This document shows, piece by piece, positions 1-64,000 of a stretch of 64,000 nucleotides of DNA. Made by a program: the position numbers and the translations under genes. The stretch comes from a bacterium (GTDB lineage: Bacteria; Patescibacteriota; Minisyncoccia; UBA6257; 2-01-FULL-56-20). Each line of letters begins with the position of its first letter. Position 1 is the stretch's first letter. The notes under the pieces are model-generated. The model saw only the letters and a list, made by a program, of their open reading frames with translations, ran no database searches and was not told where the DNA came from. The stretch is taken from positions 20,220 through 84,219 of the forward strand of contig JAJXZE010000002.1 in NCBI GenBank assembly GCA_021780195.1. The letters run 5' to 3'.

Positions 1-120
1 ACGTCGGGCTCGGCGACCTGCCCCTTGCGCCAAGCCCCCTCGCGAATCCCTGAACGAAGGTCGTTTTCCCCGCCCCGAGGTCGCCCGTGAGCGCAACGAC
101 CGTGGCGCCGCGCGAGCGCC

Positions 121-751
121 TCACCGATCTTTATCGTCTCGGCCGAAGAAAAGCTCCGATAGGTCTTCATGGGTTTTAATAACATAGAATATAAGTCCGA
201 GAATCAGAACGGCGGTTCCCATCATTATCGCGGAAAAACCCGAAGTGTCCAACTGCGCGTTGAGCGGGGTGCCGCGGGGGTGCGATTGCACACTAATAGT
301 TGCCGCGGCGGCGGCGTTCCGCGCGCCGGGCGTCGGATCTGCGAATGCAAAGTTCAGAAGCGCGCCCGCGCCGGCCGCTTCATCTCCCGCCGCTCCAAGC
401 ACGGCATGATTCACGCGCGAAAAACTTTTCCCCTCGGGAGCGCTCCCGAAAAATTCTCCGCGGTCGACGAGAATGTTCCGCGCGTCATAGAGCGCGAGCG
501 CGCCGTCCGTGTTGCGTAGCGAGAGTTTCGTGACGTTTTTTTTTGAGGATCAGATAGCCGCGCGCGGGCACGTACCGGCCGTCGAGCGCAAACTTCTTCC
601 CGCCCTCAGTTTCGAGCCGCCAGCCGTCGAGGCGTGCGTCCGCCGCCCCGCCGTTAAAGAGTTCCACGAACTCTCCCTCCGCGTCTGCGCCCACCGGGTT
701 CGGAAGCCACTCGTTGAGAAAAACCACGCTTGAATGATAAACCATTCGCAT
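121..751 (-). CDS. LTD (lamin-tail domain) protein with C-terminal TM anchor, split into two ORFs (485-751 and 121-~530) by a frameshift at a T9/A9 homopolymer (536-544)
   Basis: N-terminal NEWLPNPVG...EFVELFN...DGWRLE matches the lamin-tail-domain signature. Removing one A in the poly-Lys codon run (ILKKK) joins it in frame to the downstream ORF, which ends in a hydrophobic helix ([20 protein letters not shown]). Confidence 0.45.
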
Positions 752-814
752 TAAAATTTTTTAAAGAAAGCCGACCTTTCGGTCGGCTAATCTCATTACG
801 GCGAAACGGGGCGT

Positions 815-1195
815 TTATAAATATCTTTCCACCTCCGCCATGAAGTTCGATTCCTCCGTGGAAAACAGATCTTCGTCCGTGAGCTGTAGTGCCTGCTCGG
901 CAACTTCCACCGAACATTGCTTGGGCGACTCGCAAGACCAACAAACAAAATAATACAGTCTGCGAACAAATTTTTCCCGGTCCACTTCGGCGTCAGCAAT
1001 GATGCTCACGCCGCGCAAGAGATCGATGCGAGCATCCATCGCTGTCCGCTCATCGACCTCGCTTTGAAGATTGATGAGGCTTTGAAGTTGTGCTACCTCA
1101 CGTACGACAGCGGCCGCCCTGTTTTGAGCCTGTAGTCGCCGCTCATCCGCGCTCTTTAAAAACCATACGCTTTCTTCTGGTTCTGGCTCGGTCAT
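815..1195 (-). CDS. hypothetical protein (127 aa), acidic N-terminus
   Basis: ORF with a GGAGG ribosome-binding site about 8 nt upstream of the ATG at 1195. No recognisable domain. Confidence 0.4.
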   Translation of the reverse strand: MTEPEPEESVWFLKSADERRLQAQNRAAAVVREVAQLQSLINLQSEVDERTAMDARIDLLRGVSIIADAEVDREKFVRRLYYFVCWSCESPKQCSVEVAEQALQLTDEDLFSTEESNFMAEVERYL

Positions 1196-1267
1196 TTTTT
1201 TCCTCCCGCCAAATTTGGCTGGCAATATTATTTCATATACCAGCGAACTCGTCAAGTCGTCTTCGCC

Positions 1268-2260
1268 CTACAGCAGTTCGTCCCCCTTCTTCACCTTCAG
1301 GTGCCGGTAGGCCGCCGGAAGCACGATGCGGCCCGCGGAGGAGCGCTGAAGGAACCCTAAGCTCATAAGAAACGGCTCGTAGATGTCCTCGATCACGCCG
1401 CGTTCCTCGGCAAGCGCGGCCGCGAGCGTATTGATGCCCACGGGGCCGCCATTGAACTTCTCGATGATCGTGAGAAGGAGCTTCCGGTCCTGCGGTTCGA
1501 GCCCCGCCTCGTCGATCTCGAGCATCTCGAGCGTCCGCCGCGCGGCGCTTTCATCGATCACCTTTTCTCCGTGCACCTCCGCGAAATCGCGAGCTCGGCG
1601 CAAAAGCCGGTTCGCCACGCGCGGCGTCCCGCGCGAAGCACGCGCCAGAAGGTCCATCGCCTCGGGCGTCGTTTTCACATTCAATATCTTCGCCGAACGG
1701 TTCAGGATTTTCGTGATGTCCTCGGTGGTGTAGTAGCCGAGCCGCAGGGTGGCGCCGAAGCGCGACCTCAAAGGCGTCGAAAGCAGGTTTTCGCGCGTCG
1801 TCGCCGCGATGAGCGTGAAGGGAGGAAGGTCGAGCGAGAGCGTTCGCGCGGACGGCCCCTTTCCCACCACGAGGTGCAGCTTCCGCGCTTCCATCGCGGG
1901 GTAGAGCACCTCTTCGATCATCGGGTTGATCCGGTGCGCTTCGTCGATAAAAAGTATTTCACCGGGCGAAAGGTTGGTGAGGATCGCGGCGAGGTCGCCC
2001 GTCTTCTCGAGCGCCGGTCCCGAAGTCGTCCTCACGAGCCCTCCGGTCTCGCGTGCCACAAGATACGCGAGGGTCGTTTTCCCGAGTCCCGCGGGCCCGG
2101 AGAAGAGGAGGTGGTCGGACGATTCGCCGCGATTCTTGGCGGCTTCGAGGATCACCTTCAGATTCCCTTTTATTTTTTCCTGGCCGATGTACTCATCCCA
2201 GCTCGTCGGGCGGAGCGTAAGGTCGATGTTCTGATCGTCTTTGGGGATGTTTTTGGGCAC
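1268..2260 (-). CDS. ruvB: Holliday junction branch migration ATPase RuvB (GTG start)
   Basis: Walker A GPAGLGKTTLA and the RuvB N/AAA/C architecture, with strong RuvB-like similarity throughout. Confidence 0.93.
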   Translation of the reverse strand: MPKNIPKDDQNIDLTLRPTSWDEYIGQEKIKGNLKVILEAAKNRGESSDHLLFSGPAGLGKTTLAYLVARETGGLVRTTSGPALEKTGDLAAILTNLSPGEILFIDEAHRINPMIEEVLYPAMEARKLHLVVGKGPSARTLSLDLPPFTLIAATTRENLLSTPLRSRFGATLRLGYYTTEDITKILNRSAKILNVKTTPEAMDLLARASRGTPRVANRLLRRARDFAEVHGEKVIDESAARRTLEMLEIDEAGLEPQDRKLLLTIIEKFNGGPVGINTLAAALAEERGVIEDIYEPFLMSLGFLQRSSAGRIVLPAAYRHLKVKKGDELL

Positions 2261-2507
2261 TTGACAATATAATTTGGGTATGCTAGCATATACCCTGGAC
2301 TTGGAAAAAAGATAGTTGATTCAAATCTGGGGGCGGGAATTTTATCTAAAAACTTCAGGACGAACCGGTTCCGGCTGGTTTTATCCTTTGATTAATTCTA
2401 ACCTCTTTTATCCTTGGATAAAAGAGATACATTATCCTTTCGCGAGGTAATGCCCCCAGGTTTGAGGCAAGTATCTGGTAAAGAGCTCGGCCCGCGCGCC
2501 GGGTTTT

Positions 2508-4208
2508 TTATTTCGCCTGTTCCGCTGGTTCCGGCCAGACGATCTCTCCCGTGGCGCCTTCCACCTCTTCCCAGGTGGTGAGGCCCGTGAGGACCTTGAG
2601 GATCCCGTCTTCCTGCATGGTGACCATCTTCTGCCGCGCGGCCACCTTGCGGAGTGCCACCTCGGACGCCTCCTTCAGAATGGTGGTCTCGAGATCCGGC
2701 CCTCCCTCCAAAAATTCGAAGATGCCTCTGCGTCCTTTATAGCCGATGCCGCTGCACTTTGTACAGCCCACCGCTGTGTACAACGCGTACGAAGCGTATT
2801 TTGTTTTGTCGACCCGCGCGGGAAGCGCGGCAAGGAATTTTTCGATCCTCTCCTTCGTCGCCTCGTCAGGTTCGATTTTTTTCTTGCAGTCGGGGCAGAG
2901 CACGCGCACGAGACGCTGGGCGATCACGAGCGAAAGTGCGGGGCCGATGCTCGTCGTCTTCACGCCGAGGTCGATGAGACGCGGCACCGCGCCCACCGCG
3001 TCGTTCGTGTGGAGCGTGGAAAGCACGAGGTGTCCCGTGAGGGACGCCTGGAGCGCGATGTCCGCCGTGTCGAGATCGCGCACCTCGCCCACGAGGATCA
3101 CGTCCGGGTCCTGCCGCACGATGGCGCGGAGCCCGTTCGCGAAGGTGTAATTCGCCTCGTTGTCCACTTGTGTCTGCTCGATCCCCTCGATGCGGTACTC
3201 GATTGGATCCTCAAGCGTGATGATCTTGAGTCCCGGATCGTTGATGGTCCGGAGGAAGGCGTAGAGGGTCGTCGTCTTGCCGGATCCGGTGGGGCCGGTG
3301 TTCAGGATAAGACCGTTCGGCCGTCCGAGCTGCTTTTTCACGATCGCGAGGTTATCCTCGCGGAGGCCGAGGTCCCCGAGGCTCACGAGCGTGGCCCGCG
3401 GGTCGAGGATCCTCATCACGACCGTTTCGCCGAATTCCGCCGGGATGACCGAGACGCGCATCTCGATCTCGACGTCCGTGAGTCCGACCGTAAAGCGGCC
3501 GTCCTGTGCCTCGTCGCGCACGTTCAGCTTCATCTTCGAAAGGAGCTTGATGCGTGAAACGAATGAGCGGTACAGGACGAGCGGCACATCCGTCACGATA
3601 TCGTGCAAGACGCCGTCGACGCGGAAGCGGAATTTTGCCGTGCGCTCCCCCGCTTCGGCGTGGATGTCCGACGCCCGCACGGCAAACGCGCCCGCAAGGA
3701 TGATCTCGATCACGGTCGTGGGCGACGCCGTCGCGGGATCGAGCGACGCGAACTCTTTTTTAATGCTGTCGAAGCTCGTGAGCCGCCCGCGGAGCTCGGT
3801 CATCCTCGCCTCGGACACTTTCACCTTGCCCGTGATGTCCTCCGCGGCCCGTTTCACGAACTTGTAATATTTCCACGCCGCCTCGAGCCCCGATGCGGAG
3901 GCCACGAAAAGCTTCGGGTCGTATCCTTCCGCCGCGAGCTCCTTCACGAGTTCCTTTGTGGCGCCAAAATCAGGGTTCTCGGCGATAACCGCGATCTTCT
4001 TTCCCTGCAGTTCCACGCCGGCCGCCTTCGCGGCGCGGGCCTTCTCTTCCGGAATCACGCGCACGGCATCCAGAGACACCGGCATCTTTGAAAGGTCGGC
4101 GTACGAAAGCCCTGCCTGCGCCGCAAGGCGCACCGCCGCGCGTTCCTCTCCCTCGCGATGGAGCTTGGCAAGCTTTTCTTTCAGGTCGTTCGGTCCGAGA
4201 TCAGCCAT
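2508..4208 (-). CDS. pilB: type II secretion / type IV pilus assembly ATPase (GspE/PilB family)
   Basis: Walker A GPTGSGKTTTL, N-terminal GSPII_E_N-like domain, and a C-terminal CxxC...CxxC zinc motif. The likely start is the internal ATG at 4208 (MADLGPNDL); the called ORF extends to 4304. Confidence 0.85.
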   Translation of the reverse strand: MADLGPNDLKEKLAKLHREGEERAAVRLAAQAGLSYADLSKMPVSLDAVRVIPEEKARAAKAAGVELQGKKIAVIAENPDFGATKELVKELAAEGYDPKLFVASASGLEAAWKYYKFVKRAAEDITGKVKVSEARMTELRGRLTSFDSIKKEFASLDPATASPTTVIEIILAGAFAVRASDIHAEAGERTAKFRFRVDGVLHDIVTDVPLVLYRSFVSRIKLLSKMKLNVRDEAQDGRFTVGLTDVEIEMRVSVIPAEFGETVVMRILDPRATLVSLGDLGLREDNLAIVKKQLGRPNGLILNTGPTGSGKTTTLYAFLRTINDPGLKIITLEDPIEYRIEGIEQTQVDNEANYTFANGLRAIVRQDPDVILVGEVRDLDTADIALQASLTGHLVLSTLHTNDAVGAVPRLIDLGVKTTSIGPALSLVIAQRLVRVLCPDCKKKIEPDEATKERIEKFLAALPARVDKTKYASYALYTAVGCTKCSGIGYKGRRGIFEFLEGGPDLETTILKEASEVALRKVAARQKMVTMQEDGILKVLTGLTTWEEVEGATGEIVWPEPAEQAK

Positions 4209-4323
4209 TGGTATGATTTTAGCGCCGATGGCCCCGCGGAGGAAGTGCCTCTCCGTCGAAGGGCTCGCCCTAGCGCCGTCCCAATGCCTCCTCCCGCACC
4301 CCATCGCGCCGTACCCTTTTACC

Positions 4324-4353
4324 TTGACTAACAGGCATCGTAAGTGGCATAAT
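4324..4353 (+). promoter_or_regulatory. sigma70-like promoter (TTGACT, 18 nt spacer, CATAAT) upstream of the secreted protein gene
   Basis: The hexamers are read directly from the sequence. Confidence 0.4.
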
Positions 4354-4406
4354 ATGGGTGTTCTTTAAAAATTCACGTGCCGCCTCCGGGCGGCGAGGAG
4401 AGAATC

Positions 4407-5024
4407 ATGAAAAAGTTTTTTGTTTTTGTTTTTGTCGTCGCTTTTTGTCTCCTCCTGCCGGAGGAGTTGAAGGCGCAGGGGGTCGCCTTCCAGTGGGGAG
4501 GCCCCAAAACGACGCTCTTGATCAACAACAGCGTCAACCGCCCCGCCCTGGTGACCGTCGGGCAGCAGGTATGGCCGCTGTATCCGGGACAAACTCTCTC
4601 TCTAAAATACGGATATTGGGAGAGGCAAAACCAGGCGCTCATCGTCGACGTCTGCGAGCAACTCACTTTCTCGCGGTCGGCGATTGCGCCGCCAGCATGG
4701 GCAACCGACCCCAACGTCGTCGGGGCCGCCGCAATTCCGGCGGGCTATAACAACCCCGATAAAAAAATCCTTGATGAGGCGGTAGGGCGGCTCAGGGCCG
4801 CCATCAAAAACCGCCTCGGCGGGCGAAATATGCGTCGCGAACTCGACGCGTGGGCGAAGGAGGTCAAAAAGCATGGCCTCGTTCGCTTCTCCCCCGTTTG
4901 CGAGGGCCGCTCCACCGTTGCACAGGTAACGGACGTCCAGCAGTGGGGCTGGAACCGCTCCATCGTCGTCCAGATCGCAAAGGACGCATGGAGCAAGAGC
5001 TATGCCCTCCGCACTCTTCAGTAG
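4407..5024 (+). CDS. secreted hypothetical protein with signal peptide
   Basis: N-terminus MKKFFVFVFVVAFCLLLP. GAGGAG ribosome-binding site upstream. Confidence 0.6.
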   Translation: MKKFFVFVFVVAFCLLLPEELKAQGVAFQWGGPKTTLLINNSVNRPALVTVGQQVWPLYPGQTLSLKYGYWERQNQALIVDVCEQLTFSRSAIAPPAWATDPNVVGAAAIPAGYNNPDKKILDEAVGRLRAAIKNRLGGRNMRRELDAWAKEVKKHGLVRFSPVCEGRSTVAQVTDVQQWGWNRSIVVQIAKDAWSKSYALRTLQ

Positions 5025-5253
5025 CCTTCCCCGTGCCGCAGACCTTGCGCGCACGGGATTTTTTTATTTCAAATCTCCCTCCATCACCCCCCCGCGCCCG
5101 CTACGCAGAAAAATTCAAGGAACAGGGGCGCAGGAAGGCGCTTCTTCTTTCACGGACATTAAAGGGAGCCCATGGCCGAGAAAGAAGAAGGGCCTTCCTG
5201 CGCCTTGGGCTTTGTTTGCTCCGCGGGCGCGGGAGTATAATGCCAGTGTCATC

Positions 5254-5820
5254 ATGTCCGGGCACTCACATTGGGCGGGAATCAAGCACAAAAAGGAAAT
5301 CACCGACCAGAAGCGCGGGAAGATATTCTCGAAGCTTCTCGCGGCAATCTCGGCGGCGGCAAAAACCGAGCCGAACCCCGACTTCAACCCGCGCCTCCGC
5401 ACGGCGGTCCAGAAAGCGAGAGAGGCGAGCGTGCCGCAGGAAAATATCGAGCGCGCGATAAAGCGCGCCGCGGAAACGGGCGCGGCGCTCGAAGAGCTCG
5501 TCTTTGAGGCATATGGCCCGGGCGGCATCGCGCTCCTCATGACGGCGATCAGCGACAACCGGAACCGCACGGTCCAGGAGGTGAAACTCGCCCTCAAAGA
5601 ACGCGGCGGCAAGTGGGCCGAGGAAGGCAGCGTCCGCTGGGCCTTCGAATTCGCGCCCTCGGAGGACGGGAGCGGCATCGCGTGGCGCGCAAAATTCCCG
5701 CAGGACGTCGCACCGGACGATGCCGCAAAACTTGCGGCACTCATTGAGGCGCTTGAGGAGGTAAATGATGTGCAGGCGGTCATCACGAACGCGGCGGAGG
5801 CCGCGGAAGAAACCCAATGA
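5254..5820 (+). CDS. yebC: YebC/PmpR family DNA-binding transcriptional regulator
   Basis: MSGHSHWAGIKHKK...GPGG family signature. TATAAT at 5235-5240. Confidence 0.9.
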   Translation: MSGHSHWAGIKHKKEITDQKRGKIFSKLLAAISAAAKTEPNPDFNPRLRTAVQKAREASVPQENIERAIKRAAETGAALEELVFEAYGPGGIALLMTAISDNRNRTVQEVKLALKERGGKWAEEGSVRWAFEFAPSEDGSGIAWRAKFPQDVAPDDAAKLAALIEALEEVNDVQAVITNAAEAAEETQ

Positions 5821-6284
5821 TTTCCCTCGGCATCGATCCGGGTACGCGGAGGATCGGCTACGGCGTCGTGAAGCGCGAGGGCAACGTGCTCTCCATGGTC
5901 GCCGCGGGACTCCTTGACATAAAGAGCGGCGACGATGCTTCCGCGCTCATGGAGGCCAAGCACGGCATGGATTCCCTGATAAAAAAATTCAAGCCGGAGA
6001 CCGCGGGAGTGGAGCGTCTTTATTTCGCTAAAAACCAGAAGACGGCGATCGCCGTGGCCCAGGCGCGCGGCGTGATCCTCCTTGCGGCGCGCGAGGCGCG
6101 TCTCCTTATCAGAGAATATACGCCGAACGAAGTGAAGCTCGGGGTTGCGGGATATGGCTTCGCGGACAAGAAGGCAGTCCTCAAAATGGTTCGGCTTACC
6201 CTCGGCGCGCCAACTCTGAAAGTGATTGACGACGCTTCGGACGCCCTGGCGCTTGCCATCATGGCGGCCGGCGACCGTAGTTAA
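5817..6284 (+). CDS. ruvC: crossover junction endodeoxyribonuclease RuvC
   Basis: N-terminus MISLGIDPGTRRIGYGVV. ATGA overlap with yebC. Confidence 0.9.
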   Translation: MISLGIDPGTRRIGYGVVKREGNVLSMVAAGLLDIKSGDDASALMEAKHGMDSLIKKFKPETAGVERLYFAKNQKTAIAVAQARGVILLAAREARLLIREYTPNEVKLGVAGYGFADKKAVLKMVRLTLGAPTLKVIDDASDALALAIMAAGDRS

Positions 6285-6338
6285 GAGAATTTTAATGCCC
6301 GGTATGGCATACTCTTGGGGATTGACACGGAAACGCGC

Positions 6339-6370
6339 ATCCGTATACTGATTTGGAAACAAACGAAAGG
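6339..6370 (+). promoter_or_regulatory. sigma70-like promoter (TTGACA, 16 nt spacer, TATACT)
   Basis: The hexamers are read directly, upstream of the small acidic ORF and the PBP gene. Confidence 0.4.
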
Positions 6371-6389
6371 TCGTGAAATAAGAGCGATT

Positions 6390-6569
6390 ATGGTAACCGA
6401 TTTACAAATTTTAAACCTTGCATTCGCCCCGATCAGCGACGACGAGAGCGACCAGGACGTCGACCTCGGCGATACCGATATCGAGGACGAAGACGAAGAG
6501 GATGACGACGCGGACGAAGCGGGCACCGGCGCGGAAGAAGAGGAAGAAACCGGCACGGGAGAGCTCTAG
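6390..6569 (+). CDS. small, very acidic protein (59 aa) with a D/E-rich tail
   Basis: The ORF lies between the promoter and the PBP gene. Its composition is low-complexity. Confidence 0.3.
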   Translation: MVTDLQILNLAFAPISDDESDQDVDLGDTDIEDEDEEDDDADEAGTGAEEEEETGTGEL

Positions 6570-6677
6570 TATCCGCGCTTCCCTTTCTCGCTTTTAAAAC
6601 AGAACGGCTCCTCCCGGCAACGCACGTTGCGGAAAGGGCCGTTTTTGTTTGATAATAAGAAGGTGAAAAAACGGACG

Positions 6678-8822
6678 ATGCGACGGTGGCAGATCGCGGG
6701 GATTGCGGCGGCGGGAGCGCTCGCCCTCTTTTTCATCTCGGTGCTCTACCTCGCAAGCACCCTGCCCTCCATCCAGGAGATTGCGAACCAGACCATCAGC
6801 CAATCCACGAAGATCTACGACCGCACGGGAACGATCCTCCTGTACGAAATTTCGAGCGGCGAGCGCAGGACCGTACTCCCCTTCAACGAGATCCCGCAAT
6901 CGATGAAGGATGCCACCGTTTCGATCGAGGATCAGAATTTTTATAACGAGCCCGCGTTCGACGTAAGAGGAATCCTCCGCGCGTTCTACGTCGACCTCAC
7001 GACCGCCTCCATCTCCCAGGGCGGCTCCACAATCACCCAACAGCTCGCGCGCACGGCGTTCCTCACCCTCAACCAGACCGTCACGCGGAAGATCAAGGAG
7101 CTCATCCTCGCCATCAAGCTCAACGAGTACTACACAAAGGACGAGATCCTCGCCCTCTACTTGAATCAGGTGCCGTACGGCCCGACCATCTCCGGGGTCG
7201 AAGCGGCGAGCGAAGCGTATTTCGGTATCCCGGCCTCCCAGATGAATCTCGCCCAGAGCGCGATGCTCGCGGCAATCCCCCAGGCGCCGAGCTATTACAA
7301 CCCGTGGGGGACGCACGTTGAGGAGCTCCTCGCGCGCCAGAAACTCGTGCTCCAGAAAATGTACGAGCTTGGTAAGATATCGAAGGGCGACCTGAACCAG
7401 GCGCTCGCTTATAAGATCGTCATCCAGCCGCGGCGGGCGAACGGCATGCTCGCGCCGCACTTCGTCCTCGCGGTCGAGGATTATCTCGTGCAGAAATATG
7501 GCGAAGCGATGGTGGATCGCGGCGGTCTGAAGGTCGTGACCACGCTCGATTGGAACCTCGAGCAAGACGCCGAGGAATCCGTGAAGCAGGGCGCGGAGCA
7601 GAACCAGGCGCTCTATCAGGGATACAACGCCGCGCTCGTCGCGGAAGACCCTGCGACGGGCCAGATCCTCGCCATGGTGGGGTCGCGCGATTATTTTGCG
7701 ACCTCCTCCCTCCCCTTCGGCTGCACTCCGGGCGCGAACTGCAAATTCGAGCCGAACTTCAACGTGGCCACCCAGGGGCTCCGCCAGCCCGGCTCATCGC
7801 TGAAGCCGTTCGTATATCTCACCGCATTTGAGGACGGCTATACCCCCGACACCATCCTCTTCGACGTGCCGACGGAATTCAGTACTGATTCCGCGTGCCC
7901 CAGCATCCCCGATATGGCGAGCGCGAATAAGCTCTGCTTCCACCCCGCCGACTTCGAAGGGACGTTCGCGGGGCCGATAACCATCCGCGACGCACTGGCG
8001 CAGTCGGTGAACGTACCCGCCGTAAAGGCGCTCTATCTCGTGGGAGTGAAGAACGCCGTCCAGAACGCGTATAATTTCGGCCTCACCACGCTCACGAGCC
8101 CCGACACGTACGGTCTCTCCCTCGTCCTCGGCGGCGGCGCAGTGCACCTTATTGATCTCACCGGGGCCTATTCCGTCCTCGCCGCGGACGGCGTGAAGCA
8201 TGACCAGGCAATGGTGCTCTCCGTGCAGGATGCGAACGGCAACACGCTTGAATCATGGACCGACCGCGCGACCACCGTGGCGCCCGCCCAGCCGGTGCGC
8301 CTCGTGAACGACATCCTCTCGGATGCGCAGGCGCGCGAACCGCTTTTTGCGAACAGCATGAATCTCACCGTATTCCCCGGGCACGACGTCGCCATGAAGA
8401 CAGGCACCTCGAATGACTATCGCGACGCATGGGCGATGGGGTATACCCCCTCACTCGCGGTCGGCGTCTGGGCGGGAAATAACGACAACACGCCGATGCA
8501 GAAGAACGGCTCGAGCATCCTCGCCGCGGTCCCTATATGGCACGCCTTCCTCGTGAAAGCCCTTGCCGACCAGCCGCTCGAGACCTTCGTGAAGCCCGAA
8601 CCAGTGATCCCCGCAAAGCCCGTATTCGCCGGCCAGTACGTCATCAATAACCAGGTTCATTCCATCCTGTATTATGTCGATAAAAACGATCCGACGGGAC
8701 CCGTCCCCGCGGATCCGGCCGCCGACCCGCAGTTTCATAACTGGGAACTCGGCGTGCAGGCATGGGTCGCCGTCCACCTGCCTCAATATTCTGGAGCGAG
8801 CACGGCGCCGGCGGCGCAATAG
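6678..8822 (+). CDS. class A penicillin-binding protein (PBP1A, transglycosylase/transpeptidase)
   Basis: N-terminal TM, GT51 motifs (EDQNFYNEP, RKIKE), and a transpeptidase domain. Alternative TTG start at 6627. Confidence 0.9.
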   Translation: MRRWQIAGIAAAGALALFFISVLYLASTLPSIQEIANQTISQSTKIYDRTGTILLYEISSGERRTVLPFNEIPQSMKDATVSIEDQNFYNEPAFDVRGILRAFYVDLTTASISQGGSTITQQLARTAFLTLNQTVTRKIKELILAIKLNEYYTKDEILALYLNQVPYGPTISGVEAASEAYFGIPASQMNLAQSAMLAAIPQAPSYYNPWGTHVEELLARQKLVLQKMYELGKISKGDLNQALAYKIVIQPRRANGMLAPHFVLAVEDYLVQKYGEAMVDRGGLKVVTTLDWNLEQDAEESVKQGAEQNQALYQGYNAALVAEDPATGQILAMVGSRDYFATSSLPFGCTPGANCKFEPNFNVATQGLRQPGSSLKPFVYLTAFEDGYTPDTILFDVPTEFSTDSACPSIPDMASANKLCFHPADFEGTFAGPITIRDALAQSVNVPAVKALYLVGVKNAVQNAYNFGLTTLTSPDTYGLSLVLGGGAVHLIDLTGAYSVLAADGVKHDQAMVLSVQDANGNTLESWTDRATTVAPAQPVRLVNDILSDAQAREPLFANSMNLTVFPGHDVAMKTGTSNDYRDAWAMGYTPSLAVGVWAGNNDNTPMQKNGSSILAAVPIWHAFLVKALADQPLETFVKPEPVIPAKPVFAGQYVINNQVHSILYYVDKNDPTGPVPADPAADPQFHNWELGVQAWVAVHLPQYSGASTAPAAQ

Positions 8823-8849
8823 CGCGCGCCGCATCCCGCCGCGCCGGCG

Positions 8850-9962
8850 CTAAGACTTCAGGATCGGCTTTAGGATGTAGAAATACGAAGCGTCATTCAC
8901 GGGCCGGATTAACGCCGGGTTCACCTCCTCCTGGAACCCGATGAACACCTCCTCAGCTTTCATGGCCCGCACGGGATCCGCGAGGTAGCGCCAGTTGAAA
9001 AACGCCTCACTCGCTTCGCCCTTCACCTTCGCGGGCAGGAGATAACTATTCTCGCCGAGCGCCTGGTCGGCGGAGATGATCTCGATCGCCTTTTTTGCGG
9101 GATGTGCGACGATCTTCACCTCGCTCGTCTTCTGACCAAAAACACCGGCGAGTTTTATCGCATTCGCGAATTCCTCCCGATTCACGGAGATCTCCGCTGA
9201 AAACCGCTTCGGCACAATCTGCGAATAGTCGGGGAAGCTACCCTCCGTAAGGCGCGAAATAAGTTCCGCGCGCTCCGTCTGGAAAAGCACCTGGTTCTCA
9301 TCCCTGAAAATTTTCACCTCCTCGTCGTCCCGCGCTATCCGGAACACCTCCTGGCTCGTCTTTAGGGGAATCAGCATCCGGAACGGTTCTTGGAATTTTG
9401 CGGTGAAAAGATTTTGTGGGATGTTTTTTTCCGCAAGCCGGAAACCGTCCGTAGCGACGAGTTTTACCGCATCAAGAAGGAAGTCGAAAAGTACCGCATT
9501 GAGTTCGGGGCGGAGATCCGAGAATTGGGAAGCGACGACCACCTGCTGGATAGCGTCCTTAAGGATAATCCCCTTCATCCCAAGATAATCTTCCCCATTC
9601 TTGATCTTTGGCGTGATGGGAAAATCCTCAGGGGGGAGCCCCTGTATGGTCGCGCTGTAATTGTCGGTTTTTATCTCAAGTGAGTTCCCCTTCTTCCCGA
9701 AATTAAGGCGGTCACTCTGGAGATTGGTGATGAGATTAGAGAGGAGCGCGATGGGCACCGTGACCCTGCCCCCCTCGATCACCTTCCCGGAAACATGATA
9801 GGTGATTGCAATCTCAAGATTGGTCGCGGTAAGAGTGATTTCATCTTCCACCGCCTCAATGAGCACATTCCGAAGGATGGGGAGATTAAGATTTTCACCC
9901 GCCGCGCGCTCAATGGCGGAAATAGCCTCCTTGATATTCGATCTGATGGCGATAAACTTCAT
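8850..9962 (-). CDS. dnaN: DNA polymerase III beta sliding clamp
   Basis: Three-domain clamp pattern. Positioned downstream of dnaA. Confidence 0.9.
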   Translation of the reverse strand: MKFIAIRSNIKEAISAIERAAGENLNLPILRNVLIEAVEDEITLTATNLEIAITYHVSGKVIEGGRVTVPIALLSNLITNLQSDRLNFGKKGNSLEIKTDNYSATIQGLPPEDFPITPKIKNGEDYLGMKGIILKDAIQQVVVASQFSDLRPELNAVLFDFLLDAVKLVATDGFRLAEKNIPQNLFTAKFQEPFRMLIPLKTSQEVFRIARDDEEVKIFRDENQVLFQTERAELISRLTEGSFPDYSQIVPKRFSAEISVNREEFANAIKLAGVFGQKTSEVKIVAHPAKKAIEIISADQALGENSYLLPAKVKGEASEAFFNWRYLADPVRAMKAEEVFIGFQEEVNPALIRPVNDASYFYILKPILKS

Positions 9963-10105
9963 TGTGGATAATTATACTGGTAATAGTATTAAATTCCTAT
10001 TAAAAGAAAATACTTATTATTGGATTTATTACCTTTTAATTTTCTGGGGATAACACCTTTCCTGTGGGATTTCTTTATAATTTTTTAAGGACAACCTGTG
10101 GATCA
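9963..10105. other. candidate oriC: AT-rich dnaN-dnaA intergenic region with DnaA boxes
   Basis: A perfect TGTGGATAA at 9963-9971. One-mismatch boxes TTATCCCCA (minus strand, ~10047-10055) and TGTGGATCA (10097-10105). AT-rich tracts in a GC-rich genome. Confidence 0.6.
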
Positions 10106-11455
10106 GCTCTTATAAAGAATATCCTTTATGGTTAATATCTTCTGGTTGAGCGCGGGATTCTTGTTCACCTCCTGGTTGATTTTCTCGTAGGAGTGGATGG
10201 CGGTAGTGTGGTCCCTCCCCATCTTTTCCCCAATGTACGGGTAGGAAAGTTCGGAAATTTCACGGAGGAGATACATCGCGATCTGCCGCGGCTCCACAAT
10301 TTCCTTCCGGCGGTTATGGCTTACCAGGTCTTCGATGGAAACATTGAAGAATTCAGCGACTGCCTTCAATATTTGGGCGTCCCCGACCCTCTTGGACAGG
10401 TTCTTCGTCGATTTGTCGATGATCTCCTCCGCAAGCGCCATGGTGATCTCGGTGTGTCCGGTTTCCTGGAGGAAGAGGAGCTTTTTCAGAACCCCCTCGA
10501 GCTCGCGGATGTTCTTCCTGAGGCGCCTCGCGAGAAGGTCCACCACGTTGTCATCGATGTTGCGTCCAGCCTCGGAAAGCCTGCTCCGTATGATGGCGAC
10601 GCGCATTTCGTACTCCGGGTATCCGATGTCGGCCACAAACCCTCCTTCAAAACGCGAACGGAGGCGTTCCTCAAGGGTGGGGAGAGACTGCGGCGGCCGG
10701 TCGGAGGAAATAATGATCTGCTTGTTTGCCTCGTAAAGGGCGTTGAAGGTATGAAAGAATTCCTCCTCCGTTTTTTCCTTCCCGCCGATGAATTGGATGT
10801 CGTCGATGATGAGTACGTCGGCGTCGCGATATTTTTTCTTCACGCTCTCGATCCGGTCGTTGCGGAGCCCCCACACCACCTCCCTTGTGAACTGTTCCGA
10901 GGGGACGTATTTCGGCTTTATCTTTTTCTGATAGCGCGAGACGATCTCATTTCCCACCGCCTGGATGAGGTGCGTCTTGCCGAGGCCCACGCCGCCATAA
11001 ATGAAGAATGGATTATATTTCCCGATCACTTCCGTGATCGCCTTCGCGGCCGCGAAGGCGAGTTCGTTCGAGGGGCCGACCACAAAGGTGGAAAAGGTGT
11101 AGCGGGGGTTGAGGTTGGTCTCCGGATCCGCCCTCCCGAGATCGAGTTCGCCGGCCCCGAGCTCGCCGAGCTCCTTCGATGACGCCGCGGCCTTCTGCGG
11201 CGCAGGCATCTGGGAGTTGATGACGAACTCAACCTTCTTCACGGAGTTTTCTTTGTTGCGGAGGATGCCGAGAATGTTCTTGTGATACTTATCCTCAATC
11301 CAGGACTTCGCAAAATTGCTCGGCAGGGACACGTAGAGGGTGCCTTCGCGCCAGTCGATGGGCCGGCTCTCCTTCAGCCACATCGAAAAGTTGGCTTTCG
11401 TAAGTTGGATCTCCATCTCCCCGAGGGTTGATTGCCAAAGTTTTTCGAGATCCAT
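10103..11455 (-). CDS. dnaA: chromosomal replication initiator DnaA
   Basis: Walker [14 protein letters not shown]+ domain, and a C-terminal DnaA-box binding domain. Confidence 0.95.
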
Positions 11456-11622
11456 GTGCGGTGATGTTTATTATTAACTCTTACGCTCCCGCCGTCAAAG
11501 AGTCAAATGAAAGCGTTTGGGGACGGCATGGGTATAATCTGGGGATTCGGCGTCGCGGTAGCCCGCATCGCGCGAGCACGGGGCGCTGGCATATTTTTTT
11601 GCGGCATGATACTATCTTCTCA

Positions 11623-11757
11623 ATGTCGCAGACCTATAATCCCAAGAAGAAAAAGAGGCGGCGGACGCACGGGTTCCTCGCGCGCCAGGCAACTCCGGGA
11701 GGGAAGCGCGTGCTCGCGCGGCGCCGGGCGAAGGGACGCCGCCGACTCGCGGTCTGA
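11623..11757 (+). CDS. rpmH: 50S ribosomal protein L34
   Basis: Sequence [50 protein letters not shown] at 11538-11543. Confidence 0.9.
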
Positions 11758-11773
11758 CCCACGCGAAAGCCGC

Positions 11774-12106
11774 ATGACGACCGCGACGCGGGCGCGACTG
11801 CCGAGAGAGGCGTTCAGGGCGGGATGGGAAAAAACGATCGCCACCCCGTATTTTTTACTGAAGCGCCGGCGGAACGGCGGAACGCGGCGCCGGATCGGGG
11901 TCGTGATCGGTGTTGCGGCCGCGAAGACCGCGGCGCGGCGCAACTTCTGGAAGCGCCAGGCAAGGGAAGCACTTTCGGCCGCCATCCCGGCGAACAGGGC
12001 CGCGCCCGACGATCTTCTGCTCATTTTTTCGCCGAAAGTGTCCCGCATTACTAAAAAAGAATTCCGGAAAACAGTGGAGGGGGCGCTCTCCCGCATTGGC
12101 GCATAG
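11774..12106 (+). CDS. rnpA: ribonuclease P protein component
   Basis: Basic ~110 aa protein immediately after rpmH, in the conserved rpmH-rnpA-yidC order. Confidence 0.8.
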   Translation: MTTATRARLPREAFRAGWEKTIATPYFLLKRRRNGGTRRRIGVVIGVAAAKTAARRNFWKRQAREALSAAIPANRAAPDDLLLIFSPKVSRITKKEFRKTVEGALSRIGA

Positions 12107-12136
12107 CTCCACGGCAAATTTCACTGCAACAAAATC

Positions 12137-12853
12137 ATGAACATCTTCCAGGCGATCTTCTACCAGCCGATCCTCAATGCACTCATCTATTGCTACGAGA
12201 CGATCGCATTCCATAATTTCGGCATCGCCGTCGTCCTCATTACCGTGTTCATCAGGCTCGTGCTCTATCCCCTTTTCCATAAGAGCGCGAAACAGCAGAT
12301 GCTTCTCCAGCGTATCCAGCCGAAGATAAAAAAGATTCAGGAAACCCACAAGAAGGACAAGGAGAAACAGGCGCAGGCGCTTATGGAGCTTTATAAAGAG
12401 CACGGGGTGAACCCCTTCTCAAGCATGCTCCTTATCATCGTCCAGCTGCCCATCATGCTCGGGCTGTATTGGGTCGTGCGCGCGGGGCTTATCCCAGGGG
12501 AACTCACGGGGCTGTATTCCTTCGTGCCGCCGCCCGGGGCGATCAACCCACTGTTCCTCGGGATGGTGAACCTCGCCGGGCCGAGTATCGTTATCATTCT
12601 CCTTGCCGCGCTCGCGCAATATTTTCAGGCGCGGCTCGCCATTTATCGCGATCCCTCGAATACGTCGCCACTCTCCCCCGCGGAAAAGATGGCGCGACAG
12701 ATGGTGTTCATCGGCCCGCTCGTCACCATTTTTATTTTTTATGGGCTTCCTTCCGCCGTCGGCCTCTACTGGCTCACCTCGTCGCTCTTCTCGGTATTCC
12801 AGCAGATCATCATCAACCGCCGTTTCCGCCAGGGGGAGACCGCGGCGGTATAG
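12137..12853 (+). CDS. yidC: membrane protein insertase YidC (short form)
   Basis: Multiple TM segments and YidC/Oxa1 motifs. Conserved synteny. Confidence 0.85.
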   Translation: MNIFQAIFYQPILNALIYCYETIAFHNFGIAVVLITVFIRLVLYPLFHKSAKQQMLLQRIQPKIKKIQETHKKDKEKQAQALMELYKEHGVNPFSSMLLIIVQLPIMLGLYWVVRAGLIPGELTGLYSFVPPPGAINPLFLGMVNLAGPSIVIILLAALAQYFQARLAIYRDPSNTSPLSPAEKMARQMVFIGPLVTIFIFYGLPSAVGLYWLTSSLFSVFQQIIINRRFRQGETAAV

Positions 12854-12984
12854 AAGAAGTGTCGCGTTGATCCTTCTCTGCGCCTAGCGCGCGACGACCT
12901 TACGGACCGCGGGTCCGTACGAGGGTCGCGCGCATGGACCATGGCGCTTGATTTTACTCTGAAAATATGGAATAGTACGGAATA

Positions 12985-13491
12985 ATGAGCACCTGGGAAG
13001 AATTCGTAAAAAAATTGACGGAGTACATGGGCTTCCGCGACTACCGCGTGGAAGTGAAGCCGGAAGAAAAACACGGCGCCCTCTTTATTTACGACGGCGG
13101 AGATTTTCTGAAGGAGAACCTTCCCTCGGTCGTCGAGAGCATCAATCATCTTATCCAGATGATCGCCAAGAAGAACGGCGCGGAGATGCTTTTCTTCGAC
13201 GTGAACAATTACCGGCAGGAGCGGGAGAATCTCATCGGCGAACTCGCCCGCGCGGCGGCGAAAAAAGTGATGGCGACGAAGGGCGCGGTATCCCTGCCCG
13301 CGATGAATTCATACGAGCGCCGGCTTGTGCATATGGCGCTTGCGGTGCATCCTGAGGTGGCAACCGAGAGCGTGGGAGAAGGGAAGGAACGCTACGTGGT
13401 GATCAAGCTGATCGGCGCCAGTGCAAGCGCCGCCGCCGCGGAAGAAGAAGCAGAAGCGCGGGGCGTTACTGCCCCGAGCTTGCAGGAGTAA
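12985..13491 (+). CDS. jag: Jag/KhpB RNA-binding protein (KH + R3H)
   Basis: C-terminal R3H-like motif YERRLVHMAL. Follows yidC as is typical. Confidence 0.75.
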   Translation: MSTWEEFVKKLTEYMGFRDYRVEVKPEEKHGALFIYDGGDFLKENLPSVVESINHLIQMIAKKNGAEMLFFDVNNYRQERENLIGELARAAAKKVMATKGAVSLPAMNSYERRLVHMALAVHPEVATESVGEGKERYVVIKLIGASASAAAAEEEAEARGVTAPSLQE

Positions 13492-14821
13492 GCTGATAAA
13501 GTTCCTGATTGTATCGATTCACAAAATAGAGCGAACCATTGAAGACCTTCGGGTCCGAGACGTCGAGATTTTGATTTGTGTCGGTCATAAGAGCCGTCGC
13601 CGCGCCGGAGGCGGCATTGATGAGGTAAATATCGTCGGAGGTATAGAGCGCCATCTGGTCATAGGCGTCCGGAAGAGCGGCGGAGGAGAATGCCGCGGTA
13701 TCGCGCGGGATGCCGCAGTAAAGCGCGGGGTAGGTCGGCATGAGCGGCGGGGTCTTCTGCGCCGTTTTTTTATCTGTCGCGGCGGTCGTACCGGCGGTAG
13801 ATGACGTAGCGGTGGACGATGCGGACAAGTTCACGGGCGTCTCGCGCGCGATAGTAAAGGCGCACTTCGACGGCAGAGTCAGGAAATTCAATGCCTGCAT
13901 CGTAGCCCCCGCCGTGTCGTCGAGTGCGAGAGCGTACGCACCGGACGCGCTGCGGGAAAAGATGAGGCCGAGAGGAATGGTGGAACTGGTGGATCCGACC
14001 CAGATGCTCATAAGGCCGGGAGAGTCGAGTGCAATAGGACTAAGCGTCCCCTTCACGAGGTCGTAGACGAGCATCGGACCTCCCGCGTACGCCGTCGGCC
14101 TTCCGGAGAGGACGATTTGGGTGCCCGAGAGCCATTGAGGGACGAGATCCTGCGCGCGGAGCGTGAGGAGCGCCGTCGGAGCGCGGCCCGGGAGTGCCGC
14201 ATTCAGCGTGTAGAGCGTGGTCGAAGAGGCGCCCGCCATAAAGGCGATGCGTGAATTCGAGAGCGACCATGAGGGAGCGATCATGCCCGCGGGAAGCGGC
14301 GTCCATGTTTTATTGGCGACCGTGAAGATGCTCGATTGCGGATTGGTGCGCGCGCCGAAGTTTGCAAGAATCATTTTCCCGTCGTAGGAGAAGCGGGCGC
14401 TTATAATATCCTTGATCTCTATTGAGCTCAGGGAGGAGGTTTGGTTTCCCGCCGCGCCCGCCGTACCCGCCGCCACGGCGAGGATTGTGCCGTTCGGGCT
14501 GATGGCGGTGATGGTCCCCGACGCGTTTATGAAGTAGTCAAGGACAGGGGATGACGCGACCACGCTGAGGGTATTCACCGATCCCTGATTTGCGGCGCCG
14601 GGCATCAGGGCGCCGCCTCCCGATGAGCTTGCGGACGCCCCGGCGCCTCCCGTCGTGCCGGTTTGCGTGCCGCCTCCTCCAACGAAAGGAAGCGACCCCG
14701 TTACCGCTGCCGGAAGGTTTGTAAGCGAGCCGACATTCCCCTTAAAACCGAAGATGAAAACAAGGAAGCCGACACCTGCGAGGATTACGATGCCGAGAAT
14801 AATATAGATGAGGCGTTTCAT
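13466..14821 (-). CDS. membrane-anchored protein with G/S-rich linker and predicted beta-propeller-like (TolB-like) region; first gene-distal member of the T4SS-like operon
   Basis: N-terminal TM (IYIILGIVILAGVGFLVFIF) and repetitive beta-rich segments. The domain assignment is tentative. Confidence 0.5.
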   Translation of the reverse strand: MKRLIYIILGIVILAGVGFLVFIFGFKGNVGSLTNLPAAVTGSLPFVGGGGTQTGTTGGAGASASSSGGGALMPGAANQGSVNTLSVVASSPVLDYFINASGTITAISPNGTILAVAAGTAGAAGNQTSSLSSIEIKDIISARFSYDGKMILANFGARTNPQSSIFTVANKTWTPLPAGMIAPSWSLSNSRIAFMAGASSTTLYTLNAALPGRAPTALLTLRAQDLVPQWLSGTQIVLSGRPTAYAGGPMLVYDLVKGTLSPIALDSPGLMSIWVGSTSSTIPLGLIFSRSASGAYALALDDTAGATMQALNFLTLPSKCAFTIARETPVNLSASSTATSSTAGTTAATDKKTAQKTPPLMPTYPALYCGIPRDTAAFSSAALPDAYDQMALYTSDDIYLINAASGAATALMTDTNQNLDVSDPKVFNGSLYFVNRYNQELYQLTPASSGQ

Positions 14822-14830
14822 GGGTTTTTA

Positions 14831-15418
14831 TTAGAAGCATGCTTCCCATCCCGGGGTCGTGCCGGCATAGCCGCAGTAATGCGGCGGCGGACATACCGCG
14901 CCCGAGCCGGCGCAGGTTACCGTGGGCGAGTGGTCAGAAACAGGAGCCATAAAAGTGGTGGTTGGATGGCTAGAGGCGGGGGTAAGCGCCTGGGTGTTTG
15001 TGCCGGCATCGACGCTCACCGGCTGGAGATTCGGCAGGTTCAGGTTCAAGAGCGCCGGGTTGATAAGCTGAAGGATGAAGTAGGCGCCGCCGAGGAGAAG
15101 CAGACCAAGGAGGGCGGACTGGATCCACTCCTTCCCCTCGCTCTGGCCGGAAGGGTTGCCGGCGGCCGTCATATACTTCACACCTCCATAGACCACGACC
15201 CCGAAGGCAAGGAGACCGCTGATCATGAGGGAAAACTGGTAGAAGCCCGCGATGAAGGCGCCCGGGGAGCTTGTGGCGTTTGCGGGCATGCCGGGGAGAG
15301 AGGAGCTGATGTCAACGGGAGAGAGAGTTGCCGCGAATACGCGGAAAGGAACGGCGGCGAGCGGAGCCGCGAGCGCTAAGACGGAAAACGACGCGAAAAA
15401 TTTATAAATGCGGCGCAT
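14831..15418 (-). CDS. pilin-like (VirB2/TrbC-like) small membrane protein with Cys-rich C-terminal extension
   Basis: Signal peptide plus two hydrophobic helices, followed by TVTCAGSGAVCPPPHYCGYAGTTPGWEAC. Its position in the T4SS-like operon supports the call. Confidence 0.4.
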   Translation of the reverse strand: MRRIYKFFASFSVLALAAPLAAVPFRVFAATLSPVDISSSLPGMPANATSSPGAFIAGFYQFSLMISGLLAFGVVVYGGVKYMTAAGNPSGQSEGKEWIQSALLGLLLLGGAYFILQLINPALLNLNLPNLQPVSVDAGTNTQALTPASSHPTTTFMAPVSDHSPTVTCAGSGAVCPPPHYCGYAGTTPGWEACF

Positions 15419-16097
15419 AGGTAAGGTTCAGGGAGCCGGCCCCGGAGGTCGAGTCGCCTGGATTCGTGATAGTGAGCCCTACCGAAAGAACGGTGCCGGC
15501 GGCGGTCGACGCCGGAAGATTGATATTCGCGGTCTGCGGGTTTTCCGCGCTCGCCCCCGCCTGTCCGTTTACGGACCAGGCATAAGAAAGAGAAGAGGCG
15601 GAAGCGGTATTGAAGAAATAAGGAAGCGCGGAAACCGAAACGGGATTCGCCGCGGCCTGCCCGTTCGGGTAGGGGGCGTTAATGACCGCGACGGGGCTCA
15701 CGAACGGGATGGTTATGTCGTGGGAAAGATACGCACCCTGGTAGCTCGGGAGGGTCACGTTGAGGGTAAGCGATGAGGGAGGGCTGTTGAATGGAGGGAA
15801 TGATACGGTCTGCACCCCGAGACCACCCCCGATCAGGACGTCATTCAGATACCAGTATATGGTCTGGTAGCGGAGATCCACGGGCTTTCCTCCCAAAAGG
15901 AGTTCAAGCGAAGCCGTGATCGTGGAGCCGTACGTGGGGAGCGCCTTGTCGGGATACGCGGCGGGGACATAACTCCCGGAGGTTTTCCACGTGACAAGAA
16001 ACTGCGGTGCGGTCGTCTGCGCGCGAACCGTTCCCGCGGTTGCGGCGGCACCGACGGCGAGAATAAGGATGGCAACGGTAATAGCGAAGCCCTTCAT
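15402..16097 (-). CDS. secreted hypothetical protein (signal peptide MKGFAITVAILILAVGAAATAG)
   Basis: ORF inside the operon. The start at 16097 has an AAGGGG ribosome-binding site. Confidence 0.5.
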   Translation of the reverse strand: MKGFAITVAILILAVGAAATAGTVRAQTTAPQFLVTWKTSGSYVPAAYPDKALPTYGSTITASLELLLGGKPVDLRYQTIYWYLNDVLIGGGLGVQTVSFPPFNSPPSSLTLNVTLPSYQGAYLSHDITIPFVSPVAVINAPYPNGQAAANPVSVSALPYFFNTASASSLSYAWSVNGQAGASAENPQTANINLPASTAAGTVLSVGLTITNPGDSTSGAGSLNLTYAPHL

Positions 16098-16116
16098 CCC
16101 CTTAAGGATACCATTT

Positions 16117-16866
16117 TTACGCCGCCCGCGCCTCGTCATCTTCCTCTTCCGTATCCGTGCTCGGGCTGGGGAATGCGCGCATATTGTCATGCTCCCCCTC
16201 TAAGTCGGGCGCGCCCAATGGTTCTTTGGTGAGGGCTTCCGCTTCTTCCTCGGGGGTTTCCGGTGAGCCGAGCGCTTTTTCCTCCTCCCGTTCTCTCTCT
16301 GCGTCCTCCGTGGCCCTCCCGCCACCGGAGTCCTTCCCCGCGCCGGCGTCGGATTCCGTCCCTGCCCCGCCGCCCGCGCCTTCCGCAGATGCTCCCCGCT
16401 CGCCGGCGCCGGCTCCCGTTTTCACTCCCGCCGCACCGCCCGCTTCTTTTCCGGCGCTTTGCGCGAGATTCTTTTCTGCCCCTGCCGCTCCCTCAAGTGC
16501 CTCGCCCTCTCCTCCGGTGGTCACCGTTTCGGCGACCTTCTCAAGCTTCGGATTGTTGGTGAGGACCATAATCGTGATGACTGCCGCGGCAAGTCCGACA
16601 GGGACCCCAATGAGGTCAAGAACACCGCCGACCGTGGTCCAGAGGCTTACCATTCCAAGGGCGCCAAGCTTCATCACGAACCAGGCGATGAAGATCCCCG
16701 CGATGATGAGGGTGTAGAACTCGGAGCCGAAGAAGATCACCTGTCCGAGCCCGGGGATGGCAAACGAGAGGTCGCTTACGGTCTTCACTGCGGCCTCGGA
16801 AGCAAGAAGCAGGCCCGCCATCACCATGTCGACCGCCGTGAATTTCTTTGCGCCAGCTTCGTCCAT
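16117..16866 (-). CDS. membrane protein with 3-4 TM helices and a disordered G/A/E-rich acidic C-terminus
   Basis: Hydrophobic segments and a low-complexity tail. Tightly packed immediately downstream of VirB4. Confidence 0.5.
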   Translation of the reverse strand: MDEAGAKKFTAVDMVMAGLLLASEAAVKTVSDLSFAIPGLGQVIFFGSEFYTLIIAGIFIAWFVMKLGALGMVSLWTTVGGVLDLIGVPVGLAAAVITIMVLTNNPKLEKVAETVTTGGEGEALEGAAGAEKNLAQSAGKEAGGAAGVKTGAGAGERGASAEGAGGGAGTESDAGAGKDSGGGRATEDAEREREEEKALGSPETPEEEAEALTKEPLGAPDLEGEHDNMRAFPSPSTDTEEEDDEARAA

Positions 16867-16872
16867 GCGCGC

Positions 16873-18609
16873 CTAGAGGTCCGCCTTCTCCTGCAGGAGC
16901 TGTTCAGGGTTCGTCGTGATGATCTGGTCCTCGAAGTACGACGGCACGATCTGCATCGCGACGTGCCGCTTTCCCGCGAAGAAGATGCCGGTGCCCACCT
17001 CGGCGCCGAGGAGGAAGTTCTTCTCGGCATCCGTGAGGTCGAAAGCCTTCGCCACGATGTCGATCGTCGCGGGCGCCTGCTTAAGGAGGAGCTGGAGCGA
17101 CGAGTTCGTGATGATCGGACGGCCGTACGGCGAGCGGAGGAAGTCCTCCACGTCCTGGGTGATTGTGGACACGCCGAGGAAGTATTTGCGCGCGCGCTTC
17201 ACGAGGCCGAAAAGGAAGGTGGCGGAGTCGTCGTTCTTCATCATGATCCACGCCTCGTCGATGAAGAGCAGGCGCTTGGCGAGCTTCGCGCGGATAAGAT
17301 TCCAGATGTAGTTCAGGATCACAAACATGCCGATCGGGCGGAGTTCCTCCTCGAGGTCTCGGATGGAGAAGACGATGAGGCGGTTCGACATGTCGATGTT
17401 CGTCGGCTGGTTGAGGAACCCCGAGAAGCTTCCCTGGGTGTATTTATAGAGCTTTTCCGCAAGGTCGTGTCCGCCCTCTAGGCTTCGAAGTACCGTCTCG
17501 AGGTCGCCCAAGACCGGGGGCTCCTTGCCCGCGAAATCCGCCATGCCCGGGACGATCTCGCGGGAGGCGTAGGTTTCCGTGATCGCGCGGTCGAGGAGCG
17601 CGTCCTCCTCGGGCGTGATCTTGCCGAGCATGAGCTTGAGAAGGCTCGCCAGGTTCACAATGTGGGAGCGGAGCACGTCCGACGGCGCCTCCCCCTCCGG
17701 GATGAGCGGGATGTCGAACGGATTGATGTGTTCGTGCGAAGAAAGCGAGATATTAAACATACTGCCGCCGAAAGTGCTCGCGAGGCGTTCGTATTCGTTC
17801 TCGGGGTCGATCACGATGACGGCCTCGACCCCTTCCATGAGCGAGCGGATGATCTCGAGCTTCGTGGCGTACGACTTGCCGGAGCCGGACTTCGCAAAGA
17901 CCACCTGGTTCGCGTTCTCAAGGGAGAAGCGGTCGAAGATCACAAGATTATTGTTGCTCAGATTCACGCCGTACATGATGCCCTCGTTCGACGAAAGATC
18001 CTCCGAGACGAACGGGAAGAAGGAAGAGATCGGGCCCGTATCCATCGGTGTGTAGATCTGGAGCCGGTCGTCGTTCAGGGGGAGGGCCGACATGAGCCCC
18101 TCGAGCTGTTCGAAGAGCGCGGGCTTCATATAGATGAGCTTCGCCTCCATCATGGTCACGATCTTACTCTCGAGCTTCGCGAGCTCTTCCGCGCGGTCGG
18201 CGTAGATCGTGACGTAGACGCCGGTGTCAAAAAGCTTTTCCTCCGACTGCTGGAGCGCGTCGCGGAGGTTTTCGACGTCGCGGATGGCGGTCTCGAGCAC
18301 CGGGTTTCTCACGAGGCCTTTCTCCTGTTCGTCGTTCATCTGCGACTCGAGCTGGCCGGCCTTCTTGCGGAGATTCTTGAGCGCGGTGCCCGTGTCCACG
18401 GGATTCACGAAGATGGAAACGTCGAAAAGATTCGGGAGGTTAATGAGCGACTCGAACCATCCCGTCGAAAGATAGCGGGGATAGGAGAAGACGAAGAAGG
18501 TCTTGGCGATCTTATCCCCAATCTTCAGGGAATTCGCCGTAACCTCGGCGCCCGAAGGCGCGATGATCTTCTTGATGTCCTTGAAATTGTCGGCGGTTTC
18601 TTCCGGCAT
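16873..18609 (-). CDS. VirB4/TrbE/CagE-family T4SS ATPase, C-terminal ATPase part
   Basis: Walker A AKSGSGKSYATK and a VirB4 C-terminal domain pattern. A 4-nt ATGA overlap with the upstream ORF. Confidence 0.85.
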   Translation of the reverse strand: MPEETADNFKDIKKIIAPSGAEVTANSLKIGDKIAKTFFVFSYPRYLSTGWFESLINLPNLFDVSIFVNPVDTGTALKNLRKKAGQLESQMNDEQEKGLVRNPVLETAIRDVENLRDALQQSEEKLFDTGVYVTIYADRAEELAKLESKIVTMMEAKLIYMKPALFEQLEGLMSALPLNDDRLQIYTPMDTGPISSFFPFVSEDLSSNEGIMYGVNLSNNNLVIFDRFSLENANQVVFAKSGSGKSYATKLEIIRSLMEGVEAVIVIDPENEYERLASTFGGSMFNISLSSHEHINPFDIPLIPEGEAPSDVLRSHIVNLASLLKLMLGKITPEEDALLDRAITETYASREIVPGMADFAGKEPPVLGDLETVLRSLEGGHDLAEKLYKYTQGSFSGFLNQPTNIDMSNRLIVFSIRDLEEELRPIGMFVILNYIWNLIRAKLAKRLLFIDEAWIMMKNDDSATFLFGLVKRARKYFLGVSTITQDVEDFLRSPYGRPIITNSSLQLLLKQAPATIDIVAKAFDLTDAEKNFLLGAEVGTGIFFAGKRHVAMQIVPSYFEDQIITTNPEQLLQEKADL

Positions 18610-18611
18610 GG

Positions 18612-19328
18612 TTATTGGTCGGCCTGCTCCCGGGACACTTTCTGCTCTTGGGGTACGGGGATGCCCTCCCGCTCGACGGTTTGCGGGTTGTAGAAATTAT
18701 AGAAAAGTTCGACGAGGGCATCATCCTCAAGGACGGTGGCCTCGAGACCCGTGACGACGAGCCCATTCAAAACCTGGGCGGTGCGCTGGTTGAGCTGGGA
18801 GAGGTTTTCCTGGAATATACGCTCCGTTTCCTCGTCCCCTTTTGCCTTCTGCGCTTCCGCGGACCCTTTTTTCTTCCCGCCGAAGAAGGAGAATATCCCT
18901 CCCGCGGTTTTCTGCACCGAAAGGGTGGCGGGATAGAACGGCACGACCACGAGGAACGTCTTCTCCATGATCGCATTCTTCTCCACGAAGCCTCTGATGA
19001 AGGCGATATATTCGTCGATCTGGCTCTGGAGGAGCGCGGACTGCTCCCCGTTCTTCCGGGAAGTGAGCGTCGCGATATATTTGTCGATGTTCACCTTGCG
19101 CGAATGAATGACGATCTGAAGCGGGAAATCGATGCCGTTCAGGAACGATTGATACCCCTGAGTGATGATCTCCTGCTCCGTTTCCGACTTGAGGGCGAAG
19201 TTCACCCCGCCCACCATGACGATCTGCCGGAAACTGCCGTCCTTCAGGATGACGGTGCGGTCGCGGATCGACTCGATATTCACAAGGTCGAGCGAATTGC
19301 CGAGGTCATTTTTTGAGGGGAGCGCCAT
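18612..19328 (-). CDS. VirB4 N-terminal domain encoded as a separate ORF (split VirB4)
   Basis: MALPSKNDLGNSLDLVNIESIRDRTVILKDGSF...QIVIHS resembles the VirB4/CagE N-terminal domain. The called ORF extends upstream to 19724, but the realistic start is the ATG at 19328. Confidence 0.55.
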   Translation of the reverse strand: MALPSKNDLGNSLDLVNIESIRDRTVILKDGSFRQIVMVGGVNFALKSETEQEIITQGYQSFLNGIDFPLQIVIHSRKVNIDKYIATLTSRKNGEQSALLQSQIDEYIAFIRGFVEKNAIMEKTFLVVVPFYPATLSVQKTAGGIFSFFGGKKKGSAEAQKAKGDEETERIFQENLSQLNQRTAQVLNGLVVTGLEATVLEDDALVELFYNFYNPQTVEREGIPVPQEQKVSREQADQ

Positions 19329-19354
19329 AGGATTATTTTCCCATAATTTTACGC

Positions 19355-19852
19355 CTACCGGTAGTCCACGCGGCGCGCGGCATTGCGGTCGCCGCTCCGT
19401 TCGCGGAATATCTGGTAGCGCTGGGACATTTTTTGCTCGACGAATTGCTTGTCGGACTCCTTTTGGCCCGTCTGCACCGCGGTCCACGCCTTGTGGAGCG
19501 CCATGCCCTGGGCGATGGCTTCGAGCCGGCCGCCGCCCGCCCGTTCGGGAGTTTTTTGCTGGGGCAGTGCGTGGTGCTCTGCTTTCCAGACGTAGGCCTG
19601 TGGCTGCCAGTAGAAATGGAAGGCCGCGGAGAGCACCTTGGCGAACGGCCGGCCGTTGACCTTCACGAATGCGAGCGCGGCGGCTCCGCCGAGGATAAGG
19701 ACCGTAAGAATGAACCAGAGCCACGTTTGGAGCATGAAGTAAAGAAGGGCGCTTGCCCCCGCGCCGACCCCCACGTAAACGAACTGCCGGAGCGTGAGGG
19801 GCCCGACGAGCTTGTCTTCGGTCTCGATGAACTGCGGGACCTGGAATTGCAT
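19355..19852 (-). CDS. PrgI-family (VirB3-like) T4SS membrane protein
   Basis: MQFQVPQFIETEDKLVGPLTLRQF followed by two TM helices, matching the PrgI family signature (PF12666-like). Confidence 0.6.
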   Translation of the reverse strand: MQFQVPQFIETEDKLVGPLTLRQFVYVGVGAGASALLYFMLQTWLWFILTVLILGGAAALAFVKVNGRPFAKVLSAAFHFYWQPQAYVWKAEHHALPQQKTPERAGGGRLEAIAQGMALHKAWTAVQTGQKESDKQFVEQKMSQRYQIFRERSGDRNAARRVDYR

Positions 19853-19924
19853 GTCCTTATTATAGAGCGGAATATCATAAAGCCGAAGCCCCTCGCGGGA
19901 CGAGGGGCGGACATGATCGTGTGT

Positions 19925-21013
19925 TTACGGCTTTCGCGGCGGCGGAGGAGGCGGAGGCGCGGGTATCAATGGACGCGGCGACGGGGGAAGCGGCGGCCGT
20001 GACGGAAGCGATCCCGGCGGTGGAACCGATGATGCCCGCGCTATCGGCATCTGCGGCGCATGCGGTATCGGAGGCACTGGGAGTTTCGGTGTAATCGGCG
20101 CGGCCGTTGGCGCTGGCGACAACGGTGGCTTCGGCGGGGGCGGCGTCGGTGGCGAAGGTGGCGTAGCGTCGGTGATCTCGGTGACGCTCCTTCCCGCCGC
20201 CGGCTTGAACTCCGTGTAGTGAACGACGCGCGGAGTTTGTAAGGAAGCCCCCGTGGTGAAACCGCTCGTGCCGGACGGCTTCGGTGCCGGGGGCATCTTT
20301 GACGGAATGGTTCCTGATCCGCCGAACTCCAGCACCGCGGGCCTGGACGGCGCCGCCGGTTTTTGTCCGCCGAGCGTCACGCCGGCGATATTCGCCCCCG
20401 GACGTTCAAGGTGGAAGTCGGGAGTTTTTTGGAGAGGCGTCGCCCCCGCATCCTGATGGATTATCATCGGCGCGGGTCCCGCGGCCGGCGGTTGTCCTGG
20501 GACGCCGACAGCCCGCACGTTTTTTAAGCGATCAAATTCTCCGCTCGCTGGCGCCTCGGCCGGCATCTTCGACCAGCCGGGAGAGGAGAGCGGGGGTGCG
20601 GGAGGCATGGTAGGGGTAAGGGGGGGGAGAGGAATTCCGGTATCCTGGTTAGATGTCTGCGTCATGGATGGCGCGGCGGCTAGGAGGCTGGAAGGTTGGT
20701 AGATTTTTTCAAGGTCGTTCTTTAGCGGCGCGAAAACTCTTTGCAGGAGCGATTCTTGAATGACGTCGGCGACCTGGGCGGGGAGTCCGGTTTCTTCTCT
20801 GATTTCCCTCGCAAGGTCATCGGGATGGAGAAATCCCAGAAGAACATATCCGGCAAGTTTCGATATCGGAGCGATTTTTTCCTCCGGCACATGCTGTCCC
20901 TCGCAGGTGTTCCAGAAGAATTCTGAGTTTGTGTCGGAATAGAGAGCTTCCCTTAATATGAGGGGGAGAGAGTCCCACCTTTGAAGCGCCTGATCCTGAG
21001 ATATGTTCATCAT
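19925..21013 (-). CDS. protein with structured N-terminal domain and long proline-rich C-terminal region
   Basis: ORF in the operon. About 200 aa of P-rich low-complexity sequence. Possible VirB10-like linker role (speculative). Confidence 0.45.
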   Translation of the reverse strand: MMNISQDQALQRWDSLPLILREALYSDTNSEFFWNTCEGQHVPEEKIAPISKLAGYVLLGFLHPDDLAREIREETGLPAQVADVIQESLLQRVFAPLKNDLEKIYQPSSLLAAAPSMTQTSNQDTGIPLPPLTPTMPPAPPLSSPGWSKMPAEAPASGEFDRLKNVRAVGVPGQPPAAGPAPMIIHQDAGATPLQKTPDFHLERPGANIAGVTLGGQKPAAPSRPAVLEFGGSGTIPSKMPPAPKPSGTSGFTTGASLQTPRVVHYTEFKPAAGRSVTEITDATPPSPPTPPPPKPPLSPAPTAAPITPKLPVPPIPHAPQMPIARASSVPPPGSLPSRPPLPPSPRPLIPAPPPPPPPRKP

Positions 21014-23241
21014 GTCTTTTTCTTGGCGCCGCCATCATCGCCCCCGCCCTTCTTTTCTTCCCCACCCCCTTTTTCTTCACCCCCGAAGCCGAAGGCGTTA
21101 TTCGCGTACGCATTCTTAAAAGACTTTCGCGCAAATCCCGCCATTCTTGCGCGATCCTCATCCCCGCTCGCCTTCGCAACCCTAAAGTTTTCATCGAGTA
21201 TGGCGAGATACCGCCCATGGACAGCCTTAAGCGTCTGCGATTTCATCTTTGGGATAAGTGGGGCCATCAGCTGAGGCGCCTTTTCAGCAAAGGATTTCAT
21301 GAGCACTTCAGTCGCCGCAGAAAAGCGTCCTGCGGCATCGCGCTTAAATATACCCTCAACATTAAATTTGGACATGTCGCTCTTTTTGAGCGAGTCGACG
21401 AACTTGTTGGTTGCATCCTGAAGCTTCATCATCGCCTTATATCCTGCTTGCGCTGCCTGCGGGAGACGGGAAAGTTCTGCATCCACAGCCCTCTGCTTTT
21501 CCTCCCCCTCCGGCATCTTTGAGAATTTATCCTTCAGTTCCGCGATGGATTTCTCAAGCTTTTCCTTTGCCTCTGGCGTTTTCTCGTCCGCTGGCAATTT
21601 ATTAAATTCTTTTTCAGCGTCTCTAATCTCCTCGTTGCTCCCGAACGCCTTGTCTGCCTCCTTGGAGTTCTTTCCCTGTCCATAGCGCCTTACCTCGTCT
21701 TGGTGGGCGTCGAGCCACTCAGGTGCCGACACTCCCTGAATCGTCGTATCTTTATCGAGCTCATTTTGTTTAATAAGCTTTGCGATGCGGGCAAAGGTAT
21801 CTTCCATGTTCATATTCCCCTTAAGTTCATTCTTGGTGATCGTGGGATCTTCGGACACCTTCTTTTCAGCATCCTTTACGAGGTTCTCATTGGTTGAAAC
21901 GCGGGCGATGCCGCGACCAGCAAGAGAGGCCACCCTGCTATCACTTCTCTGAAGCCTTCCGGTAATATTAAGCTTGCTGTCGGCTTTTTGGTAGGCGAGG
22001 CGCACACCCTTCGCCGTCTGCTTCGTGGCATACCCACCTGCCGCCTTCCCTATCTTGCTTGCAGTCGACTGAACCATCCCGATCGCAGCGCCAGCGCCTT
22101 TGATGCCAAGCGAGTCCGCGGCTTTGAGACCACCGAGGAGTAGGCCGCCGAGGACAACCGAGTCCATCACGGTATATATGATGGTCGTAAAGACGCCCTG
22201 GTTGGTCGTGCCGATGCCCTCTGCACCGGCGAAATAGGTGCTATTAGTTACCCGGAGGGCGAGATAGATAAAGAACAGGGAAATCGCGGGGAAAAATGTC
22301 CATCGGAAAAAGGACTGCCACCATTCCGAAAAATGGTTTCCAAGTTTCGGGAACGCGTAGGTGAGCCACGCGAGAGGGAGAAGGACGAGGAGGATGGCGA
22401 GATAGGCATAGCGGACGAACAGAAGCGCTGCAATCGTAAAGAGTGAGAAAGCGGCTATGGCCAAAAAGATCATACCAAAGAGCGAGTAGAGAACGATAGC
22501 GATTATTTGGTTGGCAGCATCGGCAACGCCTCCGAATAGTGCTCCGAACATACATCCCAAGATCGGACCACCCGGGATGCCCGGGGTGCCGACCGCTAGC
22601 CCCGTTTTGCAACCCTCCGCCGAATTTTTGGAATTCCAGAGACTGAAATCGGGGCTGTCATATCTTTGAATATGAAAGCTGCCAGCGAGGCTTGACGCAA
22701 GACCATCGCCACCGTTAAACGACTGGATGAAATTATTCGACAGGCTATCCGAAAAAGCCACGATTGGGCGCGTGACCACTAGGCCAAAGTTCACGAGGAT
22801 CGCCATAGCGACGAGCTTCCAGAGGAGCTGCTTTACCCCGTAGGTTTGATTTCGCAGGATGGTAGCGAGCGCGATAATAATGATGCCAAGAACAAAGCCG
22901 AGATTCGCGATGGCAAGGGTGAGCGAAAATCCAATTTGCACCATCGGGGAATCGAAGACGTGGCTGTTGAGCGCAAGCATTTGCACAACGAGGAATGATG
23001 CGAGGGAAATTAATATCTTCAAAAACTGATTAATGACATAGGTAACCAACCAGATGCCGGCAAGAGCCGGACCAAGAAATACGGTGGTGAGTACTCCGGG
23101 GGTATCGGTGCGCGGCAAGGTGATCTTATTCGGGTCAGTAGTTTGCGCGCCTGCAACGTGGGCGATAGCAAGACCGCCTAAAAGAACGAGCGCCACAAGA
23201 ATGATGGCACCGAATCGCTTATGATTCGAGATGGCTTTCAT
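21010..23241 (-). CDS. TrbL/VirB6-like polytopic membrane protein with long charged C-terminal extension
   Basis: Signal peptide, at least 6 TM helices, and a K/E-rich coiled C-terminus, typical of VirB6 homologues in Gram-positive-type T4SS. Confidence 0.65.
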   Translation of the reverse strand: MKAISNHKRFGAIILVALVLLGGLAIAHVAGAQTTDPNKITLPRTDTPGVLTTVFLGPALAGIWLVTYVINQFLKILISLASFLVVQMLALNSHVFDSPMVQIGFSLTLAIANLGFVLGIIIIALATILRNQTYGVKQLLWKLVAMAILVNFGLVVTRPIVAFSDSLSNNFIQSFNGGDGLASSLAGSFHIQRYDSPDFSLWNSKNSAEGCKTGLAVGTPGIPGGPILGCMFGALFGGVADAANQIIAIVLYSLFGMIFLAIAAFSLFTIAALLFVRYAYLAILLVLLPLAWLTYAFPKLGNHFSEWWQSFFRWTFFPAISLFFIYLALRVTNSTYFAGAEGIGTTNQGVFTTIIYTVMDSVVLGGLLLGGLKAADSLGIKGAGAAIGMVQSTASKIGKAAGGYATKQTAKGVRLAYQKADSKLNITGRLQRSDSRVASLAGRGIARVSTNENLVKDAEKKVSEDPTITKNELKGNMNMEDTFARIAKLIKQNELDKDTTIQGVSAPEWLDAHQDEVRRYGQGKNSKEADKAFGSNEEIRDAEKEFNKLPADEKTPEAKEKLEKSIAELKDKFSKMPEGEEKQRAVDAELSRLPQAAQAGYKAMMKLQDATNKFVDSLKKSDMSKFNVEGIFKRDAAGRFSAATEVLMKSFAEKAPQLMAPLIPKMKSQTLKAVHGRYLAILDENFRVAKASGDEDRARMAGFARKSFKNAYANNAFGFGGEEKGGGEEKKGGGDDGGAKKKT

Positions 23242-23244
23242 CGA

Positions 23245-25524
23245 TTACGGCGTGGTTCCCGGCGTCGAGGTCGGGTTTGCAATGATCGTCACGCTACAGG
23301 TGGAAGTGCTGTTGTCGGTTGAGGCCATGACCTCCGCGGTAAAGGTTCCGAGCTGGGTGTAGGTCGCGTCGAGCGTGCCGGTGTCGGATGAGATCTGGGT
23401 GGACGAGGCACCCTGAGCGGTCCATGAATAGATCGGCGACCCGTCGCTGTTTTCGTATGCGGGGCAGTCGTTGTTTGCGGCGCAGGCGACGTCGGTCGCT
23501 CCGCCAATGGCGGTAAATTCAACCACGGTCTCTGGGCCGTCGAGCGTGACGGTCTGCGAGGGCGGGTTGCAGGTGACTCCCGGCTGGGAGGACGCGGAGA
23601 TGTCCGTCGAGCCGCCCACGGAGACGCCGGTAAGTCCGGAGTCGGAGTAGCCGCCACCGTTCAAGCCGTTATTGATCGCCTGGTTCGAATAATTGATCGC
23701 GCTCTGTGCGAGAGAGTTGAGGAGCGAGTGGGTAAGCGCGAGCGCGATGCCGGTCCATGTTTTTGCGTTGGTGATAAGGTCGACAGTGCTCTTGAGTGCC
23801 GCACTAAGCGACTGCGCAGTCGCGGCGCCCGGAGAGGTGACTTTCGGTTCGCTCCCGTCCGCGCAACGGCCGCCATTCGGGAGGGTGAGGGGGGTGTCTC
23901 CGGCGTTGCACTGCCCGTTCTTCCCCGCGGGGTAGCTGATGTTGGTTCCCTGTATGGTGCAGATCGTCTTCGTCCCATTGGGATTGCTCCCGTCGGCGCA
24001 TTGCGCGCTCCCCGTGAATCCCGATCCTGCAGTGAATTGAGCGATGGATGCGGCCTGCTGTTGTTCGCCCGCGGCATTGGCAAGCTCGGCATTGAAATAG
24101 AGGCCTCCGTAATAGTTTCCGCTCGGAAGCATGCTTGCGCTGAACGCGGACCATCCGCCGTTCGAAAAGTTGTCGTAAAAATTCTGGAGGGTGTTGCCCG
24201 TGCCGAGCGCCTGTTGGAAAGTGTTGGCGCAGGAATTGCCTCCGCTCGGCGCGTAGAATATCCCGAGCGTGGTGCGCATCTGGGGCGCGAAGCCCGGATA
24301 GACGCACTGCATCTGCTGGTCGATGGCGGCGAGCGCGGACTGCGTATAGGCATTCGCGAGGGTCGTCCCCCACTGCGTGATGAAGCGCGGCGCGCCGCTC
24401 CCCTGGATCCAGGCGAGTACCTTCTGCTGAACGATGGTGATCAGAGCGTTTTTCAATATCTGGAGCGCGATGTCCTGGGCATAGGCGAGAATCTGCCTCG
24501 CAAGCGATTCGTGGACCGAGATGGAACTTGCTAGTGTGAATTTTGAGATCAGCTTTACCGCGGTCTCCGCGGGGATGTCCTCCACGGCAATCTGAGCGTG
24601 CGCGGTTCGGACGGAGAAGATGCTTTCAAGAAATGCGAACGGAGAGGCGGCCGTATTGGCTTCGGAAGAAGGGCCGGCGGGCGGGATGGTTTGTCCCGTC
24701 AATTCCTTCCACTGATTCCCGAGCTCGAGGGCGACGGTATCGTAGCGGGCTCCTTCTGCCTGGAGCACCACCGATGCCCGCGCGGGATCCTGCGATGCAT
24801 TTGCGGCAACTGCGAGCACATTTTTTTCATACACAAGGACTTTTACAAAGTCGCGCTGAAATGCGGCGAAAGGTGCGGGGGTGGGAAGAGCCGCCGCGTC
24901 GGCGAGGGCGCTCTGAACAAGTCCGGAGATGGAGGTCAAGCTCGCCGAGTCGCCCTGGGCAAGCGTGCCCTCAAGGCCAGAGGCCTGATAATATTTATTG
25001 ACGAGATTTTTAATGCCGCTCGCATAGCTCTGGACGTCAGCGGCCGAATAGCGATCCTGGATATTCAGTTTCACCTGCGCCGCCTCGATGTCCCAGTTCG
25101 GGATATCGGTGCTCATAAGGGCGGGACTCTTCGAGAGATTGCCCGCAAGGGCTTGCATGTCCGGCGCGGAGATTATGGGATTCCCGTTCGCATCCGTCTG
25201 TACGCCGGCGGGATTTGCCGCCACGAGATTGTCGAGGAGCGAACTTGCGAGAGAGGCGGTAAGGTTTGACTGGTCGCTTGAGGTTGCGGTCGCCACGGCT
25301 CCGGCCGCCGCCGCCGCGCCTTGTCCTGCGGGAAGGTTCAGGAACGCGGTACCGGCCGCGGCCGCGCCGGAAGCGCCCGCCGCGGTAATCGAGGGGGCGG
25401 AGCCGTCCGGCGACGCCGGCGTGCCCGGCGACGCCGTTTCAATGCCGGCGATAATGAGCGCGGAAGAGCTTGCCGCGGCTGCCAGGATCAGAAACCCGGT
25501 GATCAGCCTTTTGACATCGATCAT
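23245..25524 (-). CDS. large secreted protein (759 aa) with Cys-rich repeat module near C-terminus; candidate surface/adhesin component of the T4SS-like system
   Basis: Signal peptide. Repeated GxCxxGxxP / CADGS motifs. It is the first gene of the operon. Confidence 0.5.
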   Translation of the reverse strand: MIDVKRLITGFLILAAAASSSALIIAGIETASPGTPASPDGSAPSITAAGASGAAAAGTAFLNLPAGQGAAAAAGAVATATSSDQSNLTASLASSLLDNLVAANPAGVQTDANGNPIISAPDMQALAGNLSKSPALMSTDIPNWDIEAAQVKLNIQDRYSAADVQSYASGIKNLVNKYYQASGLEGTLAQGDSASLTSISGLVQSALADAAALPTPAPFAAFQRDFVKVLVYEKNVLAVAANASQDPARASVVLQAEGARYDTVALELGNQWKELTGQTIPPAGPSSEANTAASPFAFLESIFSVRTAHAQIAVEDIPAETAVKLISKFTLASSISVHESLARQILAYAQDIALQILKNALITIVQQKVLAWIQGSGAPRFITQWGTTLANAYTQSALAAIDQQMQCVYPGFAPQMRTTLGIFYAPSGGNSCANTFQQALGTGNTLQNFYDNFSNGGWSAFSASMLPSGNYYGGLYFNAELANAAGEQQQAASIAQFTAGSGFTGSAQCADGSNPNGTKTICTIQGTNISYPAGKNGQCNAGDTPLTLPNGGRCADGSEPKVTSPGAATAQSLSAALKSTVDLITNAKTWTGIALALTHSLLNSLAQSAINYSNQAINNGLNGGGYSDSGLTGVSVGGSTDISASSQPGVTCNPPSQTVTLDGPETVVEFTAIGGATDVACAANNDCPAYENSDGSPIYSWTAQGASSTQISSDTGTLDATYTQLGTFTAEVMASTDNSTSTCSVTIIANPTSTPGTTP

Positions 25525-25614
25525 TGTTTCTATTATAGCTCAATGCCGCGCGCCATGCGAGCGGTTGTTATCCACAAAGTGCCAGTTTTTATGCGGGCTT
25601 CCTGCGGTCGCCGG

Positions 25615-26490
25615 TCACTCTCCGTGCGGCGCTCCGAAGAATTCGCGTCCGATGCCCGCGACGTCGTCAACTGAAAGGTTCTGGGGCCTGAGCGACGGAT
25701 CGAGGCCGAGCTTGGAAAGTCCTGCGGAGATTTCTCCGCGCGTGACGGGTGCGGCGGTCGCGCTGGCCGCGCCGCCGGTTCGTTCGCCGCCCGCGGCAGC
25801 AATGTTATTGAGCAGGGTCTTTCTCGGCTGGGCGAAAAGCGCCCTGAGTGCGGCATAGTACGAAAGCGAAAATGCGCGCGCCTTGTCCCCACCCTCAGCG
25901 GTAGGCGCTCCTTTCCGCGCGAGCCGCATGACAGCGGAATCGACTTTTGGCGCGGGGCTGAAATCCTCCTTGTTGACGGAGAAGAGCGTGGTTGCATCGG
26001 CCCAGTACTGCACGCTCGCGGCGAGCCGGTTCATCCGCGGCGGATGCGCGGCCGTCCGCTCCGCGACCTCCTTTTGCACCATAAGGACGGCGAGTGCGGG
26101 CCGCGGGTCGAGCTCACCGATCTCACGCAGTAGATGGCCGGTGAGGTAGTAAGGGATATTGCCGGTTATTTTATTAAATGCGGGACGAGGAGCGGCACCG
26201 CGCATATGGGTTTTCAGAAAAGAGAGGATATCGTCCGCGACGATCTCGACGCGATCCGCGAAGCCGGCCTCCTTAACGCGCGTCGCAAGGGCCGCGGCAA
26301 GGGCTTCGTCCCTTTCGACGGCGATCACGCGGCCGCCGTGAGCGGCGCATTTTCCCGCGAGCGGCAGGGTGAGCTCGCCGTGGCCCGGCCCGATTTCGAG
26401 AATTGTGTCGCCGGCGGAAAGCTCGAGCGCGGCGACGATCTTCCCGATCACCGTTTCGTTTTTCATAAAGTGCTGTCCAAGACGGCGCAT
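25615..26490 (-). CDS. rsmA: 16S rRNA (adenine1518/1519-N6)-dimethyltransferase
   Basis: SAM-binding motif LEIGPGHGELT and the KsgA family pattern. Confidence 0.9.
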   Translation of the reverse strand: MRRLGQHFMKNETVIGKIVAALELSAGDTILEIGPGHGELTLPLAGKCAAHGGRVIAVERDEALAAALATRVKEAGFADRVEIVADDILSFLKTHMRGAAPRPAFNKITGNIPYYLTGHLLREIGELDPRPALAVLMVQKEVAERTAAHPPRMNRLAASVQYWADATTLFSVNKEDFSPAPKVDSAVMRLARKGAPTAEGGDKARAFSLSYYAALRALFAQPRKTLLNNIAAAGGERTGGAASATAAPVTRGEISAGLSKLGLDPSLRPQNLSVDDVAGIGREFFGAPHGE

Positions 26491-26510
26491 GATGGTATTC
26501 AGTGTACCAT

Positions 26511-28538
26511 TTAGTCGAGCGAGATAGTGCGCTCCCCGAACCCTTCTTCATAAAAGCCGGCGCCACCGTCGTCATCATCGTCTCCGCCCCCGCCGGCCCT
26601 GTCTCCGCCTCCGTCCGAAGCGGCAGCGAATGTAATGAGCTCGGCGGGAATTTCGCTCACGAACCTCGACGGCATGCCGTAAAAACTTATGGAGAGACGC
26701 TTCCGCGCGCGTGTCATCGCGACGTACATCAGGCGCCGCTCCTCTTCGACCGAATCCTCGCGCTCGATGGAGCGCGCGTGCGGCAGGAGTCCTTCCGCGG
26801 CGCCCGCAAGGAATACATTGTCGAATTCGAGGCCCTTTGCGAGATGGATGGTCATGAGCGCCACTTCGTTCTTCGTACCGCCGCGCGGCGCGGAACCGCG
26901 CGGCGGTGCGGTGCGCTCCTCCTTCGCCCCTGCCGTCTCGTCGTCCGTGGCCTGCAGTAAACTAACTTTCTCAAGGAATTCCGCCAGGTTTTTGAATTCG
27001 GACGCGAAGCGGATCAGCTCGGCGATATTCTCCTCGCGCTCGCCGGCGTTCAGGAAGTTTCCCTCGAGATAGTCGAGATAGCCGAAGGAAGCCATGAAGA
27101 TTTTCATGACCTCGGCCGGAGCGCGCTCCACGAGCGCGGCCGCCTTTTCGCGGAAGACCGCGAATTTGCGCTTGGTCAGATTCTTCTCGAGCCGCTCCCG
27201 CGCGACCTCGTCCCGCGGATTCGACACCCAGCGAAGCGCGGCGACGGCATCCTTCACCTCGCGGCGTTCGTAGAATTTCAGCCCGCCAAAGATACGGTAA
27301 GGAATGCCGCGCCGGATGAGCGCCTGCTCGATCGCGCGCGACTGCGCGTTCGTGCGGTAGAGAACCGCGATCTCCGCGCCGTTTTTTCCTGTGCCGTCAT
27401 CTCCCGAAGCGCGGTCCCCCGCGTGCAGATCTTCGATCGCGTTCATGATCCATTCCGCCTCCTCGTTTTCGCCCCACGCCTCGTACAGGTGGATGCGCTC
27501 TCCGTCCGGATTGCCGGTCCATAATTTTTTCGGCGTGCGGAACCGGTTGTGTTCCGCGACCGCCGCCGCCGCGCGGATGATCATTCCCGTGGAGCGATAA
27601 TTTTCCTCGAGAAAATATATTTTCGCATGCGGCCATTCCTTCTCAAAGTCGAGAAAGGTGCGGATGTCCGCATAGCGCCAGCTGTAGATGGTCTGTTCAT
27701 CGTCCCCCACCACGGACAGGTTGCGGTGGCTCGCGGCGAGCAGCTTCACGAGTTCGTACTGCTTAGGATTGATGTCCTGATATTCGTCGACGAGGATGGC
27801 GTCGAACATTCCCTGGTACTTCGCGAGCGTTTCCGGTCGCGCGCGGAAGATCGCCACCGGTTTTTCGATGAGATCGTCAAAGTCGAACGCGTTATTCCGC
27901 GCAAGCGACGCTTCGTATTTCTCGAAGACCGCGCGCACAAGCGCCGCGCGCTCCGCGTCCACGCCGTCGGCTTCCCGTCCCCCACCGTGCCCGTCCCGCG
28001 CCCTGCCGCCCGCAAGATTCTTCATGTCGGCAATTTTCCCCGAAAAAAACGCCGGCGTATCTTTCTTGAAACGCTCCTTCGGGACCACCGCCTTCACCAC
28101 TTTTTTCAGAAGATCGAACGAGTCGTGGTCATCGAAGATGGTGAAGTCGGGCGTCCGGCCGAGCGCGCGGCACTCCTTCCTTAATATTCTTGCCCCAAGC
28201 GAATGGAAGGTAAGGAGGAGGGGTCCCGGGCCGGCGTTTTTCCCGCCCGCCGCGATCGCCGCCACCACGCGATTCCTCATTTCCTGTGCGGCTTTATTGG
28301 TGAAAGTGATGGCGCAGATCCGCTGGGGAGGGGTCCCCGTTGCGATGAGGTGGACGATCCGGCTCGTGAGCGTCCGCGTCTTGCCCGTTCCCGCCCCTGC
28401 CACTATAAGGAGGGGCTGGATTGGCGCTTTTGCGGCCGCTTCCTGGGCCGGATTCAGCGGGAAAGACGCGTTTTTACTGTCTTTTTCACTGGTTTTGGCT
28501 GGATTTTCCTTGTTTTCTTGTTGCCGGTGGGTGATCAT
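26511..28538 (-). CDS. uvrD: ATP-dependent DNA helicase UvrD/PcrA family
   Basis: Motif I AGAGTGKTRTL and UvrD helicase motifs throughout. Confidence 0.9.
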   Translation of the reverse strand: MITHRQQENKENPAKTSEKDSKNASFPLNPAQEAAAKAPIQPLLIVAGAGTGKTRTLTSRIVHLIATGTPPQRICAITFTNKAAQEMRNRVVAAIAAGGKNAGPGPLLLTFHSLGARILRKECRALGRTPDFTIFDDHDSFDLLKKVVKAVVPKERFKKDTPAFFSGKIADMKNLAGGRARDGHGGGREADGVDAERAALVRAVFEKYEASLARNNAFDFDDLIEKPVAIFRARPETLAKYQGMFDAILVDEYQDINPKQYELVKLLAASHRNLSVVGDDEQTIYSWRYADIRTFLDFEKEWPHAKIYFLEENYRSTGMIIRAAAAVAEHNRFRTPKKLWTGNPDGERIHLYEAWGENEEAEWIMNAIEDLHAGDRASGDDGTGKNGAEIAVLYRTNAQSRAIEQALIRRGIPYRIFGGLKFYERREVKDAVAALRWVSNPRDEVARERLEKNLTKRKFAVFREKAAALVERAPAEVMKIFMASFGYLDYLEGNFLNAGEREENIAELIRFASEFKNLAEFLEKVSLLQATDDETAGAKEERTAPPRGSAPRGGTKNEVALMTIHLAKGLEFDNVFLAGAAEGLLPHARSIEREDSVEEERRLMYVAMTRARKRLSISFYGMPSRFVSEIPAELITFAAASDGGGDRAGGGGDDDDDGGAGFYEEGFGERTISLD

Positions 28539-29626
28539 TGTGCTATACTGCCGTTATTAGTACGCTAGTAAAACAATTATATAGATATAGAAAGAATACG
28601 CCATTAATAGGGGCGATTTTTTTGGTAATAGCATTTCTCGTCTCCGGCGGCTGGTTCCTCAGGAAGACCGGCCTCATTGAGGAACGGGGCGTTCTTGGGG
28701 GTCCGGCGGTTTCCTTTATCCCCGATGCCCAAGGCGCGGAGATCCCTGCCGCGGCCATCGTGAATGCCGGCAATCAGGTGGCGGTGTCGGATCCGAATGG
28801 TAGCGTGGGGAGCTATGCTCCGGACCTCGCCCCCGGCGTACTAAACCCTTCTGCGGCGACCGTCGGGGACCCCGGCCAGCCGGTCGGCCCCGCATTTGAT
28901 CGTTCCGGCACGGTCTCCTATACCGTCCAGCGCGGAGATACCCCTGCGAAGATCGCCTCGTATTTCGGGATTTCGGTGGAGACGATCGCGAGCGCGAATC
29001 CGGGAGTGAAGTCCGCCGCGCTTAGGGCGGGCGAGGAACTCGCCATCCTCCCCACCTCGGGCGTCGTGTACACGACGCGCGGCGGCGATACGCTCCAATC
29101 GATCGCGGACGCATTCGGCATCGCGCAAAGCAGAATCGCCCAATTCAATCCGTCCGTAAATTTCGGCTCGCTCGACCCCGGCGTGTCGGTCATCATCCCT
29201 GGAGGGAAAAACATGAACGCGGTAACCGCGGGCGGCGCGGCGCTCCCCAATCTCAAAGGCCGCTTCATTGCGCCCGCCGCGGGATACGACTGGGGCATCC
29301 TCCATCACTACAACGCGGTCGACATCGCGAACTCGTGCGGCACGCCGGTCGTGGCCGCCGCGGAGGGGCTCGTGGTTCCCGACCCGCAGATTCCCAATAC
29401 GACCGACGGGTGGAACGACGGCTACGGGAACTTCGTACTGATCGAGCATCCCTTCGGCAACGACGTACGCACGCGGTATGCTCATCTTGAAAAGGTGCTC
29501 GTATCGATCGGCGATTACGTGAAGCAGGGCGAGGTCATCGGGCTTATGGGCGAGACGGGCGATGCGAGCGGGTGCCACGTTCACTTCGAGGTTTACGGCG
29601 CGCAGAATCCTTTCGCAAAGAAATAA
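28538..29626 (+). CDS. LysM-domain M23 family peptidase (peptidoglycan hydrolase)
   Basis: Two LysM repeats (YTVQRGDTPAKIAS, YTTRGGDTLQSIAD) and an M23 active-site region HxxxD...HVHFEV. Confidence 0.85.
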   Translation: MCYTAVISTLVKQLYRYRKNTPLIGAIFLVIAFLVSGGWFLRKTGLIEERGVLGGPAVSFIPDAQGAEIPAAAIVNAGNQVAVSDPNGSVGSYAPDLAPGVLNPSAATVGDPGQPVGPAFDRSGTVSYTVQRGDTPAKIASYFGISVETIASANPGVKSAALRAGEELAILPTSGVVYTTRGGDTLQSIADAFGIAQSRIAQFNPSVNFGSLDPGVSVIIPGGKNMNAVTAGGAALPNLKGRFIAPAAGYDWGILHHYNAVDIANSCGTPVVAAAEGLVVPDPQIPNTTDGWNDGYGNFVLIEHPFGNDVRTRYAHLEKVLVSIGDYVKQGEVIGLMGETGDASGCHVHFEVYGAQNPFAKK

Positions 29627-29709
29627 AAGAGCGACATGGCCGGGAGAAGCGGTGCGCTACCCCCGCACGGGACCCGCACATGCCCGCTCCCCTGCCACCC
29701 CGTGCGCCG

Positions 29710-31368
29710 TTATAGATCCGGCAAACGATAGCTCAGTGCCTCCGCGAGATGTTCCGCGGAGACATTTTCTTTTTCATCAAGATCGGCGATGGTCCGCGCA
29801 ACCGTGAGTGCGCGGTAATACGCGCGCGGCGAGAGAGGCGCACCGTCGAGTGAGGCGAGAAAGCGGCGCGCCCCGGGATCGAGGGCGACGTTCGCTCGCG
29901 CCTCCTCCGAGTTCATTTCAGAGTTCACGGCGCGGAGCGCGCCGGACATCTTCGCGAAACGCGCTTCTTGAATGTGCCGTGCACGGGCGACCGCCTCTCT
30001 TGCCGCGCGTGTCGTAATCCCCCGGCGGTCGTGCGCTTTCCCGCCGCGTCCGCCGCCCACGGAGGCGCCCCCGTCGAGATCCCGCGTGAGTTCTCCCACC
30101 GCCACGCGGCCTACTTTTATCTGCAGATCGATGCGGTCGAGCAGAGGCCCTGACACCTTCTTTTGATATTGGAGCACCTCATAAGCCGCGCAGGAACAGG
30201 CCTTTTCCGTGTCGCCGTAATAACCGCAGGGGCATGGGTTCATGGCGGCAACGAGCGCGAAGCGCGCCGGAAAAACAAGGCGATGCCTCGCACGGCTGAT
30301 GCGGATGGCGCCGGATTCGAGGGGTTCCCTGAGCGCTTCGAGCGCCCGCCGCGGGAATTCAGGCAGCTCATCGAGGAAGAGCACGCCGCGATGCGCGAGG
30401 CTTGCTTCGCCAGGGCGCGGATCTTGTCCACCTCCTACGAGCGCGATCATGGAGGCGGTGTGGTGAGGCGCGCGGAAAGGGCGGTGAGCGACAAGCGCGC
30501 CGCTTCCCTGTCCCGCCGCGCTCCAGATTTTCGTCGCCTCGATCGCTTCCCGCGGGGAAAGTGGTGGAAGGATCCCGCCGAGCGCGCGAGCGAGCATGCT
30601 CTTTCCGATGCCCGGCACTCCGGTGAGAAGAATATTATGTCCGCCCGCCGCCGCGATCACGATTGCGCGCTTTGCGCTCGCCTGCCCGACGATTGCTTCA
30701 AGGTCCGGCGGTGCGGAATCCGCCGAGCAGATGGTTTCTGATGCACGCGGCGCGGTACCCGCATCTGCATCTGCATCTGGATCCGCATCCGCACCTGGAT
30801 CCGCGTCATGCGCTCTGACGGACATTGTCATCGTGAGCGGCGCTCCGAGCAGGCGCAATGCATCGCTAAGTTTTTCGAGCGGGAATATGCCGAGTCCTTC
30901 GATGGCCCCCGCTTCCGCCGCATTGCCGCGCGGAAGAAAAAGATATTCGAAGCCGAGGTCGCGCGCGGCCTCGGCGATGTTCAGCGCGCCGTTCACCGGA
31001 CGCAATCTTCCGTCGAGCGCGAGCTCGCCGATGAAAAGTTTTCCGCGCGCATCGAACGGACGCATCTGTCCGGTGGAGAGAAGATAGCCGATCGCGATTG
31101 CGAGGTCGTATTGCGCTCCCCTCTTCTTCACGTCTGCGGGAGCAAGGTTCACGGTGATCCTCCGGTTCTCCCGGTTCGGCGGCCGCGCGCCGGAATTTTT
31201 GAGCGCGGAGTTCACCCGCTCGCGCGCTTCGTTCAGCGCCTTGTCCGGAAGGCCGACGATCGTAAACGAATGGAGGCCGACATTGATGTCGACCTCCACT
31301 TCGATGAGCTTTGCGTCTATCCCCTCAAGCTCCGCGGAATATACCTTCGAAAGATTCTTTGTGGCCAC
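29710..31368 (-). CDS. comM: YifB/ComM family Mg-chelatase-like AAA+ protein with internal D/A/P low-complexity insertion
   Basis: ChlI-type AAA domain and a C-terminal Mg-chelatase domain. The insertion is SVRAHDADPGADADPDADADAGTAPRAS. Confidence 0.85.
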   Translation of the reverse strand: MATKNLSKVYSAELEGIDAKLIEVEVDINVGLHSFTIVGLPDKALNEARERVNSALKNSGARPPNRENRRITVNLAPADVKKRGAQYDLAIAIGYLLSTGQMRPFDARGKLFIGELALDGRLRPVNGALNIAEAARDLGFEYLFLPRGNAAEAGAIEGLGIFPLEKLSDALRLLGAPLTMTMSVRAHDADPGADADPDADADAGTAPRASETICSADSAPPDLEAIVGQASAKRAIVIAAAGGHNILLTGVPGIGKSMLARALGGILPPLSPREAIEATKIWSAAGQGSGALVAHRPFRAPHHTASMIALVGGGQDPRPGEASLAHRGVLFLDELPEFPRRALEALREPLESGAIRISRARHRLVFPARFALVAAMNPCPCGYYGDTEKACSCAAYEVLQYQKKVSGPLLDRIDLQIKVGRVAVGELTRDLDGGASVGGGRGGKAHDRRGITTRAAREAVARARHIQEARFAKMSGALRAVNSEMNSEEARANVALDPGARRFLASLDGAPLSPRAYYRALTVARTIADLDEKENVSAEHLAEALSYRLPDL

Positions 31369-31420
31369 CTGAAAGTGATACCACAGAGAGGGTTAAAAGA
31401 ATGTGAAAAAACTTTTGCTT

Positions 31421-31753
31421 TTATTCCGCGAGTTTGCAATTCTTGCAGAGGCGGGATTCCGGATCCACGGCGAGCACGTCGTCCCCTATCCGCGCGCCGC
31501 ATTTTTCACAGATGCCGAAGTTCCCGGAGGCGATGTTGCTGAGAGCGGCATCAACCTCGTCAAGGCGGCTTTTGAGATCCTGAGCCGCCGCAAGGTGGTT
31601 GCTCATCTCCTCTGCTTCGTCGGTCTCTTCGTCAAAATGATCGACGTCATGCCCAAAGTCCACCGGTTTTTCGTCATTCGATATCTCCTTCATGAGGAGT
31701 ATCCGCTCGGCTTCCAGCTTTTTCTTGTATTCGGCAATTTTGTCTTTGTCCAT
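31421..31753 (-). CDS. DksA/TraR family C4-type zinc finger protein
   Basis: Coiled-coil N-terminus plus CEKCGARIGDDVLAVDPESRLCKNC. Confidence 0.8.
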   Translation of the reverse strand: MDKDKIAEYKKKLEAERILLMKEISNDEKPVDFGHDVDHFDEETDEAEEMSNHLAAAQDLKSRLDEVDAALSNIASGNFGICEKCGARIGDDVLAVDPESRLCKNCKLAE

Positions 31754-31817
31754 TGAGTTTTATTTTTATTTTGACGACGCTACCATGCTAACACATCCGG
31801 CAAAAGATAGAAATGCA

Positions 31818-32100
31818 AATCCGGCAATTGCCGGATTCTGAGATTTGCCGGATTGCCGGATTTAGAATTATTTAATGAAATAACCCGGTAAGGCCGATTT
31901 TCCTACTGCTAAACAAAATTGTTTAGCAAAATGTTTAGCGCTAAACACTATTTAAATGCGGCCGCTGATAAAATGATTTATTTCGATGTTTAGCGCTAAA
32001 CACATTTTAAATGTGTTTGCCGCTAAACACATTAAAAAAGACCATTTTAAATGATGATTTATTTCGATGTTTGCCGCTAAACACAATTTAAATGTCGGGA
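31818..32100. repeat. AT-rich divergent intergenic repeat array: 20-bp perfect palindrome AATCCGGCAATTGCCGGATT, three TTGCCGGATT copies, three copies of palindromic core TTTAGCGCTAAA (up to 18 bp), and an ~80-bp direct repeat
   Basis: Read directly: 31818-31837 palindrome; GTTTAGCGCTAAAC at ~31943, 31989 and (variant GTTTGCCGCTAAAC) 32069; ATTTATTTCGATGTTT at 31977 and 32057. Confidence 0.7.
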
Positions 32101-32522
32101 TAGAAGGCGAAAAGGTGGCAGGCCAATATCTTATTAAAAAAGGATGGGTTGTTCTATTTAAAAATATTAAGAGAAAGGGGGATGAAATTGACATAATTGC
32201 CAGGGACCCAAAAGGAACCCTGGTTTTTTGTGAGGTAAAAACTATGGCAATAAGGGCCTGTGCGACGGTGGATACAACATGTACGGATGGTCCAGCCGGC
32301 GAATCGCTGATGCCCGAAGACAATATGACTGCTTTTAAGCGGAGGAAGATGGCCAGGGGGTGTGAATTCTTCGCCAGGTCAAATCCCGACATGGTTGACC
32401 AGGAGAAGGGTTGGCGTATGGATCTTATTGCGGTCGATCTTCAGAAACTTGGCCCCGCAGGGCCTTGGAGCGCCGCGGCGCGGTATGCCGTGGCGGGCAT
32501 CCGGCACTATGAAAATATTTGA
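32067..32522 (+). CDS. yraN: YraN/UPF0102 family endonuclease
   Basis: GEKVAGQYLIKKGWVVLFKN...GDEIDIIARDPKGTLVFCEVKT matches the family core. The start codon lies inside the repeat array. Confidence 0.75.
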   Translation: MFAAKHNLNVGIEGEKVAGQYLIKKGWVVLFKNIKRKGDEIDIIARDPKGTLVFCEVKTMAIRACATVDTTCTDGPAGESLMPEDNMTAFKRRKMARGCEFFARSNPDMVDQEKGWRMDLIAVDLQKLGPAGPWSAAARYAVAGIRHYENI

Positions 32523-32656
32523 CATCGATGCTTCGCGAAGGATATAGTATTGGGTAGGTGGGGTCCGCTCGTGAGCGGACTTTTTTAAAGGAGCGCCACC
32601 TCATGAAGAGAAAAATATGAAGAGAAAAATTTAATAAAAATTTAATATCAATCAAC

Positions 32657-33991
32657 ATGCTGAACATAAAAGAAATGAGCAAGGCGCTGAAGCAGGTCGC
32701 CGAAGAAAAAGGGCTGGAGCCGAACAAGGTGCTCGAGGTGATCGAGACCTCGATCGCGGCCGCATACAAGCGCGAGTATGGAACGCGCGGCGAGGTGGTG
32801 AGGTGTAATCTTGATGCGGTAAGCGGTGAGCTGAAATTCTGGCAGATGAAGACGGTGGTCGACGAAACTACGGTGCGCTTCGTAACCGAGGAGGAGGCGG
32901 CCGCGGAGATGGAGAAGGAAAAAGAAAAGGAGGAGCGCGAGAGGAGAGGGGGGAGAGGGGGGAAGGGGGGCGAGATTTCCGCGAATGCGGGCGCGGGAAT
33001 GGGCGCGAGCGCGGGTGCGGGGACTAAAATGGAAGTCGTGGCGGAGGACGGCGAGGAGAAGCTTCCACGCTTTAATCCGGAGAGGCACATTACGCTCGAG
33101 GATGCGAAAAAGGAAAAGAAGGATGCAGTCCTCGGCGACGAGATTGCGTTCTCGCTCGAGATGCACGACGAGTTCGGACGCATTGCGGCACAGACCGCAA
33201 AACAAGTGATCCTTCAGAAGCTCCGCGAGTCGGAGCGCGATTCGATCCTCGCCGAGTGGCGCGACAAGGAAGGCCAGATCGTGAGCGGCGTTGTTCAGCG
33301 CTTTGAGCGGGGGAATGTGTTCATTGATCTTGGGAGGACGATCGGCGTGATGTTCGCAAACGAGTCCATCCCCGGGGAGCACTACCGCGCGGGCGAACGC
33401 CTGCGTTTCCTTGTGCTCGCCGTGCAGGAGGACACCCGCCTGCCGGGCATCATTCTTTCGCGCTCGCACCCGAAATTCGTGACGGAGCTCTTCCGCATGG
33501 AGGTGCCCGAGCTCGCGGAAGGCTCGATCGAGATCAAGGCGATTGCGCGCGAACCGGGCAACCGCACGAAGGTGGCGGTCGCGTCGGGCGCCGAGGGCGT
33601 CGACCCGGTGGGAGCGCTCGTCGGCCAGCGGGGGACGCGCGTCATGGCGGTGAATAACGAGCTTGGCAACGAGAAGATCGACATCGCGGAGTGGGCGGAG
33701 GATCCGGCGCAGTTCATCACGAACGCGCTTTCGCCCGCGAAGGCGGACAAGGTCGAGATTCTGCCGCGACGCGAAGCGCGTGCGTTCGTGCCCGAGGGCC
33801 AGCTTTCGCTTGCGATCGGCAAGGGCGGCCAGAACGTCCGGCTCGCCGCGAAGCTCACGGGATGGAAGATCGACGTGCGCTCGGGGTCGCATCCTGACGA
33901 GGCGCAGGAGGGAGGCACTGCGGGTATCATGGAATCGGACCAGATCCCGCCCCGGCCGGAGGATGACGAGAAAGAGGACATCGCCATGTAG
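32657..33991 (+). CDS. nusA: transcription termination/antitermination factor NusA with low-complexity insertion
   Basis: NusA N-terminal domain, S1 and KH domains. Insert [28 protein letters not shown]. Confidence 0.9.
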
Positions 33992-34049
33992 GGAGGGCAG
34001 GAACGGGCAACGCAACATAAAAAGTCATCACTATAAAATATTCATCATC

Positions 34050-36050
34050 ATGTCGGCCATCACTTTTTCATTCGTAAGCAGTGCGATCGCGATCCTTTTT
34101 GCGTTCGGGCTCGTGTGGAGGATCTCGAAGCGGCGCGGAGGGGACGCCAAGATGCAGGAGATCGCGCGCGCGATCCAGGTGGGTGCAAAGGCGTATCTGA
34201 ACCGGCAGTATAAGACAGTGGCGGTCGTCGCGGTCGTGATCGCGGCCCTGATCGGTCTCTTCCTTGGGACGGCGCCGATGGTCGGGTTCATTGTCGGCGC
34301 GCTGGCGTCGGCCTTGGCGGGATATATCGGCATGTATGTCGCGGTGCGCGCGAACGTGAAGACCGCGGAAGCGGCGAAGTCGGGCCTTGCGCCTGCGCTT
34401 TCGCTCGCGTTCGAAGGGGGAGCGGTGACGGGAATGCTCGTCGTCGGCCTCGCCCTGCTCGCAGTCACGGGATTCTATGCGACGACGGGCGACGTGAAGG
34501 CGCTTATCGGACTCGGCTTCGGCGCGAGTTTGATCTCGGTCTTCGCGCGCCTCGGCGGCGGCATCTTTACGAAGGGGGCGGACGTGGGCGCGGATCTCGT
34601 GGGCAAGCTTGAGGCGGGCATCCCTGAGGACGATCCGCGGAATCCCGCGGTCATCGCGGACAACGTGGGCGACAACGTGGGCGACGATGCCGGCATGGCG
34701 GCGGACCTTTTCGAGACGTATGCGGTGACGGCGATCGCGGCGATGCTCCTTGCGAACCTCGCGTTCCCCGGTGTCGCGGCGGCGCTCCATCTCCCGCTTG
34801 TCGTGGGCGGCGTCTCGATCCTCGCCTCGATTGTGGGAGTGTTCTTCGTGCGCCTCGGGAAGAAGCAGTCCATCATGGGCGCGCTCTATAAAGGACTCGC
34901 GGCGGCGGGCGTGCTTTCACTCGCGGGTTTCTGGTTCGTCGCCTCTCACTACGCGGCGACGGGCGGCCTGGGCGCAGGCATCACGGCGGGCGGCCTCTTT
35001 GCGCCAATGGCGGTCGGCGTCGCGGTGACCGCGCTCCTCGTGCTCATCACGGAGTACTACACTTCGAAGAAGTTCCGGCCGGTGCGCTCGATCGCGCAGT
35101 CGTCGGAGACGGGCCACGGCACGAACATCATCACGGGGCTTTCGGTCGGCATGGAAGCGACGGCGCTTCCGGTCGTCGTGATCATCGCGGGCATCCTCTC
35201 GGCGTATGCGACGACGGGCCTCTACGGCGTGGCGCTCGCGACGATGAGCATGCTTTCAATGGCGGGCATCGTGATCGCGATCGACGCATTCGGTCCGATC
35301 ACGGATAATGCGGGCGGCATCGCCGAGATGGCGGGCCTTCCGGACGACGTGCGCAAGGTGACGGATGCGCTCGACGCGGTGGGGAACACGACAAAGGCGG
35401 TGACGAAGGGCTACGCGATCGGTTCGGCGGGGCTCGCCGCGGTCGTGCTCTTCTCAGCGTACGTACAGGATCTTTCGCAGAAGCTCGGCCACGCGGTGCG
35501 CTTCGACCTCGCGGATCCGAAGATCATCGTGGGGCTTTTGATCGGCGGCATGATCCCGTATCTCTTTGCCTCGATCTCGATGCGCGCGGTGGGGAAGGCG
35601 GCGTCGGCGGTCGTCATGGAGGTGCGCCGCCAGTTCAGGGAGATTCCCGGCATCATGGCGGGGACGGCAAAGCCGGACTATGCGAAGAGCGTGGACATCG
35701 TGACCAAGGCGGCGATCAGGGAGATGGTCTTACCGGCGCTTTTGCCGGTCGTGCTTCCGGTCGCGGTCGCGTTCATCCTTGGGCCGCTGGCCCTCGGCGG
35801 CCTCCTCGTGGGTTCGATCGTGACGGGTATTTTCGTCGCAATCTCGATGACCTCCGGCGGCGCGGCATGGGACAACGCGAAGAAGTATATAGAGGAGGGG
35901 AACCTCGGCGGCAAGGGCTCCGAGGCGCATAAGGCGGCGGTCACGGGCGACACGGTGGGCGATCCGTACAAGGACACGGCGGGCCCGGCGATCAATCCGG
36001 TCATCAAGATCATCAACATTATCGCGCTCCTCCTGGTGCCCTTCCTGTAA
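34050..36050 (+). CDS. hppA: membrane-bound proton/sodium-translocating pyrophosphatase
   Basis: Multi-TM protein with DNVGDNVGD and [12 protein letters not shown] motifs. The called ORF 33663-36050 overlaps nusA; the start at 34050 (MSAITFSF) is preferred. Confidence 0.9.
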
Positions 36051-36158
36051 GGCGGGGACGGGCGGGCCGGACGGCGGGACGGGTTCCCCGGCGCGCCCCG
36101 CGCCGCGCTGGACGACGCGCAACGCGGAAAGTGTAGTAGAATATAAGAAAACAAAACC

Positions 36159-36755
36159 ATGGAATCAGAAGGCCAGTATCTCATCCCGACGGTCATCGAA
36201 AAGTCGCAGTTTGGCGAGCGGGCGTACGATATCTATTCGCGCCTGCTCAAGGAGCGCATCATTTTCCTCGGCGGCACGATCAATGACGGCGTGGCGAACA
36301 CGGTGATCGCCCAGCTCCTCTTCCTCGACCACGAGGATCAGAAGAAGGACATCAAACTCTATATCAATAGTCCCGGCGGTTCGGTCACCGCGGGCATGGC
36401 GATCTATGACACGATGCAGTACGTAAAGGCGGATGTCGTCACGATGTGCGTCGGCATGGCGGCGTCGATGGGAGCGTTCCTCCTTTCGTCGGGGAAGAAG
36501 GGGAAGCGATTTGCCCTTCCGAATTCGCAGATTCTTCTCCATCAGGTGATGGGCGGCGCGGAAGGGCAGGCAATCGAGATCGAGATCGCGGCGAAGCAGA
36601 TCGTGAAGACGAAACAGCGCCTGAACCAGTTGCTCTCGAAGCACACGGGCCAGCCGCTCGCGAAGATCGAGAAGGACACCGACCGCGACTTCTGGCTCTC
36701 CGCCGAGGAGGCGAAGGAGTACGGCGTGATTGACGACATCATCAAGAATTCGTAA
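36159..36755 (+). CDS. clpP: ATP-dependent Clp protease proteolytic subunit
   Basis: The catalytic Ser sits in GMAASMGAF. ClpP family pattern. Confidence 0.92.
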
Positions 36756-37939
36756 TGAAGGCCGACCAAAAAACGGTCGAGGAAATTCTGTCCCGCGGCG
36801 TCGAGGAGGTGGTGGACCGTGCGCACCTCCGCGCGGCGCTTGCGTCGGGGCGGAAGCTCCGCGTGAAGTTCGGCGTGGACCCGACGTCGCCGGATCTCCA
36901 TCTTGGCCACGCGGTAGTCCTGAGGAAGCTCCGCGAGTTTCAGGACGCGGGGCACCGCGCGGTGCTTGTGGTGGGCGATTTCACGGGGATGATCGGCGAC
37001 CCTTCCGGAAGGAGCGAGACGCGGAAGCCGCTCACGGCGGCGGAGGTCCGCGCGAACATGAAGAGCTATCTCGCGCAGGCAGGGAAAATCCTCGACATGA
37101 AGAAGGCCGAGGTCGCCCATAACAGTTCGTGGTTCGCCAAGGAGGGGATCACGGAATTCGTGCGCCTCGCTTCGGCGGGAACTTTCCAGGAAGTGCTCCA
37201 CCGCGCCGACTTCAAGAAGCGCATCGATGCGGGGCAGGGGATCACGTTCCTCGAACTACTCTACCCGCTCTTCCAGGGCTACGATTCGGTGAAGGTGAAG
37301 GCCGACGTGGAGCTCGGAGGCACCGACCAGACCTTCAACCTTCTTGCGGGACGCCGCGTCCAGCGCCATTTCGGCATGCCGGAACAGGATATCATGACCA
37401 TGCCGATCCTCGAGGGCCTCGACGGAGTGAAGAAGATGAGCAAGAGCATCGGGAACTATATCGGCCTCGCGGACAAACCCGCGGACATGTTCGGCAAGGT
37501 GATGTCGGTACCGGATGCGCTCGTCAAGAAATATTTCATGCTCTGCACCGATCTCCCGAGCGGAGAAATCGAGTCGCTCTGCCGCAGCGAGAAGCCGAAA
37601 GCGCTCAAGGAGCGGCTCGGCTTCGAGATCGTAATGCTCTACCGCGGCGAGAAAGCCGCGCGTGCCGCGCAGGAGAACTTTGAAAAAGTTTTTTCGCGAG
37701 GAGAAGTTCCCGAGGACATTCAGGAGGTCCGCGTAAAGGACGCGAAGGTCGCCGCGCTCGATCTTGCGGTGGAGCTCGGAGCGGCGAAGAGTCGCGGGGA
37801 GGCGCGACGGCTCATCGAGCAGGGAGGATTCGATGTCGACGGGAACGCGGTGAAAGATCCGCGCGCCATATTGGCTTTCCGCGGGGGCGAAGTAGTGAAG
37901 GCCGGAAAGAAGCGGTTTTTCAAGATAAAAATAAAGTAA
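36755..37939 (+). CDS. tyrS: tyrosyl-tRNA synthetase (class I, KMSKS form, with C-terminal S4 domain)
   Basis: HIGH motif (DLHLGH), KMSKS, and an S4-like C-terminus. Its length (394 aa) favours TyrRS over TrpRS. Confidence 0.75.
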   Translation: MKADQKTVEEILSRGVEEVVDRAHLRAALASGRKLRVKFGVDPTSPDLHLGHAVVLRKLREFQDAGHRAVLVVGDFTGMIGDPSGRSETRKPLTAAEVRANMKSYLAQAGKILDMKKAEVAHNSSWFAKEGITEFVRLASAGTFQEVLHRADFKKRIDAGQGITFLELLYPLFQGYDSVKVKADVELGGTDQTFNLLAGRRVQRHFGMPEQDIMTMPILEGLDGVKKMSKSIGNYIGLADKPADMFGKVMSVPDALVKKYFMLCTDLPSGEIESLCRSEKPKALKERLGFEIVMLYRGEKAARAAQENFEKVFSRGEVPEDIQEVRVKDAKVAALDLAVELGAAKSRGEARRLIEQGGFDVDGNAVKDPRAILAFRGGEVVKAGKKRFFKIKIK

Positions 37940-38021
37940 GGCGGGCGAGTGCCTCGGCCGCCCACAGGTTATCCCCAGGTTTTCCTTGCGCTACCGTGCG
38001 GGAAGATTATAGTTATATCAG

Positions 38022-38100
38022 ATCGCTGACAGCAGAATATTCTTCTTGTAGCCCTCCTAGGCGGGAGGGATTTTGCGGCCATTTGGCTGCTGTCAGCGAT
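38022..38100 (+). terminator. nested inverted repeats after tyrS: outer 14-bp arms ATCGCTGACAGCAG/CTGCTGTCAGCGAT enclosing hairpin CCCTCC-TAGGCG-GGAGGG followed by ATTTTG
   Basis: Read directly. The inner hairpin plus U-tract fits an intrinsic terminator. The outer repeat is unexplained. Confidence 0.45.
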
Positions 38101-38165
38101 TGCGCTCTTTTATCGGTTTGGGCTCTCCTTGGAGAGCCCTTTCTTTTTTATGGAATGTCCGCATA

Positions 38166-38897
38166 ATGATTTTCATGCCCCATTTTTTCGTGAAAAGCTT
38201 TGAGGAGGATCATGCGACGAAGACGCTCGTCGGGACGAAGAAGAAGACCTTTCAAACCCTCGATAATATCCTGATGAAGGGGATTCTGCGCCCGAATACG
38301 AAGAGCTTCGGCCAAAAGCGACGCCTTAGTACGACTGTTTTGAGCGGCCGCTATACGAAGACCTACCGGCCGCAAGGGCTGATTTTCAGGACGAAAGACC
38401 GGCCGGATTACGTGATCCCGTTTGATCTTGTTCTGCTTTCCGATGCGGGGAAAATCGTCGTACATTACTATCGCATCAAAGATAATCTGCACGTCTATTA
38501 CAACCACAAGCTCATCAATGGCTATCAGGGATTCATCTTTAAGAGTATCTCTCTGATGGAAAAGAAATTCGTCTCTCCGGAGGGAGCATGGAAAGCGGTC
38601 AATGCATTCCGCGTTGCACACGGCTATCCAGCGTTGCCTCCGTCGAAGCGCCGCCTCGCCGCCTATAACGAAGTCGTATTCCAGAAGCCGATAAAAGTCG
38701 TTCCCGTGGCGCTCTTCGGCTACCGCGCGGAAACGAGGCGGCTTGCCCGCAAATATGGACTCCGCTATTTCAGATCGGCGGGGGAGTTTTATAAACGGAT
38801 ACGCGGCGGCGCGTCCAAAGGACAGGAGGGGCGTTGTTTTTCTTTCGCTGGAGCGGGCAAGGGGAATCGAACCCCTGTCATCAGCTTGGAAAGCTGA
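38166..38897 (+). CDS. hypothetical protein in a low-GC segment; 3' end overlaps tRNA-Gly on the opposite strand
   Basis: Long ORF, but AT-rich with atypical composition. The overlap with the tRNA casts doubt on its C-terminus. Confidence 0.35.
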   Translation: MIFMPHFFVKSFEEDHATKTLVGTKKKTFQTLDNILMKGILRPNTKSFGQKRRLSTTVLSGRYTKTYRPQGLIFRTKDRPDYVIPFDLVLLSDAGKIVVHYYRIKDNLHVYYNHKLINGYQGFIFKSISLMEKKFVSPEGAWKAVNAFRVAHGYPALPPSKRRLAAYNEVVFQKPIKVVPVALFGYRAETRRLARKYGLRYFRSAGEFYKRIRGGASKGQEGRCFSFAGAGKGNRTPVISLES

Positions 38898-38922
38898 GGT
38901 AATGCCATTATACGATGCCCGC
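38849..38922 (-). tRNA. tRNA-Gly (anticodon UCC), CCA encoded
   Basis: Folds as a cloverleaf with anticodon loop TTTCCAA. Nearly identical to the canonical bacterial tRNA-Gly(UCC). Confidence 0.9.
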
Positions 38923-39033
38923 GGAAGCAGAGCGCGGGCGCTCCCGCACCCTTTCGCCGCCGTCCGACGTACTTAAGAGTATCATCCAATCTTGCGTTTT
39001 TCAACCGGTTTTGCTACAACTTATGATATTGAA

Positions 39034-39627
39034 ATGATCTCATTTTCCCGCCGCACCAAGATCGCAAGTTCATTCGTGGGAATCGTGATCGTGGGATATG
39101 CCGCCGTCCATTTCGTGCAGGGAGGAGGCGTGCCGCGCGACTTTACGGATGCGCGCGAGCAGGGAGCCATCATCGGTCAGACCATCGTTAATCTTTCGAA
39201 CAGTTCAACGGCAAGCCTCGAGCAGGTGAATACCATGGACAACCGGGGGGACTATGCGGACGCGCTCACCCTCACGACCCAGCTCGTGAGCCAGAGTCAG
39301 GACATCCGCGACCAGGCGGTGGCCCTCTCCGCGCAGGTGGAGCAGATGACCAGGGCGCTTTCGGGCATCAGCGACCTCTCGGCGCGCCAAGCGGCGCTCG
39401 AATCGATCTCGAACCGACTCGCGCTCATCAATCAGCTCGTGAACTACAGCGCCGACCTCTCGAAGCTTCTCGATACCCTGCGCGCCCGCTTCTCCGGGAA
39501 GGGAGGCAGTGCGGCGCAGGTCACCGCGCTTGTGAATCAGGTGAACACCGACGTGAACGCGATCAACAACTTCAACGCCCAAGCCGGGCAGGCCATGGAT
39601 CGCTTCGACGCGATCATGGGGAAGTAG
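39034..39627 (+). CDS. membrane-anchored coiled-coil hypothetical protein
   Basis: N-terminal TM (IASSFVGIVIVGYAAV) and a Q/A/L-rich heptad-like region. Confidence 0.5.
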   Translation: MISFSRRTKIASSFVGIVIVGYAAVHFVQGGGVPRDFTDAREQGAIIGQTIVNLSNSSTASLEQVNTMDNRGDYADALTLTTQLVSQSQDIRDQAVALSAQVEQMTRALSGISDLSARQAALESISNRLALINQLVNYSADLSKLLDTLRARFSGKGGSAAQVTALVNQVNTDVNAINNFNAQAGQAMDRFDAIMGK

Positions 39628-39679
39628 CATTGTCGTTTACCTCCGGCGTTTTTTGCGGTATAAAGGCAGTACCCCGCGA

Positions 39680-39754
39680 GGGCATGTAGCTCAATGGCAG
39701 AGCAGACGTCTTATACACGTCCGGTTCCAGGTTCGAGTCCTGGCATGCCCACCA
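39680..39754 (+). tRNA. tRNA with anticodon UAU (tRNA-Ile2-like, would decode AUA), CCA encoded
   Basis: Acceptor GGGCATG/CATGCCC, D arm GCTC/GAGC, anticodon stem GACGT/ACGTC with loop CTTATAC, and T arm CCAGG-TTCGAGT-CCTGG. Confidence 0.75.
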
Positions 39755-39755
39755 G

Positions 39756-40283
39756 ATGATCATTGTATTCACCGGCAACGGAAAGGGAAAGACGACCGCA
39801 TCGCTCGGGCAGATGGTGAGGGTGCTCGGGCGCGGTAAGGCGGCGCTCATGATCCAGTTCATCAAGGGGCCGTGGCTCTCCGGCGAAGACGAATTTGCGG
39901 CCAAGGTCAATATTCCGCCGGAGAAGTTCGCGGTGCGGAAGATGGGCCTCGGTTTCGTGGGGATCCTCGGCGACGCGCTCCCGATTGAGAAGCATAAGGA
40001 AGCGGCGCGCCATGCGCTCGACGAGTTCATCGAGGAGAAGCGGTCGGGGAGATGGCATCTCATGATCCTCGACGAGGTGAATGTGGCGGTGTCCCTGGGA
40101 CTTCTCACGCCCGCGGAGGTGATCGCCGCCGTGGACGATTTTCCCGAAGAAAAGATACTCATCATGAGCGGCCGCGGCGCACCGCAGGAGTTCATCGACC
40201 GCGCGGATCTCGCGACCGAGATGCGTGAAATAAAGCACCCGTTCGCGAAGGGTGAACGGGCGAAGTTCACGGTGGAGTTCTAG
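39756..40283 (+). CDS. CobA/CobO/BtuR-family corrinoid adenosyltransferase-like P-loop protein
   Basis: MIIVFTGNGKGKTTASLG matches the family N-terminus. Begins 2 nt after the tRNA. Confidence 0.65.
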   Translation: MIIVFTGNGKGKTTASLGQMVRVLGRGKAALMIQFIKGPWLSGEDEFAAKVNIPPEKFAVRKMGLGFVGILGDALPIEKHKEAARHALDEFIEEKRSGRWHLMILDEVNVAVSLGLLTPAEVIAAVDDFPEEKILIMSGRGAPQEFIDRADLATEMREIKHPFAKGERAKFTVEF

Positions 40284-40356
40284 GGGCGGCTCCGGGGGGC
40301 GGTTCCTGTGGCCGGCCGCGGGTGGCCACAGGCCGGACCCTGAAACGTGCGCGGGC

Positions 40357-42186
40357 CTAGCCCGCGACGGGCTTGATCTTGTACGGCAAGAGAAGGCCGT
40401 AGAATTCATCTCCCTCGAGCGTTTCTTTTTCCATGAGCGTATCCGCCACCTTCTTGAGTGCGGGTTTGTGCGTCTTCAATATTCTTTCCGCGGTTTCGTA
40501 CGCGTGCGCGATGAACTTACGGACCTGTTCGTCGATCTCCGCCGCCATTTTTTCTGAATAATTTTTTTCAGTCGTGATCTCGCGGCCAAGGAACACCATG
40601 TCTTCCGTTTTCCCGAAGGTTGTGGGGCCGAGCTCGCTCATGCCGTATTTCATGACGAGGCGCCGCGCCAAACTCGACGCCTCTTTGAGGTCGTTCGAGG
40701 CGCCGGTCGAAACGTCGCCGAAGGTGAGCTTCTCCGAGGTGTAGCCGCCGAGCATCATGGCGAGGTCGGCGAGGAACTGGTTCCTGGTCTTCAGGTGCTG
40801 GTCTTCCGTGGGGAGTTTCATGGTGTAGCCCCCGGCGAACCCTCGGCTGATGATCGAAACCTTCTGGACGGGGTCGGCATCCTTCACGGCCGCCGCGACG
40901 AGCGCGTGACCGCCTTCGTGGTAGGCGGTGATCTCCTTTTCCTTTTGGGAAATGACGCGGCTCTTGCGCTCGGGGCCGAGGATCACCTTTTCGGCGGCCT
41001 CAAAGAGTTCCTCCTGACCGATGAGCTTCTTGCCGCGCCGCGCGGTGATGATCGCCCCCTCGTTCATGAGGTTCGCGAGGTCGGCGCCGGAGAAACCGGG
41101 CGTTCGCACGGCGACCTTCCGAAGATCGATGTTTTTTGCGAGGATCTTGCCTTCGGCGTGGATCTTGAGGATCGCCTCGCGGTCATTCAGATCCGGGAGG
41201 TCGAGGATCACGCGGCGGTCGAAGCGGCCCGGGCGGAGCAACGCGGGATCCAGAATGTCGGGACGGTTCGTGGCGGCGAGGACGATCACGCGCGTGTCGC
41301 GGTCGAAGCCGTCCATCTCGACGAGAATCTGGTTCAGCGTCTGCTCGCGTTCGTCGTTGCCGCCGCCGAGGCCCGCGCCCCGCTGGCGGCCGACCGCGTC
41401 GATCTCGTCGATGAAGAGGATCGCGGGCGCCGCGCGCTTCGCGGTCATAAAGGCGTCCCTGGTGCGCGAAGCGCCGACGCCGACGAACATCTCCACGAAT
41501 TCCGATGCGGAAATATAGAAGAAGGGTACCCCGCTCTCGCCGGCGACCGCGCGGGCGACGAGTGTCTTTCCGGTGCCCGGGGGGCCCATGAGCAGGATGC
41601 CGCGCGGGATGCGCGCGCCCAAGTCAAGGAACTTTTTAGGATTTTTTAAGAAATCGACGACCTCGATGAGTTCTTCCTTTGCCTCCTTGAGGCCGGCCAC
41701 GTCCTTGAACATCACCTTATCCTTGAAGGTCGAGAGCTTGAGGTTGGAGCGGCCGAAGCTGAAGGCCTGGTTTGCTCCGGTCTTCGCCTGGCGGAACATG
41801 AGCCAAAAGAAGATGCCGATCGCAATCAGCGGGAGGAGTGTGGGGATGAGAAGATTTGCCCAGAATTCCCAGCCGGACTGATCCTGCACGGCGAGGTTCA
41901 CGGTCTGCATGGCTTTGGGATCAACGCCGAGGCTTTTCAGGGTTTCCGCGATGCCGGTTTCGGCTTCTTTTTTGGAAACCGCGGTCGAACCGTCCGTGAG
42001 CGTGATGGCGAGATCGTTGCCGTTCACGGTGACCGATTTTACCTGGCCGGCATTGATCTTATCCACGAGCTGGTTCAGGCTGAGCGTCGTCGGGGCGGGC
42101 GGCGGGGCGACGAACGCGGAAAAAACGAGCGAGATGATAACGAGCGTCAGTATTCCCCAGAGTATATTTTTTACGAGGTTGGACAT
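40357..42186 (-). CDS. ftsH: ATP-dependent zinc metalloprotease FtsH
   Basis: N-terminal TMs, AAA domain ([17 protein letters not shown]), and HEGGHA zinc motif. Confidence 0.95.
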
Positions 42187-42217
42187 AGCGCAATTATAGA
42201 GGCACGGCCGAAGCGGG

Positions 42218-42841
42218 TCAAACGAGCGGGCGCTCTTCCGGTTCCACGAAGCGCTCGACGACTTTCCCGATCAGGAAGTCTACGGCGACGAATACGGCGA
42301 GGACGACGAGGAAGATGAGTTCGACATCCCTGAGGGTCGCGGCGGCGAGAAGCGGCGAGAGGCCGGAGACGAGCGTGAAGGCAAGGCCGAGGAAAAGGGG
42401 GATCCAGGCGAGGATGGAGAGCACCGAGGTGCGGAAGAATTTTTTGAAAGGCGTGCGCGTCCAGCCGATGAGGAACACCACCGGGAAGCTTGCGCCGTAC
42501 ATGAACTTCGAAAAAAAGAGCATCTTCCTGCCGTTGTGGAGGAGAATGCGTTCCATCCGTTCATGCCCAGGGATACGGCTCTTGATCCATCCGCCGAGGC
42601 GCGTGTTGCGGAGCTTGTGACCGAGCGAGTACCACAGCGTGTCGCCCGTGATATTTGCGAGGAACATGGCGAGCACGAGAAGCGGCACGCCCCACGCGCC
42701 GAAGTAGCCGTGGGCGACGATCCAGAAACCCGTAAAGGCCGCAATATTGCCGAGGAAAATCGTGCCGACGTAGATGATGAAAGTGGCCAAAACAAGGTTT
42801 TGGCCGGCGATGGCGCCCAGGGCGGCGATGAATGTACTCAC
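42218..42841 (-). CDS. DedA/SNARE-associated family membrane protein
   Basis: Multi-TM protein with a DedA-like GDTLWYSLG motif. Confidence 0.6.
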   Translation of the reverse strand: MSTFIAALGAIAGQNLVLATFIIYVGTIFLGNIAAFTGFWIVAHGYFGAWGVPLLVLAMFLANITGDTLWYSLGHKLRNTRLGGWIKSRIPGHERMERILLHNGRKMLFFSKFMYGASFPVVFLIGWTRTPFKKFFRTSVLSILAWIPLFLGLAFTLVSGLSPLLAAATLRDVELIFLVVLAVFVAVDFLIGKVVERFVEPEERPLV

Positions 42842-42946
42842 GTGATTCCATTATACCAAATGCGGCCGCGCCGCCCGCGCGCGCCTTGAAAAATGCCCGT
42901 TCCCGTGCCATAATGGGCACGTTCCGTCCGCTCAAGGCCGGTTCAT

Positions 42947-43020
42947 GGTGCCTCTAGCTTAATGGTAAAGCTCCGCTCTGTGGCAGCGGCAATACGGGTC
43001 CGATTCCCGTGAGGCACCCA
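42947..43020 (+). tRNA. tRNA-His (anticodon GUG) with encoded G-1
   Basis: Eight-bp acceptor including G-1:C73. Anticodon loop CTGTGGC. The T-loop TCCGATT is slightly unusual. Confidence 0.7.
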
Positions 43021-43023
43021 GCG

Positions 43024-43093
43024 CAAACAAAGACATACTCCCTTACGGACATGGGCTCCCTTTAATGTCCGCAAGGGAGTATGTCTTTGTTTG
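43024..43093. repeat. 29-bp near-perfect inverted repeat (hairpin, 12-nt loop) immediately 3' of tRNA-His
   Basis: CAAACAAAGACATACTCCCTTACGGACAT / ATGTCCGCAAGGGAGTATGTCTTTGTTTG, with one mismatch. Confidence 0.7.
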
Positions 43094-43108
43094 CCGCGCT
43101 GGGCTGTT

Positions 43109-43128
43109 TTGTGAGAGAAGCGGACGAG
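43109..43128. repeat. 20-bp direct repeat GAAGCGGACGAGGGGAGGGG, left copy (right copy at 44303-44322), flanking the Fic gene
   Basis: The two copies are identical and lie on either side of 43278-44207. Confidence 0.6.
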
Positions 43129-43245
43129 GGGAGGGGTCGGGAGGGGCGGGCCGCCCCTCCCGTGTGGGAGGGCTACGCTGCTCCGGGCGGCGCGGCAGTG
43201 CGGGACCGAGGGTCCCGCAGGCGCAGGGCGGCTGAGCGCCCGAGC

Positions 43246-43268
43246 AGTCCGACTCCCCGTGAGGCACC
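43246..43268 (+). repeat. partial duplicate of the tRNA-His 3' end (GTCCGACTCCCCGTGAGGCACCCA), candidate att-site remnant
   Basis: Compare the tRNA 3' end GTCCGATTCCCGTGAGGCACCCA at 42998-43020. Confidence 0.5.
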
Positions 43269-43277
43269 CAGGGAGGG

Positions 43278-44207
43278 TTATTTTCCCTTCCGCTCCACGA
43301 TTCGGTATCCTTCCAAGATCGCATCGCACATAAAATTCTCGAGTAGCGTAAGGTCGTCTTTCGTTTGCGCTTTGTTGAGATAAGCGATATACCGCCGCCG
43401 ATCCTCTTGCAGGATGACGAGCGGCGGAAGATCTTCCTTGAGCGCCATCGCATGCCCAAGCAGACGGCCAATGCGGCCGTTGCCGTCGGCGAACGGATGG
43501 ATCATTTCGAACCGAGCATGGATGGCGGCAATGTGCCGGACGACATCCTTCGTTTTTTCGCGCATATCCTCAACGAGCGTCTTCATCAGATCGGGAACCT
43601 TCGCATAATTTGCCGTGGGGACATCCGAGCCCGCTATTCGCACACCATGGTTGCGATACCCTCCGGCGTAGGGGTGGACCGCATTCAGAAGGATGCCGTG
43701 TAGCTTCACGATCAACGATTCGTTGATCGGCTCCCCTTCTCCGATATAACCGAAAAGATATTCCAAGGTAGCCTGATGGTTCTTCACCTCGAGCTGTTCG
43801 ATGATGCTCTTGTTCGGCAACGCCGCGTTCTGGAACATGATCGCCGCCGTTTCTCCTTCGGACAGCGTGCTCCCTTCGATGCGGTTCGAGTGGTACGTAA
43901 GCGACAGATAGAATTGATCGCGGATATCGGGATTATCTACAATGCGTCGCAGTACGTGCGGGCGCTGTTTTTGTTTTACGCGGATGATCCCCTTTTTCGC
44001 CGCGAGTTCGCTTTCCGGCACCTGCTTCTCGCCCGAATACTCTTTATATAATTCGTCGATTTTTTGAAGTGCCCCGAGGCGCGGCGACGCCCTTTCGTTT
44101 ATCCACCGGTTGAGCGCCGCAAAGGTAACTCCAAGGCGGTTGGCCAGCTGGGTCTGCGTCAATCCCGACAGCTTCAAGATAAGTTGTAATTTCTGTCTTG
44201 AGGTCAT
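43278..44207 (-). CDS. HTH (XRE-like) + Fic domain protein
   Basis: Fic motif HPFADGNGRIGR. The N-terminal helix-turn-helix is QTQLANRLGVTFAALNRWINE. Confidence 0.85.
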   Translation of the reverse strand: MTSRQKLQLILKLSGLTQTQLANRLGVTFAALNRWINERASPRLGALQKIDELYKEYSGEKQVPESELAAKKGIIRVKQKQRPHVLRRIVDNPDIRDQFYLSLTYHSNRIEGSTLSEGETAAIMFQNAALPNKSIIEQLEVKNHQATLEYLFGYIGEGEPINESLIVKLHGILLNAVHPYAGGYRNHGVRIAGSDVPTANYAKVPDLMKTLVEDMREKTKDVVRHIAAIHARFEMIHPFADGNGRIGRLLGHAMALKEDLPPLVILQEDRRRYIAYLNKAQTKDDLTLLENFMCDAILEGYRIVERKGK

Positions 44208-44302
44208 AGCCCCATGGTAATAAACTATATATAGTTTGTCAAAATGCGGCCTTTATATATAGTTATATACCTCGTTTTATGAGGTATATCCTGACTTTCT
44301 TA

Positions 44303-44322
44303 TTGTCTCGGGGAAGCGGACG
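44303..44322. repeat. 20-bp direct repeat GAAGCGGACGAGGGGAGGGG, right copy
   Basis: Identical to 43109-43128. Confidence 0.6.
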
Positions 44323-44371
44323 AGGGGAGGGGCGCAGAGCTTTTGAGCGCTCTTTGCACGACCGCTACTAG

Positions 44372-44944
44372 CTAGTACGTTGTCGGAGAGAAAACGGTGC
44401 TGGTCGAGGTGATGCAGGATTCGAAGAGCTGGGTCGACGATGCGCTGTCGGGGGCGGATAATATTCCCCTGAGCGTTGCCTGCTTCAGGGACTCCATGGT
44501 CGAAGTGCCGTCGGGCTTCACCCCGTATTTATCGCTTTCAGCGCTAATGAATGCGAGCGTGCTCGAAACCTCTTCACTTTTTACATTTGCCTGGAGCGTG
44601 GAGTCGAGTGGATTTCCCGATAGTTCATTGAGCGCATCGAGGACGGTTTGATTCCCCTGCGTTTCCTGCTGTTTTACGAATGTCTGGCGAGCGTCATTTG
44701 CGGAGGTTACTTCTACGGTTTCAACTCCATCCTGCGTACGGACGGCGGCGGCAATCTTTTGAATTACGGCGATATCGGTTCCGGACGAAAAGCTGACCGT
44801 GATGGGGCTCGCGAGGCCCGCGATCTTGTTATAGCACTGATGCCGAAGATCTGCGGGGCGATATTGATGAGCGATCAAAAAAACGCCAACGCCGGCAACG
44901 CAGATTACTGCGGCAATCGCCGCAAATATCAGAACCACTTTCAT
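44372..44944 (-). CDS. membrane-anchored protein resembling only the N-terminal TM + extracellular domain of FtsX
   Basis: TM VVLIFAAIAAVICVAGVGVFLI followed by an FtsX-ECD-like region including SGNPLDSTLQANVKS. The C-terminal permease TMs are absent. Confidence 0.4.
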   Translation of the reverse strand: MKVVLIFAAIAAVICVAGVGVFLIAHQYRPADLRHQCYNKIAGLASPITVSFSSGTDIAVIQKIAAAVRTQDGVETVEVTSANDARQTFVKQQETQGNQTVLDALNELSGNPLDSTLQANVKSEEVSSTLAFISAESDKYGVKPDGTSTMESLKQATLRGILSAPDSASSTQLFESCITSTSTVFSPTTY

Positions 44945-45003
44945 GCTTCCAGTATAACAGAAGTGCGGCACGGAAAGCTAAAAATCCTGGTATACTTAAT
45001 CAA

Positions 45004-46446
45004 ATGTCGCTCATGGGGTTTGTCAGGATCATCTTCGCCGCGCTGTTCCTGATTTTCGCTGTTGTGCTCGGCGGATGGTGGTGGCGGATGGCGGTGGTTG
45101 ACACGCTGACCGTCGCACTCGTGACCACCGCACTCATGGCGGCCGCGCTTGATTTTCTGTTATGCGTCCTGTACCGCTTCGAGGTGAAGCGGCTTGAGGC
45201 GTGGGGCTATATTCTGGGCGTCCTGCTCATTGGCGCAGGAACGCTCATGATCGCCTTGATATGGTCGATGAACCTTGTCTCCTACGTCTATGCGGGCACG
45301 GTTGCGTATGCCGTACTGCTTTTCCTGCTTGCCATGGCACTCGTCATTCTTCCCGTCGCGTCAACGATAGATTATGTAATCTTTCTCACGCGGCGAAGGA
45401 AATCAGCCACGGCCATGAGGGCGAGCTGGGCAAGATTCGTGCTTTCCTTTGCCGCGCTCGTTGCCGTGGGCGTCTATGCCTATGCTATGGCGCAAAAACC
45501 GCAAGCGTTCATCGGAGTCATTGCCGGATCGGGCGGGGGCACCGGCCAGATTTGCACCATCCAGAATCTCGGCCCGGCGCCCGCGACGGACGTTGTATTG
45601 CTTCGCCTCGAGCTTGCCGCGCCATATGACGCCTCGTTCCAGATTGCGTCCCAATGGCTCGCAAGCCGCGGATTCTCCGTCGATCATCAAGTGTCGCGGG
45701 ACACGTCTTTTAGCGGAACCGTCGGGCAGGTAGAGCAGGCATTTGGTATTCAAGGGAGCGTCAATAAATATTGCATGAGTTGGGGAATGTGCGATGCCGG
45801 TACGAACCCCGATGCCCCCGTCAATGTTCCCATTCCTGTGGCGCTTGCCTCGGCCGTGGCAAAGATCTCCGGGCCGAGCTGCCCGCCGCCCATGATGCCC
45901 GCGAAGCCCGTCATTTACCTCTACCCGACGCATCAGGAATCCGTTTCCGTGACGCTTGATTACGCGGGGACAATCACCGACGTGTACCCCTCGTTCGATC
46001 AGGGGACGACGTGGAGCGTCGTCGCGTACCCAGGCGGCCGGATCATCGACGACCGCGACGGCCAGCCGTATTCATATCTCTTCTGGGAGGGGCAGGATCA
46101 TGCCCGGTACGACCTCTCGACGGGCTTCGTGGTGAAGGGGAGCGACACGGCGGCATTCCTGCAGAAGAAGCTGGCGGCCATGGGCCTTACCCCGAAGGAA
46201 TACAACGAATTCATCGTGTACTGGCTACCGAAGCTTGCGCACGATCCTTACAATCTGATCCATTTCGCGGGGAGCGAGTATACGGACACGGCGAAGCTCG
46301 TCGTCGATCCTGCGCCCGACAGCATCCTGCGCGTCTTCATGGTCTATAAGCCCCTCGCGGCGCCGGTCGCCGTCGAACCGCAGACCTTTCCTCCCTTCGT
46401 GCGGAAAGGGTTCACCGTCGTCGAGTGGGGCGGCACGGAGCGGTAG
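45004..46446 (+). CDS. hypothetical integral membrane protein (N-terminal ~5 TM, C-terminal extracytoplasmic domain)
   Basis: Hydrophobicity pattern. No recognisable domain. Confidence 0.5.
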   Translation: MSLMGFVRIIFAALFLIFAVVLGGWWWRMAVVDTLTVALVTTALMAAALDFLLCVLYRFEVKRLEAWGYILGVLLIGAGTLMIALIWSMNLVSYVYAGTVAYAVLLFLLAMALVILPVASTIDYVIFLTRRRKSATAMRASWARFVLSFAALVAVGVYAYAMAQKPQAFIGVIAGSGGGTGQICTIQNLGPAPATDVVLLRLELAAPYDASFQIASQWLASRGFSVDHQVSRDTSFSGTVGQVEQAFGIQGSVNKYCMSWGMCDAGTNPDAPVNVPIPVALASAVAKISGPSCPPPMMPAKPVIYLYPTHQESVSVTLDYAGTITDVYPSFDQGTTWSVVAYPGGRIIDDRDGQPYSYLFWEGQDHARYDLSTGFVVKGSDTAAFLQKKLAAMGLTPKEYNEFIVYWLPKLAHDPYNLIHFAGSEYTDTAKLVVDPAPDSILRVFMVYKPLAAPVAVEPQTFPPFVRKGFTVVEWGGTER

Positions 46447-46526
46447 TACTCGCGTACGAGAGGGGGATGGGTTTGGGGTGCGGGATTTCCGGGGGAGCTG
46501 ATTTCCGCTGAGGTAGCGGGGAGAAA

Positions 46527-49349
46527 TTATGCTCCCGTTGACGCGACCCCGCCCTTATTTTTTTCTCCCGGCTTTTCGAAAACACAGATTGTACGGCCCG
46601 CATCATCAAAATAATGGGTAAGAATATACCCATTTCGCAGGGGCGACCAATCCGGAGAGTCGCCGGAGGGGTATTCTCTTGTCATGATGCCCTCTTCGGG
46701 GTTTTGATTTTTTTTGATGGCAGAAACAATTTCCCGACCACTGATTTTTTTGGAAGCGAGTCCCTTGTCGGCGTCGGGAGACAGCTCGATCTTTAAGCTC
46801 GGTACCCCCTTGTAATCATATGCTTCCGTGGCGACAAAGCCGCTCTCGATGTATCTCTTGGTGACGGGCGCCATCGGATTGCAATCGGCGAAAATAGGAA
46901 CCCCGAGGGCACGCTCCTCCCGGAGGGCTTGGTCAAGCATCGTTTCCCCCACTTTGCCTCGTCCATACGCCGGACTCGTGTTGAAAGACCCGAAATAGAT
47001 AGAATCAAGCCTGCCGTTTTTGAATGTGTGGTCGAAGCGGCAGAACGCCGCAACGGCCCCTTTGTGCTTGAAGAGATAGAATCTGGTGTCGGGATTATCG
47101 AGAGATGCATCAAATGACTGGATGAGGGCGTCGATGAATTTTTCGGGATATTCCGTCCGATTGCCATAATTCTTTTGATATATACGGCGCATCTCTTCGA
47201 GAAGCGGAGGATCTTTCTTGAGGTCGGCTCCCGAGGAGACGTTGAATTCGGCGAGTCCGAGGTCGCGAAGGTCGGCGGGAAGCTTGCCGGATCCCTGTTT
47301 TAATGCCTTTATGGTGCTGGTGAAAAGCACGACTTCCGCTTTTATGTCGTCCAGGCGCTCGAAAAGATCACGAGTGTCAGTGCCGAGCTCGGTGGCGTCG
47401 ACAAAGTGCTCTATCAGCTCGTTGCCGCGCCTCAGGAGGTTGCGGGCCACCTGGTTCACGAGTTCTTCGTCCGTCTTTTGTCCCGATGAAAAATTGTCCC
47501 GTAAATATTCCCGAACCTTCTCAATCACCGCCGCTATCTCTGCATATTTTTCAAAAAGCTTCCGGGCGTCATCGCGATCAAGGATATTCGCCAGGCGGAT
47601 GATCGCGTCGCCGTAGTCAGTCCCGCCTTCGGAGCATGCAAGGAAGGAGGTGGCAAAGTTCTTTATATAGATCCGTTCGGGATGGAGGTCGGGCTCCGGT
47701 CCCCCCCGGTGCCACTCAAGGTGGATGGAGGCGTCGTCCGCGATCTTGTCGAGCCCGGCCTTGAGGCGCTGGATTTCATCCACGTTCCGTCCGTCGATAT
47801 AATGGAGGAATTGCACCTGCGCAGAGAGGGGAAAATCGGCCATATCTATCAACAGATCGTCCTCCAGTACTTTGCGCATACTGAGTCGCATCAGGTACTG
47901 GTAGTGATATTCCGCTTCTTCCGACACCGTGCCCGCGGGGAAGAGGCGTCGCAGATATTCCTCCTTGCTGAGTATGGGCGGTGGCACGCTCTTGCCCGCC
48001 TCGAACGTTACGTATTCGGCATTCCTGCGAAGGATCTCTCCCGCCACGAAGGGATGTATGCCATCGACGTCAATACGCTCGAGGTCGAAAAAAAACTTTC
48101 GGCCGGCATCATGCAACTTGCGGTCGAAGGACCACAAGTCCTCCAGTTGCCGCAATGAACCATACCTCGGCGAACCTATTGCAAGCGCGTCATAAATCGC
48201 CTCATCCGCAGGATCATTCCGCGCTATATAGTGCCCCTCGTCAATTCCGGGTTCCTCGTCGCCGTGCGAGATGTCGAAGATGCTTTCAAGGCGCCCGGCG
48301 CGATATTGGCCGAGATAGCCGGGGGCGATAGGAAGGACCGCGTTTGCGATGGGGTTGCCCTCGGTAATGCCGTAGCGCATTCTCAGATTATACGACTCGA
48401 ACATGCGCCTGTAGGTATATATGGTCTTATTCGAGGCACCCCCCGCGATACCGGAGACGACGCCTTCTTCCATGTCGTATCGGTCGTATGAATGGACGGC
48501 TTTGTAGACGTCATCAAGATGCGCCCCGAGAAGATAATTTTCGACCCTTTCCGTGGCATCCTTCGCGAGCTCTTCCACAAATTTCAGCGCAAACCGATTG
48601 TAAGAATTGCCATATTCGTCCAGCGGCTCCTCGTCCGGGGCGATATTCTGCAGGGCCGTAATATCAGCGCTGAAAAAATCTATGATTTTGTGCGCGAGTA
48701 AGTTGCCTTGCGGGTCGTTCGCGCGAATGAGGGCGTCAAGTTGGTTTTCCACCCGCAGGGGCAGGGCGTCTTCGGCCGCCTCCATCTTTTTTGCAAAGTC
48801 CTCCCGCGGGAACAGGGAGTTTCCCAGTCCGTCAATTTCCCCCAGTAATGCGATGATCGGGAACGAGGCAGGCATTCCCTTCGAAGAGATACCCCGCGCA
48901 ACAGCGTCTTCGACGATGTCGATGCGTCGTTGCCGTTCTTCGGGAGTCCCGCCCCGAAGTACAAAATCCACAATTTGAGATCCTTTCTCCGGCCGGGGAG
49001 AAGTATTTCCGGCTTCACAAAGGGCATCGATGGCCGATCCTAGATTCTGCTCCGAAATGGTTTCCGCCGTCGCCCCGCGCGCAATGAGCACATCGGCAAT
49101 CTCATCTGCGTCGCCGACCGGAAGCGGATCGTTGGAGAGAAAGCCGTCCGGCAAGGGGCGCGCGGGTGGAAACTCTTTATTGATCGAAGCATATTCCTGT
49201 CTCTGACGGAAAAGAGGAAGGCCTGGGACAGCCCGGAGCGAATTCACCAATTCCTTCCTGCGGCGCGCTTGCTCATGCGATGACCGTTTTTTGTTCGCGC
49301 CGTATTCCGCGTCAGCGCTCAATTCCACTGTTGATCCTTCTTTGCGCAT
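46527..49349 (-). CDS. large hypothetical cytoplasmic protein (940 aa) with putative C-terminal GNAT-like acetyltransferase fold
   Basis: The C-terminal segment FYLFKHKGAVAAFCRF...GRGKVGETMLDQAL is GNAT-like. GC lower than the surrounding genome, judged by eye. Confidence 0.45.
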   Translation of the reverse strand: MRKEGSTVELSADAEYGANKKRSSHEQARRRKELVNSLRAVPGLPLFRQRQEYASINKEFPPARPLPDGFLSNDPLPVGDADEIADVLIARGATAETISEQNLGSAIDALCEAGNTSPRPEKGSQIVDFVLRGGTPEERQRRIDIVEDAVARGISSKGMPASFPIIALLGEIDGLGNSLFPREDFAKKMEAAEDALPLRVENQLDALIRANDPQGNLLAHKIIDFFSADITALQNIAPDEEPLDEYGNSYNRFALKFVEELAKDATERVENYLLGAHLDDVYKAVHSYDRYDMEEGVVSGIAGGASNKTIYTYRRMFESYNLRMRYGITEGNPIANAVLPIAPGYLGQYRAGRLESIFDISHGDEEPGIDEGHYIARNDPADEAIYDALAIGSPRYGSLRQLEDLWSFDRKLHDAGRKFFFDLERIDVDGIHPFVAGEILRRNAEYVTFEAGKSVPPPILSKEEYLRRLFPAGTVSEEAEYHYQYLMRLSMRKVLEDDLLIDMADFPLSAQVQFLHYIDGRNVDEIQRLKAGLDKIADDASIHLEWHRGGPEPDLHPERIYIKNFATSFLACSEGGTDYGDAIIRLANILDRDDARKLFEKYAEIAAVIEKVREYLRDNFSSGQKTDEELVNQVARNLLRRGNELIEHFVDATELGTDTRDLFERLDDIKAEVVLFTSTIKALKQGSGKLPADLRDLGLAEFNVSSGADLKKDPPLLEEMRRIYQKNYGNRTEYPEKFIDALIQSFDASLDNPDTRFYLFKHKGAVAAFCRFDHTFKNGRLDSIYFGSFNTSPAYGRGKVGETMLDQALREERALGVPIFADCNPMAPVTKRYIESGFVATEAYDYKGVPSLKIELSPDADKGLASKKISGREIVSAIKKNQNPEEGIMTREYPSGDSPDWSPLRNGYILTHYFDDAGRTICVFEKPGEKNKGGVASTGA

Positions 49350-49353
49350 AGTA

Positions 49354-50184
49354 TTACGCGGATCGTGGGGTTGGCTCCTTTATCTGCTCCGCGAGTCCCC
49401 AGAGATACTCGAAGAGATATTTATGCATGGCGTAAATGTGCGGGTCAGCAAGAATGACGCCGATCATTCTTTCCGGCCGCAGAGTGACGTAAGCGATTTT
49501 TCCGTCATAAATATTCATGATGCTTTCGAATGGAGGGGCGTCCACTCGTATGAGGCGGCTCTCGGTCACGGCGAGGTGGTAATCCTTCAGGTACTCCCGC
49601 GTCGCCGGGGTATCAAGAAGGATGCCGCGCCGTTTGACTCCCAGTTTTTCCCTCTTGGCCACATAAGCGTTATTGAGGGGGCCGATATTTTTCATCACCG
49701 CCTCGATATCCGCATATGAACAGATCTCAGTCCGCGATATAAGCGTATCGTCCAGGACCTTTTTAATGCCCTCAAGGCCTTCGTAGAATAGAACACCGGG
49801 TTTTCCGGATGAAAGGTTGAAATCGGAAACCAGCGAGTTCAGAACTCCCTCGAGTGCGACGTGGGCATCGGCGGCCGCACGCGATTTCTGGTCAGCCAGA
49901 TCTCTTAGTTTCAATGGGTGGGCCGGTTCAAATTGAGCCACCGATCCCGCCTTGTCCCGTCGGACGGCCAGGCCCCCTGCTTCAAGTTCCCCGAGGATCT
50001 TGTAGGTAAGGCCGCGCTTTAGTCCTGCGTAGCTACTGATTTTTCCCGCTGGAAGCAAGCCATGCTTTACTAGGATCTCGTAGAGCTTGGCCTGGTCTGG
50101 AGAAAGTCCCGCCCTAGAAAGGGTCTGTTCGTACATGGCTTCATTGCAATAATAACATAAAATTAACGCTTTGGAAAGTGTCAC
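49354..50184 (-). CDS. TrmB-family transcriptional regulator (winged HTH + C-terminal sensor domain)
   Basis: N-terminal LSPDQAKLYEILVKHGLLPAGKISSYAGLKRGLTYKILGELEAGGLAVR matches the TrmB helix-turn-helix. Confidence 0.7.
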   Translation of the reverse strand: MTLSKALILCYYCNEAMYEQTLSRAGLSPDQAKLYEILVKHGLLPAGKISSYAGLKRGLTYKILGELEAGGLAVRRDKAGSVAQFEPAHPLKLRDLADQKSRAAADAHVALEGVLNSLVSDFNLSSGKPGVLFYEGLEGIKKVLDDTLISRTEICSYADIEAVMKNIGPLNNAYVAKREKLGVKRRGILLDTPATREYLKDYHLAVTESRLIRVDAPPFESIMNIYDGKIAYVTLRPERMIGVILADPHIYAMHKYLFEYLWGLAEQIKEPTPRSA

Positions 50185-50317
50185 GGGGCGTAAAAAGGGC
50201 TTAATCTTTTTTATTTATCGTCATAAAATTATGACAATTAATGCTATAAAACTCGGCCATTTGTATCATGAAAATACTTATTTCTGCAGAAATTTAGAAA
50301 GATGCGCCACAAGAACT

Positions 50318-50350
50318 TGACAGTTTTCATTGCATATGGTAATATATCAC
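50318..50350 (+). promoter_or_regulatory. strong sigma70-like promoter with extended -10 (TTGACA, 17 nt spacer, TGgTAATAT) pointing into the ORF-free structured region
   Basis: Read directly. Divergent from the trmB-like gene. The palindrome GTCATA-AAAT-TATGAC sits at 50225-50240. Confidence 0.55.
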
Positions 50351-50356
50351 CAGCAC

Positions 50357-51084
50357 GATGACAGAGGGGGTGGTTCCGGAGGGTGCGCGGCTGGCAGGGA
50401 GGGGAATGGATTGAAGGGATCTATTCCTCTCCCCGAGAGCAAGAGGAGAGGCCTAAGGAGATCCGGGGAAGAGATCTTCATCAGCTCTTTGTAAAACGAC
50501 GGTCGCTCGCGGATATCAGTCTCGAGGAGAGAGTTATCTCGCAGGGCGATTCAGTCAAGCATTCGTCGCGGCGCGTGTCATCGCTTCAAAAGAGCGAGAG
50601 CGGTAGCGGGGCCAGGGAGTCGACGACTCTGCCTCCAATGCCGCGCTGATCAAATCGATCCACAGCGCCACCACGTTTCTTTTTGTGAGATACGTTGCCG
50701 GCGAAACGGTCCAACCCGCCGTTTCTCGGCAAAAATCTCCCCGAAAGAGGAGAGTGATATGGTTCCCTTAGTAAGGAGATCGACTGGAGAGCAAGCTCGG
50801 GTCCGGTTGGTCTCCAGAAACCTCCTTACTAACTCGATCGCAATCTGCGAAAACCGAGGAGAGAGCAGATTGTTAGAGGAGAGAGTAAGGAAGTACCTTG
50901 AAAATTGAATAGCCAAAGTAGTGCTTATAGCGATTATACGTTCGCGGATTATTACACGGGAGCGTCCGAGCTATGGCATTTTGACTTTGAAGTTCCTCCC
51001 GAGTTTGGTTGTCAACTGAGGTTCTGATTTTTGGTGCTTCAGTTGGCAATCAAACTCAAATACGAAACGAAAGGAGGGAGTCAA
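50357..51084 (+). ncRNA. ~0.7-kb ORF-poor, highly structured transcribed leader / candidate large ncRNA with five GAGGAGAG repeats and one 49-aa sORF (50759-50908)
   Basis: Nested hairpins, for example 50768-50833 (TTAGTAAGGAG...CTCCTTACTAA enclosing CTGGAGA...TCTCCAG). GAGGAGAG at 50443, 50524, 50748, 50847, 50870. No ORF over 60 aa except overlapping antisense artefacts. Confidence 0.45.
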
Positions 51085-51555
51085 ATGAACTATTTGTTGG
51101 GGTCGGGTGAGGCGGTCATTGATCGTTTCAACTCGCACGTTCACGACGGAGTGGCGCGGCTCCTACCCGCGGCGCTGCTTCGAGTTCAGTCACAGGGTAG
51201 GAAGTTCCTCATCGAGGAAGTTGACTTTGGTCAACCAGTCGGTGAGACGATCTGCGTTCCAACCGGGCCAGGGGACGAGATCGTATACGCAATTCGGCCC
51301 AAGAGATTCGGGCACTCGCGGTTCGTCAAAAATCGCAAGCCCGAGCCATGTGGTGCGGTGACGATCATTCTCAAAAGGGATGAATTTGATCCGTACTATG
51401 TCCTAATTACGGCCTTCGTAGGCCATAAACCTGAGCCCGAGCCATGGGATCGCAATTCCAATGGTTTGAGTCGGGACTTCTGGAGTTCTCACGCCCTCAT
51501 CTGGGGGTGCGAGGAAGTCATGCACAACACAGTAACCACGGAATGTCCGTGGTAA
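51085..51555 (+). CDS. hypothetical protein (156 aa), island gene 1
   Basis: Strong ribosome-binding site AAAGGAGGG 7 nt upstream. No recognisable domain. Confidence 0.6.
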   Translation: MNYLLGSGEAVIDRFNSHVHDGVARLLPAALLRVQSQGRKFLIEEVDFGQPVGETICVPTGPGDEIVYAIRPKRFGHSRFVKNRKPEPCGAVTIILKRDEFDPYYVLITAFVGHKPEPEPWDRNSNGLSRDFWSSHALIWGCEEVMHNTVTTECPW

Positions 51556-51583
51556 CAACAGCAACAGAGAAAGGAGAAACGAA

Positions 51584-51874
51584 ATGAAAATCAAGAGGTT
51601 GTTTTTGGCGCTGTGCGCCAAGAGGTTGGTTGTCGACATCATCACCGCTGACAACAGAGCGTTTCAGTTGAGCGGTGACCGACGGTTCGAGGGGATGTAT
51701 GAGCGGCTATTCCATGCCGACTCTCACCCCACTCGCAGAAACGTTGGAGAAGGTGAGATGCAGTGGGCTTTCGACCAGGCCAGAGAAATCCGGCTTTGGA
51801 TGGGCCCCACGGAGTATCGCACGATCACAACAACTGAGCTCGAATCCGAGCTCACGCCATTCCCGGTTCGATAG
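51584..51874 (+). CDS. hypothetical protein (96 aa), island gene 2
   Basis: Ribosome-binding site GAAAGGAGAAAC. Confidence 0.55.
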   Translation: MKIKRLFLALCAKRLVVDIITADNRAFQLSGDRRFEGMYERLFHADSHPTRRNVGEGEMQWAFDQAREIRLWMGPTEYRTITTTELESELTPFPVR

Positions 51875-51888
51875 AAAAGGAGGAGACG

Positions 51889-52338
51889 ATGAGTCACATC
51901 AGAAAGGAGACCGTGCGTGGATTCGATACCGTCCACCCGGTTGTTCTGCAAGAAGGTATCAAGGTGGCCTGTCAACTTCTCTCGCTTCAGGGCCTGAAGG
52001 TGACTGATCATGTCTTTGATTGGAGTGGCCATAAGGTCACCGAGTACAACGGCATGAATGTTATCTGCGGCTTGGACGCACAGGGGTCGGCCTCGTCCCA
52101 CAAGTTTGCGGGACTGGGGCTCGCAGTCGACCAGAAGGGCAAGCTCGCGATTGTCGGAGATTTTTATTACTCCGAGCAAGAGCAGCGAGCCCAGGAACTC
52201 AAGAAGATGATCGAAACAGTTCTTGGCGGAGCCTGCTACTTTGCGGCACGGGCGATGATCGCCACGGCCAAGGGGCAGCGGACTCAGATCAAGATCAACC
52301 AAGAAACCCGCCAGCTTCAGCTGGTGGTGCAGATGTGA
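51889..52338 (+). CDS. hypothetical protein (149 aa), island gene 3
   Basis: Ribosome-binding site AAAGGAGGAG. Confidence 0.55.
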   Translation: MSHIRKETVRGFDTVHPVVLQEGIKVACQLLSLQGLKVTDHVFDWSGHKVTEYNGMNVICGLDAQGSASSHKFAGLGLAVDQKGKLAIVGDFYYSEQEQRAQELKKMIETVLGGACYFAARAMIATAKGQRTQIKINQETRQLQLVVQM

Positions 52339-52357
52339 GATGAGAAAGGAGGACGTC

Positions 52358-52573
52358 ATGGCAAGAGAAGTCATAACGATCGGCGGAGACGGAGGCGTCG
52401 GCTCTGAAATGTTCGGGTTCAAAGGCAAGAGCTGCCTCAAAGCGGCGGCTGAGATTGCCGAAGAGCTCAAGCGGCTCGGAGTGGTTGCCGACATCGGCGG
52501 AATCAGCATGAAAGAGGATGCCGAGGTCGTGACCGAGACGCAGCAAGCGGCAATGAAGGTCGAAAGGGGATGA
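52358..52573 (+). CDS. small hypothetical protein (71 aa) immediately upstream of the radical SAM gene
   Basis: Ribosome-binding site GAAAGGAGGAC. Gly-rich N-terminus ITIGGDGGVGSEMFGFKGKSC. Confidence 0.45.
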   Translation: MAREVITIGGDGGVGSEMFGFKGKSCLKAAAEIAEELKRLGVVADIGGISMKEDAEVVTETQQAAMKVERG

Positions 52574-53205
52574 AAGTTATGGTTATGCCCCGCGTAAACC
52601 TTCACGACTTCGTCCCCCGGTCTCGTGCAAACGGGCCGGGGGAGCGAGCGGTGGTTTGGGTGCAGGGTTGCCCTCGGCGTTGTCCGGGGTGTTTCAATCC
52701 CGAAACCTTACCATTCGTTACCAAGAATTGGGTAACCGTTGATGATCTTGAGAGCCGAATCTTGGCTCAAAACAACATTGACGGCGTCACCTTTTCTGGT
52801 GGCGAACCGTTCGCACATGCACAGGCACTTGCCGAGTTGGCGAAAAAGCTGCGCAAGTATGGATTGACGGTGGTGTGTTACACCGGCTACACGCTCAAGC
52901 AACTTAAGGCCGGAAATCGCGAGGACTGGAATGCTCTTCTTTCAGAAGTAGACCTTCTGATTGACGGGCCATTCATCCAAGAGCAGCGGTGCCATGAACC
53001 ATATCGCGGCTCGGCAAACCAAATTCTTCACCTTCTTACCGATCGCATCCGATTGGAGGAAGTTCATGGGCAAAGCCAGACAGCAGAGTTCACACTCGGC
53101 GCTGGCGGAGACATCCAGCAAACTGGATTCCCTGAACTCCCCGACATGGATGCGGTCATGGGAGAAATCTCAGGGATCCTCAAACAGACAGGAGGATCGA
53201 AATGA
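52570..53205 (+). CDS. NrdG-like radical SAM glycyl-radical activating enzyme (4Fe-4S, CxxxCxxC)
   Basis: NGPGERAVVWVQGCPRRCPGCFNPE, GVTFSGGEPF, VVCYTGYTLKQL and LIDGPF...YRGSANQILHLL align with NrdG family hallmarks. Confidence 0.8.
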   Translation: MKVMVMPRVNLHDFVPRSRANGPGERAVVWVQGCPRRCPGCFNPETLPFVTKNWVTVDDLESRILAQNNIDGVTFSGGEPFAHAQALAELAKKLRKYGLTVVCYTGYTLKQLKAGNREDWNALLSEVDLLIDGPFIQEQRCHEPYRGSANQILHLLTDRIRLEEVHGQSQTAEFTLGAGGDIQQTGFPELPDMDAVMGEISGILKQTGGSK

Positions 53206-55010
53206 AAGATACGAAGAATTGTGCCGTAACGGCACACAGTTGGTTTGAGTCTTTTGCTCGTGCCTACGCGGCCGAGCTCGGGTACGTGTTTCTTATCTCC
53301 GGCAACATCGCAGATTTATTCCCCTTGGGGAGCGAGTTCGTGACCTTGCGCCAGTTCTGGGCAAGGCAGTTGGATGGCAGAGACATTGTGGTGTTCTGGG
53401 ATAAGTCGGCGGGGTTCGCCTTTGCTGACGAAATCCTCGGCACCAAACCGGCCGAAGGGCAACTCCCGATGAGGGAGAAGTTCAAGGCCGCAGTCGGACT
53501 GAATCAGCAGCAAGGTAATGGCGGCAGCAATGCCTCTAACTTGCTGGCTGGCTTGGCTGGATTGGGCGGCGGCAACAACGGCGCGCTTCCCACTGATCCT
53601 GAGCAAGCTTTCCAGCTTCTGGAAAAATTGCTCTCACAGGGCAAGCCAGAAGATCGGAAGGCGGCGGTAGTCGTGGAGTACATCGAAAGTGTTATCCCCG
53701 AAAACGACTACGGGTCAGTTCCGGCAGTAACGCTCCAACGGTGGGCGTCTCTGGACAGCCCGCTCAAGGGTACCGGCAACCCGGTTATCCTGATCGAGCG
53801 GAATCCAGAACGGGCCTCTAGTGTAGTGAAGCATGACGATTCGTCGGTAGTGCGGATCCACATTCCTCGTCCGAACAAAGAGGAGTTCGGAACATTCATC
53901 CGTCACAGCCTGAAGGTCAACGGCGTTAAGCTCGCCGAAGGCCTGACGGTGGACGTGGCGGCCAACCTGTCAGCCGGGCTACGTTGCAAGGACTTTGACG
54001 ACTTTGTCATGAAGTCGCTCGAGTCCGGCGACCCAATCAACGACACCTTTATTTGGCAGAAAAAGGTGGAGTTGATTGAGAAGCAGTCCGGCGGGGTCCT
54101 GCAGGTGGTAAGACCCAAGCATGGGTTCGAATCCATCGGCGGGCTGGAGCACGTCAAGAGCGCCCTACGGGTGCAGATTGACAAGCTTCGCAGTGGTTCC
54201 AGAACCACTGATAAGGGTTGGATTCTGATGGGGCCTCCGGGAACGGGGAAAACCATCATCGCCGAGGCGCTGGCGAAAGAGTCGGGTGTCAATTTCGTGA
54301 TGCTCGGCAACGTCCTCTCCAAGTATGTGGGTGACTCGGAGAGAAACATGAATCTCGCTATGGAAATTGCCCGAGCCATGGCGCCCACAATCATCTTCGT
54401 TGACGAAGCCGCTGAGGCAATCGGAAACGGAGAGGGCTACAACGGGGATAGCGGCGTCAGCAATCGTGTAAGGGGGAAACTCCAGAACGTGATGGGTGAC
54501 GACTCTGCCCGGGGCCAGCTGTTCTTTATGCTGGCAACGAACTATCCCAATCGTCTGGCACCGGCGATTCTGCGTGAGGGAAGGATGGACAAGCGGGTGC
54601 CACTCTTGGTTCCTGACAGCACCGGGAGAAATGAGATTCTCAAAGCGCTTTGCCTAAAGTATGGCATTGCGTCCGAGGGAATCGACTTTTCACCTGCCCT
54701 TGCCAGTACGGAAGGGTGGACAGGTGCTGAGCTCGAGGCGCTTTTACTCCGAGCGAAGCAATTTGCAGAGGAGGAGGAAGTGCCGGTCGAGACCCGTCAT
54801 TTCGATGAAGCGGTAAAGGATTACATCCCGAGCCGCGACCAGCAGGCGTTCGACCTGATGACCGCGTTGGCCATCAGGTACACGAACTCCAGACGGCTTC
54901 TGCCCGAGGCCTATCGGTCTGCGAATGGAGAAATTCAGAAGCGGATCGATGAGCTCGAGCCTCAGGTGGCCGAGCGCGAAGCAAGGCGCCGGGGCGGGCT
55001 GAAGCTCTAG
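53202..55010 (+). CDS. AAA+ ATPase (single classical AAA domain, ~280-aa N-terminal unknown domain), C-terminus RRRGGLKL
   Basis: Walker [15 protein letters not shown], Walker B IIFVDEA, second region of homology ATNYPNRLAPAILREGRMD. Confidence 0.85.
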   Translation: MKDTKNCAVTAHSWFESFARAYAAELGYVFLISGNIADLFPLGSEFVTLRQFWARQLDGRDIVVFWDKSAGFAFADEILGTKPAEGQLPMREKFKAAVGLNQQQGNGGSNASNLLAGLAGLGGGNNGALPTDPEQAFQLLEKLLSQGKPEDRKAAVVVEYIESVIPENDYGSVPAVTLQRWASLDSPLKGTGNPVILIERNPERASSVVKHDDSSVVRIHIPRPNKEEFGTFIRHSLKVNGVKLAEGLTVDVAANLSAGLRCKDFDDFVMKSLESGDPINDTFIWQKKVELIEKQSGGVLQVVRPKHGFESIGGLEHVKSALRVQIDKLRSGSRTTDKGWILMGPPGTGKTIIAEALAKESGVNFVMLGNVLSKYVGDSERNMNLAMEIARAMAPTIIFVDEAAEAIGNGEGYNGDSGVSNRVRGKLQNVMGDDSARGQLFFMLATNYPNRLAPAILREGRMDKRVPLLVPDSTGRNEILKALCLKYGIASEGIDFSPALASTEGWTGAELEALLLRAKQFAEEEEVPVETRHFDEAVKDYIPSRDQQAFDLMTALAIRYTNSRRLLPEAYRSANGEIQKRIDELEPQVAEREARRRGGLKL

Positions 55011-55868
55011 TCCGAAACACCAACACAGAAACGAAAAGAATGGAGGTGATTCCAATGTAGTTCTTATGGCGAGAGCCACGGAGAACCCGAATCTTTCCGC
55101 GGGATGGAGTGTGCGGGGAAGATCGGAGGCGGTCTTCGGTAGGGCTGCTTCTTAAAACATGACCCGGCGATGCATCAGGCCGAAGTCTGATGTAGGTTCC
55201 AGCGGCAGATGTTTGTCGGCTATCAGGGATATCCGGCAGACAGTTGGAACAAAGGGGTTTGTACATTTGCGGGTTCATTGGTGTGCGAGCTTCTCTCCCT
55301 GAAATGGAGAAACGAACCAAAAGCGAAGTTAACCTTCAACCGGCGGTTGGCAATCATCCGTCGAGCGTTAACCCCAAGTGGAATTAGCGGTGCTTAATAA
55401 AGGCCACAGGCCTAATGAGCCGCTAAATCCAGCAAGGTCGCAGAGTTCCCTTCGGGGGATAAATAAATTGCATAAGCCGAGAAATCGGAATGCGGATCGC
55501 GCTTGACTTAAAGCGCGAGAAGCGAGTGGCCAGTCAATCGGCCGTCCGATTTGTCCAGTTGCGAGCAACATTGCAGTTGGACTAGGCGAAGATTGAACGC
55601 GCTCATCCGCGAAACTTCAAATTCGGCCTAGGGTTCGATGAGGGGTTCTATAAAATTCTTGACTTTGGCCAAGTCTTGGCGGCACTTGCTTTGCCGTAAC
55701 CTCGGGCTAATCGCAAGTTAGCTCGAGGAAAGCAAGAAGGGTTTAGGGTTTACAGTCCGGGCGAGTTGACGCACTCAACTCGCCCCTTCTTCCGAACTCA
55801 TCATCATGGTGATGATGAGTTCGGAGAGAGGGTTCATTGACAACCAAATACGAAAGGAGGAAAGCAGA
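55011..55868 (+). ncRNA. ~0.85-kb ORF-free structured region (candidate large ncRNA or processed intercistronic RNA)
   Basis: Numerous hairpins and long-range pairings, for example 55759-55785 (10-bp stem), 55792-55824 (15-bp perfect stem), and TGGAATTAGCGGTGC...GAGCCGCTAAATCCA. No coding potential. Confidence 0.45.
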
Positions 55869-56621
55869 ATGGACAAGGTCCAAATCTACCCGCAAGGGCT
55901 CGGAGAGTACGAGCGGACACTTGGTCTGCGCTGGTCGGTATCATATTACTTGATGCCAGAAGCGCATACGTGCCAAGTGGTCTGCGACGGTCGCGAGCGA
56001 AAGTGTGAGATTTGGATCAACGGTACCACGTACCGAAATCCAGAACTCATGTTCGCTGATGTGATTCATGAGCTCTGCCATTGTAGTTTGGCAGAACGAA
56101 TCGATCCGGCTTTCTCGACGGTTTTCTTTTCCAACAAATGGAATGAAATCAGTCGAGAAGATGAGGCTCGGTTCGGTCAGCTTGCTCGCATGCTCTACTA
56201 CGCGTGGAGTCATGTAGACATTTGGGTGAACGATCTTCGTTTCGCCCACTGGCCAGAGCTCACAAACGAGGATCACAATACTTTTGCACAAGGGATGGTA
56301 GCAATCGTCCAAGCGCAGGAGTGGCGTGTTCTGCAGTCACCCGAAACAGTTCTTGGTCTGGCTCAATACCAGGCTGAGAGGAATCGGCATCATGTCAATA
56401 CGCCTGATCTGTTTGCAGCTTTAGAGGCAAACGGAGTGGGCGTGGATGACCAAATCCGAAAATTGGCTATCTACTTTGAGTCTTTGCCTCGATTGAAGTT
56501 CAATCAGAGAAAGGACTTGAAGGCACTCGAGCGGTCAGTTCAGGACGCAGCGAAGATGCTGAACTTTCCTATCACCCCCCGGCTTGTCTGGGAGGAACGA
56601 TGGGTATGGAGTCTCGACTGA
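55869..56621 (+). CDS. hypothetical protein with HExxH motif (VIHELCHCSL), putative metallopeptidase
   Basis: Ribosome-binding site GAAAGGAGGAAAGCAGA. HELCH motif. The called ORF (55806) extends upstream into the hairpins. Confidence 0.55.
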   Translation: MDKVQIYPQGLGEYERTLGLRWSVSYYLMPEAHTCQVVCDGRERKCEIWINGTTYRNPELMFADVIHELCHCSLAERIDPAFSTVFFSNKWNEISREDEARFGQLARMLYYAWSHVDIWVNDLRFAHWPELTNEDHNTFAQGMVAIVQAQEWRVLQSPETVLGLAQYQAERNRHHVNTPDLFAALEANGVGVDDQIRKLAIYFESLPRLKFNQRKDLKALERSVQDAAKMLNFPITPRLVWEERWVWSLD

Positions 56622-56658
56622 GACCCAAAGCAAAAAGCAAAAGGAAAGGAGAAATAAA

Positions 56659-57000
56659 ATGAGAAACGGCAATTTCCTGTATCAGCTGAGTTTGCAGGAG
56701 GCTTTCATTGTTCACCGCGGCGTAAGCCAAGGCGGCAAGAAGCTGAATGCAGATCAGCGGAGGATTTTCTGGCAGAGAAATAGCCAGAAGGTCAGCGGTG
56801 TCGAGATTGGTGCCGGCAAGGTGCTGGTCTCACTGGTTGGGCTCAGAGTTCTTCGCGAGAAGAATCTCGTGATCGTTTCCAACCCCGGGAAACCGAGGAT
56901 ATGGACGATCAAGCGGATCATGGAATCCGCTGAGAGGAATCAAGTTATTCCAGAACTGACGCAGGGATCGTCTCAGCGTCGAGGTGGACTGAAGCTGTAG
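56659..57000 (+). CDS. small protein (113 aa) ending in RRGGLKL
   Basis: Ribosome-binding site GGAAAGGAGAAATAAA. The C-terminal heptapeptide is identical to that of the AAA+ ATPase, with different codons. Confidence 0.55.
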   Translation: MRNGNFLYQLSLQEAFIVHRGVSQGGKKLNADQRRIFWQRNSQKVSGVEIGAGKVLVSLVGLRVLREKNLVIVSNPGKPRIWTIKRIMESAERNQVIPELTQGSSQRRGGLKL

Positions 57001-57055
57001 CAATTCCAAACCTGTTTGCCTCAGGCAAACGCAACTGAAATGAAAGGAGATCGAA

Positions 57056-64000: not shown

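Follow-up and report, generated by a model that had tools for sequence, protein, structure and literature searches.

Very few bacterial non-coding RNAs are longer than 500 nt, namely ribosomal RNAs, RNase P, group II introns, OLE, GOLLD and ROOL, and each of them does something elaborate. OLE (RF01071), found in Firmicutes, acts as a ribonucleoprotein together with the Oap partners, which are encoded beside it (oapA, oapB, oapC). GOLLD and ROOL are large ornate RNAs of unknown function that emerged from comparative genomics; they lie in tRNA-rich regions of prophage-like character and assemble into cages made of RNA alone (PMC12286853). Indeed, RNAs of the ROOL, GOLLD and OLE type were found by cryo-EM to form homo-oligomers (PMC12286853). 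For the processing of long transcripts, the RNase III hairpins between the cistrons of T7 early mRNA offer a comparison, as do bacterial operon transcripts processed by ribozymes. Finally, C-terminal docking motifs common to two activators of one ring are known from mycobacterial Mpa and Bpa (GQYL) and from proteasomal ATPases (HbYX).

Here we describe a non-coding gap (55011-55868) in a window, the whole analyzed stretch of 64,000 nucleotides, of DNA from Patescibacteria, which are ultra-small bacteria. It lies between the TAG (55008-55010) of an AAA+ ATPase gene and the ATG (55869) of a gene for an HExxH protein. The original prediction had proposed that the gap gives a large structured non-coding RNA co-transcribed with the protein genes. 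This was largely right: the RNA is supported, while co-transcription is only inferred. Like OLE, the gap RNA is a highly conserved multi-helix bacterial RNA of ~0.6-0.8 kb on the same strand as the adjoining protein genes. It differs from OLE in its host and in its neighbors (AAA+, radical SAM and DUF2997 proteins); a sequence or structure match is missing in Rfam, and the formation of a ribonucleoprotein is only inferred. With GOLLD and ROOL, which are of comparable or larger size, it shares the ornate character, the unknown function and the origin in comparative genomics. In contrast to them it sits inside a chromosomal protein operon, has no Rfam match and shows no conserved self-complementary loops that we could see. 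The prediction had claimed no match to these three RNAs, which is consistent with our data. The sequence criteria of a large ornate bacterial non-coding RNA (>500 nt, non-coding, many covarying helices across species) are met, with the proviso that this is a descriptive class and not a homology family.

We see in this RNA a new large bacterial non-coding RNA with good covariation support, from a radiation with almost no known RNA biology; in the literature searched, no description of the RNA or of its operon was found. Besides genes for a Cdc48-like AAA+ protein, an NrdG-like radical SAM protein and DUF2997, the conserved operon, whose function is unknown, has a candidate ribozyme, a hairpin module that recurs and an mRNA of unusual order. 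Experiments can start from the transcript ends, the predicted self-cleavage, an RNA large enough for cryo-EM and the common tail of two proteins; they could uncover a new RNA-protein machine and explain what makes organisms with reduced genomes retain 0.8-2 kb of non-coding DNA at this place.

Results and Discussion

The prediction stated that the gap contains no open reading frame over 60 aa. This is slightly off, because mechanical reading frames of 62 and 67 aa lie inside it; a third one extends into it (Table 1). Every frame is interrupted by 7-14 stops, the majority of the indels are not multiples of three (10 of 13 between the window and locus L161, 19 of 25 between the window and L166), and the substitutions are distributed over the three codon phases as 50/57/57, so that codon periodicity is absent. 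A decayed or missed protein gene could be argued for, given that gene callers put small reading frames into the gaps of L166 (68 aa), L172 (78 aa) and L233 (77 and 60 aa), but these are not conserved across loci, and no conserved gene was placed by the callers at the gap position in the syntenic loci. A conserved reading frame with a codon-phase substitution pattern, which we would require of a protein-coding gene, is thus not seen. Together with compensatory base-pair changes, which indicate selection on RNA structure, these data all but exclude a protein gene as well as non-functional spacer DNA.

The plus strand of the gap has a minimum free energy of -340 kcal/mol, which corresponds to z = -10.3 relative to 20 dinucleotide-shuffled sequences, while the minus strand reaches only z = -4.8. 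In a separate run with 12 shuffles the gap gave z = -7.6; for twelve control windows of 858 nt, taken from outside the operon, z lay between -3.5 and +2.0. The gaps of L162, L163 and L231, the three that we folded, are each highly structured as well (z -7.5 to -11). The adjacent coding windows are also strongly negative (-5.8 and -8.7 in the AAA gene, -4.2 in g436), so folding energy alone does not single out the gap. What singles it out is conservation together with covariation. Our main test used a five-locus alignment made with MAFFT only, that is, without structural information. It supports 221 base pairs in 34 helices, with 92.9% of the cells paired. Compensatory double changes occur in 64 of the 221 pairs, compared with 6-13 in slid controls, and none of 500 shuffles reached 64. 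In the central domain, such changes affect 33 of 39 pairs (9-12 in slid controls). The covariation rests on 5-10 sequences, and the alignments made with covariance models are fitted to the model. We conclude that the gap holds a non-coding, strand-specific structure that is conserved in position and supported by covariation.

Three outcomes would have refuted the original prediction: no structural conservation or covariation in homologous loci, a folding energy no different from that of dinucleotide-shuffled sequence, and a missed protein-coding gene. All three came out in favor of a structured RNA; the structure is kept with abundant compensatory changes, the energy lies far below the shuffles with strand asymmetry, and the indels, the missing periodicity and the stops in all frames speak against a gene. 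The individual elements that had been named also held. The hairpin at 55759-55785, for which 10 bp were claimed, has 11 (55759-55769/55775-55785); that at 55792-55824 has the 15 perfect pairs claimed (55792-55806/55810-55824) and can be extended to ~22 bp (55786-55830); the CATCAG/CTGATG hairpin is found at 55173-55178/55187-55192, and the long-range complementarity around 55380-55440 corresponds to 55378-55396/55416-55433.

In 11 distinct syntenic contigs of Patescibacteria, the orthologue of the AAA+ gene is followed by an ORF-free gap, 0.76-2.0 kb in length. Covariance models of the central domain (R1 and R3) detect the RNA in nine loci. Outside the window these matches, all on the plus strand in the gap after the AAA gene, are in L161, L166, L167, L169, L162, L230, L233 and, as two tandem copies, L172. 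L233 was not part of the training set and was matched by R3 with E = 1.4e-7, whereas 857 kb of unrelated AAA+ loci, obtained from protein-alignment scans and used as negative control, gave no match with E <= 1. The distant copies (L162, L230, L233 and both of L172) were recovered only by covariance models; an nhmmer sequence profile missed L162, L163, L230 and L231. The two L172 copies have diverged to 69% mean column identity. For the structured gaps of L163 and L231, homology to the family could not be demonstrated with covariance models, even with the filters off. Two relatives, L234 (71% identity) and L081 (52%), have no gap after the AAA gene, which shows that the protein system can exist without the RNA at that position.

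With Rfam 15 at gathering thresholds, the whole window gave three tRNAs only. At E <= 10, the region 54800-56000 gave hairpin noise from miRNA and snoRNA models and c-di-GMP-II-GCG at E = 9; no family reached its gathering threshold, including OLE, GOLLD, ROOL, raiA, HEARO, group I/II introns, RNase P, tmRNA, 6S and riboswitches. A blastn search of the gap against a phage collection and a scan of viral contigs with the AAA protein both remained without a match. The invariant 16-mer AGGCGAAGATTGA(N)ACG matched 56 viral-contig loci, none of which was convincing with the nhmmer profile of the full RNA, and we regard them as chance matches. Protein-alignment scans of metagenome and genome collections were of little use as well: the automatically chosen patterns coincided with the Walker A motif, which is generic, and returned almost only unrelated AAA+ loci, with L081 as the one relevant match.

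Table 1. Positions in the window of the RNA, its parts and the neighboring elements.
Feature	Position	Strand	Basis or remark
Promoter-like site TTGACA-17-TAATAT with upstream TG	50317-50345	+	10/12 matches plus TG
AAA+ ATPase gene, directly upstream of RNA	53202-55010	+	Pfam AAA domain
TTG reading frame, 148 aa	54874-55320	-	extends into gap
Mechanical reading frame, 62 aa	55209-55397	+	inside gap
Mechanical reading frame, 67 aa	55368-55571	-	inside gap
A/C-rich linker, AAA+ stop codon to RNA	55011-55036	+	sequence; unpaired in MFE, centroid and consensus folds
Translation-initiation-like 5' edge	55037-55060	+	sequence
Variable 5' domain	55061-55337	+	five-sequence alignment, consensus fold, covariation
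5'-domain hairpins	55067-55078, 55084-55105, 55115-55140	+	
5'-domain hairpin	55173-55192	+	covaries in 5/5 aligned sequences
5'-domain helix	55196-55203/55243-55250	+	compensatory changes in 7/8 pairs
5'-domain helix	55253-55262/55285-55295	+	
Conserved central domain	55338-55482	+	covariance models R1, R3
Third domain	55483-55651	+	helices 20-27, several with compensatory changes
Third-domain helix enclosing two hairpins	55484-55489/55545-55550	+	
Third-domain 12-bp hairpin	55553-55582	+	
Third-domain stretch AGGCGAAGAUUGA	55584-55596	+	13-mer invariant in five aligned loci
Third-domain hairpin	55629-55650	+	
Multi-branch junction, closed by AAAUUCU/AGGGUUU (55653-55659/55745-55751)	55652-55752	+	
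Junction hairpins	55660-55676, 55677-55696, 55700-55728, 55730-55744	+	
3' terminal module: 11-bp hairpin (55759-55785), then ~22-bp hairpin CCCUUCUUCCGAAC...GUUCGGAGAGAGGG (55786-55830)	55759-55837	+	helices 33, 34
113-aa protein gene, downstream of RNA	56659-57000	+	C-terminus RRGGLKL, as in AAA+ ATPase
Candidate type III hammerhead ribozyme, after last operon gene	58684-58736	+	sequence; Rfam RF00008
Hammerhead stem III	58684-58689/58731-58736	+	UCUCUU/AAGAGA; A15.1-U16.1 is first pair
Hammerhead predicted cleavage	after U58690	+	
Hammerhead stem I	58691-58708	+	CUCGGAU-GUGU-AUCCGAG
Hammerhead core CUGAUGA	58709-58715	+	
Hammerhead stem II	58716-58727	+	GUCC-GAAA-GGAC
Hammerhead GAAA	58728-58731	+	

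The 5' edge carries an extended Shine-Dalgarno motif, GGAGGUGAU (55042-55050), and a start codon with an immediate stop, AUG-UAG (55055-55060), 4 nt past this motif and 8 nt past its GGAGG core. In the inspected loci (L161, L162, L163, L166, L167, L169 and both copies of L172), AAGGAGG(UG) occurs close to where the gap begins. It is followed by mini-ORFs in L161 (AUG-GGC-UAG), L167 (UUG-UAG), L169 (UUG-UAA) and the first L172 copy (four codons); L162 and L163 have none. In the 5' domain a pseudoknot is likely between the loop of hairpin 55173-55192 (GCCG, 55179-55182) and the complementary CGGC at 55165-55168; both partners change together in L161 (CAGC/GCUG). The first hairpins of this domain are missing in L167 and L169 and present in both L172 copies. 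The central domain is closed by GGUU-GCAAU/AUUGC-AAGCC, and the long-range helix mentioned above contains the motif GUGCUUAAnAAAG-[5-bp hairpin]-CUAAUGAGC. A kink-turn reading of this motif was rejected by inspection; the consensus G·A/A·G arrangement is not matched. A further model, R2, recovers the junction part also in copy a of L172 (3597-3782) and in L233 (6973-7201).

The RNA would belong to a long polycistronic transcript. Its start would be the promoter-like site, which lies ~770 nt before the first reading frame. This site is the likely, though inferred, transcript start and would give a leader of ~730 nt. The proposed order is two small reading frames of unknown function (the first ending in ...ECPW), a 149-aa reading frame, DUF2997, the NrdG-like radical SAM protein, the Cdc48-like AAA+ protein, the RNA, and then the HExxH, 113-aa and ~500-aa genes. 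Between 54700 and 56100 we found no promoter-like or terminator-like site on the plus strand. Co-transcription with the protein genes is hence plausible as an inference; expression data do not exist. We had suspected the 149-aa protein to be DUF1257 from its MSHI... start, which Pfam did not support even at E <= 10. A reading as defence system was also discarded, with PADLOC giving only weak generic matches of the IetA and viperin type.

The AAA gene is always directly upstream of the RNA. In its product the tandem architecture resembles that of Cdc48/p97/Rix7, the first domain being degenerate; the C-terminus is RRRGGLKL, and an AlphaFold model (pLDDT 85) aligns over ~600 columns with Cdc48, p97, Drg1, Rix7 and NVL. 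The gene after the RNA varies: it encodes the HExxH protein in the window, L161, L172 and L230, and a ~115-aa protein in L162, L167 and L169. The 264-aa reading frame after the L163 gap was not checked for the HExxH motif. PDB sequence searches gave nothing for the HExxH protein, the 436-aa protein and the N-terminal half of the AAA protein. The RRGGLKL tail of the 113-aa protein is nearly invariant in 20 homologues, and in diverged loci it changes in step with that of the AAA protein. A model of the 113-aa protein (pLDDT 81) had no fold match in the PDB and no recognizable RNA-binding fold.

The main rival to an independent RNA is a cis-acting intercistronic element that stays in the mRNA and adjusts how strongly the gene blocks before and after it are expressed relative to each other. 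In one or more ways it could block 3'-to-5' decay of the upstream mRNA, shield the 850-nt untranslated stretch from Rho, or control ribosome loading on the downstream genes, either via the 5' start-stop mini-ORF or by sensing a ligand or protein. In its favor, the RNA lies inside an operon without a promoter- or terminator-like site of its own, its 5' edge resembles a real translation start with an immediate stop, its 3' hairpin module recurs between other cistrons in the manner of intercistronic stabilizers, and the whole transcript is structured. Against it, no known stabilizer or leader comes near a length of ~790 nt with 34 helices, a likely pseudoknot and single-stranded motifs that are invariant, the downstream gene is not constant, the diverged tandem duplication in L172 is hard to explain for a leader, and Rfam gave no match to a riboswitch or leader family. 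A fixed place before one gene family together with an expression platform, as expected of a leader or riboswitch, is not observed, and by inspection we found no pairing that sequesters the downstream Shine-Dalgarno sequence. On balance the odds lean against this explanation.

Further copies of the 3' double-hairpin module are found on the plus strand, in other intergenic regions of the syntenic operons as well as at 58555-58749 of the window. The latter copy, a paralogue of the RNA's own module, contains the candidate hammerhead, and L161 and L166 have the same element and core at the same place. The core is complete (C3-A9 as CUGAUGA, G12-A14 within GAAA, G10.1-C11.1, A15.1-U16.1 and H17, with a permitted cleavage triplet), and with stems I and II closed by loops and stem III open the type III layout is met. 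The score in RF00008, 24.1 bits, is below the gathering threshold of 48.5 (E = 0.013 in a 751-nt search), and the local alignment omits stem III. The element thus remains a candidate, with its self-cleavage inferred from sequence and the transcript end putatively near it.

Long near-perfect duplexes such as the one in the 3' module are of the kind cut by RNase III. As in T7 early mRNA and ribozyme-processed operons, such hairpins recur between cistrons, and one copy carries a hammerhead. By analogy, this would fit a transcript divided into defined pieces whose ends are protected by hairpins, the cleavage being inferred. A difference to T7 is that the module is joined to a conserved structured body of ~700 nt, which has no counterpart there. 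The 3' module is our candidate for an end at which the RNA is processed or protected, and release or at least stabilization by processing there is the probable, although only inferred, course; the far end of the operon RNA would be set by the hammerhead.

We favor the reading that ~55037-55837 (+) is a multi-domain structured non-coding RNA of ~790 nt, from a family uncatalogued in Rfam, that is excised as a stable RNA from the operon transcript and works in trans with the operon proteins. To this joint statement we give a probability of roughly 0.45. Co-transcription, processing, trans action and the protein partners are all inferred, without expression or RNA-protein contact data. Trans action is preferred over a leader because the downstream gene varies while the upstream AAA gene is constant, and because L172 has two diverged tandem copies. 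Processing is invoked because the 3' module recurs between cistrons, because one copy includes a core-intact hammerhead kept in L161 and L166, and because no plus-strand promoter- or terminator-like site flanks the RNA. The released RNA would be the subunit or scaffold of a particle, for which the AAA+ unfoldase and the 113-aa protein are the prime candidates as partners, since the RNA lies between their genes and both proteins end in the same docking tail, which co-evolves. The pairing of an AAA+ unfoldase with an unrelated small protein that has the same co-varying C-terminal peptide recalls, by analogy, the Mpa/Bpa and HbYX systems; the motif sequence differs, and no proteasome-like partner was identified. 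Weighing against the favored reading are the 113-aa protein without a recognizable RNA-binding fold, the AAA relatives without a gap, the undemonstrated homology of L163 and L231, the small number of covarying sequences and the structured coding parts of the operon.

One may also think of an RNA-only particle that self-assembles like ROOL, GOLLD or OLE into homo-oligomeric cages or dimers and needs no operon protein. The comparable size and the ornate multi-domain fold would agree with this. We consider it very unlikely, as there is no Rfam match to these RNAs and the context, operon-internal in Patescibacteria, differs from tRNA-rich prophage regions. Moreover, L167 and L169 both lack the one palindromic loop that we saw in the RNA, UUGGCCAA (55667-55674), and the idea of a kissing loop at this position was dropped.

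Returning to the trans-acting RNA, a bolder version is possible, to which we give a rather low probability. The gap RNA could be the core of an unknown Patescibacteria ribonucleoprotein machine, excised from a globally structured, ribozyme-terminated transcript, with the Cdc48/Rix7-like AAA+ protein and the small protein docking on the RNA or on a common partner via their identical tails. In a stronger form, the whole ordered transcript of ~9 kb would itself be handled as RNA cargo.

Indeed, the whole operon transcript (~9-9.5 kb), coding parts included, is unusually structured, with a mean z of -3.75 against -0.61 elsewhere; 75% of the windows in the operon have z below -3, compared with 9% elsewhere. 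The view of the gap as the structured region therefore needs widening: structure extends over the entire transcript, of which the gap is merely the largest non-coding portion. Possibly, part of the structural signal of the gap is a property of the whole transcript rather than of a discrete RNA. This leads to a last rival, in which the entire transcript is the functional unit, a genome-like ordered RNA that is cut to unit length by the hammerhead and packaged, exported or protected. The AAA+ ATPase could then be its motor, and the gap, its largest non-coding domain, could for example signal packaging or assembly. The island-wide structure of the sense strand, the hammerhead at the 3' end and the homologues of the first operon reading frame in jumbo phages speak for it. 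Against it, no capsid, replicase, reverse transcriptase or integrase was recognized, and a simpler cause of high mRNA structure, such as RNase resistance, is possible. The locus is also chromosomal and syntenic: the window contains genes for DnaA, PBP1, FtsH and UvrD, and the L163 operon is flanked by sigma-70, DnaG and MutS. The mobile-island context implied earlier has to be corrected accordingly to chromosomal Patescibacteria DNA without a demonstrable mobile island. We judge this rival to be unlikely. The signal of the structured island is weak in L163, a further point against it, whereas L162 shows the same sharp-edged island at 2101-12000. In the window the structure reaches into the leader (z -3 to -7.6), and conservation in L161, L166, L167 and L169 covers the final ~315 nt of this leader (50768-51080).

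Results and Discussion

The gap between the AAA+ ATPase gene and the HExxH gene (55011-55868, + strand) encodes a conserved, strand-specific, non-coding RNA, about 790 nt long and elaborately folded, which is linked to one AAA+ gene, on its 3' side, within a narrow clade of Patescibacteria. The original prediction had proposed here a large structured RNA co-transcribed with the protein genes. All the hairpins that it named were found in the gap and the structured, non-coding RNA held, while co-transcription is inferred only. The claim that no ORF exceeds 60 aa is not strictly true: two mechanical ORFs within the gap reach 62 and 67 aa, and a TTG ORF of 148 aa on the minus strand also extends into it. 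None of the three looks real, judged by stops, indels and codon-phase pattern. Every frame holds stops (7-14 each); 10 of 13 indels between the window and the related locus L161, and 19 of 25 between the window and L166, are not multiples of three; and the substitutions relative to L161 split 50/57/57 over the codon phases. Compared with dinucleotide shuffles, the + strand folds to a far lower energy (-340 kcal/mol, z = -10.3; - strand z = -4.8), the asymmetry expected from a transcript read off the + strand with G-U pairs.

Features of the window and of related loci with an orthologous AAA+ gene
Feature	Locus	Position	Strand	Remark
Promoter-like site TTGACA-17-TAATAT with TG	window	50317-50345	+	about 770 nt before first ORF
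AAA+ ATPase gene	window	53202-55010		602 aa; ends TAG at 5' border of gap
Central domain of the RNA	window	55338-55482	+	basis of covariance model
HExxH gene	window	55869-56621		250 aa; ATG at 3' border of gap
Candidate type III hammerhead	window	58684-58736	+	just after last operon gene
Terminator-like hairpin with T run	window	58997-59013	+	closes operon unit
3' module copy	L167	8493-8565
3' module copy	L169	8486-8694
3' module copy	L162	11433-11561
3' module copies	L230	1138-1289, 1777-1992
3' module copies	L231	305-529, 7709-7806
Gap	L161			843 nt
Gap	L166			976 nt
Gap	L167 / L168			757 nt
Gap	L169-L171			797 nt
Gap	L162			877 nt
Gap	L163-L165			821 nt
Gap	L172 / L173			~2000 nt
Gap	L230			1157 nt
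Gap	L231 / L232			1620 nt
Gap	L233			about 1.1-1.5 kb

RNAalifold on a MAFFT alignment of five sequences (window, L161, L166, L167 and L169) gave a consensus fold with 34 helices and 221 pairs that extends over about 55046-55837. On this sequence-only alignment 92.9% of the cells were paired and 64 pairs showed compensatory double changes, well above the 6-13 obtained when the 3' partners were slid by 1-3 columns; none of 500 shuffles equalled the observed covariation values. With the coding tests and this covariation against it, the explanation that the gap is a missed gene or junk is all but excluded. All five sequences show covariation in the CATCAG/CTGATG hairpin (55173-55192). The GCCG loop of this hairpin is complementary to CGGC at 55165-55168, and the joint alteration of both sides in L161 suggests a pseudoknot.

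Searches with a covariance model built on the central domain matched L230, L162, both halves of the L172 gap and L233, on the + strand and at the expected gap position. Rebuilt from nine sequences, with L233 outside the training set, the model recognised the L233 copy with E = 1.4e-7 and had no hit up to E = 1 among 857 kb of unrelated loci. The ten-sequence alignment of this domain, which is model-fitted, shows double changes in 33 of 39 pairs versus 9-12 in the slid controls. One main weakness of the whole case is that only 10 copies of the RNA are available for comparison. The L163 and L231 gaps could not be assigned to the RNA family. The best-conserved element of the RNA consists of GUGCUUAAnAAAG, a 5-bp hairpin and CUAAUGAGC.

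In all syntenic loci of the table, the sequence immediately after the AAA+ gene is free of ORFs; two relatives, L234 (71% AAA identity) and L081 (52%), have no such gap. Only L161, L166, L167, L169 and part of L172 can be aligned to the window gap by sequence, so that the RNA sequence is diverging far more rapidly than the protein encoded next to it. The structure of the three other gaps that we folded is comparable (L162, z = -11.0; L163, z = -7.5; L231, z = -10.3). In the L172 gap (2898-4913) the complete RNA occurs twice in tandem, as diverged copies whose mean column identity is 69%.

Rfam 15 gave no match to the gap region at gathering thresholds and only hairpin noise at E <= 10. By description this is a large ornate bacterial ncRNA, and measured against Rfam 15 it belongs to no known family; in the literature searched, neither the RNA nor its operon is described. 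The setting is new as well: a globally structured, probably ribozyme-terminated operon, beside a Cdc48-like ATPase.

How could the RNA be made and used? It would be produced as part of the operon RNA and then processed out at its hairpin module; both steps are inferred without expression data. The released RNA may then, as we favour, act in trans alongside the operon proteins. The alternative of a cis-acting intercistronic element remains possible. We prefer the trans-acting reading because the upstream gene is constant and the downstream gene variable, because the RNA can be tandemly duplicated, and because its size and complexity exceed those of any leader or stabiliser known to us. The whole chain is slightly more likely to be wrong than right (probability 0.45), and its other main weakness is the complete lack of expression data.

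No promoter-like or terminator-like site was found on the + strand flanks of the gap. The 5' edge reads ACGAAAAGAAUGGAGGUGAU, then AUG-UAG, and from sequence alone it resembles a genuine translation start; the mini-ORFs at this edge in related loci have one to four codons or are absent. The 3' module comprises AAGGGUUnAGGGUUUACA, an 11-bp hairpin, and CCCUUCUUCC and GGAGAGAGGG on either side of a long hairpin. A 3'-domain covariance model located it between other cistrons of the syntenic operons, in every case on the + strand, and it is confined to these operons. In a further module of the window (58555-58749) the candidate hammerhead stands in place of the plain long hairpin. It has every core nucleotide and all three stems, with cleavage predicted after U58690, and is conserved in the same place in L161 (~9290-9345) and L166 (~8910-8965); its Rfam RF00008 score is only 24.1 bits, short of the 48.5 set as gathering score.

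Structure in the operon is not confined to the gap, as became clear from a z-score scan. Over 50350-59950 (+), coding regions included, the mean z is -3.75 and 75% of the 300-nt windows lie below -3, versus -0.61 and 9% in the remainder of the window. This island has sharp edges, and L162 has a matching one, also sharp-edged (2101-12000); in L163 the pattern is seen only weakly. We have no tested explanation for this operon-wide structure. It could be read as a sign that the whole ordered transcript is the functional unit; we consider this unlikely. Two more low-z 300-nt windows lie at 2311-2610 (z = -9.7, +) and 4951-5250 (z = -8.2 and -7.2 on the two strands).

The near-consensus promoter-like site, the likely start of the operon transcript, is followed by a structured leader of about 730 nt (z down to -7.6; site and leader together 50317-51085, +). 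The last ~315 nt of this leader (50768-51080) are kept in L161, L166, L167 and L169 and may represent another conserved RNA element. A further promoter-like site, GAGACA-17-TATAAT with TG (58733-58761, +), and the terminator-like hairpin enclose a structured stretch of about 250 nt (z about -6). The region 58733-59025 (+) is possibly a small RNA gene; its conservation in L161 and L166 extends to about 58957.

The window is chromosomal bacterial DNA (DnaA, class A PBP, FtsH, UvrD, ComM, PilB-type and TraG-type ATPases, three tRNAs), and no evidence of a mobile island was found at the locus. Close AAA+ homologues (50-96% identity) are almost all on contigs labelled Patescibacteria, Paceibacterota or Parcubacteria; the L163 operon is flanked by sigma-70/DnaG and MutS. 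The conserved gene order is ~157 aa (...ECPW), ~96 aa, ~149 aa, ~72-aa DUF2997, ~205-aa NrdG-like radical SAM (a sub-threshold match to NrdG) and ~600-aa AAA+, then the gap, a ~250-aa HExxH protein (not always present), ~113 aa and ~500 aa. An RNA-only assembly, which would need none of these proteins, is considered very unlikely. The last gene (57056-58565) is interrupted in the window: its ORF ends at 58366, and the conserved C-terminal portion (...GEELYRSDRSNYKWFMLRVAKQ) resumes in another frame up to 58565. The gene is uninterrupted in L161 and L166; the interruption could reflect a frameshift, pseudogene status or misassembly.

The AAA+ model (pLDDT 85) aligns with Cdc48, p97, Drg1, Rix7 and NVL over about 600 columns, which makes the protein a tandem AAA protein; its first domain has lost the nucleotide-binding motifs. 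The AAA+ protein and the 113-aa protein encoded downstream of the RNA share the C-terminal peptide RRGGLKL (54990-55010 and 56977-57000, respectively), near-invariant across 20 homologues of the latter, and in diverged loci both tails change together (RRRSL/RRVSGL in L231, GKIEF/GKGIQF in L081). This suggests docking on one partner, a possibility that rests on sequence comparison only. No PDB entry matched the fold of the 113-aa model (pLDDT 81). The protein of the first operon ORF (157 aa, 51082-51555) matches phrog_23674 (E 4e-21) and has full-length homologues, at 35-40% identity, in enterobacterial jumbo phages that are GAP32-like and Rak2-like.
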